In this document: positions 1 through 63,558 of the stretch, piece by piece
Layout: each line of letters begins with the position of its first letter
Position numbering within the stretch: the first letter of the stretch is position 1
Virus record (IMG/VR): IMGVR_UViG_3300047550_001947
Coordinates: 1 to 63,558 of that record
Length of the DNA stretch: 63,558 bases
Source: a virus
Lineage: Duplodnaviria; Caudoviricetes
Strand: one strand, 5' to 3'
Program-made: the position numbers and the translations under genes
Notes under the pieces: generated by a model
Seen by the model: only the letters and a program-made list of their open reading frames with translations
Told to the model about the DNA's origin: nothing
Databases searched by the model: none

Positions 1-1
1 C

Positions 2-340
2 CCTGATTTAAGAATTTGGGCAGATCAAGGTGTACTACTACTTAACAGTGCTTTCACTACAGAGTTGAACAAACCCGGTACACATTATCATATATGGAAA
101 TCATTCTTAGTTTACCTTATAGATACTTTAAACTATAACAACCAAGATATTGTTTATATATTACTTGGTAAAGTAGCACAGCAACTTGAAGAGCTTATAG
201 ATGACAGCAAAAATCTAATCTTAAAAGCTCAACACCCTGCGGCTGCAAGTTATAACAAAACAAACTGGGATTGCAATGATGTATTTAATAAAGCAAATGC
301 ATATATTGCAAGTAAGAATAAAGAAATCATACAATGGTAA
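2..340 (+). CDS. ung: Uracil-DNA glycosylase family 1, 5'-truncated by the window edge
   Basis: The frame is open from nt 2: PDLRIWADQGVLLLNSAFT (WAxQGVLLLN motif), then LLGKVAQ and HPAAASY (HPSPLS-like). Confidence 0.92.
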   Translation, partial: PDLRIWADQGVLLLNSAFTTELNKPGTHYHIWKSFLVYLIDTLNYNNQDIVYILLGKVAQQLEELIDDSKNLILKAQHPAAASYNKTNWDCNDVFNKANAYIASKNKEIIQW

Positions 341-534
341 GAGACATTTTAACTGATGTGGTTTGCTATTACATCCGTAAGAAACAAGGGGATAGAAATC
401 CCAAAGTTATTTGTAGATATCTAAAGATGAGGTATGGAATTACCTGCTCAGAATCAGTGGTTGCTAGAAGATGTGAATCAGAAGAATGCCTTCTTAATTC
501 TGAAAGCAGCATAAGCCAGGATGGCAATAATTAA
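334..534 (+). CDS. Small hypothetical protein, possible HTH
   Basis: 66-aa ORF overlapping the UDG stop; ICRYLKMRYGITCSESVVARR looks HTH-like. Confidence 0.5.
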   Translation: MVRDILTDVVCYYIRKKQGDRNPKVICRYLKMRYGITCSESVVARRCESEECLLNSESSISQDGNN

Positions 535-1005
535 TGTAAAGTTGGTAAGCTTTAAAGAGCGCTTATCAACTTCCAAAGATTTAATTGTAAGTTCCTGAGC
601 TTTGATTGTGCTATCTTTAGATTGCATGTCCTTTTCAAGAACAGATTCATAAGACTTATCTCTAATTTGCTTAACAATTGTTTTAGTTTTATAGAGAGTC
701 TTAATCTTTTCAGGACAAGAAATGCTTATTGCGCCTTTATTTATTTTAAGTTTTACATCTCCAATGGTTGTATCAAATACAATATCTTTAAGTTTGAGAC
801 TAATAAACTTTACTGAATAAAAAGTATCAACAGATTTAACAGTATCAATACGAACAATGGTATCAACAACAGTATCAGCCACACAAAGTTTTCTCTTGAA
901 GAACTCTTGTTTGGTCTGTTCAATATACTTTTGTTTAAATGCACGTTGTACTGGGTTACATGCTACCAGAGTAATTAAAATCAATAATGATAATCGGACT
1001 TTCAT
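478..1005 (-). CDS. Putative unimolecular spanin (lipoprotein with C-terminal TM helix)
   Basis: Signal peptide with lipobox LVA-C16, beta-rich and coiled-coil middle, C-terminal hydrophobic helix TNFTLIIAILAYAAF followed by RIKK. Confidence 0.68.
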   Translation of the reverse strand: MKVRLSLLILITLVACNPVQRAFKQKYIEQTKQEFFKRKLCVADTVVDTIVRIDTVKSVDTFYSVKFISLKLKDIVFDTTIGDVKLKINKGAISISCPEKIKTLYKTKTIVKQIRDKSYESVLEKDMQSKDSTIKAQELTIKSLEVDKRSLKLTNFTLIIAILAYAAFRIKKAFF

Positions 1006-1006
1006 A

Positions 1007-1333
1007 TTAAATTTCTGTAGTTGGTTTTATGGGAAGATATTTTGCAATATCAAATGTTTCCTCATGCTTGGCAAATGGAATCATATATGTAGGAGGAATA
1101 TCTTCTTTATGAGGAACAGGAACAGATGTTTGTCTTTTAAAATATGTAGACTTGATTAAGTTCATGTCTTCCTCTAAGGACTTGATTTTAGCTTCTTGTG
1201 AGCTTGACTCTTTTAGTAGAGATTTTATGTCAGATTTCATTTCTTGCATATCTGACCATATCATAGTCCCAAGTATAGTAATTACTGAGGGTGTAATCCA
1301 AATTTTTACTTGATCTATAACTGTATTTGCCAT
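1007..1333 (-). CDS. Single-TM coiled-coil membrane protein (holin/antiholin-like)
   Basis: N-terminal hydrophobic segment WITPSVITILGTMIW, then a coiled coil; directly upstream of the spanin-like gene. Confidence 0.5.
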   Translation of the reverse strand: MANTVIDQVKIWITPSVITILGTMIWSDMQEMKSDIKSLLKESSSQEAKIKSLEEDMNLIKSTYFKRQTSVPVPHKEDIPPTYMIPFAKHEETFDIAKYLPIKPTTEI

Positions 1334-1373
1334 TTGTTTTAATATAAAGTGTTGAAATCTTGTTAATTATGAT

Positions 1374-1381
1374 TAAATTCG
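1374..1381 (+). promoter_or_regulatory. Bacteroidota-type -7 promoter element variant (TAAATTCG) for the replication operon
   Basis: One mismatch to TAnnTTTG, intergenic, upstream of ATG 1409; the same octamer precedes the virion RNAP gene. Confidence 0.45.
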
Positions 1382-1385
1382 TACT

Positions 1386-1401
1386 CACTATAAATATACA
1401 A
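1386..1401 (-). promoter_or_regulatory. Putative phage late promoter (TTGTATATTTATAGTG)
   Basis: Similar AT-rich motifs precede other - strand late units at 23660, 45511, 61582 and 62945. Confidence 0.4.
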
Positions 1402-1408
1402 ACCAGCA

Positions 1409-1897
1409 ATGAAAACAACAAGGAATTTAAAAAAAGCTAGAGAATTAGTTGAAAATTTTAAGAAGACATACCAAAAAGAAATAGGCCTACCTATTATAGT
1501 TTTTGCTTGCTACAATGAAGAAATGACCATGGAGATCTTGTCTTTAAATGATTTAAAGGAGATAGCCGATGAACTAGTTCAGGTTAAAAAATCAATATTA
1601 GATAAAACTAGAAAAAAGGAGGTAATGATATATAAACACATATTTTGTAAAGTAGCAAAAGAAATGGGGTACACATTCAGCTACATAGGAAACTATTTAA
1701 AGATTGACCACAGTACAGTTATACACTCTGTAAACAAAATTAATGACTTATTGGATGTAGAGTCAAAAGAGCATGTGATTGCTTATAGTACATTCATAGA
1801 AAAAGTAAAGGAGAAAATAGAAAATGGAAGAGCTGTTCAATACGCTTATAAGAAAAGGGATAACTCCCAACCAATTGTACATGCTGCATTGTCTTAA
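1409..1897 (+). CDS. Stand-alone DnaA C-terminal (domain IV) HTH protein
   Basis: RKKEVMIYKHIFCKVAKEMGYTFSYIGNYLKIDHSTVIHSVNKI matches the DnaA domain IV DHSTVIH signature; no AAA+ domain. Confidence 0.8.
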   Translation: MKTTRNLKKARELVENFKKTYQKEIGLPIIVFACYNEEMTMEILSLNDLKEIADELVQVKKSILDKTRKKEVMIYKHIFCKVAKEMGYTFSYIGNYLKIDHSTVIHSVNKINDLLDVESKEHVIAYSTFIEKVKEKIENGRAVQYAYKKRDNSQPIVHAALS

Positions 1898-2411
1898 GAA
1901 TAAAGTACAAGCAGTAGGGATTAATCAATATCTAGAATTTAAAGGTCTCACAGATGCAGAATTTGTAAACAGTGATAAAACTTTCACTGAACTTGGTGCT
2001 CAGGTTTATAAAGAACTTGAAGAATTTTTCAGTAAAGAAAAAGCTGATGCATCTAAAAAAATTCTTACAGAAAACTATGCTGAGAACATAAAAAATTACT
2101 TAGATTTGTTCCCCCGCAAAAAATTACCATCAGGTAAACTAGCAAGATCAGACAAAAAAAACATAGAGAACAACTTCAAATGGTTCTTTAAAAATTTTGA
2201 TTATGATTGGGAAACAGTGTTAGAAGCAACTGCACATTATGTTGATGAATATGAGAAGAAAAACTATCTGTATATGCAGACTTCTCAATACTTCATATGC
2301 AAAACACAGGCAGATAAATCTAAACTTTCACAATTAGCAGATTATTGCGCTATGATTAAAGATGGTATTGAACCTGATGAAGACTCTCATTTTAAAGAAA
2401 AAGTAGTATGA
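1824..2411 (+). CDS. Hypothetical replication protein (possible initiator or helicase loader)
   Basis: 195 aa, wHTH-like N-terminus, ATGA-coupled to the helicase gene. Confidence 0.5.
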   Translation: MEELFNTLIRKGITPNQLYMLHCLKNKVQAVGINQYLEFKGLTDAEFVNSDKTFTELGAQVYKELEEFFSKEKADASKKILTENYAENIKNYLDLFPRKKLPSGKLARSDKKNIENNFKWFFKNFDYDWETVLEATAHYVDEYEKKNYLYMQTSQYFICKTQADKSKLSQLADYCAMIKDGIEPDEDSHFKEKVV

Positions 2412-3367
2412 ACAACCTATGGATACCCCGTAAAGATGGTTTTAAGAAGGCATTAGAATACATGAAAGGTAGAGCTAATGGTTCTATTAAATCAGTGCAA
2501 ACCCCCTGGCCTAAATTTAATGATGCCACAACAAATGGATTAGAGTGGAATACTCTATCAGTAATAGGCGGGAGACCAGGTGCGGGTAAGACTCTGATTA
2601 AAGATCAGATTATACGGGATGCATTTGCATTAAATCCGGGTTCACAGTTTAGAGTATTAGAGTTTAGTTTTGAGATGATAATGCAGACCTCTTGCTTGCG
2701 TGACTTTAGTGCAGCATTAGGAAAGAGTTATAAGCATCTCTGTAGTGCAGCAAATAATGTTATTACACCTGAAGAACTGCAGTTTTGTTATGAACTAGCT
2801 AAACAGAAAGTACACCTTCCTATTGATACTGTAGAGCAACCCTGTACAGTTAATGAGATGCGAGATATAGTAGATCAGTATATTAATGAATATCAAATGC
2901 CTACTATAATAACCGTGGATCATAGTATTCTAGTTAAGAAATCACCATATCATAGAGACAAATATGAAATGTTATATGAGTTTGGTGAGATGTTAACAGA
3001 AATCAAAAGGAAGTACCCTATTATGATGATTATACTTAGTCAGCTTAATAGAAATGTAGAATCACCTGAAAGAAATGAAGATGGTAAGTATGGTAACTAT
3101 ATACTTGACTCTGATATCTTTGGTGGTGATGCATTACTACAACATGCAGACTTGGTTGTTGGCCTTAATAGACCTGCTAAACAAAAAATTAGATACTATG
3201 GTCCTGATAGATACATAATTGAAGATGATAAAACTTTGGTTATGCATTTTCTTAAAGCCAGAAATGGTGATAACAGGATGTCATTCTTTAAAGCAGAATT
3301 TGAAAAAATGTCTATCTCTGAGATGGACACACCACCCACACAAGAAAGAAGAATTAAAACTACATGA
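2408..3367 (+). CDS. dnaB: DnaB-like replicative helicase (RecA-fold domain only)
   Basis: Walker A GGRPGAGKT, FSFEM, ITVDH, ILSQLNR, QHADLVV, KARNG. Confidence 0.92.
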   Translation: MNNLWIPRKDGFKKALEYMKGRANGSIKSVQTPWPKFNDATTNGLEWNTLSVIGGRPGAGKTLIKDQIIRDAFALNPGSQFRVLEFSFEMIMQTSCLRDFSAALGKSYKHLCSAANNVITPEELQFCYELAKQKVHLPIDTVEQPCTVNEMRDIVDQYINEYQMPTIITVDHSILVKKSPYHRDKYEMLYEFGEMLTEIKRKYPIMMIILSQLNRNVESPERNEDGKYGNYILDSDIFGGDALLQHADLVVGLNRPAKQKIRYYGPDRYIIEDDKTLVMHFLKARNGDNRMSFFKAEFEKMSISEMDTPPTQERRIKTT

Positions 3368-3924
3368 TTAACACAATTATTTCTAAACCAAAACTTACTT
3401 CAGAAGAGAAGAAAAAGAAGATTCAGGAATTGTTTGAGTATCATATTCCGACACTCATGCAACAACCTGGACTTGTTGAACCTATCTTCATTCCAAAGAT
3501 GGCCTACAAACCCGCAGGTAAAGATGAAAAACATGTTACATTTTTTGCCAGTGAAATAGAAAAGGCTGAACATTTTGAGACTCCAAAGGATATATTCATT
3601 GAATTTATCAGTAATGAATATAACTCTGAAGATCCAAAGAGAACATTATACAAGTGGAGATTTAATCCTCACTGGAGAACAGAGTATGATACAATTCCTG
3701 CTACAGATACTATACAGGAAAGATATATGATACCTGTTGCTGAGTTGAGAATTATAAACAAAGTAGAGCAGAAACAAGAGGAGCCCAAGAAAATTTCTAT
3801 GGAGTTTGAACTTGTTGATGATGCACCATTTAATATGCTAACTATTAGAGATCTTGCAGCAATTATGCTTAAGAAACCGGTTAGTCAGAAACAATGGTTG
3901 AATGATTTAATAAAACAAAAATAA
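3364..3924 (+). CDS. Hypothetical protein
   Basis: 186-aa ORF, ATGA-coupled within the replication operon. Confidence 0.6.
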   Translation: MINTIISKPKLTSEEKKKKIQELFEYHIPTLMQQPGLVEPIFIPKMAYKPAGKDEKHVTFFASEIEKAEHFETPKDIFIEFISNEYNSEDPKRTLYKWRFNPHWRTEYDTIPATDTIQERYMIPVAELRIINKVEQKQEEPKKISMEFELVDDAPFNMLTIRDLAAIMLKKPVSQKQWLNDLIKQK

Positions 3925-3935
3925 AATATAATAAA

Positions 3936-4619
3936 GTGGCACAGTCAGTATTAGTAATTGCAGAGTCAGGTGCAGGTAAAAGCACTGCTATTGCAAACCT
4001 TACACCCGAAGAAACATTTATCATTAATGTTGCAAACAAACCTCTTCCTTTTAAAGGATGGAAAAAAATGTATCCTATTTGGTCTAAAGAAAACCAGGAA
4101 GGTAGAATGTACACTAGACCATCTGTAAAAGATATAGAAGCTTGTCTTAAATATGTTAATGAAAAGCGCCCAGAAATTAAAAATATCATCATAGATGATT
4201 TTCAGTACATGTCAGCTTTTGAATATTTTGATAGAGCTGATGAGAAAGGTTATGAGAAATTCACAAGCATTGGTAAGAATATGGCCCACATTGCAAGGAT
4301 GCCTATTTACATGCGTGATGATCTTACCATATTCTTTCTAACACATGCAGAAGAATCTCAAGATTTAGAAGGTAGAAGAAAGTTTAAAGCCAAAACTGTT
4401 GGTAAACTTGTAGATAACTCTTTAACTCTTGAAGGTTTATTTTCAATAGTACTTTTTGGTAAAGTAAAGAAAGACAAAGATGGAGCTATGAGATATGTAT
4501 TTGAGACCCAGAACAATGGTGAGAATACATGTAAATCTCCAGCAGGAATGTTTGAGTCATTTGAAATTGCTAATGACTTAAACTTAGTAAAACAAGCAAT
4601 TATTAACTACGAAAATTAA
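3936..4619 (+). CDS. Sak4-like/AAA_24 P-loop ATPase (annealing/recombination)
   Basis: Walker A variant AESGAGKST, Walker B IIIDD, LTHAE, CKSPAGMF; GTG start. Confidence 0.8.
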   Translation: MAQSVLVIAESGAGKSTAIANLTPEETFIINVANKPLPFKGWKKMYPIWSKENQEGRMYTRPSVKDIEACLKYVNEKRPEIKNIIIDDFQYMSAFEYFDRADEKGYEKFTSIGKNMAHIARMPIYMRDDLTIFFLTHAEESQDLEGRRKFKAKTVGKLVDNSLTLEGLFSIVLFGKVKKDKDGAMRYVFETQNNGENTCKSPAGMFESFEIANDLNLVKQAIINYEN

Positions 4620-4623
4620 AATT

Positions 4624-5322
4624 ATGATTAGCACAAAAGACATTCAATCTAAAGGTGGCAGCACGGCTAAAACCTTAAACCCCGGTGAACACACAGTAAC
4701 TATTTACAATCTTGGACTTGAGAAAGTATCTTATAAAGAAGGTGCATACCATCTTGTTCTTAATGTAGAAGGCCCAGATATGGGTTCTGAATTTGAAGGT
4801 TTCTTTAAAGATAAAGATAGACCTGAACTTGGTAGATACAAAGGACAGATTGGTAGAGTAAAGTTTGGTTACTATCCTTTCTCTGACGGTGTAACTAAGA
4901 CAGGTGTAAAGATTAGCAGAGATATAAGTATTCTTAGAGCTATTCAACAAATCTGTATTGCTACAGATAACATGAAATGGTTTGAAGAGGCAGATGGTAA
5001 GTATGAAACCATTGAGGAATTTGTAAATGGTGCTAACAAAGCTATCACTGGTAATAATACACAGATTAGAATGTGCGCAGCCGGTAAAGAATATGAGAAA
5101 GATGGTTATACTAAGTATGACTTATTTCTTCCTAAGTCTTCCATGAATAGTTATGCTATTGAAAATGCTAGTATTGAAGCTAGTAAGTTAATGAAGTTTA
5201 ATCCTGCAGAGCATATCAAAAAGACTGAAGCTAAAACTGTAACACAGTTTGGTGGTAATGATGATAATAATCCTTTTATGGATAGTACACCTGCACCTCA
5301 ATCTACAGAGTTTGAGTTTTAA
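4624..5322 (+). CDS. Putative single-stranded DNA-binding protein
   Basis: Follows the Sak4-like ATPase; beta-rich with an acidic/aromatic tail (DDNNPF...STEFEF). Confidence 0.6.
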   Translation: MISTKDIQSKGGSTAKTLNPGEHTVTIYNLGLEKVSYKEGAYHLVLNVEGPDMGSEFEGFFKDKDRPELGRYKGQIGRVKFGYYPFSDGVTKTGVKISRDISILRAIQQICIATDNMKWFEEADGKYETIEEFVNGANKAITGNNTQIRMCAAGKEYEKDGYTKYDLFLPKSSMNSYAIENASIEASKLMKFNPAEHIKKTEAKTVTQFGGNDDNNPFMDSTPAPQSTEFEF

Positions 5323-5342
5323 CTTTTAAAGTTTATTTGAGA

Positions 5343-5373
5343 AAAGGGGGAAGTTTATTCCCCCTTTCTTATT
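5343..5373 (+). terminator. Rho-independent terminator
   Basis: Stem AAAGGGGGAA / TTCCCCCTTT, loop GTTTA, T-rich tail. Confidence 0.75.
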
Positions 5374-5382
5374 ATTGTATGT

Positions 5383-6336
5383 ATGATTAGCACTAAAGGT
5401 TTATTTGATATTACTAATGTTCCAATAACCTGGGTGTTTGAACATTATTGTAAGTTAACAGAAAAGCTTAGTGGTCAAGATGTTAGAATGAAATCTTTGT
5501 TTAACAGCAATGATAAAACTCCAAGTATGTTTATTTATATAAACAAAGAGAAGGGGGTTTATAAATACAAAGACTTCTCAACTAACAGAGGCGGTGATCA
5601 TGTTGATTTAGTACAGCAGTTATTTGGTTTGCCTGATAGATTCTCAGCTATTGATAGAATAGTTAAAGATTATTCTCTCTACAAACCAGGTGATGCTTAT
5701 ACTATACAAACATTTAAACAGTCACCAAGATATAAAGTAGATACTTGCACACTCCGTAATTGGAATACAAATGATGCCAAATATTGGGGCCAATATAATA
5801 TTGGTAGTAAATTATTGGACTTCTATAATGTAAAACCAATACAGGAGTATGTAATGTTTAAAGAAGAGGATGGTCTGTATAAATCTATAAATGTAAGTTC
5901 TAGTATTCTTTATGGTTATTTTAATAAAGAAGATGAGCTCTGCAAGATATATCAACCCACTAATTCAAAGAAAAAGTTTTTAAAGATCAAAGATTATGTA
6001 CAGGGTAGTGATCAACTACAGGGTAAAGACAAGTTGTTTATTGCATCATCTATGAAAGATGGATTATGCTTAAGAACTATGTTTCCAGATTTTGATTTCA
6101 TTGCACCTGATTCAGAGAATAGTATGATTAAGAAAGAATTTATTTCTCAGCTTAATCATAAAGAAATGTATATAATTTTTGACAATGATGATGCAGGTAG
6201 AATCTCAACAGAGAAATATTGTAATATGTATCCAAATCTAAAACCATTATATTTGCAAGTGGAAAAAGATGTAGCGGATGCTGTTAAAGCACATGGTACA
6301 AAGAAGATACAAAATATAATAAATCATCTTTTATGA
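5383..6336 (+). CDS. DNA primase (DnaG-like TOPRIM, crAss type)
   Basis: Degenerate Zn-finger region SLFNSNDKTPSM...YKDFS; TOPRIM motifs SSMKD and IFDNDDAG...KDVAD. Confidence 0.85.
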   Translation: MISTKGLFDITNVPITWVFEHYCKLTEKLSGQDVRMKSLFNSNDKTPSMFIYINKEKGVYKYKDFSTNRGGDHVDLVQQLFGLPDRFSAIDRIVKDYSLYKPGDAYTIQTFKQSPRYKVDTCTLRNWNTNDAKYWGQYNIGSKLLDFYNVKPIQEYVMFKEEDGLYKSINVSSSILYGYFNKEDELCKIYQPTNSKKKFLKIKDYVQGSDQLQGKDKLFIASSMKDGLCLRTMFPDFDFIAPDSENSMIKKEFISQLNHKEMYIIFDNDDAGRISTEKYCNMYPNLKPLYLQVEKDVADAVKAHGTKKIQNIINHLL

Positions 6337-6698
6337 TATATACAATACATGGTAACACTCCTAGTTCAAAGAATAGTAGAGTATGGACCGGAAGATATAG
6401 TATAGCAAGCGCAGCTACAAGAAAATGGAAAGCTGCTACTGAGCAAGAATTTAAAGATCAAGCTAAAAAGTTTAGAAAAGACATAGCCGGTTTACCAAAA
6501 CCACTGAGAATAGAGTTTAAATTCTATAGAAAAAGTAAACATAAATTTGATTATATAAACATTGCCCAGGCTGTACAAGATGCCATGGTTAAATTTGGAT
6601 GGATAGATGATGACAATGCTGATGAGCTTATTCCTGTTTTTGCTGTTTACGAATACAGTAAAGAAGACCCGAAAGTTGAAATAAAAATATTAAAGTAA
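6333..6698 (+). CDS. rusA: RusA-like Holliday junction resolvase
   Basis: PSSKN, DYINIAQAVQDAMV...WIDDD, PKVEIKI. Confidence 0.78.
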   Translation: MIYTIHGNTPSSKNSRVWTGRYSIASAATRKWKAATEQEFKDQAKKFRKDIAGLPKPLRIEFKFYRKSKHKFDYINIAQAVQDAMVKFGWIDDDNADELIPVFAVYEYSKEDPKVEIKILK

Positions 6699-6931
6699 TG
6701 GAAAAAAAGAAAACGTATAGAGTTGCTTATGCATTCTCTCAAAAAGCTGCTGTTTATGTAGATATAAATGGCTGGGATGCTTTGCTTTCTGACACCAATA
6801 CAGAGCTTGAAAAAGATTATGACTATGGTGTTATTGAGTTTGATACTAAAGCTGAAGCAGATGCCTATGTGAAAGGTGTGGAAGATTCAAATGGTTGGGC
6901 AGATCCTATAGCTATTAGACTTAATGGATAA
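6698..6931 (+). CDS. Hypothetical protein
   Basis: 77-aa coupled ORF (EFDTKAEADAYVKGV). Confidence 0.6.
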   Translation: MEKKKTYRVAYAFSQKAAVYVDINGWDALLSDTNTELEKDYDYGVIEFDTKAEADAYVKGVEDSNGWADPIAIRLNG

Positions 6932-7175
6932 TGATAAATTAAGAGAAGTTAGAAAAGCATATATCTTAGCAAGGGCTCTCAACATTCAGTATGCTTTTAT
7001 TAGAGAGTACTTAAACAATGATCTTAGAAAAGCATGTAATGATGCTAAATCTAAAAATTCTTTCTTTATAAAAACAATAGATCAGGCCTTTAAAAGAAAG
7101 GTTGATGATGCATTTATAGATGCAGAAGAAGAAGAGGCATTCAAATATCTAGAAGAACTAGATAAATTAATTTAA
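6924..7175 (+). CDS. Hypothetical protein
   Basis: 83-aa helical ORF in the operon. Confidence 0.6.
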   Translation: MDNDKLREVRKAYILARALNIQYAFIREYLNNDLRKACNDAKSKNSFFIKTIDQAFKRKVDDAFIDAEEEEAFKYLEELDKLI

Positions 7176-7179
7176 TTTT

Positions 7180-8343
7180 ATGAACAAGCATGAAGAGCTA
7201 GCAATCATCTCTAAAGAGTTGATGCTAGAACAACCATTTTATGGTCTTTTCCTTATTGGTTTGAATAAGGAATTTGGTAAAGCTGTACCTACAGCGGGTG
7301 TCAGTAGACAAAATATTAATTACAAGCTTGTAATTAACCCTGATTTCTGGAATGAATTGAGTAATGATCACAAGAAAGGTTTGCTATGGCATGAGATACT
7401 GCATATAGTTTTTGATCACATTAACTTAAGAAGTAGCTACGCTGATTTTAGACTATTCAACATAGCTGCAGATTGTGAGTTAAATCAATATATTCCTGAA
7501 CACTTACTTCCAGAAGGTGCAATTCTTCCTAGTACATTTCCTGAGCTAAATCTAAAGCTTAAAGCCGGCACTGATTATTATTACAATGAACTTCTTAAAG
7601 ATCAAGAAAATAATAATGGTAATGGTGATGGTAGTTTACAAGATTTACTTGATGCACTAGGTGATGAAGACATGCATGAAACATGGAAAGAATTTGATAA
7701 TATGTCTGAAGCTGAAAAAAGATTAATGACAGCACAGGCAGAATATCAAATACGTGAAGCTGCAGAAGAAGTAATTAAAGCAAGAGGGTATTTACCTGGA
7801 GAGATTTCTAATATATATCATAGGATTACAAATCCGGAGCCTCCAAAGTTTGATTGGCGTAAATATATTAGGAACTTTATAGGTAACAGTTATCAGGTAG
7901 AGACAAGAACATCTAGAAAGAAACTTAACAAGAGATTTCCGGATTTCCCGGCAATGAAATTTAAACCCAAGAAACATATCTTGGTTGCAATAGATACTTC
8001 AGGTTCAGTTAGTGATACTGAAGTTAAAGAATTTCTTAATGAAATATATCACCTGCATAGAGCAGGAACGGAATTAACTGTAGCACAGTGTGATACAAAA
8101 ATCCGAGACATCTCTAAATACAATCCTAGAAAGGATATAACAATTTATGGTAGAGGGGGTACAGAATTTGACCCCATACTAGAGTATTATAATGATAATA
8201 CTCACATCTACACATCCTTAGTTTATTTAACAGACGGTGAATGTACTGCAAGTATTAAACCAAGAGGCAAAATGTTGTGGGTTATTTCCACAAATGGTAC
8301 ACCTAATGAACAATTGCCCGGTCCACAAATCCAACTAAATTAA
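7180..8343 (+). CDS. Metallopeptidase-like + vWA domain protein (DUF2201-type)
   Basis: HEILH and NIAADCELN; vWA MIDAS motifs DTSGS, GRGGTEF, YLTDG. Confidence 0.88.
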   Translation: MNKHEELAIISKELMLEQPFYGLFLIGLNKEFGKAVPTAGVSRQNINYKLVINPDFWNELSNDHKKGLLWHEILHIVFDHINLRSSYADFRLFNIAADCELNQYIPEHLLPEGAILPSTFPELNLKLKAGTDYYYNELLKDQENNNGNGDGSLQDLLDALGDEDMHETWKEFDNMSEAEKRLMTAQAEYQIREAAEEVIKARGYLPGEISNIYHRITNPEPPKFDWRKYIRNFIGNSYQVETRTSRKKLNKRFPDFPAMKFKPKKHILVAIDTSGSVSDTEVKEFLNEIYHLHRAGTELTVAQCDTKIRDISKYNPRKDITIYGRGGTEFDPILEYYNDNTHIYTSLVYLTDGECTASIKPRGKMLWVISTNGTPNEQLPGPQIQLN

Positions 8344-8354
8344 AAATTAAAAAC

Positions 8355-9539
8355 ATGGCACAAGTAAAATTAAACACTAAAGAGTTAAAAGGTTTTGTTA
8401 AGCATTTTATTAACAATAATAGATTTATTCAGAACACTGGTAAAGTTCCCACTGCTTTGAATATTATGGGTAATGCAGGTCTTGGTAAGACCACAATGGT
8501 AGAGCAACTTGCAAAGGAAGAAGGTATGCACTTTGTAAAGTTGAATCTTGCAATGATAGAAGAGTTATCAGACTTGATTGGTTTTCCAATGAAAGAATTG
8601 GAATTGGCTAAGATAGAGAATGGTGCTATTACACAAAAGAAATGGGTTACTGAGATAGAAGCTGAGTTGGGTGTAAAAGCCGGCTTTAAGCTTACAGGTA
8701 AAAGAAGGACTACATATTGCCCACCAGAGTGGATTGCTGATAAAGGTGAGTCTGGTATCTTGTTACTAGATGACTACACTCGTGCAGATCAACGTATGAT
8801 CCAAGCATGTATGGATTTAATCAATACTCAAAAGTATATCTCTTGGCAGTTACCAAAAGACTGGACTATTATACTAACCACTAACCCTGATAACGGTGAG
8901 TATAATGTACAATCTATGGATACAGCACAAACAACCAGATTTGTATCTTGTGAATTGAAGTTTGATGTAAACTGCTGGGCTGAGTGGGCAGAAGAAGCTG
9001 GTATAGATGGTAGATGTATTAATTTTATTATTAAGCATCCTGAGATTGTAACAGAGAAAACTAACCCGCGTGCAATTACTACTTTCTTTAATAGTATTTC
9101 AAGCTTTGAAAGCTTTGAAGAAAACCTTGCTATGATTCAAATGCTTGGTGAGGGTAGTGTTGGCCCAGAAATGAGTCACTTGTTTACTATGTTTATCAAT
9201 AACAAACTTGATAAGTTGATTTCACCACATGATGTATTGTTTAACGAGAGTGAACAATATGTAATAGGTCAGTTGAATTCAAATATTGGTAAGGGTGATG
9301 CTTACAGAGCAGACATTGCTAGTATCTTTAGTACTAGGATTGTAAACTATGCTCTCAATTATTTCAAAACCAATCCTGTTAAAGATATACATATCAAGAG
9401 AATTGAGAAGTTAATTGTTGATGATCTATTTGCTGTTGACTTGAAATATATGATTGTAAGAAATCTTATTAATGGTAACAAGCAAAAGTTTCAGAAACTA
9501 TTGTTAAACGATAAAGTTGTAGAATACACAGTAAAATAA
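8355..9539 (+). CDS. MoxR-like AAA+ ATPase
   Basis: GNAGLGKT, LLLDD, LTTNP, MDTAQTTRF; paired with the vWA gene. Confidence 0.85.
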   Translation: MAQVKLNTKELKGFVKHFINNNRFIQNTGKVPTALNIMGNAGLGKTTMVEQLAKEEGMHFVKLNLAMIEELSDLIGFPMKELELAKIENGAITQKKWVTEIEAELGVKAGFKLTGKRRTTYCPPEWIADKGESGILLLDDYTRADQRMIQACMDLINTQKYISWQLPKDWTIILTTNPDNGEYNVQSMDTAQTTRFVSCELKFDVNCWAEWAEEAGIDGRCINFIIKHPEIVTEKTNPRAITTFFNSISSFESFEENLAMIQMLGEGSVGPEMSHLFTMFINNKLDKLISPHDVLFNESEQYVIGQLNSNIGKGDAYRADIASIFSTRIVNYALNYFKTNPVKDIHIKRIEKLIVDDLFAVDLKYMIVRNLINGNKQKFQKLLLNDKVVEYTVK

Positions 9540-9541
9540 TT

Positions 9542-10660
9542 ATGGAAAATGTTTTAGAATTAACCACCACGCAACATTATGCGTTAAATACTATAACTAA
9601 TACCTATACTTTTAAAACTCTTGAATATCAGGCATTACAGTTTATTTATGAATCTATTGATATTTCTTCACAAGTAATATTTGAAGATGGAGACTTGGAT
9701 AATCTAAATATTTCAAACAATGTACTAGGGAAGGGAGATAAAATCTACTTCCTTCCCGGTGTAACTATTCCAAGATTTAAAGTTAGAGAACTTGGTAAAA
9801 ACTTGGAATTTGATATTGTAAGAAATATGGATAAAGCAACCAAGATTATAATTAATATAGAAGCTTTTATTAATGAAATATCACAAAGTGTTACTTATTA
9901 TCATGAGACTATAAGCACTGATGGTTTAATTAAACTTTTAGATGCAATAGAAAATGATCCTAATTATTCAAACGTACCTGAAATAAAAACTTTTGTAGAT
10001 AATGTTAAAGCTAAGATTGTAGAAATTAATTGCACTAGAGTTCTACTTCCTTATAGAGTAAGAGACTTATTTAATAAATTTGTTGAACTCTATAGTATGC
10101 CTGATGATACCTTAGAAGTACAGCAATATGCCAATAAATTGAGAATTCTAAAATCTGATGTTTATAACAATCTTGTTCAAAACATTAAGAATACAGCTAT
10201 TCAGTTTATTGATGAGAAAACTCTTATCAAACAATGTAATGGTAGTAAAACTATTGATCATGAAGCTTATACAAGATTAGATCAAATGTTTAGTAATTAT
10301 CAAAATGCTGATGTAGCTTTGGAGTTACTATGTAATTATAACTTTGAAGAGTCTATGTTCTATATTCTTTTACTAGCATCTAGACATAGTTTTAGTGATA
10401 TCTCATCTAGCAAGCATGTTAGTTATAAGAATCTAAGAAACTATTGTAAGAAAGAATGGCATATAGATATCAGTTATTTTTATCGTAATAACATAATGCA
10501 TGTAATTAGACCATGTTTTAATAGAGGAACAATGACTAAAGAAATCTTAGGATTATTTAAGAATGAAATTTTAAACTTTATTAAAAACCATGGTGAAAAC
10601 GATATGTTCACTATTACAGCTATAAGTTTGAAAGATGAGTTAAAGGAAAAATTAGTATGA
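9542..10660 (+). CDS. Hypothetical protein with possible BRCT-like domain
   Basis: KIYFLPGVTIPRFKVRELGKNLEFDIVRNMDKATKIII resembles a BRCT core. Confidence 0.5.
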   Translation: MENVLELTTTQHYALNTITNTYTFKTLEYQALQFIYESIDISSQVIFEDGDLDNLNISNNVLGKGDKIYFLPGVTIPRFKVRELGKNLEFDIVRNMDKATKIIINIEAFINEISQSVTYYHETISTDGLIKLLDAIENDPNYSNVPEIKTFVDNVKAKIVEINCTRVLLPYRVRDLFNKFVELYSMPDDTLEVQQYANKLRILKSDVYNNLVQNIKNTAIQFIDEKTLIKQCNGSKTIDHEAYTRLDQMFSNYQNADVALELLCNYNFEESMFYILLLASRHSFSDISSSKHVSYKNLRNYCKKEWHIDISYFYRNNIMHVIRPCFNRGTMTKEILGLFKNEILNFIKNHGENDMFTITAISLKDELKEKLV

Positions 10661-11628
10661 CAGAACAAGAATTAATAGATCAGTATTATAGTAACAAGTT
10701 ATATCTTAGTTACTCAGCTCTTAGTAAAGCTATGTTTAGTCCTATGGCATATTATAACTATTATGTGCTTGGACAAAAAGAAGATAGGTTGGACAGTCAT
10801 TTAGTAGAGGGTAGTGTTATTCACTGCCTTCTACTAGAACCAAATGAGTTTAGTAATAAGTTTAGTATTAGCAGTGGAAAGTTTCCATCTGAAAACACTA
10901 AAAAGATAATAGATGAATTGTTTAGAGAGTATCCGGATATTGATTTATTAGAGAACTATCAGGATGATATCCTAAATAAACTAATCAGGTATAACCTACA
11001 CCAATCTCTTAAAACAGATAAGCAAAGATTGGAGAAAATTATAACTGATGATACTAATGAATATCTTAAAGGATTAATCTCTGCAAAAGGTAAAATTGTA
11101 ATAGAGCAATCTATGTATGATTCTGCTAATAAAACTGTGGAGTTAATGAAAAAGAATCCAAGTATTACTGAAAGTTTATTTATGGATAAGTCAGAGTTTG
11201 ATAATGTAGAAATCTTTTCTGAGCACCCATTAATGATTGATGTAAAAGACACACCGTTTGGTTTAAAAGGTATTATAGACAGACTTGTTATTGATCATGA
11301 TAAGAAGTTGTATTGCATACGTGATATTAAGACCACCGGTAAAACTATTACAGAGTTTCCAGAGACTATAGAATACTATAACTATTGGGCCCAAATGGCT
11401 ATCTATTGTATATTAGTTAGACAGGCTTTTGGATATGAGTATGGTTATGATTGTGAGTTTATAGTTGTAGATAAATATAAACAGATGTATGTGTTTTCTG
11501 TATCACCGCTGACCTTAGCAACATGGGCAATGAAAGTTAATGAAGAGTTAGAAAAGTTTGAATGGTACTATACTAATAGAAAGTTTGATTTACCATATCA
11601 GTTTGTTAAAAAGCGGATGATTCTATGA
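10657..11628 (+). CDS. PD-(D/E)xK exonuclease (RecE/ExoVIII-like)
   Basis: LSYSAL, GSVIHCLLLEP, KGIIDRL...DIKTT, YWAQMAIY. Confidence 0.85.
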   Translation: MTEQELIDQYYSNKLYLSYSALSKAMFSPMAYYNYYVLGQKEDRLDSHLVEGSVIHCLLLEPNEFSNKFSISSGKFPSENTKKIIDELFREYPDIDLLENYQDDILNKLIRYNLHQSLKTDKQRLEKIITDDTNEYLKGLISAKGKIVIEQSMYDSANKTVELMKKNPSITESLFMDKSEFDNVEIFSEHPLMIDVKDTPFGLKGIIDRLVIDHDKKLYCIRDIKTTGKTITEFPETIEYYNYWAQMAIYCILVRQAFGYEYGYDCEFIVVDKYKQMYVFSVSPLTLATWAMKVNEELEKFEWYYTNRKFDLPYQFVKKRMIL

Positions 11629-12185
11629 AGAAACTACATAAGGATTACATACAGAAATCTAGGATATTCTTGTATCCTAGTCTAGACATAAGAAGGGGTA
11701 CACTTGTAAAACCGGTGCAGACATATGTAGCATGGGAAGAGATAGTAACTCCAAAAGATAGAAAGCTTATCTGTGTTTATAACATGGAAGATTCAGAACA
11801 ATTTAAAACTTTTGAGCGTGTAAAGCTTCTTGGTAATAAGATGTTTTGTGACTTCAGACAAACAGATGATGGTAAAGGTATTTATATCTTTACATTTGAT
11901 GATAAGCCTCTAGATTTTGATAGAGTTGTAGCAGGTAAATACTCACAACTTAGTGAAACAACAAAGAAAGAAATTAAAAGTTATTATGGTACTAGTTCTA
12001 GCACACATGAATATGTGATGAGTTATTTGTATCCAGATGATTATTTTAATATCTATGCTGAATTACTAGGTGTAGAAGTAGATCTGTTAAAGCAAGTAGG
12101 TGAGTTATGTGCACCTTTGGACATTGATAAAGAAACATTAAAAATTCCAATAGAAAGTTTGGAAATGAAAGATTTGATTATTTGA
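11625..12185 (+). CDS. Hypothetical protein
   Basis: 186-aa ATGA-coupled ORF. Confidence 0.6.
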   Translation: MKKLHKDYIQKSRIFLYPSLDIRRGTLVKPVQTYVAWEEIVTPKDRKLICVYNMEDSEQFKTFERVKLLGNKMFCDFRQTDDGKGIYIFTFDDKPLDFDRVVAGKYSQLSETTKKEIKSYYGTSSSTHEYVMSYLYPDDYFNIYAELLGVEVDLLKQVGELCAPLDIDKETLKIPIESLEMKDLII

Positions 12186-12571
12186 TTTGTAAGATGAGTG
12201 AAAGATTAGAAAAATCTATGATATGTATTAACTCCGTATGGAATGGTAGAAATAGCTTCAGACTTATTCCAATTAACGAGAGTTGCCCCTATGTAGAAAT
12301 GATATATGACCCTGAAGTAAAAATGATGGTTATTATATCTAAATTAAGAAAGCAGGCTTATCACATGCTACCTGTATTGGATGCAAATGGTGATGTAACT
12401 CCTGCTAAAAATAGAAAGAACCCAGAGAAAACATACAAGGAAGAGAGAAGATTAGTTGATTCTTACCAAGAGTATTATATCACAACTGTAGATGAGATTA
12501 AATCCATTATTAATATGTTTAGTATTAATAGTGACAAGTTTGATTTGTCTATATTAGATGCAGCTCTTTAA
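12182..12571 (+). CDS. Hypothetical protein (start may be ATG 12194)
   Basis: About 125-aa ORF ending before a terminator. Confidence 0.6.
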   Translation: MICKMSERLEKSMICINSVWNGRNSFRLIPINESCPYVEMIYDPEVKMMVIISKLRKQAYHMLPVLDANGDVTPAKNRKNPEKTYKEERRLVDSYQEYYITTVDEIKSIINMFSINSDKFDLSILDAAL

Positions 12572-12597
12572 AGGATAAAAACCAACATATGTAAAAT

Positions 12598-12621
12598 GGG
12601 GGAGGAAACTCCCCCTTTTTT
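12598..12621 (+). terminator. Rho-independent terminator upstream of the DNA polymerase
   Basis: GGGGGAG-GAAA-CTCCCCC followed by TTTTTT. Confidence 0.85.
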
Positions 12622-12632
12622 ATCTAAAAAAT

Positions 12633-14615
12633 ATGCAAAACAATTGGGTAATGGACATAGAAGTAATGTCCGATTTTTTCTGTGCAGTATTTGAACATTA
12701 TAAAACTGATAATGTTGAAGTTTTTACTGTATCTTTTAAACAAAATGATTTTGATAAACTCATAGAGTTCTTAGAAGAGACTGTAAAAAAGAATGAATGG
12801 CATATTAGTTTTAATGGTCTTGATTTTGATGCTCAAATTATTCAATACTTAATAGATAAAAGAGATAGTCTTAAGTCTCTTAATTACAAAGAGTTTACAA
12901 AGAAGGTTTATATAACAGCACAAGATGTTATTAATAGAAAACAGAGTAACAGCTTTGCGCTATACAGACCTAAAGATATTCTTATTAGACAAATAGATTT
13001 ATTTAAACTTAACCACTGGGACAATCCAGCAAAAAGTTCTAGCCTTAAATGGTTGGAATATACTATGGATTGGTATAATGTGGAAGAAATGCCTATACAT
13101 CACACGGATATAATTGATACTGATGAGAAACAAGAGATGGTTATCAGTTATTGTAAGAATGATGTAAAGTTTACTAAGAAGATAATGGAGGCAAGTAAAG
13201 AACAGATTATACTCCGGGTTGGTCTTAGTAGTGAATATGGTATAGATCTATATAGCGCATCTGAACCAAGAATATCTAAAGAACTCTTTAAGTACTTCTT
13301 AGCAAAAAAGATTGGGATGAGTGCATATGAAATCAGCCAATTAAGAACTAAGAGAGACAAGATTAAGGTTAAGAATATTATTCTACCTTATGTTAAGTTT
13401 GAGACACCAGCATTAAAAGATTTACTGGCAAAGTTTAATGATTTAGAAATAGATGCCAACAATACAAAGGGTGCATTCAGTTATAGTGTAGACTATAAAG
13501 GAATGGAAACAGACTTTGGTTTGGGTGGTTTACATGGTGCAAGACAAGGTATTATTGAGGCCGAGAAAGGAATGAGGATAGTTACTGCAGATGTAGTAAG
13601 TTATTACCCTAACCTGGCTATCAAAAATAAATGGTCTCCTGCACATTTACCAAAAGAAGATTTCTGTGAACAGTATGAATGGTTCTTTACAGAAAGAAAG
13701 AAGATACCTAAGAAAGATCCCAAGAACTATGTATATAAGATTATATTAAATAGTACTTATGGTCTTAGCAATGATGCAAATAGTTTTCTATATGACCCGG
13801 AACTTACCATGAGAATTACTATCAATGGTCAGTTAAGTTTGATGATGCTATATGAAATGATTGCAGAAGGTATTCCAGGTAGCATTCCTATTATGCAGAA
13901 TACAGATGGTCTAGAGTTTCTAATACCTAATGAAACATATGATAAATATATAGAGATCTGTAAGCAGTGGGAGAAAATAACTCAGCTTGAATTGGAGTTT
14001 GATGAATATGAAAAAATGATTATTGGTGATGTAAACAACTATATAGCAGTGTTTAAAGAAAGAAAAGCCAAAGATCAACAAGCATATGAAGAACTTAAAA
14101 AAGATGAGCCCTACTATGTATACATGGAAGATTTATCTTTTAAACCTGTAAAGTGTAAGGGTAGATTTGAGTTTCATAAACTAGCCTTACATAAAAACAA
14201 ATCTTTCTTAATTATAAGAAAGGCTTTATATCATTACTTTGTTAATAGAATACCGGTAGAAAAAACTATAAAAGAATCCAAAAATATAATGGACTTTTGT
14301 GGTGGTGTAAAAGCAAAGAGCACGGCCAACTTTGTATCTATGTGTATGATAAACCAACAGCTTGTAGAGACTAAACTAAACAAAATAGTTAGATACTATA
14401 TAAGTAAGAAAGGTTGTAAGATTATAAAGAAATATAAGGATGGTAGACTTGAACAAGTAGAAGCAGGTAGATGGATGCAAACTTTGTTTAATAAAGTTCA
14501 TGATGTAGATTGGAATAATATTAATTATGATTACTATATTAGTAATGCAATTAAAGAGATTGTAAATATATCACCTGAAAGAGTAACCTATCAACAAACA
14601 AAACTAGAATTATGA
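12633..14615 (+). CDS. polB: DNA polymerase family B with 3'-5' exonuclease
   Basis: Exo motifs DIE, FNGLDFD, YCKND; polymerase motifs DVVSYYP, KIILNSTYG, NTDG. Confidence 0.95.
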   Translation: MQNNWVMDIEVMSDFFCAVFEHYKTDNVEVFTVSFKQNDFDKLIEFLEETVKKNEWHISFNGLDFDAQIIQYLIDKRDSLKSLNYKEFTKKVYITAQDVINRKQSNSFALYRPKDILIRQIDLFKLNHWDNPAKSSSLKWLEYTMDWYNVEEMPIHHTDIIDTDEKQEMVISYCKNDVKFTKKIMEASKEQIILRVGLSSEYGIDLYSASEPRISKELFKYFLAKKIGMSAYEISQLRTKRDKIKVKNIILPYVKFETPALKDLLAKFNDLEIDANNTKGAFSYSVDYKGMETDFGLGGLHGARQGIIEAEKGMRIVTADVVSYYPNLAIKNKWSPAHLPKEDFCEQYEWFFTERKKIPKKDPKNYVYKIILNSTYGLSNDANSFLYDPELTMRITINGQLSLMMLYEMIAEGIPGSIPIMQNTDGLEFLIPNETYDKYIEICKQWEKITQLELEFDEYEKMIIGDVNNYIAVFKERKAKDQQAYEELKKDEPYYVYMEDLSFKPVKCKGRFEFHKLALHKNKSFLIIRKALYHYFVNRIPVEKTIKESKNIMDFCGGVKAKSTANFVSMCMINQQLVETKLNKIVRYYISKKGCKIIKKYKDGRLEQVEAGRWMQTLFNKVHDVDWNNINYDYYISNAIKEIVNISPERVTYQQTKLEL

Positions 14616-14851
14616 TATCATTTAATAAGAATGACAAAAAGATAAAATCATCTATAGAAATAGGTGGTGTTTATACTGAAAAATTACAGTGGGAGGATGA
14701 GCTTGAATTAAAGGCTCATCCCTTCACTGCTTTTATTGAAGAAGTAAATGGTGTTGTTGAAAAAACTTCCATACAATGGGGAGATTTTGGACCACTGGAT
14801 AGAAAAGAAGCTGAGACTAAAATCAAGCGTTTACTTGAATTAAATAAGTGA
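14612..14851 (+). CDS. Hypothetical protein
   Basis: 79-aa ATGA-coupled ORF. Confidence 0.55.
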   Translation: MISFNKNDKKIKSSIEIGGVYTEKLQWEDELELKAHPFTAFIEEVNGVVEKTSIQWGDFGPLDRKEAETKIKRLLELNK

Positions 14852-14852
14852 T

Positions 14853-15374
14853 ATGGGAAGTGCAGTAACACAGTACGAGACCAGATTACTAAGTGAGATT
14901 CGCTCTCTTAAAGAACAAAATAAGAGGCTTATAAAAAAATTACAGGATGTAGAAAGCTACTATATAGGTAGAATTGAAGAGATAAAGAAAGATTATGCTG
15001 ATACTATAGTTAGCTTAAATAAAAAAGTTACTATACTATCTAAACCTCTACTAGAAGAAGATTATATAGATAAACTATTTAATTCTATTTTATTAGTTAC
15101 AGGTTTTACAAAACAGCAGTTATGTTCAGTTCTTAGAAAAAGAGAGTTGGTAATAGCTAGACATATTGGATTCTATTGCCTTAAACAAAAAGGTTATCCT
15201 CTTAATAAAATAGGGGAACACTTTGGAGGAAGAGATCACGCAACAGTTATCAATGCTTTAAAAAAGATGAAAAACTGGGAAAAAGTACCTAAGTCATATA
15301 AAAATGAATTAGATTTGAAGAACAAAATAAAAGATGTATTAGATAATTATGACAACATTCAAATTACGGGGTAA
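14853..15374 (+). CDS. Coiled coil + DnaA C-terminal (domain IV) HTH protein
   Basis: RKRELVIARHIGFYCLKQKGYPLNKIGEHFGGRDHATVINALKK closely matches the DnaA GGRDHTTV signature. Confidence 0.85.
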   Translation: MGSAVTQYETRLLSEIRSLKEQNKRLIKKLQDVESYYIGRIEEIKKDYADTIVSLNKKVTILSKPLLEEDYIDKLFNSILLVTGFTKQQLCSVLRKRELVIARHIGFYCLKQKGYPLNKIGEHFGGRDHATVINALKKMKNWEKVPKSYKNELDLKNKIKDVLDNYDNIQITG

Positions 15375-15636
15375 AAGAATTCTTATAAACAAACCTGAGA
15401 AAAAAAACACGGGTATAGAACTTACTCCAGAAGCAGAAGCAGAATTAGAAAAAGATTGGATGAAAAGCTGGAAAGAGCTAGAAGTCTATGCAATTGGTTC
15501 TGATGTAGTAGAAGTTAAAGTTGGTGATAAAGTTTATCTTCCAACATATGTTTTACAAAACGCTGAGATAATTGATATGCAAGAAGAAGGCATAAAGATG
15601 ATGATAGGCGAACAAGATATTGCCATTATTTGGTAA
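15349..15636 (+). CDS. groES: GroES-like co-chaperonin
   Basis: LRGKRILI...TGIEL...VYAIGSDVVEVKVGDKVYL...EQDIAII. Confidence 0.75.
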   Translation: MTTFKLRGKRILINKPEKKNTGIELTPEAEAELEKDWMKSWKELEVYAIGSDVVEVKVGDKVYLPTYVLQNAEIIDMQEEGIKMMIGEQDIAIIW

Positions 15637-15637
15637 T

Positions 15638-15713
15638 ACTAGGTAACCACTAACCCACTGGTAATAGGCTTTGATGTATGATGGAAAGCTAAGTCATGTA
15701 AGTCCTGCCTAGT
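15638..15713 (+). ncRNA. Candidate structured RNA element
   Basis: Fills the intergenic gap; closing stem ACTAGGTA/TGCCTAGT, inner stems GGCTTT/AAAGCT and ACCA/TGGT; no U-tract. Confidence 0.35.
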
Positions 15714-15718
15714 TTAAA

Positions 15719-16357
15719 ATGAGTGCACTAAATGCAAATATCCCATACATAAAGTGTTATATAAGGAATTCTTATATAGGACTTGATGATGGTCTTACTG
15801 AAGGATATTTGTTTGGTGTAAAATGTATTATAAATAAACCATTGTTATTTCACTTTCAGAGCAATTTTGGGGCTGTATTTTTTATGCAGCCTCTTAGTGC
15901 TTTTGTACACAAAGAAAATTTTGACCCACTCTCTGATAATGAACAGACTAGATTAAGTTTATTACAGACCTGGGATTGCCAGAGCAACTATATCTCCGTA
16001 ACTACATTTAGTTTCTTACAATACAAGAGAGTAGATATTCATTGTAGAGATGGCAAATGGAGATCAGGTAAATATTTATTTACCATTGATGACTATGATG
16101 GTGATCCCAATTCAATAAATGTAGGGTATGCTACACTTAATGATAGCAAGTGCTATCAATTCATACAACTAGAAGATGGAAATTTTTGTGCTCAACCTAA
16201 TAACTTACTTAGATGGCACAACCCGGATTTTATAATCCCATATGATAAGGATAATATTCCTAGATTAAAAGTTAATGCTGAAGACTTTACTTCAGAAGAT
16301 ATAGATAGATCATACGGTAACAGTCCGTATTATTTTTATAATGATCTTAATCCCTAA
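15719..16357 (+). CDS. Hypothetical phage protein
   Basis: 212-aa ORF (LNANIP, WDCQS, YLFTIDD, GNFCAQPNN); function unknown. Confidence 0.65.
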   Translation: MSALNANIPYIKCYIRNSYIGLDDGLTEGYLFGVKCIINKPLLFHFQSNFGAVFFMQPLSAFVHKENFDPLSDNEQTRLSLLQTWDCQSNYISVTTFSFLQYKRVDIHCRDGKWRSGKYLFTIDDYDGDPNSINVGYATLNDSKCYQFIQLEDGNFCAQPNNLLRWHNPDFIIPYDKDNIPRLKVNAEDFTSEDIDRSYGNSPYYFYNDLNP

Positions 16358-17033
16358 AGGTTCTGTAGACTTCCAATATAGGAGCTACAATTTCATGTCT
16401 ATGATTTTGTAATAGAGTAAACACTTTAAAACCTTTCACATGTTCCTCCACTCTTGATAGAAAACTAAAACCTGTAGTCTTCTTATCTTTAAGATCTATT
16501 TGGGCCATGTCTCCACAAACAACCATTTTACTATCTCTACCAAGTCTTCCTAGAATAGCTTCCATTTGTGTATGAGTTACATTCTGTGCTTCATCTACAA
16601 TAACAAAACTATTAACAAAAGTTCTACCTCTTACAAAAGCAAATGGTACAATCTCAATATTACCTTCTTGTATCTCCTTATCAATTTTTTCTTTGTTGTA
16701 AAGAGCATATAGGTTATGATATATAGGAGCTAACCAGGGGTCCATTTTTTCTTTTATATCACCTGGAAGAAATCCTATATCTTCTTTAGAAACTGTAGGT
16801 CGGGTTATAATAATTTTATCTGTTTCTTTTGTAAACAGAAGATTTAACCCAACTTGACAAGCTACAAGAGTTTTTCCTGAGCCGGCCATTCCTCTAAGAA
16901 CAGTTATAGGATTATCTAAGATTAAAGCCTTAGCTTTTTTCTGTTCTTCATTTAAGGTGATATTAAATGTTATTGGTCCTTTGGGTTTTCTCTTAGCTTT
17001 GAAAACCTCATCTTCATGTGAATTTGATGTCAT
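16347..17033 (-). CDS. phoH: PhoH-family ATPase
   Basis: GMAGSGKT, ITRPTV, IGFLPGD, RGRTF, DEAQN, CGDMAQIDL. Confidence 0.95.
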   Translation of the reverse strand: MTSNSHEDEVFKAKRKPKGPITFNITLNEEQKKAKALILDNPITVLRGMAGSGKTLVACQVGLNLLFTKETDKIIITRPTVSKEDIGFLPGDIKEKMDPWLAPIYHNLYALYNKEKIDKEIQEGNIEIVPFAFVRGRTFVNSFVIVDEAQNVTHTQMEAILGRLGRDSKMVVCGDMAQIDLKDKKTTGFSFLSRVEEHVKGFKVFTLLQNHRHEIVAPILEVYRTFRD

Positions 17034-17248
17034 GCTTGTTCTCCGTTACAGCAAGGTATAGCATTTTGTTTACATACTGGACATTGATAGTGCCCATGTA
17101 CAAAAATATATTCTACCTTACTATTACAAAATACACAATAATCAGAAATTTTTGTGCATGAGGGATTCTTGGACTCCTGATTGTCCGTGGTATTTGCTTT
17201 CTGGTTTTTTGTCATAACTAGCAAGAATTTTACCGGCCACTCTTTCAA
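17030..17248 (-). CDS. Small Zn-ribbon protein (true start probably downstream of 17248)
   Basis: CVFC...HGHYQCPVC...PCC; ATGA overlap with the phoH start. Confidence 0.5.
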   Translation of the reverse strand: MKEWPVKFLLVMTKNQKANTTDNQESKNPSCTKISDYCVFCNSKVEYIFVHGHYQCPVCKQNAIPCCNGEQA

Positions 17249-17675
17249 ATTTAATTTGACAGATCTTCATATTAGGATAGATTCTTAATGGCTTTACAAC
17301 TCTCATTTCAAGTACAAGAGATCCTACAAAACCTGAATCAATAAATCCTGCACAGATATGGATATCTAAACCTAGTCTTCCTAAGCTAGACTTACCTAAT
17401 ACTGTTGCACAAACATCACCTCTGCATCCCACTGTTTCATTACAAGAGTATAGATACAGCTCACCTGGTTGTAAAACAAAACCTTCTTCAGGAATCTCAA
17501 ATTCTTCTGCAGGGTTTGGCTTTTTACAATCTAAAACATCAGCAACATAAATTTTACACTTAGGATTTAAAGTTAAATCCACAGAGTTTGGATTAAGATA
17601 TTTCTGATCAAATGGTTCAATAACAACCATACCTCTTTCTAACTCTAATAATATTTCTGAATCTGCAAGTACCAT
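17142..17675 (-). CDS. dcd: dCTP deaminase (trimeric dUTPase superfamily)
   Basis: NPNSVDLTL, GKSSLGRLGL, AGFIDSGFVGSLVLE, ICQIKF, YHGQ. Confidence 0.92.
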   Translation of the reverse strand: MVLADSEILLELERGMVVIEPFDQKYLNPNSVDLTLNPKCKIYVADVLDCKKPNPAEEFEIPEEGFVLQPGELYLYSCNETVGCRGDVCATVLGKSSLGRLGLDIHICAGFIDSGFVGSLVLEMRVVKPLRIYPNMKICQIKFERVAGKILASYDKKPESKYHGQSGVQESLMHKNF

Positions 17676-17679
17676 GTCA

Positions 17680-17698
17680 CAAATATATGTTAAATTTG
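17680..17698. promoter_or_regulatory. Back-to-back TAnnTTTG promoter elements
   Basis: TATATTTG on - (17680-17687) and TAAATTTG on + (17691-17698) in a 27-bp divergent gap. Confidence 0.6.
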
Positions 17699-17702
17699 CT
17701 AT

Positions 17703-18329
17703 ATGTCAGATGTAAAATGTGTAATTGGTATACCAACTATCAATAGGGCAGACTTACTAGAAGAAGCACTAGATGTGTATAGTAAAAACTGGAAGAGAGA
17801 TATATTTATTATAGACAATGGTAATCAAAAAATTTCTCTTAGACCTAATGTAAAAGTAATGAAGCAAACTAGCAATCTTGGTGTTGCCGGTTCATGGAAT
17901 CTTTTATGTAAAACATTATTTAATTTTGGATACACACATGTATGTTTGTTAAATGATGACGTAATTTGGAACAAAACTCAGGAAGAAGTGGATCAGTTTA
18001 TAAAAGATAATCCCACTGATTTCTATGTTGGCACCGGTACATGGTGTAATATAATCTTACCAAAAACTACCTGGAATAAAGTTGGTGAGTTTGATACTAT
18101 GTTTTATCCCGCATACTTTGAAGACAATGATTATTGTTATAGAATGCGATTACAAGGATTAAAAAGAATAAACTCTGAGTTCTTTAATCCGGAAGTATAT
18201 AGAAACTCTCAGACAATAGCCAGGGACAAATCTTTAAACCAAAACTTTGATGCTAATAAAGAATTATTTAAAGAGAAGTGGGGCGGATACCCATTAGAAG
18301 AAACATATAAAATTCCATACAATATATGA
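17703..18329 (+). CDS. Glycosyltransferase family 2
   Basis: IGIPTINRADLL, IIDNG, NLGVAGSWN, LLNDD, FYPAYFEDNDYCYR. Confidence 0.88.
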   Translation: MSDVKCVIGIPTINRADLLEEALDVYSKNWKRDIFIIDNGNQKISLRPNVKVMKQTSNLGVAGSWNLLCKTLFNFGYTHVCLLNDDVIWNKTQEEVDQFIKDNPTDFYVGTGTWCNIILPKTTWNKVGEFDTMFYPAYFEDNDYCYRMRLQGLKRINSEFFNPEVYRNSQTIARDKSLNQNFDANKELFKEKWGGYPLEETYKIPYNI

Positions 18330-18874
18330 ATAAAGAACTTTACCCAATGAGGGGTCAAGAATTCCTTGTAAATGGATTAATAGACCTCTGTAATTTTGTA
18401 TCTCAAGCACTTGGAAGACCAACTTATGAATTAACTATCTGTGAGATAGGAAGTTATAGTGGAGAAAGCACGGCAATATTTGCTACAAGATTTAAAACTG
18501 TAACTGCAATTGATCCATGGATAGATGACTATGATCCAAATGATGCAACATGTCATCATGCTCCTTTATCAGAGGTTGAAAAAGTATTTGATAAAAGGAT
18601 TAGTTTTTATCCTAATGTAAAAAAGATAAAAGCTACTAGTGATGATGCCGTTGGTTTATTTACAGAGAAGTTTGATGTAGTTTATATAGATGGTCTTCAT
18701 ACATATGAACAAGTGAAGATAGATATTCAAAACTATCTACCTCTTACAAACTTTATAATCTCAGGTCATGATTATAATAAAGATAACTGGGAAGGTGTAT
18801 ACAGAGCAATAAATGAATCTTTAGCACAACCTATATATACATTTCAAGACACTTCATGGGCTAAAATATTATGA
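18326..18874 (+). CDS. Class I SAM-dependent methyltransferase (Methyltransf_24-like)
   Basis: EIGSYSGES, AIDPW, FDVVYIDGLHTYE, SGHDY. Confidence 0.85.
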   Translation: MNKELYPMRGQEFLVNGLIDLCNFVSQALGRPTYELTICEIGSYSGESTAIFATRFKTVTAIDPWIDDYDPNDATCHHAPLSEVEKVFDKRISFYPNVKKIKATSDDAVGLFTEKFDVVYIDGLHTYEQVKIDIQNYLPLTNFIISGHDYNKDNWEGVYRAINESLAQPIYTFQDTSWAKIL

Positions 18875-20679
18875 AATTAAATATAATCACTCCTTTTACA
18901 AGAACTAAATCTAATCTTGTAGAGATATATGAAAGCATTCAGAAAATAACCAAAGCGGAGGTTACATGGATTATTGTCTATAGAGAAGACAAAGAGGATG
19001 AGTTATTTAAACCTGAAGGTGTAGTCACTATAAATGGTGGTGAAAATTGTGTAGCTGGTCATAAATACCGAAATATTGGTATGGACTATTTAGAATCTGA
19101 TGAAAGTTATACTTACTTCTTAGATGATGATAATATTATACACCCAAACTTTGATTTGTTACTAGAAAATGTACAAAAAGATGTAGTATTCTTTGGACAA
19201 ATATTTCCTAATCAAACAGTAAGATTACTTCCTACAGAAATAAAAGTGGGAGGTGTAGACACTGCTATGTTCTTAACCAAAACTAAAGTAATTAAAAACT
19301 ACAGATGGGAAGAAGAACACTACACTGCAGACGGAATACTTGCTGAACAACTTGCAAAATTAGATTGTCAGTACATCTATACTCCATATTGTTTTTACAA
19401 CTATCTTCAGGAAACTATCTTCAATGAAAATCTAGTTCCTAGAAAGAAGATATTAGCATATATGGACTTTGATTCTCCTACAGGATTTGCAACTGTGGCG
19501 CATAATGTTTTGGATAGAATAACACCATGGTGTATAGAAAACAAAATCCGGATAGATGTTGCAGCACTTAACTATGGAATTAAACCACACAAAAGATATA
19601 ACCAGGTAATCACTATTCTAAATCCAATTGCATTTGCTGTTAATGAAGATGACTTCTATTGGAGAGATGGCATTCTAAAACTTCTTACAATTGGGAACTA
19701 TGATTTATTCTGGGCTATGAATGATGTTCCTGTTATAGGACCAATGGCAGACTTTATAAAAAAGCTGCAGATAAAGAAAGAATTTGAAAGAAAGAAGAAC
19801 TTTAAAACTTTATTCTACACTCCTATAGATAGTCTTCCATTTCATAGATACTTTGCTAACTTAAATTTCTTTGATGAGATTGTTACCTATACAGAGTATG
19901 GTAAAGTGGAAGCAGAGAAAGCTTTCTATAGAGCCAATAAAAATCCACTAACTAAACCTAAGTTTGATATCATTGCTCATGGTGTAGATAAGAAATCTTT
20001 CTATAAAATAGATAACAAACAAAAGCTTAGAGAGAAATATGATCTTCCTAAAGACAAGATTATATTTGGTAATTTTAATACCAACACTCCAAGAAAAGAT
20101 TTTGGCACCACTCTTATAGCATTCTGGTATCTAAAGAATTCAGAGTATGGTAAAGACTGTGTTCTATATCTTCACACTGATCCTACAGATAAGAAAGGAA
20201 TAAATATTTATATAGCTGCAGAGAGAATGGGTTTGAAACCCGGTGTAGATATATTCTTACCACTGGAAGAAAAGTTTAAAGAAAAAAATTATAAAGTATC
20301 TGAGCTTAATGAACTATATAATTGTTTGGATTGCTTTGTTACAACTACTACTGCAGAAGGTTGGGGTTTAACTGTAACAGAAGCTATGGCCTGTGAGCTC
20401 CCAATTATATGTGGAATGCATACAAGTTTAAATGAAATCACTAATAATGGTAAGCTGGTATATCCGGTAACAGAATTGTATGATCATATACAATTAGATG
20501 ATGCTGATAATATTAGAGCTGTATTAAGTCCAAGAGCTGTGTACTATGAGATGATAAAAGTTATAACTGATATACATAGTAACAAAACTAAAAAAGAATA
20601 TAAATCCAAGATGGAAGAATATGATTGGGATCTAATAGCTCAACAATGGCTTATAAAACTTGAAAATATATTGAAGTAA
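18871..20679 (+). CDS. Fused GT2-like + GT4 (GT-B) glycosyltransferase
   Basis: N-terminal IITPFTR/YFLDDDN; C-terminal TGFATV, IAHGVD, NTPRKD, LYNCLDCFVTTTTAEGWGLTVTEAMAC. Confidence 0.85.
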   Translation: MKLNIITPFTRTKSNLVEIYESIQKITKAEVTWIIVYREDKEDELFKPEGVVTINGGENCVAGHKYRNIGMDYLESDESYTYFLDDDNIIHPNFDLLLENVQKDVVFFGQIFPNQTVRLLPTEIKVGGVDTAMFLTKTKVIKNYRWEEEHYTADGILAEQLAKLDCQYIYTPYCFYNYLQETIFNENLVPRKKILAYMDFDSPTGFATVAHNVLDRITPWCIENKIRIDVAALNYGIKPHKRYNQVITILNPIAFAVNEDDFYWRDGILKLLTIGNYDLFWAMNDVPVIGPMADFIKKLQIKKEFERKKNFKTLFYTPIDSLPFHRYFANLNFFDEIVTYTEYGKVEAEKAFYRANKNPLTKPKFDIIAHGVDKKSFYKIDNKQKLREKYDLPKDKIIFGNFNTNTPRKDFGTTLIAFWYLKNSEYGKDCVLYLHTDPTDKKGINIYIAAERMGLKPGVDIFLPLEEKFKEKNYKVSELNELYNCLDCFVTTTTAEGWGLTVTEAMACELPIICGMHTSLNEITNNGKLVYPVTELYDHIQLDDADNIRAVLSPRAVYYEMIKVITDIHSNKTKKEYKSKMEEYDWDLIAQQWLIKLENILK

Positions 20680-20710
20680 TTTGGCATGCTATTTGGATAA
20701 AAATAGCATT

Positions 20711-21154
20711 ATGAAAAAATTTACTTTACTTGCTGTTGTACTTTTCGCTGCAAAAGTTGTATCAGCTCAAATGGTTGTTGACCCTGAAATGTTCAAAGCT
20801 AATCCTACTCAGTTTATGGGTAAGGTTGTAGTTATTAAGAATCCTGTATTCAAAGGAAGCTCAATGACTCCAGGATCTCCTCAAGGTGGTGTAGTTAGCT
20901 CGCCTTCAGGATCAGCTGGCACACCAGTAGGTATTGCAGGTCCATCAGTAGGTCCAGCTAAAGCAGCTCATTGTAATCCAATTCCTAACTCTACTTTAAC
21001 TAAGTGGACTTTAGGACCTAACAATGATATCTGTGTACAAGTTGATGCTAAATTAAAACCAATGGTAGATCAGTGTCAAGTTGGTTCTATAGTTAAATCT
21101 ATTAGCTTTAGAGTTACACCTAGTACCTATGTTGCAACTCGTATAGAGAAATAA
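20711..21154 (+). CDS. Secreted/periplasmic protein with Sec signal peptide, possible OB fold
   Basis: MKKFTLLAVVLFAAKVVSA-Q signal peptide, Pro/Gly/Ser linker, three Cys. Confidence 0.6.
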   Translation: MKKFTLLAVVLFAAKVVSAQMVVDPEMFKANPTQFMGKVVVIKNPVFKGSSMTPGSPQGGVVSSPSGSAGTPVGIAGPSVGPAKAAHCNPIPNSTLTKWTLGPNNDICVQVDAKLKPMVDQCQVGSIVKSISFRVTPSTYVATRIEK

Positions 21155-21982
21155 TTAAAATATTCTGTATAAATTAAACATGTCTGTATAGATGGAATTC
21201 AGTGGATCTGCTGAATTCCACTGTACAGTTACATCCAATGTATTACTAATAGTAGTATTAAAAGTAGTGTTGTTTAGATTATAAAATCCAACACTTTCTG
21301 GAGAGTTATTTGAATCTTTATTATAAGAGAATCTTCCTGATGTTGCAATAGCAGCTACTCCTGCAGCACCTATAGATCTAATTGTAAAGTTTATATACAA
21401 TTCCCAGTTTTTATTTGTAGCGGCAGCTAATGTTATAAGACCTGTATCAGCTAAAACTATACTACCTGCTTTAGCTCTTATCTCAAGTTCTTCATTATTT
21501 ACACAAGATATTTTTCCTGAGAAATAAGCAATAAAAGAATCACCCACTTGAAATCCATTAGCCGGTATAGATAGTGTACCTACACCACCATCAATTAATG
21601 TAGTTTCAACTATTGTATTTGTTACAGGAATACTATCAGCTGTCTGTGAATATAAACCAGGACTTAATCCTGATGCAGGCCCATAAGTTAAAAGACCTGT
21701 ACCGGTATTATAATAAACAACATTTGGAGTTATGCCAAAAGAAAGAGTGGTAGTTATACTACCAACAGTTATATCATTGATTGTAACATTACCTGCAGTT
21801 GTTACTTCATCTAATGTAGGTATATAAGGATATACATCATAGAATCTATAGAAGTAAGCTGATAATAAATATAAATGCTCTGCATCAAGAGCATATTCTG
21901 GATCACCGGTTTGTGCATTTCTAGATTCTAATTCCCGTGCCCAGACTGTTAATGCAGCTGCTATATTTAATATTTCTGACAT
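21155..21982 (-). CDS. Putative virion/tail-fibre-associated protein
   Basis: PTLDEVTTAGNVT fibre-type motif and a Thr/Asn/Gly-rich beta domain. Confidence 0.55.
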   Translation of the reverse strand: MSEILNIAAALTVWARELESRNAQTGDPEYALDAEHLYLLSAYFYRFYDVYPYIPTLDEVTTAGNVTINDITVGSITTTLSFGITPNVVYYNTGTGLLTYGPASGLSPGLYSQTADSIPVTNTIVETTLIDGGVGTLSIPANGFQVGDSFIAYFSGKISCVNNEELEIRAKAGSIVLADTGLITLAAATNKNWELYINFTIRSIGAAGVAAIATSGRFSYNKDSNNSPESVGFYNLNNTTFNTTISNTLDVTVQWNSADPLNSIYTDMFNLYRIF

Positions 21983-21987
21983 TCAGA

Positions 21988-22125
21988 TTATCTTCCTTGA
22001 CCTCTATACTTAGATTGAGGAGCTACTTTAGGACCCACAGATTTGTGAGCTTTACCTTTCTTCTTATGCTTTTTTGGAGCTAAAGAAGCAACAGTACCCA
22101 TAGATTTTTTCTTTACAGTTGCCAT
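21988..22125 (-). CDS. 45-aa highly basic protein, absent from the ORF track
   Basis: MATVKKKSMGTVASLAPKKHKKKGKAHKSVGPKVAPQSKYRGQGR*; fills the gap and overlaps the upstream stop (TAATG). Confidence 0.7.
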   Translation of the reverse strand: MATVKKKSMGTVASLAPKKHKKKGKAHKSVGPKVAPQSKYRGQGR

Positions 22126-22487
22126 TATTTTTTTATTTCAGATTGAATTACTGGTAAAGAAACATTAAGTTTCATAGCAAGACCACCTTCCCATCTATCA
22201 GTTTCTATACCATTCTTATAAATAATAATAGTTGGAATGCTTATAATTTTTTGACTAGTCTTGTACTGAGGATTCTTCTCTAGATCACATAGAAAATAAG
22301 CGCAACCCTCAAGCTTTTCAAGACCTGAGTAAGTTGTTACTCCAGGCCATGGTGCAGTATATTGTACAACAACTACAGGTGCTGCTTTAAAATTAATTTT
22401 ACTAGGTGGTTGACTAATCTCTTCTCTTACAAAAAAATAAACTGTTGTAAAAAAAAGTATTGAAAAGATTGTAAAAATGGTTTTCAT
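22125..22487 (-). CDS. Membrane-anchored thioredoxin-fold protein lacking CxxC
   Basis: N-terminal TM; VVVQYTAPWPGVT (WCxxC lost); ISIPTIIIYKNG cis-Pro motif. Confidence 0.7.
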   Translation of the reverse strand: MKTIFTIFSILFFTTVYFFVREEISQPPSKINFKAAPVVVVQYTAPWPGVTTYSGLEKLEGCAYFLCDLEKNPQYKTSQKIISIPTIIIYKNGIETDRWEGGLAMKLNVSLPVIQSEIKK

Positions 22488-22488
22488 A

Positions 22489-22782
22489 TTATTTATTGTT
22501 TATTAATTCTTTTAATTGCATAATCTCTTGTCTAGTAAGTTCATCTTTCATTTGATACTCTTGTCTAGATGGAGGATAAGTTTCTTTAGCTGCAGGATCA
22601 GCAGGATCTACAACATAAACACCATTACCTATTTTAGGTAAAGATTTAGCTTCTTCTAGTTGTCCTAGAATCCAATAGTGGTATCCAATTACTGCAGATA
22701 CAATAGCTACAATACCAGCTAATACTTTAGGAGTTATAGAAAACTCCATATCTTCTCCAAGTTTAACTTTACGTGGTGCCAT
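22489..22782 (-). CDS. Single-TM membrane protein in the lysis cassette
   Basis: Hydrophobic helix VLAGIVAIVSAVIGYHYWIL. Confidence 0.55.
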   Translation of the reverse strand: MAPRKVKLGEDMEFSITPKVLAGIVAIVSAVIGYHYWILGQLEEAKSLPKIGNGVYVVDPADPAAKETYPPSRQEYQMKDELTRQEIMQLKELINNK

Positions 22783-23369
22783 TATTTGATATCTTTAGAT
22801 TCAATTAAAGTGTAAGTAAAAGAGTTGCCGTGAATTTTAGCAGCTTTTTTACAGATTTTCATAAATACATCAAAATCTTTTACACGCTTAAATACTTGAC
22901 AACCTTCAGACCATCTCTCAACCCATGTAGAGTCTTGACCGGCTTTGTGGATATTAATACCATAAACACCTTCTGTTACAGTGTCTGTATCATACTCAGT
23001 ATCACGGTCATTATCTCTATATACTTTGATGTTAGCTTTCTGTCCTAGAGCTTCATACTTACCTTGGTGTAATCTAACCATATGAGAACCGGGATATTGT
23101 CCTGGAACTACTCTTGCTATACCACCAATTGTATTACCAGTAACCATAGGAGCTTTTCCGGGATCAGTGGTGGCATTCCAAATATAGAATTGCCATACAC
23201 CTCCCTCTTTATAAGAGAGAGTTAACCAATCATCAAATAGGTTGGTAACTTTATTACCAGGTGCAGAGTTACGGATACCTATAACATTAACATTATAGTC
23301 TCCGTTCTCAAAGTATTTATAACCTTTAGCTTTTACAGCTGATTCTACTTGCTCTCTTGTAAAACTCAT
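22782..23369 (-). CDS. Putative endolysin (L,D-transpeptidase-like His/Cys peptidase)
   Basis: ATTDPG, YGINIHKAG...WSEGCQV; flanked by membrane-protein genes. Confidence 0.72.
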   Translation of the reverse strand: MSFTREQVESAVKAKGYKYFENGDYNVNVIGIRNSAPGNKVTNLFDDWLTLSYKEGGVWQFYIWNATTDPGKAPMVTGNTIGGIARVVPGQYPGSHMVRLHQGKYEALGQKANIKVYRDNDRDTEYDTDTVTEGVYGINIHKAGQDSTWVERWSEGCQVFKRVKDFDVFMKICKKAAKIHGNSFTYTLIESKDIK

Positions 23370-23662
23370 GGCATAACCTCCTCATCTTTTTTTGGTTTAG
23401 TACCAAATGCTTTAATAGCTCTGTCTATATTAGTGAAGCCGGCTAAAAAAAGAATGACTGTAACCACCGCATCAGTGAGGTGCTCAGATGGTTGTATGTC
23501 CTTGTGAGTGACAGCACTAGCGATAAAACCAAATCCAAGACAAGCAACAAGAAAGAGCATGCTTAATCTTTTAGATGAAGCCTCCCCATCAGCATCAGCC
23601 AAGAATTGCTTGACCCACTCAAATATTGACTTAAAAAATTTCATAGTTATGTAGTTATACAT
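23366..23662 (-). CDS. Putative holin, 2 TM (start probably ATG 23644)
   Basis: SSKR followed by two hydrophobic helices and a charged tail; ATGA-coupled to the lysin gene. Confidence 0.65.
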   Translation of the reverse strand: MYNYITMKFFKSIFEWVKQFLADADGEASSKRLSMLFLVACLGFGFIASAVTHKDIQPSEHLTDAVVTVILFLAGFTNIDRAIKAFGTKPKKDEEVMP

Positions 23663-23674
23663 ATATAATATACC
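23660..23674 (-). promoter_or_regulatory. Putative late promoter of the lysis cassette
   Basis: GGTATATTATATATG, a member of the recurring motif set. Confidence 0.4.
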
Positions 23675-23684
23675 TAAAATTTAG

Positions 23685-23692
23685 TAAATTTG
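23685..23692 (+). promoter_or_regulatory. TAnnTTTG promoter element
   Basis: TAAATTTG ending 8 nt before ATG 23701. Confidence 0.55.
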
Positions 23693-23700
23693 ATAAACAT

Positions 23701-23856
23701 ATGATAGGAATTGATTTTCTTCCCAAACAAGAAATCCTTATGGGTTTAAATGTAGATGCTCTATCCTTCTCATTAGAAGGTGTTGAGAGACAAGCAACAA
23801 GAATTAGTGTAGGAATAATTTTTCTAAAACTAAATATTGTAATTATGCACAAATAA
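23701..23856 (+). CDS. 51-aa protein in its own + strand transcription unit, absent from the ORF track
   Basis: MIGIDFLPKQEILMGLNVDALSFSLEGVERQATRISVGIIFLKLNIVIMHK*; promoter element before and terminator after. Confidence 0.65.
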   Translation: MIGIDFLPKQEILMGLNVDALSFSLEGVERQATRISVGIIFLKLNIVIMHK

Positions 23857-23860
23857 TATT

Positions 23861-23885
23861 AGGGGAGATAACACTCCCCTTTTTT
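23861..23885 (+). terminator. Rho-independent terminator
   Basis: AGGGGAG-ATAACA-CTCCCCT followed by TTTTT. Confidence 0.75.
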
Positions 23886-26800
23886 ATTTTACATAAAAGT
23901 CAGTTACATTATCATATGATCTCCATCTGTTTATTGTATATAAAACAGGGACCGCATCAGACCATTGTTTATTAAGTTTTAGTTCACCTTTTCTACTACC
24001 TCTTTTATAATACAAGCTTTCTTCATCAAATACATAGTTATATGGGAAAGCAAATGTATCACTTACAGCTTCTCCTAATTCACCTAACAGTTTAGAAGAT
24101 GCTATAGGGCTCTTCATTAACATGTATGCATTTGCAGGACTGATAAAAGTTGTTAATTCTGAAGTTTGTCTATCAGCCTGATAAGCTAATGCATTCATTA
24201 ATCTTTTCAATTGCTTATCTTCTTCATCATCCAAATCCATTCCGGCAACTAAACTTGCAATAATTTGTGCAAGTGCAAATGAAGATAGAATTAAAGTAAG
24301 TTCTGTATAAACTCTATTTAAATTCTTTAATTGGTCCTCTCTTAAACTTTGTTTAGCATCTCTGATTTTAGTAAAGATATCACCTCTTGCTGTATAGATA
24401 TGACTCATAAAACTAGCAAAGGTTCTATATCTTCCTTCAATCCATCCTAAATTCTCATCATAGTACTCTCTTTTAAATCTTGCTTTATACGCAGGATACA
24501 CCCATTTATGGAATTGAAAAACTAACTTACCTATACTATAATCCTGTAAAGCAGCACGGTCTTCTGCAGAATAGTTACCATGTATTTGTTTGTTAACTTC
24601 TCTGATAGTATTTCTTAAATCATATCTATCATTATCAGTGATTTCAAATCCGGGTTTTAAAGTTAACTTACCAGTGTTAGGATCAAAATCATAAGCATCA
24701 TAAACAGATAAGCTTTCACCTTTATCATTAACTATCTGTTTAGACATTAATACTGCTATACCAACTTTACTTTGTACATTGGTTTCCGCAGCATCTTGAA
24801 GTACATAACCCCATTCTAGTAAGCCACCTTTATCTTGAACCTCTCTTTGTGCTACACTGTCCACCATTCTGTAATAATAAAGCAATGCTTCATATTTAGA
24901 TTTAGGATCTTTCTCTCCATAGTAACCTTTGCTTGAAGCCAAACCTTTAAATACTCCGGGTAAATACTCAGTGTTATAAACATTAGTGGCTCTAAGCATA
25001 GCTTTTTTATCATAGAATAAACCACCACCTGTTTCTATACCATTGTTTATTCTACCCATTAAATAGTTATTTATATTACCAAAGATGTTAAATCCTACAT
25101 ATGATAAAGATGTTGCATTAAGTATTTTATTAATTACATTATCTGCAGTAGTTTTATCAAATTCTGGTTCTTGATAGTAAACCATCTTTAACCATTTCTT
25201 TAATCTTATTGCAGTTCTACTTTCTGCTCCAGGAATAGTTTTAGCTTTAGTTCCTGTTGCAGTACGCACAAGTACATTTTGTGATTGTATATACTCTCTA
25301 TTCTCAACTACACGCTTTAATGTAAAGATTGTATCTTCTACACTTGTTAAGTGTTGATAGTTAGAGGCCATAGCTCTAAACTTAATTAAGCTATCTACAA
25401 GATCTGTATTGAGTTCATCTTTGCTAAGTAAAGCTTCATTTCTTTTAAGTTGATTATTCAACTCTTTCATCTGCTGTCTATACTTAGTAGTAGATATCTT
25501 ACCATCTTTAAACTGATCTTGTAAACTCTGTATATCAGTTTTGATTTTATCTATCACATACTGACTCTTAATCTTACCTGTAAAGAAAATAGGTGGGGTT
25601 TCAATAACATTACCCTCTTCATCTGTAAGAACTACTTTCTGATAGCCGGCATCTGTAAAGCTTTTAAACCATGTGCTCACTGATTTTGTTAACAAACTTG
25701 TAGCACTGGCTGGATTCTCTTTTAATTTATTTAAGAAATTTTGTTTCTGTCTTGGAAGCTTACCAGTCATCTCTTTTTTAACAGAAGGAGGAAGCATCTT
25801 AAGAGCGCCATTCTCAAATTCTTGTAACCAAAATTCATAGAATTCTTTTTGTGCTCTTCCTAACTCTGTAGTAGGGTTCATAATCTTTACATACTTCTCA
25901 TCAAGCATGCTCATACCATTTTCAGATACCTCTCTTACCTCTTTAAATTCTGGTTTTACAAACCAGCTTTTTCTAACTGTAGTTGCTCCTAAATAACTAC
26001 CATCCTTCTCTTTTTGTGCAGTTACATACTCAGAGTAATTATAGTATTTATTTCTATACACCGCATACTCAGCGTCTGATACACCACGCTTTTTTCTCCA
26101 GCCATAATTTTTATACTCTTCATATTTTTCTCTCTGTTTTTTAAACTCATCAGTGTATTTATGAAACTCACCATCCAGGATTTTACCATTTACCACTTTT
26201 TCAGCGGCAGTAAAATCACTGTATGCTTTTCTATTCTTGTATAGTTCTTGGTTAAATCTTATATCTTCAACCTTAGCATCATCTAAATTAGGTATGTTTA
26301 TATATTCTAACCAGTTACCATTATTATCTACAAGATTATTTCTTAAGTCATAAAACATCTTATAGTACTGATAACCAATCTTTTGTACATATCTACCTGT
26401 AAATTTATTATCTTTATCATAAACCAACATGAAATCATAGTTAGGTTTACCATTTGATAAACTTGCTAATCTATTACCAATAGCAATAGCTCTTTCACTA
26501 AATTGCTGTACATCGTCTTCTATCTTTTGTTTCTCCCTTTTATATACTTTATCAATAAGGGCCAAGATAGTATCTGTACTTGTTGCTAAGTCACCAAGTT
26601 GAGCATCAGCTATAGAGATATCATTAGTCTCAGTAATTATAGCTTTTATATCTTCTTCTGTAAAGTTTCTTGTAGAGTTTGTTTTAATAAAGTTTATAGT
26701 AAAGTTTTCTATTGCTTGATCAATTGTTTCATCAGCAATATTCAAAAGATCTGTTACAGCAATTGCTATATCTCTCTGACCTGGATTAATTACATTACTT

Positions 26801-29181
26801 AAACTAAGATTACGGATACCTCTATAGGTTTCCATAAACTTACTAAACATTAATACTCTAGAAATATAATCCGGACTATTTACATACTTAGGATTAGAAG
26901 CATATTTAATAAATGCTTCCAACTCTTCTTTAGAACTATTTAAGAATCTTCCTAAAGCTATATCTGCTTTACCGGAATTTATCTCTGTACTAAGTACAGC
27001 AATTAAACTATTAATCTTATCTATAGTTTCCTTTTTTGGTTTTACTTGTTTAGATGAATCAATAATACTTTGTAAAGCATCTGTACGTTTTACAAGTTGT
27101 GATACAACATCTTTCATAAACATAGAGATGTTTGTATATTGCTCATTAGTTAAACCTGGTTCCGGTTTTTCTTCTTCAGGAGGTAAGAAATTAGGATCAT
27201 TTGTTACATTAAAACCATTCTTTAACTTAAGATCATTAAGTGTATTTTTAAATGGTGCTGTTGGAATTATTCTATCAACATATAAAAGATTCTCAGTTTC
27301 ATTATGCTGTACCACTCCTTCTACTCTAAAACCTTTTACTTTTTGATCTTTACCCTCACCTTCTATGTCTAAGTTATAATGATAAGTAGATACACCGGAT
27401 ACAGGGAATCCATTTATATTAGCTAACTTAGCATAACCCATTACCTGGATACTTTGCTGTTGTTTAGTTGTTAATCTTTGACCTTGTAATAAAGAACCTT
27501 CATTTGTAGGATAGGTTCTTTCATAGTAGTTAGAATCCTTTATACTAGTTTTAGATACTTTTAAATCTACAATATATAGAGACCCATCTGGTTTAATAAT
27601 AAGGAGATCTAAAGAGCCGGCAATCTTAGACTGGTTATCAGCAAGTATTACTTGTGGTAATATTACAGAGCCATCTAATGTAAGAGTAGCTACATAAGCA
27701 CTAAGTGAATCATATGCATCCTCTGCTAAAGAAGGTTCTAATACAGTTACATTTTGTATAGCTTCATCAAATGTTTTACCATCTATAATATCTTGTAGAA
27801 TTCTATCAAAATCTTTACCAAATAATCTATTCAATTCATATAGATTATCTGGATCATTAAGACCACCTTTAATAGCGGAGGTCATAGATTTATATTCTTC
27901 TCCTGTATCTAGATTAACATATGTGTGAGTTGCATCATCCAAAAACATTGGTGTATCATAAAGAACATCAATGATATCTTTTTGCAAATTATTAACAGCT
28001 CTATCTTTAGCTGCTTTTTTACTATACTCTTTCTTTAAATATTCAGGATCTGTCTTACTAATACTGTATTTAGGTAATGATCTTACACTACCTGTAATAG
28101 CTCCTGTTGTAAATCTTAATTCTTCAGTATTTAAAAGCTTTGCTATGTCAGTTAAAGTAACATCGTCCTTTAAATTTTCAGTATTAATATTTAAACTATT
28201 ACCGGTAATTGCTCTGTAAATATCATTTATAAGTTCAGCAAACCACTCTATTAAATCTTTAATAGCACTATCAAAAGATTTACCTGGTTTGTTTTCATAC
28301 TCTTTTTTAAAGTGTCTAGTTAAAGCTTGTGTTACAAGTTCTATATTTCTATAACTTTCAAAAAAGCCTCTTTCATTATTGTAGCTATCTTTAATCTGTT
28401 GAGTTAAAACCGGGAATGTTTTTTGTGCTTCAAATAATAACTTACCAAATATATCAGGTCTGCTAACAAATAAAGCATCTACAACTGGGTGCAGCATTTC
28501 TTCAATTGCGGTCTCTGTTGTAACTCTATTTTTAATTATGTAAGCTGTGTTATTATAGTAAAAACTTTTAATAGCACTAAAGGTAACTTTTTCTTTACCT
28601 ATTTTTGGTAACTGATTATAGATTTTTTCAGCTTCTTCTACAGAAACTAATTTGTAACTAACATCTGGTAATACAGTACTTAAATAATCTAATACATCTA
28701 ATGCATTTGTTCTATTCTTTGACAGAGGAATAATGTCTTGAGGAGTAAACATATTCTCTTTAACAACAAACTCTATACTATTTGTAGTTGGTATAAAGGT
28801 ATATGTCTCTTGAGGTATGTTATTAAAAGTTAGATAGTTAATTATTTTTTGTCTATTACTTCTTAATATTCTTGGATCTGTTTCAGTCATTCCTTCTACA
28901 GTTCCAGTAACATAATATTTTAATTCACCATCTACCCTTGATCCGGATATTAATTTCTCTCTTCTTAAATTTTGCAAAACTGATTCTGCAAATTCCCTCT
29001 TCTTAAGATTAAAGCTTGCTTTTTTAGACTTTACAATTTCTTCAGCTTCTGCAATACTTGGAAATGCTTCTGTATCTTCATTAGATTGGTATTGATCAAT
29101 AATGCTGTCTACAACAATATTATTGTTATAGACATTCATTAAAGCTTTATATTCGGGTAGGTTTCTATTATAACAAGCCAT
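23884..29181 (-). CDS. Large virion/ejection protein with degenerate zincin motif and PD-(D/E)xK nuclease domain
   Basis: 1765 aa next to the RNAP gene; EEMLHP...IELVTQA; IAGSLDLLIIKPDGSLYIVDLK...QQQSIQVMGY. Confidence 0.75.
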   Translation of the reverse strand: MACYNRNLPEYKALMNVYNNNIVVDSIIDQYQSNEDTEAFPSIAEAEEIVKSKKASFNLKKREFAESVLQNLRREKLISGSRVDGELKYYVTGTVEGMTETDPRILRSNRQKIINYLTFNNIPQETYTFIPTTNSIEFVVKENMFTPQDIIPLSKNRTNALDVLDYLSTVLPDVSYKLVSVEEAEKIYNQLPKIGKEKVTFSAIKSFYYNNTAYIIKNRVTTETAIEEMLHPVVDALFVSRPDIFGKLLFEAQKTFPVLTQQIKDSYNNERGFFESYRNIELVTQALTRHFKKEYENKPGKSFDSAIKDLIEWFAELINDIYRAITGNSLNINTENLKDDVTLTDIAKLLNTEELRFTTGAITGSVRSLPKYSISKTDPEYLKKEYSKKAAKDRAVNNLQKDIIDVLYDTPMFLDDATHTYVNLDTGEEYKSMTSAIKGGLNDPDNLYELNRLFGKDFDRILQDIIDGKTFDEAIQNVTVLEPSLAEDAYDSLSAYVATLTLDGSVILPQVILADNQSKIAGSLDLLIIKPDGSLYIVDLKVSKTSIKDSNYYERTYPTNEGSLLQGQRLTTKQQQSIQVMGYAKLANINGFPVSGVSTYHYNLDIEGEGKDQKVKGFRVEGVVQHNETENLLYVDRIIPTAPFKNTLNDLKLKNGFNVTNDPNFLPPEEEKPEPGLTNEQYTNISMFMKDVVSQLVKRTDALQSIIDSSKQVKPKKETIDKINSLIAVLSTEINSGKADIALGRFLNSSKEELEAFIKYASNPKYVNSPDYISRVLMFSKFMETYRGIRNLSLSNVINPGQRDIAIAVTDLLNIADETIDQAIENFTINFIKTNSTRNFTEEDIKAIITETNDISIADAQLGDLATSTDTILALIDKVYKREKQKIEDDVQQFSERAIAIGNRLASLSNGKPNYDFMLVYDKDNKFTGRYVQKIGYQYYKMFYDLRNNLVDNNGNWLEYINIPNLDDAKVEDIRFNQELYKNRKAYSDFTAAEKVVNGKILDGEFHKYTDEFKKQREKYEEYKNYGWRKKRGVSDAEYAVYRNKYYNYSEYVTAQKEKDGSYLGATTVRKSWFVKPEFKEVREVSENGMSMLDEKYVKIMNPTTELGRAQKEFYEFWLQEFENGALKMLPPSVKKEMTGKLPRQKQNFLNKLKENPASATSLLTKSVSTWFKSFTDAGYQKVVLTDEEGNVIETPPIFFTGKIKSQYVIDKIKTDIQSLQDQFKDGKISTTKYRQQMKELNNQLKRNEALLSKDELNTDLVDSLIKFRAMASNYQHLTSVEDTIFTLKRVVENREYIQSQNVLVRTATGTKAKTIPGAESRTAIRLKKWLKMVYYQEPEFDKTTADNVINKILNATSLSYVGFNIFGNINNYLMGRINNGIETGGGLFYDKKAMLRATNVYNTEYLPGVFKGLASSKGYYGEKDPKSKYEALLYYYRMVDSVAQREVQDKGGLLEWGYVLQDAAETNVQSKVGIAVLMSKQIVNDKGESLSVYDAYDFDPNTGKLTLKPGFEITDNDRYDLRNTIREVNKQIHGNYSAEDRAALQDYSIGKLVFQFHKWVYPAYKARFKREYYDENLGWIEGRYRTFASFMSHIYTARGDIFTKIRDAKQSLREDQLKNLNRVYTELTLILSSFALAQIIASLVAGMDLDDEEDKQLKRLMNALAYQADRQTSELTTFISPANAYMLMKSPIASSKLLGELGEAVSDTFAFPYNYVFDEESLYYKRGSRKGELKLNKQWSDAVPVLYTINRWRSYDNVTDFYVK

Positions 29182-29184
29182 CTC

Positions 29185-32100
29185 TTATAAGTAACATTTT
29201 TTTATTTGTTCTACAAAACTATTTTGATCACCACCAATGGTATTTACAAATTCTTTGTACTGTTGTACAAAATTAACAAATGTTTTAATACCCATTCCCT
29301 CTCTTATTTTATTTCTTTCCTCATCACTAAGCTGTTCGGTATAGAAATTATTAAGAACAGGATACTCTGCCTGAGCTTTAATATTTGCTCCTATACTAGG
29401 ATCAAAAGCCATAGGAGGAGCTGCTGTTACTAATTGATCAATATTATCAAGAGTTTCTTCTGTAGTTTTAGGTGTTAAACTTTTAGCTAATTCTTCAGGT
29501 GATTTTGCAGTAGTTTCAAATGGTTTACCATCTTTCTCATATACAATTTTCTTACCTTCTGTTTTAAAACTAATATTATTAGAAGCTAAAGTATTTGATA
29601 TATTAGCTGGAGCACTACTAAAATCTACATTAGATAATTGTTTTTCTATACCCTGATCAAAATCTATGTTGTTAAGATCAGGTATACCGTTAGGATTACT
29701 TGTAACATCCTTATTTTTTCTGTCTTTAAAAATATCTGTACGACTAGGTACATTTCCAGGTATTACAAAGCCTGCAGCAAATTGTTTTTTAGAACCAATA
29801 GGTGTAAACTTTTCATACTCTGCAGATACACCAAATGCATACATATCACCCGGTTGAATAAGATCAGCTAAGTTTTCTTTTTCTTCTGTTCTATCTCTTT
29901 TTATAGATGTAAGTTTATAATAAACTGTATTTCTATTACCCATTACATACTGCACTGATTTAATCACTAAAGGAAAACCTATTTGAGTTTTATCATTTTT
30001 AGTTTGTAATACAAAACCAGAAGCTCTTAGATATTTTAAATTATATCTATACATTTTTTTACCTTCCTCTGTTAATTTAGAAGGCCCTGGTAAAGAAAGC
30101 ATAGGTTGAACTACTTGGTATTGTCCATTTTCATCAACAATAAACTCATCACCTTTATAGTTAGATACATCTCCAAGAGGTATCATCTCTCTTTCAAAGC
30201 TTGTATTTTTAAATACATTAATTAAAATTTTATCATCAGATTTTACTATAGGAGATGAAACATTTCCCTTTATACCTAGTTCTTGTTTAAACTCTTTTAT
30301 CTCATTATTTTTAGAAATATCTTTTACAGTTTTTGTAAAGAAAGTTGTATTAGTGTTTTGTAAGTAACCTCTAACAAACTCATTATAAAGCTGATTAAGA
30401 TTAGCTCCAAAAGTTTTCTTTACAATAGTATCATTAGCTTTTCCTTTTAAAGCCATTACAGCAGAACTAGATGATTTAAGAATAAGATCAAACATAAAGT
30501 TTGGCATTATTCTAATAAAAGAACCAGATTTAAACTGACCACCATCTTTAACAAGAAGGTAATGAAATAAATCAATAGCATATGGTCTGGTTATTTCATT
30601 ATTGTATAGTTCCATAAAGCTGTACTGAATCTTATTAAGTTGTAACCTACTTAATTTAGTCCAGTTATTAAACTCTACTTTGTTTATACCATCTTTATTA
30701 GATCTATTGGCAGCTGTAATAGCAAATAAGAATTTATTTACAAAGTAATTCTTAGGCGCTAGCTTTCTTAAGTTAAGAACTACATCTGTTACATTCTCCA
30801 TATTATCTGGTAATGTACTTGCAGTTTGATCATAAACCATCCCGTTATTTAAAGATGCCAAAGCTCTTTTGTAACCACCGGTTTTTAATAAATTAACATA
30901 AGCTTTGATAGCAAAGAATGATAACAAGTTCTGATCTAAACTCTTATTAAAGTTTTTACGGTCTTTAGAATTAACTTCTGTATTGGCAATAATAATTTCT
31001 CGCATTCTGTTAACTACAGGTGTACGATTAAGCATTACAGAACCTATTAGAGATTTAATTTCTCTATAAACTGTGAAGTTAAATCCAAAAGTGTTGTTAG
31101 AAGAATTTAAAAGTCTGCGAATATCAAAAGGTATATTACTATTTTCAAATTCTTTATCATTCATTTCTATACCTAGATCTACAGCTTTGTTATAAATTTC
31201 ATCAAATTCTGTAAGATCTTTAGGTAAACCTTTATTTACTTTTAATATAGTTGAAACATTCATAAATGCTTCAGATTGTGCTATTAAAGTTTTGAAATTA
31301 TTTAAAACAGCAGCTTGTATATTAGCATTATTAGTTCTAATACCTTGTTCAAGATCTTCAGTTGAAATGTCAGAAGGTACATCTTCTATAGAATATTCTT
31401 CTAATAACTCTCCAATAATTTTAGCTTGCCCCTTCATTCTATCTTTTTCTTCTGCATAAGAAGATTTATTCTTCTGTAAACGCTTATAGAATTCACGGAT
31501 AGCCGGTTGATTTATAAATAATAAACTATCTTCTAATGATACACCTTGAGCTATCATATTAGCTACAATACCTAGTGAGTTTATATTTAAGTTTAACTTA
31601 GCAGCAAGACGCTCTTTAGCGTTATCTGTCATTGCAGATGTTAAAGCAGATAGTATATAAAATATTCTTTCCCCATCATACTTTCCAGTTTCTGGATTAT
31701 AAGCTTTAGTTTCAGCATAGCTATCAAACTCTTTACCATTAAGTTTAAATCTTAAATTACCTAATTCTATTTCATCACCATTTTCATCAATAAAGAATCT
31801 TGCTTTTCTTATAGTTATATTATTAGTATTTAATAAACTATAAACTAGTAACGCATTTACAGCGGGACCAATGTTTCTAGCACCTTCTTTATTATTTCTA
31901 AAAGCATAGTACTTACCAAGTAGAGTATCTACATTATACTTACCTTCTTCTAACTGATCTTTAAGTTCAGGAAATCTTTCAGTAAAGCTTTTAACAATAT
32001 TAATAAGAGGTTGTACAGTAGCTACCTGGAATGCTTTTGGAATCTCTCCTTCTTTAGCAGTTACCATAGCTGAATTGTTTAATAAAGCAATACGATCATT

Positions 32101-35100
32101 TACAATAATATTATTAAGAGCTCCTTGATAAGGCTCATAACCTAATTTTTGAACTTTATTATTATATTCATCTGCAGTAGATGGTAATCCAAGAGACTGC
32201 AATGCAGCTTTAACAACCTCTTTTTTATCTATATAAGTATCAAATAAATCAGAATCAGATACATCTATATCAAGATCTTGTAAAGCTTCTATTTCATCAG
32301 CTCTCTCTTTTTTAAGAGCATTGTAAAACTCAGAATAAGATTTTCTAAATTCTTTATTTTTACTAAACTGGTACTTTACAAACTGATTAAATCTTTCTGT
32401 CTTACTAGTTCCTGTACCATAAGCTTTAAATTTACCATTCTCTACTAACCATTCTTGAATGACTATGTAAAGTTTATCAATATCAAAGTCAGCTCCAGAT
32501 ATCTCAATAAGTTCTTGTGGGAATATTGCGGATGATCCATAGTACACTGGCATAAAATCTACAAGTTTAAGAGCTACTGCAGAGTGTTTATCCTGTGAAG
32601 GAATACGTGCACCAAACATTTTAGCTACTACATCTGGTATTTTATCACCGGGTTTAATAAAGCTTAATAACTCTTTAAAGTGAGCAGGCATAATAAACTC
32701 AGTAAAGTATCCGGTAATATTACCATCTTTATCATACTCAGGTACATTATGTCTTAAATCATCTATATAATAATCATCTACTTTTAATCCAGTAAAGGTT
32801 CTATTTTCAGGGTCAGAGTATTCTTTAGGAGTACCATACTTAGAAGGATTAAGTTTAAACTCTTCAACTCTTACAATCTCCCATCTCTTTGGTTGACCAT
32901 TCTCATCTAACTCTAGTACTTTTTTAAGTTGCTTTACACCATAGTCAGATACCAATGCTACAGCATGTCCTGGAACTTTTTCAGATAAGACACCTTTAGA
33001 GAAATATGATAAGAACAACTCAACAAACTTATCTATAGTAATAGGTGAGTTAAGATCATACTTAGGTTCTCCTTGCTCATCTAATTCAAAGAACTCAATC
33101 ATTTGAGCATCACCAGCTGAAGATCTTAAAGTTTCAATAGCATATTTCTGGAATGCTGCAAGCTTAGGAGTAACAGATCCAGCAGCTATAGATCTTTTAA
33201 CTTCTTCTAATCCTGAATCTAATGTAAAGATTGCATTTCTCTTTCCAAGATAATTAACTTTAACTCTATTGATAGATGCATCTTGATAAATCTTTTTAAG
33301 ATCACCAACAGTAATATCTTTACCCATAAAGTTTACTATTGTTTCATCATCTTGCTCTGCTGTAAGAATCTGTTTAGGCTGCGTTGGATCAGTAATTACA
33401 ACTTTGTTAGAGGGATTCTCTAATTGTAATCTCCAGTACTTAGTCTTAGTTTCAATAAAATTACTATCAGTGATACTATTTATATCACTAGCTACATTTA
33501 TTTTTTTACCTTTAGATGCAGATGCAGGAACTGCTAAACTTACAGTTTCTTTATCTGCTTCATAAACTTCAAGAGTCTGACGTAGTTTATGCAACTCTTC
33601 TTTACCCGGTAGAGCTTTATCAAAGTTTTTACCATAAGAAGTAAATTCTTTAGTTAATACAAAACCTGAAGTCTTAACATAAGTTTGACCATCAAAGTAA
33701 ACTAACTTAATTGAATTAGTGGCTGCATTAAAAGATACAGCACCTTTAGTTTTCTTATCACCAAAGAAGAAATCACCTGTTACCTCTTCACCATTTTCAA
33801 TTTTATTTAATAACTCAGCTTGTATAGGAGATAACTTACCTAGACCAAATAGTGTATAACGTAAAGCTTTTACAGTCATCCACATTTGAGCATCAGCTTT
33901 ATCTTTCTTACCACCGGCAAACTTAGCTGTAAATTTAGGATCAGAAATAGTAACTATATGAGCAGTTTTAAACTCATGTTTAATACCTAATCTTTCATCA
34001 GTAATAACAGATTCAATATTAGCACCAGTAGCATTTGATCCTTTTGCACGTTTAATTTCATCTACAGGATCTTTGAAAGATATAGCATGGTCACCATGCA
34101 TTAACTGGTTAATAGCAGTGGTATTAATAAAATCATTTACATATATCTGTAAAAGATTATATGCATAATCATTCTTTTTTAAATTATAAACACTATTCTT
34201 AAGAGTATCTTCTACTTTAATTAACTTATTAGATTTTTTAGTAGTTTCTTCTTTATCATCTTTTTTAGAAGGTTTATTAATTTCAAAACCTTTAGTTACA
34301 AAAGCTGCTAAAGCAGATTCCTTTACTTTACCATCTTTTACTTTTAGAATATTATCTTGATCTAATAACTCTAGTAAAAAATTTACATCATCCAACATAG
34401 ATTTAGTAACTTCGTTCTTAATCTGTGTTTTTTGATTTTCTGTTAAAGGTAAGTTTTCTTGAGCTTGTGCTTCTAATTCATTTTTAAAATCTTCACTTAA
34501 TAATTTACCGGTCTTAAATAAAGTAAGACCACGCATCTTACCAGTGTTAAAATCATAAATTTCATCTGTAAATTCACCATTAGCTACTCTTTGAATACGA
34601 TTATACTCTTGTTCTACAAAACCTAATATGGCATTCTTTGCTTCATCAGATAATGTATTTTTACCAGATACTTTAGCAGCAGCTTTGATAACAGGTAGAT
34701 TAACTACATTACCTGTACTTGATGCTTCTAGTACACGGATAAGATGAGTGGATGTACCAAATTCTAAACCGCCTCTTTTTTGTACACCACCTTCAGAATA
34801 TAAATCAATTAAACTAGTGATAAATTCTTCTGGAGAAAAACTACCATAAGTAGTTCCTTCACGTCTGTTAACTTCAAGTTCTTTATTTTCAATTGCCTCT
34901 CCTTCTCCAGTTTCTGTAAGACTACTTACTTTTTGACCATCAATTCTTTTAACTGTAATTAAATCAAGAGATGCTAAGAATTTTGGATTTTTTAATAAGT
35001 AGTTATTTTCCAGGAAAGGATCTTTTAATAACTCTTCAATACCACCAGTTTTCTTAATTTCATTTATTTTAACTAAGTGATAAGATGGTAATTGATGTAC

Positions 35101-38100
35101 ATATACTAACTGACCTTCTGCATTTTTCCAGCTAGTAGCATACACAGACTCATCAAATATAGCATTAACTTTTGCAATATTATATAAACGAGTTGTTGCT
35201 CCACCTTCTAGTATTTCTGTTTCTTCAACAACTTCACCAGTTTCAGGATTTATAGTTGTTTCATATTGCAAATTAATAAATGGATTTTCTCCACTATCAA
35301 TAAGGCCTGATAATATATCTATATCCTCTATTGTTATTGGAGATGCTCCTGAATATAAAGTTATCAGTTTTAACTGATGAGGTGTAAGATTACTTGTATT
35401 TAAATTATTTGATATAGAATAAGCTAAATACATTGGGCTAAGTGAAATACCAAGATTCTCCATTAAAGCTGTAGAAAGCTTATTTGTCTGTACAATAAGC
35501 TCATCATCTGTATATTTCTTAGTAGGAGACATGGCACTTTTAATACCTGTCAATACTAACTTGGCTTTACCTTTTAATTCAGGAGTAACTTTACTTTCAT
35601 AAACACTTGCATATGCCTGTGACCACTGATCAAACTGTACCTTACCTGCATCTTTTCTATTAGCAGAAATAATTAATGCAATTTGTTTCTTAAGGTCTTT
35701 GTTAATAAATAGATAATCAACTGCGTACTGACCAAAACCTTTTATAAAGCTTTGGAATAAATAACTATTTTTAACATTAGATAGATCAGCATTACCTTCA
35801 TCATCAAAAGTTATTCCTGTTTCATTAAAGAACTCTTGAATAACTTTACCAGATTCAAAGTTCTTTTCTTTAAATAAGTTAAGCTTTTCTATAATTTCAT
35901 AAATATCTTCTGACCCGGCAATTGCTTTAAGAATACCATTATAAACTGTAGATCCATCTACTGATTGAATGTAAGGAGTACCATCTAAAAACTGAGTATT
36001 ACCAAAATCATCAGTGGCTTGATATGTAACTGTAGATATAAAAGATCTTAAGAACTTAGATAAACTACCAAAACCACCTACACTGGCAGCACCCTCTGTA
36101 TAGTTTTGCTTACCTCTTTCTCCTAATTCATCTGTAGCATCATCTGAAACATCTTGCTCATTATTTTCTTTAATACTTAGAATAGCTAAATGCTCACGTA
36201 CAGCTTCTTTAAGAATTTCTCTATTCTCAGTTTTGCTAAATATGGCTTTATATTCTTTTAATTTGTTAAGAACTGGAGTATCTAAATCAGCATACTGTTC
36301 TAGATCTGGATCATAAAGTTCTTCATAACTATCCAATACAGAATCTAATAACTCATCAGTATTAGTTTGTTTATCTGCATCTTTAAGTTTGTTATTATAG
36401 ATAGCAGCTACACTTGCAGCTAATCTAGTACCCTCTTGTTCAGGTAAATACTTATCTACTTTAATAAGATTAGATTCACCTTCAGCAGCAAACGTAGAAT
36501 CTTCAATAACTTCTGTACCAATCTTAATAGCTTTAAGTACTGGCTCACTTATATCAAAAGGAGAGTCTGTAAATCTATTTGTAACTACTTTGCTGTTTCT
36601 ATATTTACCAGCATCAATACTTTCAAATAATGATTGTAACTCATTCTTAGTAAATCTGCTAAATAGTTTCTTAATTAACTCAACAATCTTAGCAAATAAA
36701 CTTTTGTTTACATGACTAGTTTCTGTCTTGTTATTCTTTTTCCAGGCTTCAAACTTGTCAGCAAGATATTCTTCATACATTCTCTCCTCTAATTGAGATT
36801 CACTCATACCTGCATAGAGAGGATGTAATAAGCGCATCTCTTCTTTAGCTAAAGAAAATGATTTACCTTCTTTACGCAACTGATCCCTTAACTCTTTTTT
36901 AGCAATTGCTAAGTATCTAGATATTTGTTTATCATTTAATAATAAACGGAATACTGCGTGAAAAGCTTCATGGTATTTAAATGGAGAGCTAGCTGATGTA
37001 TAGATAATACCATTAACTTCTACATTACCAGCAACATTAGATAATGAAGATATAAATGCACCTACAGTTTTACCTTCTTTATATAAGTTATTTTTAAAAG
37101 TTTTTAAATCTTCTACACTTATAAAGTCTGGAAGATTATTTTCTACCCAATTTAAGAACTCTGTAAGATTGGTGATGTCAGATTCTGTATAACCGGCATC
37201 CACCACTTTTAATCCTATAGATTTTTCTAAAACTTCTATCTGACCTTTAATTGCTAATACCTCTGGCGAATTTTCAGCTTGTGTTCTAATTTCTCTTTTA
37301 TCAGCTACAGTTAATTCACCTTTCTCAGCAAGTCTTTGAGCTAACAATACTTTTCTTACTTCATCAGTTTTACTATCAGCTTGAGCTTGTAACTGTTTGA
37401 TTTGCTGAGGAATAGATTTTTGAGCATTAATTAATTTATTTAATGTCTCTGCAGAATTTACTTGAGTAGGTTCTTTAGTTTTTTCTAAAGGTGTTTCTAC
37501 AACAGGTTCAGTTACAGCAGGAGTAGCAGGATTAACCGGTGCAATACCTCTTAACAATTCTGGATTTGCATTTGCAGTAACAGGAGCAGAGCTAAAATCA
37601 ATATTAGAAATATCTACATCTAATACTGCATCTGGAATTTTTGGTAATAAGGGTTGTGCTTGAACATCAGAAGCTTGCTCAAGCATATCTACATATACAG
37701 ATATATCTTTAACTACATTAACTCCTACACTAGATTCCATTTCTAAAACCTGTGTAGTATCAATGCTCTTAGGTAAGGTTGCTTTAAAGGATTTACCAGT
37801 AAGTGCAATATCCATTTTGTTAATTGGATTTTTGGCCTGGTTATCATGTTCTTTAATAGCATTATTTATTAAACTTAATAATCCTGGAAAATCATTAAAG
37901 TCAGGATTATCAATTATTTTTTTACGTTGAATTGGTGAGGTTCTAGAATTTTTATTTACAAAGTCTAAAACTAAAGATCCATTGGGACTAACATAAATAT
38001 CTAAAAACTTACCACGGTCTTTTAAAGGTAAAGCAATAAATAACTTATCACCAATATTCTCTTCATTCCAAATATCATTGTATTCTTGAGCTTTTGGTGT

Positions 38101-41100
38101 ACCATCTTCATTTAAGTTTTCTTTTTTAGTTAGTTCTATTCTTTCTTTAATAGAATTAGCTAGACTATTAAGTTCTTCATTAGAAAGACTTGAAGTAGTT
38201 AATTCAACAAATCTAATCTTACCATTTGGAAGTTTAACAGCAGCTACATATCTACCGTATTTAAGTAATGCATCAGCACCTTTCTTATTGTATCTGGCAT
38301 CATTAACTTCTTTTATGGTAGACTCTAAGGAATCAATATCTATATCTGTAATTGGAGAACCTTCTTCTGTAGTTACAGAACCATTCTTATATTTAATTTT
38401 TCTATCAATTACATATATACCACCATTAATAGTATTATAATTAACCTGAGAAAATTTAGGTCTTTCTTCATCACGAGATAAAAACTCATAAGATCCTAAA
38501 CCAATATTAATATTAGCAACTTTTTTAAGATCTGAATAAGGAATTTCTACAGATGTATCTTTGCCAAGTTTAGATTTTAAATAGTTTAATAAAGCAATTT
38601 TATTTTTATAACTGCTTTTTATATCTGCAACAGCTTGATTATAAGCACCACTTTTTAAATAAAAAACTTGCTTTACTCTATCAGCATTTATTGTATCATA
38701 AGGAATAGGATTTCCTTGACTATCTAAAAATGCAGTGCTAGTAGGATTAGGTAAATAACCAATCTCTTCACCATTATATACTAAAGCAATAGTATAAGGA
38801 TCAGTGAAGAAGCCAAAACTAAAGTTTTCTTTTTCCTCTCCTAGTTTTAAGTAAGCATATCTTTCAGGAGATTTATTATTATTTGAAAATCTTATAGAAA
38901 GATTATTTAAAAGATCTTCAGCTGGAGTATCTCTTAAGAAATTGCTTAATCTAATATTAGCAGCTTCTTGAGATTCATTTGCTTCTTTGTTTCTTTTACC
39001 CCAAGCTTTATCAATAATAGATGTTGAATTAAATCTTGATGTATAAGCTTTCTTTTCTATAGGAGCTCTCTCTAATTTAAATCCTTGAAAACTTTTAACA
39101 GGAGGTAAAATAGCTCCGGTTTTAACATTTTTAAGTTTAAGATTAGAACCCGCAGCAATTTCAGAAGGATAAGAAAGAACTATGTATTCATTATTTTTTG
39201 TATCTGATATAATCTGCCCATTAACTAATGGAACATTATCAAATATAAATTGCTTTTTATTGTTAGCTAAATAATCACCAATTGCTTTCTGAGCTTTCTC
39301 AGCTTTTGTTAAATCCTCATAAAAATCAAAATCAAAATTTAAAAGCTCATTAGGTTTACCAGCAGCATCAATAGCTAAAGTCCCGTCATTTACTTTTACA
39401 AAGTAAATATCAACACCCTCACTTCCTTCAACAGCTGTTGCTGTAACCTTAGTTATAAAAACTCCATTATATCCTTGAGATATAACACTTTCACCTTCTT
39501 CTAAAGATGTTGTAATGTATTGATTCTCATCTCTTTTTTGTATTGATATATCAGAGAAAGTAAGATTATTTTTATCTAATACATCAAATACTATAGGAGT
39601 TCTAGCATTTATTCTAAGCCACTCTTCAAATGGTGGTTTAGTACTATCAACTATATTATCATATGCACTCTCTAATTGTGATACAGCACTCATTACAGAA
39701 TTTGCTTTTTTACTAGAAACAAATTCTTCAAATGATACAGGAATATCAGCTTCCTTTAATGATTTTAAATAATCATCATATAATCTTCTAAGTATATTAT
39801 TAGCAAAGTCACTTGCATATTCTATGTCTTCAGTTCCCTCTTCTATGTCATCAGTACTTTGAGTTCCATAACTATTAGCTGGACCCGCTTCTGTAGCAGT
39901 AGGTTTAACTTCACTATCTGGTTTTACACTATTTTCAAATTTATCAACAAAACTTTTGATAGTATTATATCTAACATCATCTACCCCAAAAAGCTTATTA
40001 CTATTTAGATCTCTAAACTTTATGTCCGGATCATTTAGTATAGCATTTTTTAAACCGTTGAAATTATTTTCATCTAGTTCTTTAAGATATTTAAGATCTA
40101 TAACAAAACCAGTTTTAGCAAGATCTTTTAAAAATAAACCTACCTTACTAGTTTCAGAATATTTTTTAAATGCTTTTGTAAAGTAATCTTTAAAATTTTT
40201 ACTTCTTGCAGCAACTAATAAACTTTCTCTCTGTACAAGATTTGCAAAGTTTTCAGGGTCATACAAACTAGATAAAAGATTTGTAAAGTCTGCTTTATCT
40301 TTATTAAGAGCATAGTAATCTGTAAAGATTCTATATGCTTCATTAATATCTTTAGGAGTTAAGAATGTACCCTTCTCTTCTGTTAACACAGTCATATAAT
40401 CTGTGAAAGCTTTCTTAAGATAAGTTGTTTTTCTTACCTCTGTAGGATCTGTTACATCTTTAACTCTTTCTAAGTTTTTCTTTAAAGACTCAAGGGCTTT
40501 TAACTTCTTCTTTTTATTATTTATAGTTTTTGTTAAAGCAGGATCTGTAGTGTCTTTAGACATCTCTATCTCTGCATTTAACAAATTAATTTCATTATCA
40601 ATAGAATCCATACTAAGAGTGGCAGCAACATCTGAATAGTTTAATTCGGCCACTGATGCTATATTAGCATAACTCTTAGTTAAATCTGTCATCCTTTTTT
40701 TAGCTTGCTCTAAACCATGCAAACTAAATACTGCAGTCTTCTTGGCTTCCTCAAATCCTTTAAAGTTTATAAGCTCTTGAATTTTTTGAGTGATGCCTTC
40801 TGGAGTGTTAGGAAAATATTTATTTGGATTAAATGGATTTTTATATCCACTAAATTGCTCATACTGCTCTTTAACTTGATAAGCTCTATCAATAGTTACA
40901 TCCAAAACTTTTCTAGCTTCTTCATCAGTTACACTATCTGCTAAACCAAAAGCTTGTTTTAATTCAGCTCCGGTCATTTGTTTCATGTCTTCTATCTTCT
41001 TAATAACAAAATCAAACTTGTTAGTCTGAAGAGCAGTGTAGACACTATTAAATCTGGACATGTCTTTAAGATCATGGAAAACCTTTTCATCAAAAGATTT

Positions 41101-42924
41101 TCTGGCCTTAACCATATCCTCACCAAGTTTTACTTGTACAAGTAAGTTCTCTAAATCAGGTTCAGAAAAAATCTTGTTACCATTTTGAATAGCATCATTT
41201 AATTCTGAAGCTATTTTATTTATTCTTTCATCTTCTTCCTGTACAGCTTTCTTATATTCTTCAGGATTTCTTGCTGAAAGATAATTTCTCTTTAATGTAT
41301 TAAAGCCACCTCTGGCTGCACCAGTTGTTATACCAGCTAAACCCCCCATTAAGAAACCAGAAAGAAACACTTCTGCACCTTGTGCTGAAGCTTGATTCTT
41401 TAAATTCTCATAAGCATCTGCTAGATAAGTTACTATACCACCTGCTTCAGGTGTATCATATATTCTATCATAATAATCCTCAGAAGCACCGGCTACAATT
41501 TCCTGACTAAGTTCCTGTAAACCTTCTGTAAGATTTTTAGAGAAATAAGATTTTGCAAAAGAAGCATATGTTTTAGGACTCTTTAAACCACGGATACTTT
41601 CTACAAAAGCATCTTTAGCAGTCATGGTTTCAAACTTACCTGTACGCTCTACAAATCTTGTAACCTTACCAGATAGTTTGGCCTCCTCTAATATAGCAGC
41701 ATCACTACCAGTAATAAGATTCTTTTTACCACCCTTGAATAAATTATCAAAAGTAACAGCATTAGTAAGAAGAATTAAAGGAGCATTTATTAAACCAGTG
41801 GTTGTACCAGCATCAGAAGCAAGTTGATAAATTCTATCCAACTCAGTCTGATCAGGATACTTACCATTGTTTTCTATATATTCATTAATGTGACGATCAA
41901 TAAAATCATTCTTTACTTGACCACCCTCTAAAGCAGATTCACTTGTAGCATATGAAATTTGCTTCATATCTAAAACAAAATCACCAACACCTCTTACAGT
42001 ATTTGCTAATCCAATTACTGGACTCTCTGCAGTTAATATACCTTTAATGTTTACTAAGGTTTTTGGAATAAGTGCTTCCGCTGCAGACTTAGTAAGATTT
42101 AAAGCTCCTTGTGCAACCTTTGCGGCATCAATTGCTTTAATTGTATTGTATGCTTGTCTTGCAGTGTTAGCATCAAACAATGCTGAAATAGACCTCACTG
42201 TTTGTGCAGTTTTAGCTGTACCCGCTGCAACAGCTGCAGGTAATGCAGCACCTTCAGATAAAGCTACAGCTCCTGCTAATAATGCTTCAGTTGCTAAATA
42301 ATCAGCAGCAATACCAGCAATAAATCCAGATTGTAAAATTAAATTAGAAGCAAAACCAGATACACCACCTCTAGTACTACCACTTTCAGCCATGATTTGA
42401 GAAAACTCTCTAGCACCAGTTTCATCTGTCATAGAGAAGTCTCCACTTAACATATCACCTAAACTTCTATAACTAGACTTAACTACAGAAATACCTAATG
42501 CAGGTACTGCAGCAGCAGATCTAAATACATCTTCATACCAAGATCTATTCTGATTATAGATTTGTTCATTATTAATATTTGGATCAAAACCTAACTTATA
42601 AAAGTTATCTTCATCATCATAGTATCTTTCAAAATTACTTTTTTCAAAACCCGGTTGGAAGAACTTACCTTTAGATCTTTGAAAAGCTATATCTCCTTCT
42701 GTAATAGGAGAAGCCTTTACCTGTTTAGCTACATCAAAAGGATTGTTTGGATCATATTGTATCTCAACACCTCCGGGTATACCAGGAGTAGTTAATGTTG
42801 GATCATACGGTACTATTTGATTAAAACCCGGTTGTAAAGAACCGCTTATTGAAGAACCTTCAAAATTAGAAGGTACACCTGGCTCAATTCCTGGAGTAGG
42901 AATAGTATTCTCTAATTCTTCCAT
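29185..42924 (-). CDS. Giant virion RNA polymerase (crAss-type two-barrel) with zincin protease domain and N-terminal hydrophobic region
   Basis: 4579 aa; RIPSQ...SGADFDIDKLY (DxDxD at 32476-32490); KADAQ; HEAFH (36958-36972) with downstream EEYLAD. Confidence 0.9.
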   Translation of the reverse strand: MEELENTIPTPGIEPGVPSNFEGSSISGSLQPGFNQIVPYDPTLTTPGIPGGVEIQYDPNNPFDVAKQVKASPITEGDIAFQRSKGKFFQPGFEKSNFERYYDDEDNFYKLGFDPNINNEQIYNQNRSWYEDVFRSAAAVPALGISVVKSSYRSLGDMLSGDFSMTDETGAREFSQIMAESGSTRGGVSGFASNLILQSGFIAGIAADYLATEALLAGAVALSEGAALPAAVAAGTAKTAQTVRSISALFDANTARQAYNTIKAIDAAKVAQGALNLTKSAAEALIPKTLVNIKGILTAESPVIGLANTVRGVGDFVLDMKQISYATSESALEGGQVKNDFIDRHINEYIENNGKYPDQTELDRIYQLASDAGTTTGLINAPLILLTNAVTFDNLFKGGKKNLITGSDAAILEEAKLSGKVTRFVERTGKFETMTAKDAFVESIRGLKSPKTYASFAKSYFSKNLTEGLQELSQEIVAGASEDYYDRIYDTPEAGGIVTYLADAYENLKNQASAQGAEVFLSGFLMGGLAGITTGAARGGFNTLKRNYLSARNPEEYKKAVQEEDERINKIASELNDAIQNGNKIFSEPDLENLLVQVKLGEDMVKARKSFDEKVFHDLKDMSRFNSVYTALQTNKFDFVIKKIEDMKQMTGAELKQAFGLADSVTDEEARKVLDVTIDRAYQVKEQYEQFSGYKNPFNPNKYFPNTPEGITQKIQELINFKGFEEAKKTAVFSLHGLEQAKKRMTDLTKSYANIASVAELNYSDVAATLSMDSIDNEINLLNAEIEMSKDTTDPALTKTINNKKKKLKALESLKKNLERVKDVTDPTEVRKTTYLKKAFTDYMTVLTEEKGTFLTPKDINEAYRIFTDYYALNKDKADFTNLLSSLYDPENFANLVQRESLLVAARSKNFKDYFTKAFKKYSETSKVGLFLKDLAKTGFVIDLKYLKELDENNFNGLKNAILNDPDIKFRDLNSNKLFGVDDVRYNTIKSFVDKFENSVKPDSEVKPTATEAGPANSYGTQSTDDIEEGTEDIEYASDFANNILRRLYDDYLKSLKEADIPVSFEEFVSSKKANSVMSAVSQLESAYDNIVDSTKPPFEEWLRINARTPIVFDVLDKNNLTFSDISIQKRDENQYITTSLEEGESVISQGYNGVFITKVTATAVEGSEGVDIYFVKVNDGTLAIDAAGKPNELLNFDFDFYEDLTKAEKAQKAIGDYLANNKKQFIFDNVPLVNGQIISDTKNNEYIVLSYPSEIAAGSNLKLKNVKTGAILPPVKSFQGFKLERAPIEKKAYTSRFNSTSIIDKAWGKRNKEANESQEAANIRLSNFLRDTPAEDLLNNLSIRFSNNNKSPERYAYLKLGEEKENFSFGFFTDPYTIALVYNGEEIGYLPNPTSTAFLDSQGNPIPYDTINADRVKQVFYLKSGAYNQAVADIKSSYKNKIALLNYLKSKLGKDTSVEIPYSDLKKVANINIGLGSYEFLSRDEERPKFSQVNYNTINGGIYVIDRKIKYKNGSVTTEEGSPITDIDIDSLESTIKEVNDARYNKKGADALLKYGRYVAAVKLPNGKIRFVELTTSSLSNEELNSLANSIKERIELTKKENLNEDGTPKAQEYNDIWNEENIGDKLFIALPLKDRGKFLDIYVSPNGSLVLDFVNKNSRTSPIQRKKIIDNPDFNDFPGLLSLINNAIKEHDNQAKNPINKMDIALTGKSFKATLPKSIDTTQVLEMESSVGVNVVKDISVYVDMLEQASDVQAQPLLPKIPDAVLDVDISNIDFSSAPVTANANPELLRGIAPVNPATPAVTEPVVETPLEKTKEPTQVNSAETLNKLINAQKSIPQQIKQLQAQADSKTDEVRKVLLAQRLAEKGELTVADKREIRTQAENSPEVLAIKGQIEVLEKSIGLKVVDAGYTESDITNLTEFLNWVENNLPDFISVEDLKTFKNNLYKEGKTVGAFISSLSNVAGNVEVNGIIYTSASSPFKYHEAFHAVFRLLLNDKQISRYLAIAKKELRDQLRKEGKSFSLAKEEMRLLHPLYAGMSESQLEERMYEEYLADKFEAWKKNNKTETSHVNKSLFAKIVELIKKLFSRFTKNELQSLFESIDAGKYRNSKVVTNRFTDSPFDISEPVLKAIKIGTEVIEDSTFAAEGESNLIKVDKYLPEQEGTRLAASVAAIYNNKLKDADKQTNTDELLDSVLDSYEELYDPDLEQYADLDTPVLNKLKEYKAIFSKTENREILKEAVREHLAILSIKENNEQDVSDDATDELGERGKQNYTEGAASVGGFGSLSKFLRSFISTVTYQATDDFGNTQFLDGTPYIQSVDGSTVYNGILKAIAGSEDIYEIIEKLNLFKEKNFESGKVIQEFFNETGITFDDEGNADLSNVKNSYLFQSFIKGFGQYAVDYLFINKDLKKQIALIISANRKDAGKVQFDQWSQAYASVYESKVTPELKGKAKLVLTGIKSAMSPTKKYTDDELIVQTNKLSTALMENLGISLSPMYLAYSISNNLNTSNLTPHQLKLITLYSGASPITIEDIDILSGLIDSGENPFINLQYETTINPETGEVVEETEILEGGATTRLYNIAKVNAIFDESVYATSWKNAEGQLVYVHQLPSYHLVKINEIKKTGGIEELLKDPFLENNYLLKNPKFLASLDLITVKRIDGQKVSSLTETGEGEAIENKELEVNRREGTTYGSFSPEEFITSLIDLYSEGGVQKRGGLEFGTSTHLIRVLEASSTGNVVNLPVIKAAAKVSGKNTLSDEAKNAILGFVEQEYNRIQRVANGEFTDEIYDFNTGKMRGLTLFKTGKLLSEDFKNELEAQAQENLPLTENQKTQIKNEVTKSMLDDVNFLLELLDQDNILKVKDGKVKESALAAFVTKGFEINKPSKKDDKEETTKKSNKLIKVEDTLKNSVYNLKKNDYAYNLLQIYVNDFINTTAINQLMHGDHAISFKDPVDEIKRAKGSNATGANIESVITDERLGIKHEFKTAHIVTISDPKFTAKFAGGKKDKADAQMWMTVKALRYTLFGLGKLSPIQAELLNKIENGEEVTGDFFFGDKKTKGAVSFNAATNSIKLVYFDGQTYVKTSGFVLTKEFTSYGKNFDKALPGKEELHKLRQTLEVYEADKETVSLAVPASASKGKKINVASDINSITDSNFIETKTKYWRLQLENPSNKVVITDPTQPKQILTAEQDDETIVNFMGKDITVGDLKKIYQDASINRVKVNYLGKRNAIFTLDSGLEEVKRSIAAGSVTPKLAAFQKYAIETLRSSAGDAQMIEFFELDEQGEPKYDLNSPITIDKFVELFLSYFSKGVLSEKVPGHAVALVSDYGVKQLKKVLELDENGQPKRWEIVRVEEFKLNPSKYGTPKEYSDPENRTFTGLKVDDYYIDDLRHNVPEYDKDGNITGYFTEFIMPAHFKELLSFIKPGDKIPDVVAKMFGARIPSQDKHSAVALKLVDFMPVYYGSSAIFPQELIEISGADFDIDKLYIVIQEWLVENGKFKAYGTGTSKTERFNQFVKYQFSKNKEFRKSYSEFYNALKKERADEIEALQDLDIDVSDSDLFDTYIDKKEVVKAALQSLGLPSTADEYNNKVQKLGYEPYQGALNNIIVNDRIALLNNSAMVTAKEGEIPKAFQVATVQPLINIVKSFTERFPELKDQLEEGKYNVDTLLGKYYAFRNNKEGARNIGPAVNALLVYSLLNTNNITIRKARFFIDENGDEIELGNLRFKLNGKEFDSYAETKAYNPETGKYDGERIFYILSALTSAMTDNAKERLAAKLNLNINSLGIVANMIAQGVSLEDSLLFINQPAIREFYKRLQKNKSSYAEEKDRMKGQAKIIGELLEEYSIEDVPSDISTEDLEQGIRTNNANIQAAVLNNFKTLIAQSEAFMNVSTILKVNKGLPKDLTEFDEIYNKAVDLGIEMNDKEFENSNIPFDIRRLLNSSNNTFGFNFTVYREIKSLIGSVMLNRTPVVNRMREIIIANTEVNSKDRKNFNKSLDQNLLSFFAIKAYVNLLKTGGYKRALASLNNGMVYDQTASTLPDNMENVTDVVLNLRKLAPKNYFVNKFLFAITAANRSNKDGINKVEFNNWTKLSRLQLNKIQYSFMELYNNEITRPYAIDLFHYLLVKDGGQFKSGSFIRIMPNFMFDLILKSSSSAVMALKGKANDTIVKKTFGANLNQLYNEFVRGYLQNTNTTFFTKTVKDISKNNEIKEFKQELGIKGNVSSPIVKSDDKILINVFKNTSFEREMIPLGDVSNYKGDEFIVDENGQYQVVQPMLSLPGPSKLTEEGKKMYRYNLKYLRASGFVLQTKNDKTQIGFPLVIKSVQYVMGNRNTVYYKLTSIKRDRTEEKENLADLIQPGDMYAFGVSAEYEKFTPIGSKKQFAAGFVIPGNVPSRTDIFKDRKNKDVTSNPNGIPDLNNIDFDQGIEKQLSNVDFSSAPANISNTLASNNISFKTEGKKIVYEKDGKPFETTAKSPEELAKSLTPKTTEETLDNIDQLVTAAPPMAFDPSIGANIKAQAEYPVLNNFYTEQLSDEERNKIREGMGIKTFVNFVQQYKEFVNTIGGDQNSFVEQIKKCYL

Positions 42925-42929
42925 TTACA

Positions 42930-42937
42930 CGAATTTA
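42930..42937 (-). promoter_or_regulatory. TAAATTCG element just upstream of the RNAP gene
   Basis: Identical to the 1374-1381 octamer, in a 19-bp intergenic gap. Confidence 0.35.
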
Positions 42938-42943
42938 GTTATC

Positions 42944-45508
42944 TTATTGAATATTGTCAAAGTTACTTAGGAGAGTGTTAAAATTATATATATTCAGATT
43001 AGGATCTGTATATACCTCAATCATATTTGTACGGGGATTAAATGCTGTTCCAGAAGCATAAATACTCTGATCAGGTTTTTTAGTAAATGTAACATCAATT
43101 CCAGCATTTGGATTCATATATCTATATGACCCAGAAGTATTTAATATCACTTCTCTATCACTAGTGTTTATTCTTTGAGAAATATAATTTGTAGCACCAC
43201 TTGTAGGTATAATAGCTGTAATACCTTTTGCAATAACTTGATTATATAAATCTTCATTGCTTTCTTTTAGATTCTTCATTATCTGACTAGATGCTGAAGG
43301 TCTAATTATTAATGCTTGATAATCACTACTACCAAGTGCACGTCCCTGATAACTGTATGAAATAGTTGACTTAGAAGCTCTTGCATCACTAGCTAAAGTA
43401 TTTAATAAAGCCCTCATTTCTGAGTTATCTTCTATCGAATTAAAATCTCTACCACTTGCTTGAGCAATATCTGCAGGAGTTCCAATACCAATTCTAGAAT
43501 CACTATTTAAAGCATCATCTAATGCACCTTTAAATCCAGATGTAACCTTAGACATAGGTTTAGAAAAATCTGCAACACCGCTTACACTATTAGAAATATA
43601 CTCACCGGCAGCACTTCTTCCAACAGGTTTATATCCAGTTTTATTTTTTGATAAATCAGTGTACATATCTTGATAGTCATCCATAAAGTCTTCATAATCA
43701 TCCATAAAGTCTTCTTTATCAATGACTATATTTTTTGCTCTAGCTGCTTCACTAGCAACTTTATATGCACCATTAGCATCTCTTAAACTACCATCTTTTG
43801 CAAAGACATAATCTAAAAACTCAGGAACATATGCCTTAGAAGCTCTCAGATTAGCAGCAATTATTTTATTATTGCTTGAAATAGCAGATATATTACTATA
43901 TGCTAACTGTCTACTATCATTTACTCTACTAATAATTCCAGATAAACTTTTTAATAAACCAGGATCAGCTTTTGTAACATCTAATACTTGATTAAATATA
44001 TTATTTAATGTTGTAAGACCTACTTTGTTTGATTGAATATCTTGAATAGTAAATCCAGAACTTTTTAATATTTTTTCTGTAGCTGCTCTAATACCTGTAT
44101 CATTAGTGTTAAGAAGAGTATTCATTAACTCATAAGTGTTAGCAGAAAGATTAGCCCAGCTATTATTAAATTCAGCTCTATCTCCAACTGTAGCATCATC
44201 CATTGAAGCTTCTGTCTTTACAGTGCTTGATGAAAAATCATCAAATCCTCCAAGTTCCATCATCTTCATCTCTCTTTCAAAGTCCTGTTCAATTTTTTCT
44301 TTCTTTAACCAATAAGAAAAATCCAGGGCTTTTTCAAAACTTATTTGTTTAAATGGATCAGCCTTTACAGATACTTGATAATCTTTATAAGCTTGTACCT
44401 GTGTTGCTTTAGATATTTCATTAGAAATAATACTTGAAGCCATAGAAGATCTGCTAACTCTTGATAGCATATCTATATCTTCATTACTGATAGCATCAGA
44501 GATTTGATTTAATCTTTGTTCAACACCAGTTATAGCATTCTCATATAAATTTTTTCTTGCTACTATTTGACTATATTCAGTCTGTTCTTTTTGATTAAGT
44601 CTACCACCTCTATTTATTTTAGATTCATAGATATTAACTTTAGCATCTAATAGATCATATTCAGATTTTAAATCTTGTAGTTTATTTTCATCATTAGCTA
44701 CAAACTTATCTGCACTACCTAAATAGTATTCTGTTTTTGCTTGATTAATATCACCATCATATTTAGATGAAGCAATCTGCATTATATCATCCATTGATTG
44801 TACATATGCTAGTTCACTTGCATAATCTTTAACCATTGGATCTCTACCTAATGTTTCTCCTAAAAATTGAGATATAACATTTACAGATTTTGGACCACCA
44901 GTAGTAGTAACTAAATAATTACCTCTCTGCTCTTCTATTTTTATATCTTTAAAATCATCTCCAACAAGCTCTTTAGCTTTTGCCATTATATTTACATAAG
45001 GTACATACTTTGGCAAATTCATTTTATAAGCTGAATCTGGAGAAGCTCCTTTAAATTCTAATAATCTATAATCAATACCTCTAACACCTTCAGCCCAGTA
45101 TTTACCTGCTATTTCTGCATTAACAGAGTTTCTAAAACTTTCAGCTCTTTGTTTACCATCTTTACCAGCTTTTGTAAACATTACATCATACTGCATTTTT
45201 TTATCTTGTACAAAAGGTTCAAACACCTGTTGTGCAAGCTCAACATTTTTTGGATCAGAAAGATCCATAGATGTTATTTGCTGTATATTTTTTTGAGCAT
45301 TATTTAGAAAGTTTTTTCTGCTTTCAATATTCTCATCTCTTGTAAGATCTGCATTAATGATACTTCCATATACACCGCTTAATTGATCTATAGCACTATT
45401 ATATCTTGCCTGTTTAGTGGCAAGTACACTATTGAGAAAATCAAAATTAGGTTTATAAGGCTCTGCCTTTGGAATATAATCAGTTAAACCTTGTATAAAA
45501 GTAGCCAT
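42944..45508 (-). CDS. Putative virion cargo/ejection protein
   Basis: 854-aa helical/coiled-coil protein (PYKPNFDFL...KQARY) directly upstream of the RNAP, as in crAss-like gene order. Confidence 0.65.
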   Translation of the reverse strand: MATFIQGLTDYIPKAEPYKPNFDFLNSVLATKQARYNSAIDQLSGVYGSIINADLTRDENIESRKNFLNNAQKNIQQITSMDLSDPKNVELAQQVFEPFVQDKKMQYDVMFTKAGKDGKQRAESFRNSVNAEIAGKYWAEGVRGIDYRLLEFKGASPDSAYKMNLPKYVPYVNIMAKAKELVGDDFKDIKIEEQRGNYLVTTTGGPKSVNVISQFLGETLGRDPMVKDYASELAYVQSMDDIMQIASSKYDGDINQAKTEYYLGSADKFVANDENKLQDLKSEYDLLDAKVNIYESKINRGGRLNQKEQTEYSQIVARKNLYENAITGVEQRLNQISDAISNEDIDMLSRVSRSSMASSIISNEISKATQVQAYKDYQVSVKADPFKQISFEKALDFSYWLKKEKIEQDFEREMKMMELGGFDDFSSSTVKTEASMDDATVGDRAEFNNSWANLSANTYELMNTLLNTNDTGIRAATEKILKSSGFTIQDIQSNKVGLTTLNNIFNQVLDVTKADPGLLKSLSGIISRVNDSRQLAYSNISAISSNNKIIAANLRASKAYVPEFLDYVFAKDGSLRDANGAYKVASEAARAKNIVIDKEDFMDDYEDFMDDYQDMYTDLSKNKTGYKPVGRSAAGEYISNSVSGVADFSKPMSKVTSGFKGALDDALNSDSRIGIGTPADIAQASGRDFNSIEDNSEMRALLNTLASDARASKSTISYSYQGRALGSSDYQALIIRPSASSQIMKNLKESNEDLYNQVIAKGITAIIPTSGATNYISQRINTSDREVILNTSGSYRYMNPNAGIDVTFTKKPDQSIYASGTAFNPRTNMIEVYTDPNLNIYNFNTLLSNFDNIQ

Positions 45509-45510
45509 AA

Positions 45511-45529
45511 CCTATAATAAATATAACAA
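45511..45529 (-). promoter_or_regulatory. Putative late promoter
   Basis: TTGTTATATTTATTATAGG immediately before ATG 45508. Confidence 0.35.
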
Positions 45530-45560
45530 ATATAAATTTAATAACTTAAACCTTTAAGAT

Positions 45561-48500
45561 TTACTTCTTCTTAGATCTAGCAGCTGCTGTAGCAAATGCA
45601 TCCTTATTATCACTAGTATCTCCAGTAAATGCTTTAAGCATAGCAATTCTTAAAGGATTCTTATCTTGTTCTTCAAGATCAGTGTAACCTGGAAACATAC
45701 TTTCAAGTCTAGCATCTAAGTTACCAGTCTGAGTTTTTGGTCTAAGTTTAAGTGCAGCTTCAGGATCATACTGTACAGATAATGAAGATGGACTAATATA
45801 ATACTGTGGATATAATTCATTTAATAATCTAGTGTTAAATAAATTATCCATAGCTCCAACTATATTCTGTTGTACAGCTTCTCTACCTTGTGTTCTAGCA
45901 TTATCATATTGTTGATTAGCTATAGCTGTCTTAGTATAGAAATCATCAGCAAATAGAGCATTCTTAAAGTTAGCTTCATTTGCTAATTGCTTATTAGCCA
46001 TTTCAAATTGATTAGCTACACCAACATTAAGATTATTATACCTACCCATAATATTAGCAGCATTAGCTAAACCCTTACCCTGTACATCAGAGTATCTTGC
46101 ATTAAATGCTTGTGGTCCGGTAAACTGTGCTAAATTTTGTGCAGCAATATTTGCCATCTCTGCATTAGCGGCTATCTCTCTTGTAGGATCATAATACGTA
46201 GGTTCAATATACTCAGGAGTAAACTGCACCTGTCTTGGTAAATATTTATTTATACCATACAAGTTTTGCATAGCTCCCACTGTATTTACTATATCCTGTG
46301 GGTATAATCCAATTGGTCTAGATCTATCTGGTCTTTTAGCAGAAAGATCTACATTTTGATTCATCTCTCTAATATCAGAACCCGCTTGTTCTTTTTTACG
46401 TTTTGGTGGTACATCAAACAATACTCTTGTTTCTGTGTACTTACCAGCTTTTGAATCTAATGCATTTGGACCTTTTTCAATACCTTTATCAAATCCAATC
46501 ATATTAACATATCTTGATGCTTCTTCAGGTGTATAACCAGCATTTTTAAATCTGTTATACATTTCTTTATTATATTTTTCTTGAGCAGCACCAACTTCAG
46601 TTGGATTATTCCAATTTATTTTTTTACCATACCATCCCCAGTTTTTATCAGCACTAGCTTTATCAAATCTACCAAATGTTCCAGTGGTACCTTTTTTCTG
46701 TAAAGATTCTACATAGTCTTCAGGTAAAATAAGATTTGGAGCCATAGATTTTAAAACTTTCTTCTCCTCATCTGTATAAGTTTGAATAGCTGGTTTATCA
46801 TTATCTTCTGCTGTTCTAACTCTTCTACTTCCTGGTATTTCAGCACCTGTTTCATCTAAAAGATATTTTTCATTACCATCATAATATAGATATGCTTTTT
46901 TTCCTGTTTTTTTACTAGTTCTTTCTTCAATAAAAACTTTAGAATTTGGATTACCTTGAGTTGTTTGTTGATTTTCTTGATCTGTATTCCACATATTAAT
47001 GCGGCCTGACCAAGTAGCATCAAAAGCAGGATTAGGATTTTCTAGAGTTCCGCCTTTAGTTGTTTTGTAAACATCTGCTTTTTTAGCATCTATAGTTTGT
47101 AAAAAAGAAGGATCTGTCATCATCTTTTCTATTTCAGGTTTAAACTCATTCCATTCACTTGTAAAGTTCTTTGGACTATTTAATTGTGATAAAGTAATTT
47201 TTCCTGCTGCATATAATAAAAAATCTTCTGGGCTACGACCTGTATTATATATATAATCAGCCATGCGTTCTTTTACACCTGCTGGGTATTGTTGAACTTT
47301 AGGAAGAAAGTCTTGTTTAAAAAAAGCTATAGCTTCTTCTATTGATTTTGGGTCACGAGAGTTGTACCCCCAGTTTGATAAACCATATGCATTTTTTTTA
47401 TTTGGGTCATAACCTCCTTTAGTTGCTTCATACTCAAGAATCTTTCTAATCCACGCATCATCGCTTTCAGGAGTTGAATTATTTAATCCATTTTGAGCCA
47501 TAGGTATACCACCATATTTTTTAGAATATTCATCATATATATCAGTAACAGGTTTTTCTTTTATTTTAGTACCTGAAGTTGTAGATTTTCTAGGAACATT
47601 TATATCTACTTGTGGCATCTTATTATAAACATCAGAAATAGCTGGATTAGTTTCAGCTGCTTTTTGTAAAGCACTTGATGAAAAATCAACACCTGTATCT
47701 ATTGCCTGTTGTGTATCTCTTGGTGTAAATCTATTTAATAAATCTACTTGTTCTTCTTCAGTTAAAGATCCAGGATTACTTGCAAAATAAGTTATTGCTG
47801 CTGCAGGAGTAAGACTTTTAACAGCATCCACAATACCTGGATTACCACTTATAAAATTAGAAAGTTTATTAGAAGTATTATATAATTGAGTTTTTCCCAT
47901 ATTTAACATTTCAGGTAAACTAGCTTCTCCTATAAGAGATTTTATAGGAGTAGACAAAGATGTTCCTAAATTTCTTAAACCACGAGCAACTGGACTTGCA
48001 AATGCTAATGAAACTGGATCAGTTCCATATCTTAGCATAGTAGTCATAGGACCTTCTCCATAATTTCTAGCATAACTAGTAGCCATTGGTTCATACTGAC
48101 CAGTTAATTGATAATTAATTATATTATTCCATTTAAGTGGGTTTATAAAATCATAGTTTCCTATCTTACTACTATTATATTGCTCACGAGCTTTTATAAA
48201 CTCATCTATAGAAGGTAAAGAAATATTAGGATTAACTGATTTCTTATAATTAGCATATGATTTATAATCATTAAAAATATCATCAGGATTCAAACCTTTA
48301 GAAGTTACATCACCTAGAACACTCATACCTATTTGAGCCATAGGTAAGTTACCATAGTTGTCCATCATATTCTGCTGGGATTGATCCGGCATAAAGCTCA
48401 TAGGATCTAATCCTATTTTCTCCATATATGGATTTGCAATATCTGGAATACCTTGAGGAAATCCTTTTTTAGATTCTTGTACTAAAGCAAGCTTACCAAG

Positions 48501-49670
48501 ATTAGAAATATATTTATCTGCATTCATAATTGCAGTTTTCTTTCTTAGTATATCTTGATTATCATACAAACCCTCTCTTAAGTTTTTATCATTAAGATTA
48601 AACTTCTTAGAAATTTCAGCGGGAGTATAACCACCCTTCTTAGCTTTTAAACCAAAGCTTGCTAAAAGTTCTGGATCTTTAATCTTCATAGCTTTTGTAT
48701 CTGAATAAATAAAACTATTTGGTGTAGCTTTATCTGGTCCTAATGGTGTACCACCTTCATAGTGTCTTTTACCACCAATTTTATAAAATTCAGGAATAGT
48801 AGAGTTCTCACCTGTCTTTACAAGTGTCTCTCCTTTTTCTGCTTCAATTACTGACAAACTTCTAGGATCAGCTTGAAGAGTTTCATTATACTCTTGCATT
48901 GGTTCCTGTTCTTGTCTCTGAGAGAACATGTTCATCATGTAAGCAGAGTTACCATATAACTGGTTAACCGCATCCTTATTTTGAGTACCACCATAAGCAG
49001 CCTGTGGTAATCCTGTAATTTTAACTTTTCTTTTCATTTCTCCACCCATCTGGGCAATTTTATTAAACTTACCATAAACATATTCATCTGGTCTAAACAT
49101 ACCAGTGTTTATATCATAGTCTCCTCTATTTCCAGAAATAGATTCTGGTCTAGAAAGATACATATTATCTGATAAAAATTGATCTTTAAATTTTCTTTCA
49201 GCACCTCTTTGATCAATTTTACTAATAGCAGAATTAACAAAAGCTAACTCACCCATTAACATTGGACCAAGCATTGAAAAAGGATTATTAGAAATATTTG
49301 GAATAGACTTATTAAAGTCTGAAGGCATTGGAGTTCCAGGAGCATATGCTGCATTAGCATCAAATCTTGTACCTGCAGGAGCAGCCGTATTTTGTTCAGC
49401 TAAATTTGCATAATAATCATCAGCAGTAATAGGACCCATTCCTGAAGGACTAAGTGACTTAGTAGGATTTGGATTCTTAGTACCACTAGTAATAAATCCA
49501 GGTTGCTTAACACTAAATGGATTATTAAATGCAGTTGGTCCAGCCGGAGGTGTACCAAACATATTCTGGTTCTTATACCATTGTTGCTGCTGTTGTGGTG
49601 TTAATACAACAGAAGGAACATTTCCAGCCTGAGCTTTTGGTAAGCCTTTGATTTTAATTTTCTTTTTCAT
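45561..49670 (-). CDS. Modular virion protein with GH108-like peptidoglycan hydrolase domain
   Basis: EAEKGE...GGKRHYEGGTP block; ILEYEATKGGY...SNWG...MADYIYNTG; repeated AQxG/xxxGG linkers. Confidence 0.65.
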   Translation of the reverse strand: MKKKIKIKGLPKAQAGNVPSVVLTPQQQQQWYKNQNMFGTPPAGPTAFNNPFSVKQPGFITSGTKNPNPTKSLSPSGMGPITADDYYANLAEQNTAAPAGTRFDANAAYAPGTPMPSDFNKSIPNISNNPFSMLGPMLMGELAFVNSAISKIDQRGAERKFKDQFLSDNMYLSRPESISGNRGDYDINTGMFRPDEYVYGKFNKIAQMGGEMKRKVKITGLPQAAYGGTQNKDAVNQLYGNSAYMMNMFSQRQEQEPMQEYNETLQADPRSLSVIEAEKGETLVKTGENSTIPEFYKIGGKRHYEGGTPLGPDKATPNSFIYSDTKAMKIKDPELLASFGLKAKKGGYTPAEISKKFNLNDKNLREGLYDNQDILRKKTAIMNADKYISNLGKLALVQESKKGFPQGIPDIANPYMEKIGLDPMSFMPDQSQQNMMDNYGNLPMAQIGMSVLGDVTSKGLNPDDIFNDYKSYANYKKSVNPNISLPSIDEFIKAREQYNSSKIGNYDFINPLKWNNIINYQLTGQYEPMATSYARNYGEGPMTTMLRYGTDPVSLAFASPVARGLRNLGTSLSTPIKSLIGEASLPEMLNMGKTQLYNTSNKLSNFISGNPGIVDAVKSLTPAAAITYFASNPGSLTEEEQVDLLNRFTPRDTQQAIDTGVDFSSSALQKAAETNPAISDVYNKMPQVDINVPRKSTTSGTKIKEKPVTDIYDEYSKKYGGIPMAQNGLNNSTPESDDAWIRKILEYEATKGGYDPNKKNAYGLSNWGYNSRDPKSIEEAIAFFKQDFLPKVQQYPAGVKERMADYIYNTGRSPEDFLLYAAGKITLSQLNSPKNFTSEWNEFKPEIEKMMTDPSFLQTIDAKKADVYKTTKGGTLENPNPAFDATWSGRINMWNTDQENQQTTQGNPNSKVFIEERTSKKTGKKAYLYYDGNEKYLLDETGAEIPGSRRVRTAEDNDKPAIQTYTDEEKKVLKSMAPNLILPEDYVESLQKKGTTGTFGRFDKASADKNWGWYGKKINWNNPTEVGAAQEKYNKEMYNRFKNAGYTPEEASRYVNMIGFDKGIEKGPNALDSKAGKYTETRVLFDVPPKRKKEQAGSDIREMNQNVDLSAKRPDRSRPIGLYPQDIVNTVGAMQNLYGINKYLPRQVQFTPEYIEPTYYDPTREIAANAEMANIAAQNLAQFTGPQAFNARYSDVQGKGLANAANIMGRYNNLNVGVANQFEMANKQLANEANFKNALFADDFYTKTAIANQQYDNARTQGREAVQQNIVGAMDNLFNTRLLNELYPQYYISPSSLSVQYDPEAALKLRPKTQTGNLDARLESMFPGYTDLEEQDKNPLRIAMLKAFTGDTSDNKDAFATAAARSKKK

Positions 49671-51364
49671 TAATCTAAGTATTCAACTGTGTAACCCATA
49701 TCTATAAGCTTCTGGATTTCATCATCATGTAGTTCTAAAGTGTCACCCATGTTAACACCAGCACCACCCATTTGCTTCTTCCAGCCTGCAGAATTTCTAG
49801 CAAAGTTAGCACGTCTAACTTGTTTTGCACTATAATCTTCTTTATTTGCAAGTACATGTTTAGCAAATTCTTGTACTCCCATACCAGCTCTATTAGCAGA
49901 CTCGGTAAACTTACCTTTGTTTGCAGGATTAATATAGATACCACCTTTTTCATATTTTTGACCACCGCACATATAGCAAGGCATTCCACCTTTCATCATC
50001 TCATATACATTAGTTAGATCCATTTCACCACCATACATATCTCCACCATAAGCCATATTAGCCATGATTTTATTTTGTACATAATCAGGTAAAGCTTGGA
50101 ATCCAGCATTCTGTGGTTCACCACCTTTTTCCCAAGTACCTAATCTTTTATGCCAGTATAATGGAGAGAAAGGATCTGTTGCTTTTGCTGAATCTTTACC
50201 ACCCATTCTGTTCCAGAAATTCTTCTTACGTTTTTCAGAACCATGTTGACTAAAGTCTTTCATACCAGTATAACCGCCATGAACTACTTTATACTTATCA
50301 CCCTTCTTAGCAAGTACCATCCATTTCTTACCTGGTCTGGTTGATTTCTTCTTTACACCAACTTTGTTAAAGCCCATGTTTTTATAACGCTGAGGAATAC
50401 CACCATTTTTCATTTCCTCCATTTCACCCATAGTGTATTCATCTTCTTCTTCCTCTTCTTCCTCACCTTCTAAGTCAGGATCATATTCTTGACCATACAT
50501 CATATAATCACTTACAGCATCTATATAATCATCTGCCATAGTAATCTTACTATTAACCCATGGTTCTAAATCTGATTCTACATTTATAAATTCTTTAAGC
50601 TTGTTAGCTTTTTCCATTATAGACATTAACTGCCCTAAAGCCATACCACCATCAGGCTCTCCACCTTTTTGCATAATTAATGGAATAGTAATATCTCCAC
50701 CGGCAGCCATTTGTGGCACCATAGGATTCATATATGATAAGCTTGGATCACCACCATAAGCATATCCATACTGATCCATCATATCTTGTTTACCAGCAGC
50801 TTTAAATCTAGCTTCAGCTAACCATTGGGGCATCTTACCACCATCTTTAAATCCAGAAAGTAATTTAGCAATACCTGCAATAGCTTGAGGATCCATTCCA
50901 GAACTTTCACCACTAGCACCTTTATCTTGTGGTTGCATAGCTTGGCTAACTTTCATAGCATCAGTGAAAGATCTTGTAGCATTTCCAAATGCATTCTCTT
51001 TAGCATTGTCTACAGCATCTTGATAAAATGCTTGCATATTTCCCATAGCCTGAGTATCATATTGCGGATAAGCAAACATTTGCTCCATTTGCATTCCATT
51101 CTGAGCTTTTCTATATCCTCCACCTCTGCGCTTGTATTCTTTTACAAGCCATGCAGAACCATAAGCTGAAGGCCACCTATCAAATTTAGATTTAGCTTCA
51201 GATTTAACACGGGAATATAGTGAAGGATTAGTGGGTACATTACCACCTTTCTTCATTTCTCTAGCTTGAGGATAGGCTTGAAAGAATGCTTCTTCTGTAG
51301 GAAACATCTTATAGAATTCCTGTTCATTCTTTACACCAGCCATTTTTAAAAATTTATCTTTCAT
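49670..51364 (-). CDS. Modular protein of small domains separated by x-x-x-G-G motifs
   Basis: MKKGG, FKDGG, YAYGG, MAAGG, MQKGG, MKNGG, WEKGG, MAYGG, MMKGG, YEKGG, KQMGG within 564 aa. Confidence 0.7.
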   Translation of the reverse strand: MKDKFLKMAGVKNEQEFYKMFPTEEAFFQAYPQAREMKKGGNVPTNPSLYSRVKSEAKSKFDRWPSAYGSAWLVKEYKRRGGGYRKAQNGMQMEQMFAYPQYDTQAMGNMQAFYQDAVDNAKENAFGNATRSFTDAMKVSQAMQPQDKGASGESSGMDPQAIAGIAKLLSGFKDGGKMPQWLAEARFKAAGKQDMMDQYGYAYGGDPSLSYMNPMVPQMAAGGDITIPLIMQKGGEPDGGMALGQLMSIMEKANKLKEFINVESDLEPWVNSKITMADDYIDAVSDYMMYGQEYDPDLEGEEEEEEEDEYTMGEMEEMKNGGIPQRYKNMGFNKVGVKKKSTRPGKKWMVLAKKGDKYKVVHGGYTGMKDFSQHGSEKRKKNFWNRMGGKDSAKATDPFSPLYWHKRLGTWEKGGEPQNAGFQALPDYVQNKIMANMAYGGDMYGGEMDLTNVYEMMKGGMPCYMCGGQKYEKGGIYINPANKGKFTESANRAGMGVQEFAKHVLANKEDYSAKQVRRANFARNSAGWKKQMGGAGVNMGDTLELHDDEIQKLIDMGYTVEYLD

Positions 51365-51369
51365 CTTTA

Positions 51370-54300
51370 TTATTTATATTGATCTAACCATCCACCATAT
51401 TTTTTATTTTCAGGATAGTACTCTGTAGTATATCCTTTTCCTTGAGTTATTTTTGCTTTAGTTACATCTAAATTATTTAAAGCTTTCCATTCATCATACT
51501 CTTTTTTAGTATTAAATAGCTTACGAGTTCCATCTTCTAAAACAACTCCATATCTATAATCTGAAGCCATTCCTACACCAGTTGGATACATATCCATATC
51601 TATATTAGTTGCTACTAAAGAAGGTTTAGTTGGTTCTACTACTGGAGCTGGTAAAATAGTTTCAACAATAGGAGTAGAAGTAACAACAGAAGTAGGAGTT
51701 TTTACTACTTTAGAAATTGGTTCTAATTTTTTATATACTTTTGGTACTGCTGGTTTTCTATAGATTACAGGTTGAACAGGTCTTGCATAAATAGGATTAA
51801 CTGGTATGTTATCAATTAAAACAGAATGTGTTGGTTTTATTTCTGGATATCTTGATACAAGCCTATTTCCACTATTATCAATATATTTTGTTTTATTTTT
51901 ATAGGGAACTATATTACTTCCAACAAAAATATTAGGATATTCTCTTACAGGTTTTGTTTGTGCATAAAGAAAAGCACTATCATTATAAGCTCTTAATCTA
52001 GGATCATTTAGATTAGATGTATATATAGGAGCTCTTACACCACCTATCTGATACTCCTCTAGCCAACCACCATTTTTTTGCTCTGGTAATTGTGCAATAC
52101 CTGCTGCACCAATTCCTATAGGTGCAGTTGCCCAAAGTCTATTAAACAAAGATGCTAATTTTTTAGGATCACTTTCTATAACATCAAGAAATTTAGGATC
52201 TATAAATTTTGCATTCTCTGGTTTTTGTATAATCCTTATTATATCTGCAGCTTTTTCAGGAGTAACCATTACAGATTGTTCTGGTGTCATTCCCAGAAGC
52301 TGTCTTAATTCCATAACTCTGGCATGTACTTCAGTTGGATCTGCCAAATAACCTAAATTAGCATTTTCTGTACCCATTACTGTAGAAGGATTTATACCTT
52401 GATCTCTTAAACTTTGCCAGTTTTTATTAATCTCTTTAATTTTATCTGGATATAACTTTTTTATATCATCAAGCTGACCAGACTCTCTTAATAAAAAATC
52501 AGAAGTCCAATCATGAGTTCCTTCATGAATAGTAGTAGATCTTCTCATTGGTTTAGACATACTGAGATTTCTACTAATCCAACTACTGTTTAATTTAGGA
52601 TTACTAAACATTTCTCCTATTGATCTAGAATATGGATCTCTACGGTGTAAATAACTTACACCACTATTACCAGAATGTATATGGGGCTGGTTACGAACAA
52701 AAAGATCTTTAAACTGTTCTGAAAAAGGATATTCTTTTGAAAGAGGTGTAAATGATTTAGCTTGTTCATAACCTAAACTAAATTGATCTTTTAATATATT
52801 ATTTCTTTCAGGAATCCAACCTAAATCAGTATCAATTTTAGCTTGAGTTATAGGATCATCTATCCAATTTTTTAACCATGCATTTCCTTCAGCAATTGCT
52901 TGTCTATTTTTATTACCACTAAGTGCTTCTCCTAAAAGCTCACGACTTAAATAACGAATATCAGTTTTATTTAAATTAGATAAACTTGCTGAAGGTTGTA
53001 TATCAGGAACTTGACTAAATACTATAGATGGATTATTTGCAAATTGTTGAACAGCTCTATACTGAGCAGGAGTAGCTCTTAAAAATTTAGATAAAGGTTT
53101 GATTGCCCCCTTCATAGTTGAAACTCCTGGATATAAAGTTAATGCATTTATACTAGCATCTAATAAATCAGAACCGGCTTCTTGAAAGTTTCCTTGTGCT
53201 AAATTCTTTATAGCAGAAAGTTGATTACCAGTTAAATCAGTTGCAGCAAATGCATACGTTGCAGGATTAACTACATCTAATACATAAGACATAGGACTAG
53301 CAGAACCTGTACGCTCTTTTTCTTGTTCTACAAATGATGCTGCCTTTTTAGCTTTTTCATAATTACTTTCAGGAGTTCCTGCATATATAACTCCAGATCT
53401 TTTTGCCGCAGCTTCTCTAGCTCTTTGATCAGCTATCATAGCTCTTGTAGCATCAGAAACATTTGTGTTAGGGGTTACTACTCGTGTATTATCTGATGTA
53501 CTCCTTACAGGTTCTTGGTAAGAAGTTGTAAATGCTCTACGTGATGGAGGTGTATAACTAAATCTACCACTTTGATATTGATCTAACCACCCTCCGTATT
53601 TTTTTTTAGTTTTAGATACTTCATCTTCAGCTGTATCAAAAGCATTTAATATTTTCTGCCAAGGAATTGCTTTGTAAGCAGTTTTTATTGAGTTAGGATC
53701 TAAGTATTTAAGTTTAACAAATTTACCTAAAGCAGGAACAGCACCAAACATATCTAATGCTTGACTCATAGATGGTAAAACTGAATTAGATTTTTTCCAT
53801 TCATTGTATGCTCTGTTTGCATCATCCCAAGAAGTATATCCTGTGGGATCAAAAAACTCAGCAATATTTTCCATAGTAGAATCTTCTTGACCACCAAGTT
53901 GTCTACGCTTATGGTTATAATCTATTCTTTTACCAGATGTCTTCTCTCTTTTGAATTTAGCTTTCTCTGCAGATGACATCTCTGATGTAGTTTTAGGGGT
54001 GGTTTCATTTACCCGCTTTTTAGGTCTGCATGCAGGATAAGGTCTTGAACCTTTTTCTTTACCTGATCTTCCACAAGGTTTACCAGTCTTTACATCTGTC
54101 CACTCTTCAGCAAACCATTGTGTAAGACCACCCTTACCAAACTCTTCTAATACACCAGTTCCTTTTTTATAGTTCTTAGCAAATCTTCTAGCTTGTCTAT
54201 CATTAGAAAACTCAATATACTCACCAGTTTGATTTGCATAATTATAAGCATTATCTCCTAAGTATTGTAAACTACCATCAGGCATCTGCACAACTGTAGG

Positions 54301-54669
54301 ATATACACGACCATCAGCACTTTCCATAAAGTGTGTAGCAGGATGAGGCTGACCAGGTATTATTATACTTGGTGTATTAGATTGATACATTCTTTGAACA
54401 AAGTTTAAATCTTTATTCTGATTAAGAATTTTATCAATTTTTCTTTTAGACATTCCACCAAATTGCATTTGTGGATACTCAGTTACATAGTTACCAGGAA
54501 ATGTATAATCTGCTCCTGGCATCATCATCTGACTATTACCTAAGTTATCTACTCCAAGGACTGGATACCCCACCCCTTTCATTGTAATAGAATTAGAGGG
54601 TATAATAGTAACCTCACCAGGGTATGCCCACTGGCCAAGAGAGGATACTATAGGTTTCTTTTTACCCAT
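51370..54669 (-). CDS. Modular virion-region protein with zincin-like domain and xxxGG linkers
   Basis: MQFGG, FGKGG, RQLGG, KKYGGWLDQY (twice), QKNGGWLEEYQIGG; HEGTH...YLADPTEVHARVMELR. Confidence 0.7.
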   Translation of the reverse strand: MGKKKPIVSSLGQWAYPGEVTIIPSNSITMKGVGYPVLGVDNLGNSQMMMPGADYTFPGNYVTEYPQMQFGGMSKRKIDKILNQNKDLNFVQRMYQSNTPSIIIPGQPHPATHFMESADGRVYPTVVQMPDGSLQYLGDNAYNYANQTGEYIEFSNDRQARRFAKNYKKGTGVLEEFGKGGLTQWFAEEWTDVKTGKPCGRSGKEKGSRPYPACRPKKRVNETTPKTTSEMSSAEKAKFKREKTSGKRIDYNHKRRQLGGQEDSTMENIAEFFDPTGYTSWDDANRAYNEWKKSNSVLPSMSQALDMFGAVPALGKFVKLKYLDPNSIKTAYKAIPWQKILNAFDTAEDEVSKTKKKYGGWLDQYQSGRFSYTPPSRRAFTTSYQEPVRSTSDNTRVVTPNTNVSDATRAMIADQRAREAAAKRSGVIYAGTPESNYEKAKKAASFVEQEKERTGSASPMSYVLDVVNPATYAFAATDLTGNQLSAIKNLAQGNFQEAGSDLLDASINALTLYPGVSTMKGAIKPLSKFLRATPAQYRAVQQFANNPSIVFSQVPDIQPSASLSNLNKTDIRYLSRELLGEALSGNKNRQAIAEGNAWLKNWIDDPITQAKIDTDLGWIPERNNILKDQFSLGYEQAKSFTPLSKEYPFSEQFKDLFVRNQPHIHSGNSGVSYLHRRDPYSRSIGEMFSNPKLNSSWISRNLSMSKPMRRSTTIHEGTHDWTSDFLLRESGQLDDIKKLYPDKIKEINKNWQSLRDQGINPSTVMGTENANLGYLADPTEVHARVMELRQLLGMTPEQSVMVTPEKAADIIRIIQKPENAKFIDPKFLDVIESDPKKLASLFNRLWATAPIGIGAAGIAQLPEQKNGGWLEEYQIGGVRAPIYTSNLNDPRLRAYNDSAFLYAQTKPVREYPNIFVGSNIVPYKNKTKYIDNSGNRLVSRYPEIKPTHSVLIDNIPVNPIYARPVQPVIYRKPAVPKVYKKLEPISKVVKTPTSVVTSTPIVETILPAPVVEPTKPSLVATNIDMDMYPTGVGMASDYRYGVVLEDGTRKLFNTKKEYDEWKALNNLDVTKAKITQGKGYTTEYYPENKKYGGWLDQYK

Positions 54670-57600
54670 TATCTAAATGATGCTAATAATTTATTGTTGG
54701 CTAATTTAAGGAGAAATTTAGAAGAACCGGAAACCATCTTCTTTAATATCACTCTATTCAAGTAATGTCTAAATTTCTTTCTTTGAGTAGCCCCCTTATT
54801 ATAATTTACATAAGTTGGGTTAATATTCCTAATATAACCGTTAGGTTGAGTGTTCCACATAATGGTTCTTACACCACTAAATTCACCTCTGTCTGCGGTG
54901 ATATCCCAGAATTGATTAAACCTATATTTCTGTTCTTCTTTAGAGAATAGAATATCTATGTTATTAGCATTGATAATAGGATAGTTGTTAGATATATAAG
55001 GATTATTTTTAGGATATAGATTTAACACTAAGTCCCCAGATATCTGTTCTGTATTATAAATAACAGCCTGGTCAAAGTTCTCATCAAGTATATGATGATA
55101 ATCTGTGCAGTTATCTGCATATCTATAACACTCTAATAAATACTCTATGGATCTGGTTGTTGTTACAGTCTGTCCTTGGTTCTGTACATACTCCACTTCA
55201 AATGGATAGTTTACACCATAATAATTACAGAAACTGTCACAGCGCAAGTTATGTTTCCATATACCATTACCTTTAACTGTCATAAAGTATTTCTTACTAG
55301 ACATAGTTAAATTAGGATGCCAGTCATGGAATGATACAAATGCTTTAGACTTAGGATCATAACTTACTGTCCAAGAAGCATCTTCAAAATATACAGGATC
55401 TCCAAGTATAATAGAAAATCCAGGGAATGTTTTAGATGGGAATTGATTAGGAACAGCACCCACTTCAAACTGTCCACGGTACTCTGGTTTTAATCTAAAG
55501 TCACGCTTACAGAAATATATGATTTCATTAATGTTATCATACACTGTCTGACAACCAATACCTATAATAGTGTTATCTAAAATTAAAGGATCTAAGTTTG
55601 GAAAATCTATAAGTAATTTGTAAGGTAAAAATTCTGAGAACCACCACTTCATACCTGATCTAGATATATCCTGTATACCCTGACCAAATGAAAATACTTT
55701 ACCTTGGTTCTGACTCATATAATACAAACCAGCTGGAGTATTTAAAACAGAGAGTCTATTCTGACAACTTCCATATTCAAATTCTCTATCACTATTTACA
55801 AGATTCTGTAAAGGCTGTGCATTAAATAACTGACCGTCCCCAATTGAAAGTTTGGTACCACCATTAAGATCTAATGTTTCAACACCCTGGAATAATATAG
55901 GAGAGTTTCCACTAAGCATTATAATAGCCCCTGTCTTACCAACAGAACGCATACAAACTACCTCAGATTCAAAATCATAATAGTTATTAGCTAAGAACTG
56001 TCTCCAGTTATCTTTTCTTAATTCAAACTGTTGCTGTAAAGAATATATAACCCTTATATCATATGTTGTAAAACATGGTAGATTATTAGGATCATATATT
56101 CTAGGTTGTAAGTTACCCCAAGAAATAAAATTAGTGAAATGCTTACTAATACTTAATGAGTAGTCATACTTGTAATAGTTTACATTCTTAATGTAATCTT
56201 CCCGGAACATCTCATCATAAGCAGTGTAGGTATAAAAGTCATAGTGTCTAGTCCCAGGATTATCATCATGATCTCTAAATGCTAAGTTTATTTCTGACTC
56301 TACATAGAAATCTCTTATCCCTGAGTTAAACAAATACATGTACGCTCTTCTAATACCTAATATTCCAGATGCAAACTTTCTATCAAAATGATGAAAGTCA
56401 TTTGGTAATGCTTGATCATCTCCAAAAACTCCAGATAAAAGATCATAAGATTTATACTTAGTTGTATCCATCCAATATCTTGGATAAGGTAACATGTTGT
56501 ACAATCTATAATCCCATTCTGTATCATCCGGTAGATTACGCATCCACTGTGTAAAGTAGAAGAATGTAGATTTCTCAGTATAACGGTTTACATATACATC
56601 ACCACCAAATGTAGTAGTGGATGTATATCTTATAAGAGGATTAACTGGAGGAAAAATAAGATTAATACAACCAATAGGAATCTGTTGAATATTATCTAAC
56701 TGACCATACAAGTTATCTATATTTAACTTTAATGCAGCATAGTGCGCTGAAGTAATAGAGTTCTGTGTAGTAGTTGGTTCTTTCCAAATATCTGTATCTT
56801 GAGTTCTACCATTCTGACCTCTAGCTATGTGACCTATAGTAAACAAAGTATTGTCTACAACAGATGGATCATTAATAGCATTAGAAGTGTTTAATACAAC
56901 TGTGTTAGCCCGGTATAAATTATTTATTCTAAATACAGATCCACCAATTGTAAAATCTTGAATAGTAGGATCTAAGTAAATAGAATTATTTATATATCTT
57001 CTTCTCTCTCCTACAGGAGATGGAATAAAGTTCTTATAGAATCCATGAGAGATATACTGATAAGCAAACTGTCTTCTTTTTAATGTGGATTCAAGAGCAC
57101 TAATTACTAGCTGTGTACTTTCTAAGTAATAATAAGAGAATAATGTAACATATCCTACAGCAGCAGCAAGAGCTCCAGTTATTGCTCCAACAAAAGGACC
57201 ACCACTACCTGTACCTACAGCTCCACCTAAACTAGAAAATAAACCAAGAGTTGGAAGAACTTTAGCTGCAACTTCAGCAGCATTACCACCAAGAATTGTA
57301 GATGCAGAACCAGCAAATCCAATTGCAATACCACTCATGTTTGCAAGAATCATTGCGGTATCTGTAATAAATCTATCTTTAGGATGATTATCTACAGGTC
57401 TAAAGTTTCCAACAACAGCACCATTAATTTCTCCATAAATTTTTAATTCTGGAGCAGCTAAGAAAGGATTGCGGAAAGTTGTTTCAGGTGAGTGAAAAGA
57501 AAATGTATCCCTTCTTACTCCATCAAACAATTGTACATCTACAGCACTTAAGCCGGTAGAATCATACTTATCTTTATCTCTGTATGCTCCTCCTTTAGTC

Positions 57601-59363
57601 TGTCTAATCTTTGGTAGTGATGCTTTATCTCTTCCCAAGAATGGATCATGATCTAAAAAGTTGTAAGGATAGTTTACATACAATCCTGTAGCACTTGAGA
57701 TGTCATCAGGAATATCATATTCCCGCATATTATTAAGAAGACCTTTGGCAACAATTGTTCTGTTACCTTCTCTTGATCCTCTTAATATTTCATACCCAAT
57801 TATATTAGTGATGTAATTTCCATTACTATCAACAGGAAACTCTATATCTGAAAACTCTACGCCTAAGATTATAATCTTATTATTTGTAGGATTATAGTTT
57901 GGAATAATAATATCATCAGGCATCTTATGATGTCTAATGTTCTTACCACAAAGATCTGCCCATTGATCTGGTTTATTATCAGGATACTTTTCTGTAGACT
58001 GCCAATAGGCCATGTTACCTCTTGCAACAATCACACCTCCGTCATCTGTAATACCACCAGCAGGAACAATAGTAGCAGTATTAGTTGTTTGCCACACTTG
58101 TTCTGGACCAAGTTGTGCTAAATGATCAGGTCCTGAGTCATTTAAAAGTTCTGAAGGTAAAGCTTGTCTACCGGGTATATGATAACTAGCAGATTTTACA
58201 CCAGTGTTATACACCCATCTAATAAAGAATGTATAAACCTCATCTCTTAAAAATGATGGTTTATTACCACCCTTATAGTAATATTCTGCTGGATACTCTA
58301 CACCAATCCAGTTAGCTTTTATTTTATTAGCTAACGGTTGGTAGTTAAAGTCTTCATAAGTACTTGGTTTTACTCTAATTAAATACTCATTAACATTATA
58401 CATACCACCTGATTTCTCATATGCAGGAGTACGTAAAGGTATTTGTTCTAATGGAACAGATGGTAAACTATTAAGAATAGCATCTATTCCTATGCTTGTT
58501 GTAGATGTAGAATAGTTTCCAATTTTTCTAGCTACTGCTTGCTGATTAACATAAGCAATTATAACTAATTCAAATTCATCATAATCAGCATCTAGATTCT
58601 CAAGTATAACATCAAGAGTGCCATTAGCATTCTCGTGTGTCCACAAAGGTTGTATGTTAGATATTGCAATATAATCTGTAACCCTTATTCCATTTACAGA
58701 GTATGCAATAACTGCTTGATATGATCCGTTGTAAAGAGTACCAAGACCCACACCCTTCTGTAATTTTATACAAGGTGTTTGTATTAGCTGTGCAAGTCTT
58801 AATTTATCACAATCAATAGTGCTAAGATTTTTTCTGGTTTTACAACCATCAATATAATACTCTATATATTCATAAGGAACACCCTCCCATTCTCCAACAG
58901 GATATGGCCAGTTTTCTTCCTTACCAATATTCATTGTTCTGGAAGGATTGTTTCCATCATCCCAGTACAACTGCCAAGTACAGTCAGAGTTATATTTTGC
59001 TACCCCTATAACCGGGTATGATTTTAAAAACTTAAGACAAGTGCGGCCTACTTCATTATAGATTGTATAATACTGGCAAGTTTCTTCATCAAATAAACCT
59101 ATCTCAGAATTTATATCATCTGTAGAATAAATGGCCCATTTACCATTAGATAAATAAACAGTTCCTATAATATCATAGGGAGCTGCAGAACAAAATAAAG
59201 TTGATGGTTCATTACCTAACACACCTATATCACCGGCAGGAGAATTATTAACAGCATTTCTAGCATGTGTCCAGTTTCCTTCTGGCACATAGGTATCATT
59301 GACATCCTTTAGAAGTCCTTTGTTAAATATCTCGGTGTGAATTAAACTTGTCTTATTATCCAT
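54669..59363 (-). CDS. Tail stabilization/nozzle protein (crAss-like)
   Basis: 1564 aa, beta-rich; FNKGLLKD...HARNAV...GNEPS N-terminus; RDEVYTFFI; WTVSYDP...FVSFHDWHP. Confidence 0.75.
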   Translation of the reverse strand: MDNKTSLIHTEIFNKGLLKDVNDTYVPEGNWTHARNAVNNSPAGDIGVLGNEPSTLFCSAAPYDIIGTVYLSNGKWAIYSTDDINSEIGLFDEETCQYYTIYNEVGRTCLKFLKSYPVIGVAKYNSDCTWQLYWDDGNNPSRTMNIGKEENWPYPVGEWEGVPYEYIEYYIDGCKTRKNLSTIDCDKLRLAQLIQTPCIKLQKGVGLGTLYNGSYQAVIAYSVNGIRVTDYIAISNIQPLWTHENANGTLDVILENLDADYDEFELVIIAYVNQQAVARKIGNYSTSTTSIGIDAILNSLPSVPLEQIPLRTPAYEKSGGMYNVNEYLIRVKPSTYEDFNYQPLANKIKANWIGVEYPAEYYYKGGNKPSFLRDEVYTFFIRWVYNTGVKSASYHIPGRQALPSELLNDSGPDHLAQLGPEQVWQTTNTATIVPAGGITDDGGVIVARGNMAYWQSTEKYPDNKPDQWADLCGKNIRHHKMPDDIIIPNYNPTNNKIIILGVEFSDIEFPVDSNGNYITNIIGYEILRGSREGNRTIVAKGLLNNMREYDIPDDISSATGLYVNYPYNFLDHDPFLGRDKASLPKIRQTKGGAYRDKDKYDSTGLSAVDVQLFDGVRRDTFSFHSPETTFRNPFLAAPELKIYGEINGAVVGNFRPVDNHPKDRFITDTAMILANMSGIAIGFAGSASTILGGNAAEVAAKVLPTLGLFSSLGGAVGTGSGGPFVGAITGALAAAVGYVTLFSYYYLESTQLVISALESTLKRRQFAYQYISHGFYKNFIPSPVGERRRYINNSIYLDPTIQDFTIGGSVFRINNLYRANTVVLNTSNAINDPSVVDNTLFTIGHIARGQNGRTQDTDIWKEPTTTQNSITSAHYAALKLNIDNLYGQLDNIQQIPIGCINLIFPPVNPLIRYTSTTTFGGDVYVNRYTEKSTFFYFTQWMRNLPDDTEWDYRLYNMLPYPRYWMDTTKYKSYDLLSGVFGDDQALPNDFHHFDRKFASGILGIRRAYMYLFNSGIRDFYVESEINLAFRDHDDNPGTRHYDFYTYTAYDEMFREDYIKNVNYYKYDYSLSISKHFTNFISWGNLQPRIYDPNNLPCFTTYDIRVIYSLQQQFELRKDNWRQFLANNYYDFESEVVCMRSVGKTGAIIMLSGNSPILFQGVETLDLNGGTKLSIGDGQLFNAQPLQNLVNSDREFEYGSCQNRLSVLNTPAGLYYMSQNQGKVFSFGQGIQDISRSGMKWWFSEFLPYKLLIDFPNLDPLILDNTIIGIGCQTVYDNINEIIYFCKRDFRLKPEYRGQFEVGAVPNQFPSKTFPGFSIILGDPVYFEDASWTVSYDPKSKAFVSFHDWHPNLTMSSKKYFMTVKGNGIWKHNLRCDSFCNYYGVNYPFEVEYVQNQGQTVTTTRSIEYLLECYRYADNCTDYHHILDENFDQAVIYNTEQISGDLVLNLYPKNNPYISNNYPIINANNIDILFSKEEQKYRFNQFWDITADRGEFSGVRTIMWNTQPNGYIRNINPTYVNYNKGATQRKKFRHYLNRVILKKMVSGSSKFLLKLANNKLLASFR

Positions 59364-60325
59364 TATCTCCAGCTATTATAATTGTAACTGCGAAACATAT
59401 CATAATAAAGCCCGTACATAGCTTTACGGTTCATAGCATGCATCTTCTGCATCTCTAAGAAGTCAGGAGTGTTTACAAGAGATAAAGCATTGTTTCTAGC
59501 AGCTCTATATCTCTGCTCAATAAGATTTAATTTTTGAACTACATCTTCTCCATTCATGTATAAATTTTCAAGAATACGCTGCTTTAAAGCATACTCATAG
59601 TATTCATTCACTGTAGGATTATCCAACACTAATAAATTACCTTCTTCATCTTCTAAAGCTCCTTGATAGTTTACATACACTTTTCCAGAATCTAGATTCA
59701 TCATTAAGAATCCATTCTTTAAAGTTGCAAGAAAAGGTGACTCCCATCTTGTATTAGGACAGTCACAGGATATAGTTTTAGAATTTGAATTTAATTTAAT
59801 TGGGGCCCTTACTTCATAGTTCCTTGTTTCATACATAGTCTTCTGGATAATCTGATACGTAGTACCACATTGTGTAAGACATGTATTACAAGTTGAAGGA
59901 ATAGTTGGAGTGGGTACAACATTAGTTACGCAGCTAGGACATGTTCCTGGAATAACTGTAGTTGTAGAAGTACCACAGTTATTATTACCACAGCTACAAG
60001 GGTCATTACACTCTTGTGATGGAATAACAACTTGATCTTCTCTATGAGTTCCAGATATAGCCGGTTGAGTAATGCTATACTCACCACAAAGCAATGCATA
60101 GTTTAATACATAGAAATCATCAGGAAGTCTAACTTTTCTATGGCTAATATCTAGCACTACTTGCTTGGTCATAAATATTCTCAAGCCTAAATCATAGTTT
60201 ACTCTCTGTACAACTTTGATTAATTGCTGAGGCTCTATCATGTTCTCTAATGCATACATAGAGAAATCTACAGAGACATCCTCCAATAATTCATTAAAGG
60301 TCCTATATTTTAATTCTGTAAGCAT
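59363..60325 (-). CDS. Putative tail ring/tubular protein with Cys-rich insertion
   Basis: Tail-module position; C-terminal GKVYVNYQG...DEEGNLLVLD...YYEYALK. Confidence 0.6.
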   Translation of the reverse strand: MLTELKYRTFNELLEDVSVDFSMYALENMIEPQQLIKVVQRVNYDLGLRIFMTKQVVLDISHRKVRLPDDFYVLNYALLCGEYSITQPAISGTHREDQVVIPSQECNDPCSCGNNNCGTSTTTVIPGTCPSCVTNVVPTPTIPSTCNTCLTQCGTTYQIIQKTMYETRNYEVRAPIKLNSNSKTISCDCPNTRWESPFLATLKNGFLMMNLDSGKVYVNYQGALEDEEGNLLVLDNPTVNEYYEYALKQRILENLYMNGEDVVQKLNLIEQRYRAARNNALSLVNTPDFLEMQKMHAMNRKAMYGLYYDMFRSYNYNSWR

Positions 60326-60987
60326 TATCTATTTGGATTAATGTTGTCATCACTTAGATCTGTAGGAATTGACAACCTAGCTCCTAGATCTTTAATAACC
60401 ATGGCTTCGGCTTCAGCTAATAAAAATTCAGGAACACCAATAAGGTTATCCTGCCTTCTTATACATTCATTAACTTCACCATCTGCAACTTTCTCAGTAA
60501 AGATACCTTCAATCTTTATAGCATCCCATTCTAAATTAGGCATGTATAGATATCCATTTAAATACCAAAAGTATTTAAACTTGTTATACTTAAAGCCTTT
60601 AGTTTTAGTCATGCTAGTGTACTGACCGGGAGTTGTAATGTACAACTCTTCAGAACCATCAATAGATGATACAGTTCTGATAAGAGGTCCCCAGTAACCT
60701 TCCATAAAAGTGGGAAGCTTCTCTTTTGTTCTTCTAATAGTACATCCTGACTTTATACCAGCGCAGCATGCTTCTATCTTATCCACTTCAATAAGTTCTA
60801 GACAGTCCATTGTCTGCCATATAGAACTAAACTTCATCAACTTATTCTGAGAATCTTGTCTCCTCATTAATAGCTGAGAGTACTTGATTAATACACTATA
60901 TACGTATCTGTCAGTTAAAAAGGCATCTTGTCTTACTGCCTTTAACTGATTTTTTATACGTGAGATAGTTGTTCCAATTGTTACCAT
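60325..60987 (-). CDS. Putative tail ring/adaptor protein
   Basis: Tail-module position; LIEVDKIEACC...RTKEKLP...YFWYLNGYLY. Confidence 0.6.
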   Translation of the reverse strand: MVTIGTTISRIKNQLKAVRQDAFLTDRYVYSVLIKYSQLLMRRQDSQNKLMKFSSIWQTMDCLELIEVDKIEACCAGIKSGCTIRRTKEKLPTFMEGYWGPLIRTVSSIDGSEELYITTPGQYTSMTKTKGFKYNKFKYFWYLNGYLYMPNLEWDAIKIEGIFTEKVADGEVNECIRRQDNLIGVPEFLLAEAEAMVIKDLGARLSIPTDLSDDNINPNR

Positions 60988-60989
60988 TT

Positions 60990-61574
60990 TTAATTAAATT
61001 CAAATTCATCATATAGTTCAAGTATATTCTTTTGCATCTTCTTAGCTGATAGTTTCCGCATCTCTTTTCCAAACATTTCAGAAACTTTCTTATAAGAGTC
61101 AACTGCAATATACTTCTGCCAAACCTTTGGATATTCAGCAGCCACTGATCTCTTGAATTGTCTTATTGCCTGAAAACCCCAGAGTTCTCTATTGGCAAAC
61201 TTATATTTTGTCTGGTAATTTGTATAGAAGATTTTTGCTAACTTAGAATCAGATTCAAGGTTTCTATTTTTAATCTCCTGGCTATGCTTTACAGATAAGC
61301 CATAGTTTACATTAGTATCCTTGTTAAAGTCACATGTTCCTATGAACACGTAACCTAGATTCTCTGGTAGCTCTACACCATCCCTATTCTCAATTACCTG
61401 TTTCCATATATTCTCATTAAATGTATAGACTATCTTTTTAATAGTGCTATCATCTAATGATGACAATTCTGGATGCTTCTCTCTAAAATCCTTAAAGAAT
61501 TCCTTTGATAAAATTCTTTTAACAGGTTTTCTTAGTCTAGAAGCATTCAAGTCAGGAGCCTTATATCCTTTCAT
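60990..61574 (-). CDS. IHF/HU-like protein
   Basis: IKKIVYTFNENIWKQVIENRDGVELPENLGYVFIG...FQAIRQFKRSVA; heads the tail module, as in crAss-like phages. Confidence 0.6.
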   Translation of the reverse strand: MKGYKAPDLNASRLRKPVKRILSKEFFKDFREKHPELSSLDDSTIKKIVYTFNENIWKQVIENRDGVELPENLGYVFIGTCDFNKDTNVNYGLSVKHSQEIKNRNLESDSKLAKIFYTNYQTKYKFANRELWGFQAIRQFKRSVAAEYPKVWQKYIAVDSYKKVSEMFGKEMRKLSAKKMQKNILELYDEFEFN

Positions 61575-61581
61575 AGCTTGA

Positions 61582-61600
61582 CTACATTAATAAGATACAA
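61582..61600 (-). promoter_or_regulatory. Putative late promoter of the tail operon
   Basis: TTGTATCTTATTAATGTAG ending 7 nt before ATG 61574. Confidence 0.35.
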
Positions 61601-61613
61601 AAAAATAACCAGA

Positions 61614-62819
61614 TTAGTTACAGTTATAAACAAACTCTGCAATCTTACCATCTACAAAATTATGAATATCAATGATTGCTGATCTTTTGTTACCTGTAAA
61701 CTTATTATGATAATGATAGTAATCTATTTTAGATAAACTTGGAAGAATCTTTGTAGTAAAGCCATGTACCTCATTATCAGTGATATACTCAGTAGTTTTC
61801 TTTTTATGATAGTGACCGGTATATAAAGTTCTGTAAGATGTAAAACCCCATTCTTCTGGAAACTCTGTAGCATATACTACTGGTGAATTCTTTGTACTTA
61901 CATCACCGTGTTCAAATGCAAATAAATTTTTACCATACATCACCACTTTTCTTTCAGAGTATTCTACATCCCATATAATATTCTCCTCCTGAATTGCTTT
62001 AGATAAAGCATGTGCTAAGTGATAACTACTTATTCTATCATGGTTGCCTGGAATATAAACTATATGTAGTTCTTTACAGATAGTTTTTAAAAAACGAATG
62101 CCCCGGTATAGGGCATCAAAAGCTTGTTTGTATGTATCTGCAGCAGTCATTCCATTCTCTATAACAGTTCCGGAAGTTGTGGTGCCAGAGAATGTATCCA
62201 TGTTTAATATATCACCACCTAGTACATATATAAGTTTATCTAATTTATATATACAGTTTGTTTGAGAACAAAGATGTATTAGAGCTTTAAAGTAATCATT
62301 ATCTACATCTTCATTACCTAACTTACCAAAGTGTATATCTTGTAATGATAACACGCCACATACCGGAGTATTATTACTCTCATATTTTACATTAATTGGT
62401 TTATAGTTAGGTTTAAAGTTCTTAATAACATCTTTAATATAATCCTCTTCTTTTGGTGCTATCCTTGTAACTAATGCAGATATTAACCACTTATCATTTT
62501 TTTCTTTATTCCAGTATTGAGATAGTTTCCATTGGTTTGTATCTATTCCTAGTATCTCTATAATTTCCTCTGCTGTTTTAGGATTAACAGATACTAATTT
62601 CTCTATTTTTCCGGTACCTTTATCTAAATCATATGATTCAGAATTTAATTTTTCAGTATTATCAGGAGTGTATTTTAATTTTTTAGATTTAAAACCTAAT
62701 TGTTTTTTTATCTTTAAATATTCATCCAAAGTAATACCAATCCTTCGTGCACACTCAGCATTAGATAGCTTCCAGCTTCTACTTTTTGCTACCCTATCTT
62801 TTAATTCTTGTGAGTACAT
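61614..62819 (-). CDS. Calcineurin-like metallophosphoesterase with N-terminal HTH
   Basis: DIHFG, GGDILNMD, PGNHD, HGD, TGHYH; N-terminal SNAECARRIGIT. Confidence 0.85.
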   Translation of the reverse strand: MYSQELKDRVAKSRSWKLSNAECARRIGITLDEYLKIKKQLGFKSKKLKYTPDNTEKLNSESYDLDKGTGKIEKLVSVNPKTAEEIIEILGIDTNQWKLSQYWNKEKNDKWLISALVTRIAPKEEDYIKDVIKNFKPNYKPINVKYESNNTPVCGVLSLQDIHFGKLGNEDVDNDYFKALIHLCSQTNCIYKLDKLIYVLGGDILNMDTFSGTTTSGTVIENGMTAADTYKQAFDALYRGIRFLKTICKELHIVYIPGNHDRISSYHLAHALSKAIQEENIIWDVEYSERKVVMYGKNLFAFEHGDVSTKNSPVVYATEFPEEWGFTSYRTLYTGHYHKKKTTEYITDNEVHGFTTKILPSLSKIDYYHYHNKFTGNKRSAIIDIHNFVDGKIAEFVYNCN

Positions 62820-62835
62820 GTAGTAATTGTTTAAT

Positions 62836-62843
62836 CAAATTTA
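62836..62843 (-). promoter_or_regulatory. TAnnTTTG promoter element
   Basis: TAAATTTG upstream of ATG 62819 and downstream of a terminator. Confidence 0.55.
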
Positions 62844-62871
62844 GTAAAAATACTTTATAATCAAATTATTA

Positions 62872-62903
62872 TAAAATAAACCCCAGCTTTTTACACTGGG
62901 GTT
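62872..62903 (-). terminator. Rho-independent terminator
   Basis: AACCCCAG/CTGGGGTT stem followed by TATTTTA on the - strand. Confidence 0.65.
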
Positions 62904-62945
62904 CACTTGAAGGATGAAAACCAACAAATCCTTCTGTACTTGTAC
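62872..62945 (-). ncRNA. Candidate small RNA of about 70 nt
   Basis: Late-promoter-like motif (62945-62962), hairpin GAAGGAT-[TTGTTGGTTTTC]-ATCCTTC, then a terminator; no long ORF. Confidence 0.4.
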
Positions 62946-62981
62946 AGTAATAATATAATACAGTTGGTTTAATAAAGCAAG

Positions 62982-63191
62982 TTATTTTCTTCCTAGTTGG
63001 ATGTACTTATACCAAAATCTTTCATGGAAATAGTAAAGAATCATTTTTGTAAATAACTCTGCACCTCCTATAGTCATACCAATTTTAAGATCCCCGGTAA
63101 GTAACCAACTTAAAAGTATGGTATCCATAGTACCTAGAAGTCTCCAGGTTATTGTTTTTAGGATGTGTCTCTGTTTATCTGGAGCTATCAT
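62982..63191 (-). CDS. DUF2061-like small membrane protein
   Basis: RHILKTITWRLLGTMDT...KMILYYFHERFW. Confidence 0.8.
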   Translation of the reverse strand: MIAPDKQRHILKTITWRLLGTMDTILLSWLLTGDLKIGMTIGGAELFTKMILYYFHERFWYKYIQLGRK

Positions 63192-63535
63192 AATCCCATC
63201 TCCTTCCTTATTTTAGTGGCTGAAATAGCTTGGATATCAGCAGGAGCTTGAATCTGTTCTACTTTGTATCCAACATCTCTACCATAATATACACCCTCTA
63301 TATCTGGAATAATCATAACTTTAACTTTACCTTCATTAATGTATTCTTGTAATTCTTTTTCAATCATACTTTTTACTTGTTCAGCAGTAAAAGGATTTTT
63401 TTCATCTTGATCAACATCACGAATAGCAATTAAAACAGGAAGTTTTTTTTCTTCTAATAGTGTATCAACGAGATATTTATGACCACCATGAAATACTTGG
63501 TATCTACCAATCATTAAACTATATTTTGTTTTCAT
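63188..63535 (-). CDS. HxGH nucleotidyltransferase (cytidylyltransferase-like)
   Basis: IGRYQVFHGGH, KNPFT, YGRDVGY, ISATKIR. Confidence 0.8.
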   Translation of the reverse strand: MKTKYSLMIGRYQVFHGGHKYLVDTLLEEKKLPVLIAIRDVDQDEKNPFTAEQVKSMIEKELQEYINEGKVKVMIIPDIEGVYYGRDVGYKVEQIQAPADIQAISATKIRKEMGL

Positions 63536-63558
63536 AATTATATTTATAAATTTTTGAA

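Follow-up and report, generated by a model that had tools for sequence, protein, structure and literature searches.

No phages are more abundant in the human gut than the Crassvirales, whose ejected cargo proteins are as yet uncharacterised. Among the systems to which such proteins may be compared, the polyvalent proteins put forward in 2017 by Iyer, Burroughs, Anand, de Souza and Aravind are said to combine many disparate domains in one polypeptide that is delivered with the DNA, and zincin-like peptidases were reportedly predicted to process them. To our knowledge, their description does not include any conserved connector. A loose comparison is with adenain of adenovirus, with the ASFV system (pS273R acting on pp220 and pp62) and with the double-glycine leader peptidases (C39), where a GG has a hydrophobic residue upstream and virion-internal proteins are derived from precursors. 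In the consensus of adenain and of C39 leaders this hydrophobic residue is at P4. In Bacteroides phage crAss001, the slot discussed below is occupied by two cargo proteins, gp45 (C1) and gp46 (Bayfield et al., 2023, PMC10172136); residues 425-552 of gp45 are modelled there as one chain in the virion, segments 214-245 and 425-552 are placed to either side of the portal, and neither motif nor cleavage is mentioned (0 occurrences of protease or of words beginning with cleav or proteoly). According to a 2026 paper, the structures of Crassvirales ejected cargo proteins are still to be resolved. Finally, a preprint by Drobysheva et al. (10.1101/2020.03.07.982082) suggests that in crAss-like phages fused cargo proteins of the virion RNAP block are 'likely cleaved', perhaps with the participation of a zincin-like domain.

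The stretch of DNA analysed here (the window, 63,558 nucleotides) represents about half of a crAss-like phage genome. Three genes, all on the minus strand, directly follow its ring and muzzle genes (Table 1), and this same-strand position is the one by which cargo proteins of Crassvirales are recognised. It supports the view that the three products, of 1099, 564 and 1369 aa, belong to the virion region of a crAss-like phage and occupy its cargo slot; because of the same position, they would be ejected and delivered as cargo. Searches of the window proteins up to an E value of 10 gave no match to crAss_CARG1 (PF25725, the portal-bound domain of gp45) or to the crAss_CARGO2 domain (gp46), PDB sequence searches with the three cargo-slot proteins returned nothing relevant, and a PHROGs search of the three large downstream proteins returned no match. 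The window also codes for an RNAP fusion protein of 4579 aa (HEAFH at residue 1985, DFDID at 3479), a fusion of the kind discussed by Drobysheva et al.; their proposal differs in that it concerns the RNAP block, which is devoid of the connectors described here.

Table 1. Features of the cargo slot and its flanking genes (positions in the window)
Feature	Position	Strand	Remarks
Cargo-slot protein 1, P0003, 1099 aa	51370..54669	-	first gene after muzzle gene; module string
Cargo-slot protein 2, P0002, 564 aa	49670..51364	-	18 GG; basic and acidic mini-modules alternate
Cargo-slot protein 3, P0001, 1369 aa	45561..49670	-	connectors in N-terminal part and residues 717-728 only
Muzzle protein (defines cargo slot)	54669..59363	-	Pfam crAss_MUZ, E 7e-33
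Tail ring proteins 1 and 2	59363..60987	-	CrAss_Ring_1, E 1e-11; CrAss_Ring_2, E 2.5e-18
P0003 N-terminal module, residues 1-72	54454..54669	-	ends ...EYPQMQFGG; sequence after GG varies among relatives
P0003 connector RQLGG, residues 256-260	53890..53904	-	ten distinct relatives end 3-5 aa before GG
P0003 tail peptide copy 1, KKYGGWLDQYQ, residues 356-366	53572..53604	-	internal
P0003 tail peptide copies 2 and 3	52039-52080; 51373-51405	-	copy 3 is the true C-terminus
P0003 HExxH...E zincin-like module, residues 545-890	52000..53037	-	HEGTH at 52513-52527; then hydrophobic stretch and QKNGG
P0002 leader module, residues 1-41	51242..51364	-	ends MKKGG; five distinct relatives start right after GG
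P0002 DUF5872-type basic mini-domain, residues 42-87	51104..51241	-	stand-alone 56-aa ORF in Roseobacter phage CRP-2
P0002 first connector array, residues 195-245	50630..50782	-	YAYGG, MAAGG, MQKGG, EPDGG; insertion hot-spot in homologues
P0002 basic module, residues 323-415	50120..50398	-	DUF5754 match; between MKNGG and WEKGG
P0002 second connector array, residues 430-475	49940..50077	-	in homologues, inserts reach 200 aa exactly after MAYGG and 96 aa after CGGQ
P0002 module, residues 476-534	49763..49939	-	between EKGG and QMGG; probable counterpart in crAss001 gp45, residues 369-428
P0002 C-terminal tail, residues 535-564	49673..49762	-	...ELHDDEIQKLIDMGYTVEYLD; conserved cargo-protein end in relatives
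P0001 internal leader EMKRKVKITGLPQAAYGG, residues 211-228	48987..49040	-	directly after AQMGG; protein start in 24 distinct relatives
P0001 duplicate leader	49620-49670	-	true N-terminus of P0001
P0001 most conserved core module, residues 229-450	48321..48986	-	

The first-pass annotation of this DNA had listed a series of pentapeptides ending in GG, all of which are present in the genes to which it had assigned them. Plain GG is commoner than expected in the 564-aa protein only (18 against 7.6 +/- 2.5 expected, a number reached by 0 of 2000 shuffles). The 1369-aa protein (8 against 7.1, p 0.43) and the 1099-aa protein (7 against 4.7, p 0.19) are at chance level, as are four neighbouring proteins (17 against 15.0, 3 against 2.4, 11 against 8.6 and 0 against 0.5). 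The motif in its context fares better: [MYFWH][QAK]xGG is found 7 times against 0.37 (0 of 5000 shuffles), twice against 0.11 (p 0.008) and once against 0.20 (p 0.18) in the three cargo proteins, with no occurrence in five neighbouring proteins totalling 9082 aa. This expression was derived post hoc, so that its p-values are inflated in the source loci, and a set of distant relatives is the fairer test. Of 149 representatives, 7 that shared 60% identity or more with the loci set were dropped; the remaining 142 displayed 259 occurrences of [MYF][QAK]xGG where 24.7 +/- 5.2 were expected, a 10.5-fold excess. Across 80 related loci, the 210 cargo ORFs (187,618 aa) contain 618 copies of the same expression versus 48 in one shuffle, a 12.9-fold excess, while in the same loci upstream ORFs (15 versus 23), muzzle proteins (19 versus 14) and homologues of the next gene (1 versus 1) stay at chance level. 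After clustering at 40% identity, it fits 243 of 904 clusters of cargo GGs and 10 of 286 control clusters. The connector is thus specific to cargo-slot proteins, where it stands 10 to 13 times above chance, and the pattern is real and lineage-wide. Its consensus is [LM]-P-x-[MFY]-[QAK]-x-G-G, with a variant [MK]-A-Q-x-G; conservation is mostly confined to the residues that precede GG (positions -6 to -1), and preference after it is weak. Unbiased k-mer enrichment in the 149 representatives was dominated by a shared zincin module, and hence uninformative on the connector.

That the motif would sit at the borders of modules had also been proposed, and here the outcome depends on the protein. Of the 12 homology breakpoints of the 1099-aa protein, 6 fall within 8 aa of a GG (8% of its length is that close), as do 9 of the 12 breakpoints of the 564-aa protein (43% of length) but no more than 1 of the 21 of the 1369-aa protein (9% of length); together they amount to 16 of 45 against 8.0 expected (p 0.002), and GG ranks first of 141 dipeptides for breakpoint excess. 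Matches to Pfam and PHROG profiles (six, with 12 ends) have 8 of their 12 ends within 11 aa of a GG, but a GG also lies inside four of the six. Comparison with relatives is more precise, and it upholds the proposed link with module gain and loss. At three GGs of the window proteins, proteins of distinct relatives (5, 24 and 10 cases) start 0 to 4 residues after, or end 3-5 aa before, the motif; four C-terminal coincidences in the 1369-aa protein, far from any GG, were set aside, at least one of which (in locus L008) is an ORF cut at the end of the locus. When the N-module is internal, a GG precedes it by exactly 6 aa in 19 of 26 cases, and inserts of up to 200, 96 and 312 aa are located at connectors in homologues. 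The connector therefore pinpoints, with single-residue precision, the places at which relatives have gained, lost, fused or split modules, and because of this coincidence a swappable cargo, arranged as beads on a string, is supported.

The modules themselves are, as had been anticipated, small, unrelated and basic, acidic or HExxH-bearing, and separate modules have independent homologues. Those of the 1099-aa protein begin with the N-module; in 55 of its 65 distinct copies a GG follows the GQW core at a distance of 45-80 aa, in 44 of these at +58 to +61. Three copies of a GGWLxxY tail are present in this protein. Another of its modules combines an HExxH with a downstream Glu, both conserved family-wide as in zincins: H171, E172, H175 and E236 of the module (residues 715, 716, 719 and 780 of the protein) are invariant in 41 sequences. 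It has no sequence match in Pfam, NCBIfam or PDB, and aligns with a Suoliviridae 'peptidase' at an hhalign probability of 70%, over the C-terminal half only. In the 564-aa protein, connectors come in arrays, sometimes only 3-16 aa apart, and the match to phrog_220 ('minor head protein and DNA pilot') is confined to residues 340-406. The module at residues 476-534 of this protein exists in Suoliviridae as a stand-alone ORF of 73-75 aa with a leader and a GG; such stand-alone ORFs have a leader of 17-19 aa ending in YK[ND]GG and lie between the HExxH peptidase gene and a scaffold-like gene, the usual slot of a prohead protease. For the 1369-aa protein, the profile of the core module gave a probability of 7% against gp45 of crAss001, and BLASTP of the whole protein against gp45 was not significant. 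Two other leads were abandoned: the supposition that residues 735-900 of this protein form a GH108-like lysozyme had no support in Pfam or NCBIfam, and an LPD23 lead (ESM Atlas, feature score 0.84) was followed by no match of the LPD23 HMM.

Two virion proteins of other phages display the same organisation in part. The virion protein gp45 of crAss001 is encoded directly after the muzzle gene and is rich in GG (21 against 13.2, p 0.012); its residues 369-428 resemble residues 470-538 of the 564-aa protein, a module between two GGs (hhalign 67%, E 5e-5). The segments of gp45 that were resolved have boundaries within a few residues of GG motifs, segment 214-245 starting 4 aa after FSAYGG. The protein differs in that the connector context is weaker (2 against 0.34) and its GGs lack [MYF] at -3. 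The second is gp040 of Cellulophaga phi4:1 (NC_021788), annotated in its record as a virion structural protein from MS/MS and encoded two genes after the muzzle homologue. It shares the N-module, ending in ...PNFQAGG (41% identity, E 2e-8), and contains 4 motif sites (0.15 expected) as well as 14 GG (7.1 expected), whereas its muzzle protein is only about 25% identical and the other modules differ. Likeness to polyvalent proteins lies in the independent homologues of separate modules, and in a delivery that gene position would predict; the marker domains of that class (LPD families, MuF) were not detected in the cargo proteins of the window.

What the connector does is a matter of balance between several readings. 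The best of them, which we hold tentatively, is an uncleaved joint that doubles as a recognition motif. The products of the three genes would be carried inside a crAss-like podophage and ejected as cargo. Each would be a string of beads: an N-module of about 70 aa, basic mini-domains of DUF5872 or DUF5754 type, acidic segments, the zincin-like module and short C-terminal tails. One portable connector would join these beads as a short linear motif, uncut in the virion and assumed to be flexible, acting both as a joint and as a putative recognition element. Packing, unfolding and passage through portal and tail could then proceed one bead at a time, and a protein could acquire a further bead with no harm to those beside it. 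For docking or loading, the conserved C-terminal tails (GGWLNKYK and ...ELxxDEIxxLxxQGYxxEYLD) are the likelier candidates. The spacing of connectors 3-16 aa apart fits a multivalent motif better than cleavage sites. The main rival, a serious possibility if a doubtful one, is that connectors are processing sites: the cargo would consist of polyproteins that a zincin of the phage or a protease of the host cleaves behind GG or inside it, either in the procapsid or once they have been ejected, so that mini-proteins are released and tail peptides exposed. To be sure, part of the evidence tells against an uncut joint. Specificity sits on the N-terminal side of GG, as is the pattern of protease sites, and internal copies of the C-terminal tail are followed by a second GG, as if cutting would expose the tail. 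Junctions can be minimal, a natural end ...YNHKRNK (stop) becoming ...YNHKRRQLGG followed by the next module; in Suoliviridae the stand-alone leader-GG ORFs are found in the head module, beside an HExxH peptidase; an invariant HExxH...E module is carried by cargo protein 1 and a second HExxH by the RNAP fusion; and cleavage of fused RNAP-block proteins has already been proposed by Drobysheva et al. Cleavage would also explain the location of two gp45 segments on opposite sides of the portal. Against this, the gp45 chain modelled from 425 to 552 includes GG 427-428, for which the QMGG junction of cargo protein 2 is the aligned and probably homologous site (hhalign probability only 67%, E 5e-5), and its continuity argues against cutting inside the virion. 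Virion gel bands of crAss001 at 150, 270 and >300 kDa would be compatible with large uncut cargo. Furthermore, the zincin module is complete in only two of five related near-complete genomes (a tail piece in two others, absent in one); Peptidase_C48 and Peptidase_C39 were found in none of five related genomes, four of them at least 90% complete, nor was the Suoliviridae peptidase found in any of the five; none of the 17 GGs of the RNAP fusion fits the motif; and connectors 3-5 aa apart would yield tiny peptides. A more specific claim is that Crassvirales and related marine Bacteroidota phages share a dedicated pathway of cargo maturation, which cuts at the connectors and produces dozens of mini-proteins; in our view it is less likely than not. 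Were it true, basic, acidic and enzymatic fragments ending in GG or in a docking tail would enter the host before the DNA, the cargo of crAss001 seen in both tail and capsid would be two separate fragments, and bacteriophages would have a counterpart to the polyprotein processing of adenovirus and ASFV. This analogy is a loose one: in the connector the hydrophobic residue is at P5, one residue farther from GG than in adenain and C39 leaders.

Two other readings carry less weight. It is improbable that the motif is a passive by-product, Gly-rich linkers tolerating in-frame fusions while the upstream residues hitch-hike with a few copied cassettes. Such a view accounts for plain GG being at chance in two of the three proteins, for GGs inside conserved domains (VVHGGY, KRRGGG, YEGGT), and for the many sites that derive from few cassettes, the end of the N-module alone accounting for dozens. 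It does not sit well, however, with a context retained in 243 sequence-distinct clusters and common to unrelated preceding modules, with its enrichment in relatives less than 60% identical to the loci from which the motif came, with its fixed register to the next module, or with GGs 321-322 and 414-415, around the DUF5754-type module of the 564-aa protein, which are invariant in 23 homologues of 37-70% identity. Most improbable of all is a DNA-level recombination signal, with microhomology driving cassette exchange. Short dispersed repeats of 19-36 nt do cover some connectors (e.g. TCACCACCATA), and three dispersed 36-nt copies, 69-86% alike, code for the repeated tail peptide. The DNA had been described as devoid of tandem repeats, which holds overall except for a poly-Glu run at 50438-50471, the sole such repeat. 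Yet the residues preceding GG vary and shared DNA is mostly limited to 6 nt, and the Gly codon pairs at the motif (GGT GGT 45%, GGT GGA 25%, GGA GGT 9%, GGA GGA 6%) are about those expected from Gly codon usage (GGT 61%), so that selection bears on the protein, not on the DNA, and the codon data make such a signal unlikely.

A conserved connector provides a simple rule for parsing hypervariable cargo proteins into units, and a handle on cargo loading and threading. The high turnover of modules at fixed joints suggests that these phages have a fast-evolving set of first-in proteins, which would be a place to look for host-takeover or anti-defence functions.

On the minus strand of the window, transcription runs through the genes of ring 2, ring 1 and the muzzle, then of three proteins of 1099, 564 and 1369 aa, and finally of proteins of 854, 4579 and 1765 aa. 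In phage crAss001, the muzzle gene gp44 is followed by cargo genes gp45 and gp46 and then by RNAP-associated proteins (PMC10172136, accessible text). The three window genes therefore occupy the cargo slot, and membership of their products in the two Pfam cargo families is not detectable by profile search. The window, with a GC content of about 0.32, is the entire record for this virus, at a CheckV completeness estimate of 53%. The closest annotated muzzle relatives (Leptolyngbya phage Lbo-JY46, crAssE-Sib, Cellulophaga phages phi4:1 and phi17:2) are only 23–26% identical, which, judged from sequence, makes this phage a member of a divergent lineage, known here from uncultured contigs only. The 854-aa protein has no family match and no connector (the Gly-Gly motif discussed below); just its first 230–420 residues are conserved in the distant relatives matching it.

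Features of the window and of its cargo-slot proteins
Feature	Position	Strand	Remarks
Tail ring protein 2	60325–60987	minus	Pfam CrAss_Ring_2
Tail ring protein 1	59363–60325	minus	Pfam CrAss_Ring_1
Muzzle protein, 1564 aa	54669–59363	minus	Pfam crAss_MUZ
854-aa protein	42944–45508	minus	
4579-aa single ORF	29185–42924	minus	HEAFH at residue 1985, DFDID at 3479
HExxH module	1099-aa protein, residues 545–890		
DUF5872-type basic mini-domain	564-aa protein, residues 42–87		
DUF5754 match	564-aa protein, residues 339–387		
Module in four Crassvirales families	564-aa protein, residues 476–534		
First C-terminal tail	51373–51405		
Second C-terminal tail	49673–49762		
GAA/GAG run	50438–50471		poly-Glu, residues 299–308 of the 564-aa protein

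The pentapeptides ending in GG listed by the first-pass annotation are all present in the three proteins, and the pattern is real and broader than was seen there. An excess of GG is found in the 564-aa protein (18 against 7.6 expected, a count reached in none of 2000 shuffles) but not in the other two, where plain GG stays at chance (8 against 7.1 in the 1369-aa, 7 against 4.7 in the 1099-aa protein), as in four neighbours. The signal is in the residues around GG. Across the cargo-slot proteins of 80 related loci, Met, Phe or Tyr is preferred at −3, Gln, Ala or Lys at −2, Tyr or Glu at −1, Pro at −5 and Leu or Met at −6, preferences after GG being weaker. The pattern [MYFWH][QAK]xGG, picked post hoc from these context data, has 7, 2 and 1 matches within the three proteins (0.37, 0.11 and 0.20 expected) and none in five neighbouring window proteins (9082 aa). 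Cargo of the 80 loci (187,618 aa) holds 618 sites, where a single shuffle gives 48; elsewhere the counts are at chance level (15 against 23 in 674 upstream ORFs, 19 against 14 in 80 muzzle proteins); 40 homologues of the 854-aa protein likewise give 1 against 1. After collapsing sites at 40% identity, the pattern remains in 243 of 904 cargo clusters versus 10 of 286 control clusters. A fairer test set of 142 representatives, each sharing less than 60% identity with the loci set (the other 7 of 149 being dropped), yields 259 sites; 200 shuffles give 24.7 ± 5.2 and never more than 42. Other Crassvirales families display the pattern more weakly: crAss001 gp45 has 2 sites (0.34 expected) and crAss001 gp46 none, Rudgehvirus gene49 has 3 (0.08 expected) and cr127_1 has 1 (0.15 expected). 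Gly codon pairs at the motif are close to expectation, so that selection on the connector acts at the protein level.

The three proteins have mosaic homologues, in which the query modules match at quite different positions. The first cargo protein varies from 253 to 2158 aa among relatives; the muzzle is steady at 1515–1849 aa. Breaks in homology fall 8 aa or less from GG in 6 of 12 cases for the 1099-aa, 9 of 12 for the 564-aa and 1 of 21 for the 1369-aa protein (16 of 45 in all, where 8.0 would be expected; p 0.002), and GG ranks first of 141 dipeptides for this proximity; in the same comparison, borders in the C-terminal two thirds of the 1369-aa protein are unrelated to GG. Ends and starts of relatives match GG positions precisely: ten distinct first cargo proteins stop at ...YNHKRNK, 3–5 residues upstream of GG 259–260 of the 1099-aa protein, five second cargo proteins start at the residue immediately after GG 40–41 of the 564-aa protein, and 24 third cargo proteins start, with MKRKVKIxxLPxAxxGG, 1–4 residues downstream of GG 209–210 of the 1369-aa protein. 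When the 564-aa protein is aligned with 22 homologues, the large insertions are located at connectors: 13 of the 22 carry up to 200 aa right after MAYGG, 21 carry up to 96 aa behind CGGQ, and one carries 312 aa after QMGG. Cargo protein 1 begins with a conserved N-terminal module whose last residues are ...EYPxMxxGG, with unrelated sequence thereafter. GG lies 45–80 aa past the GQW core of this module in 55 of 65 distinct copies, 44 of these at +58 to +61; 8 of the 10 copies lacking GG have [MK]AQxG in its place, confirming the AQxG variant of the first-pass annotation. Among 26 distinct cases with this module in an internal position, 19 have GG exactly 6 residues ahead of the core and 7 have NG[SK] or similar there. 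Gain and loss of modules at the motif thus supports the swappable cassettes proposed initially. The placement of GG at module borders holds for insertions, starts and ends at connectors, but VVHGGY, KRRGGG and YEGGT are found inside conserved modules, and GG is also internal to four of six HMM matches. The DNA is, as claimed, generally devoid of tandem repeats, with the exception of one GAA/GAG run within an acidic module.

Separate modules have separate relatives, and net charge alternates between segments (e.g. +12, −20, +12, −7). The DUF5872-type mini-domain is also found in unrelated marine phages: the podophage Roseobacter phage CRP-2 encodes it as a separate 56-aa ORF (L081 2118–2288), and in the T4-like cyanophage Synechococcus phage S-BM3 (L082 1521–2534) it is part of a conserved protein adjoining the small terminase gene. 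DUF5872 and DUF5754 are mentioned, in the accessible literature, for algal giant viruses and polinton-like viruses. The HExxH module, with no sequence match in Pfam, NCBIfam or PDB, has 238 homologues (E <0.001) at any position within proteins of 118–2507 aa; 41 sequences share, without exception, the H, E and H of the motif plus a downstream E. The module terminates in a hydrophobic stretch and ...QK[KN]GG, followed by one of four continuations: WLNKYK and a stop, WLDxYQDGG and a further module, the N-terminal module, or a 25-aa tail ...ELxxxEIxxLxxQGYxxExx. In the related loci, cargo proteins 1 and 2 usually end in one of two short conserved tails, GGxTxWLNKYK and ...ELxxDEIxxLxxQGYxxEYLD (or ...GGEVEFL), which look like docking or loading peptides; a regular expression, undercounting one variant of the second, finds 17 and 38 distinct ends respectively. 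With three copies of the first tail, two of them internal, the 1099-aa protein looks like a concatenation of three units.

On the strength of its two motifs, the 4579-aa protein is probably the counterpart of the fused virion RNA-polymerase block known from crAss-like phages. It apparently unites zincin-like and RNA-polymerase cargo proteins, each of which has a gene of its own in crAss001 and phi14:2. It matches nothing in Pfam, PHROGs or PDB. Its HEAFH region is 84–88% identical in three of five relatives and undetected in the remaining two.

The architecture is that of a portable connector, selected at the protein level, which sets the cassette borders of cargo proteins. As to its role, we tentatively favour, at somewhat below even confidence, a connector that would stay uncut, acting as a joint or recognition motif between modules. 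Four observations speak for it. The one pertinent experimental structure points this way: residues 425–552 of crAss001 gp45 are modelled as a single portal-bound chain (PMC10172136, accessible text) that contains GG 427–428, 434–435 and 447–448, the first of which aligns with the QMGG junction of the 564-aa protein, while KDGG aligns with EKGG (hhalign 67%, E 5e-5). Connectors sit in arrays only 3–16 aa apart. None of five related genomes yields a C48 or C39 peptidase, and only two of these five carry the whole cargo zincin module.

That connectors are processing sites is a slightly less probable reading, with several points in its favour: specificity lies N-terminal of GG, junctions are minimal, and a second GG follows internal tail copies. 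It also fits the Suoliviridae gene order, i.e. terminase, portal, HExxH peptidase, an ORF of 73–75 aa (a leader ending in YK[ND]GG, then a module), acidic scaffold-like protein and major capsid protein. This arrangement recalls the capsid-targeting leader of T4, which is removed by the prohead protease. In its C-terminal half, the Suoliviridae peptidase is similar to the HExxH module of the cargo proteins (hhalign 70%, E 4e-5). In uncultured phages cr10_1 (L083 4709–8966) and cr50_1 (L085), this ‘peptidase’ gene occupies the usual prohead-protease slot, between portal and scaffold-like or capsid genes. Finally, gp45 residues 214–245, beginning 4 aa past FSAYGG, are in the tail and 425–552 in the capsid (PMC10172136, accessible text), which cleavage would account for with no need for twelve chains to pass through the portal. 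Compared with the uncut joint and with processing, a passive linker is unlikely and a DNA recombination signal highly improbable, both fitting the data poorly.

Closest in kind are the Crassvirales cargo protein C1 and the polyvalent injected proteins reportedly described by Iyer et al. in 2017. In another close case, Drobysheva et al. suggest cleavage of fused RNAP-block proteins, possibly by a zincin-like domain (10.1101/2020.03.07.982082, accessible text). The accessible literature, including parts of PMC10172136, 10.1101/2020.03.07.982082, PMC13434306 and PMC6235969, gave no description of a connector motif, or of processing of cargo, for Crassvirales.
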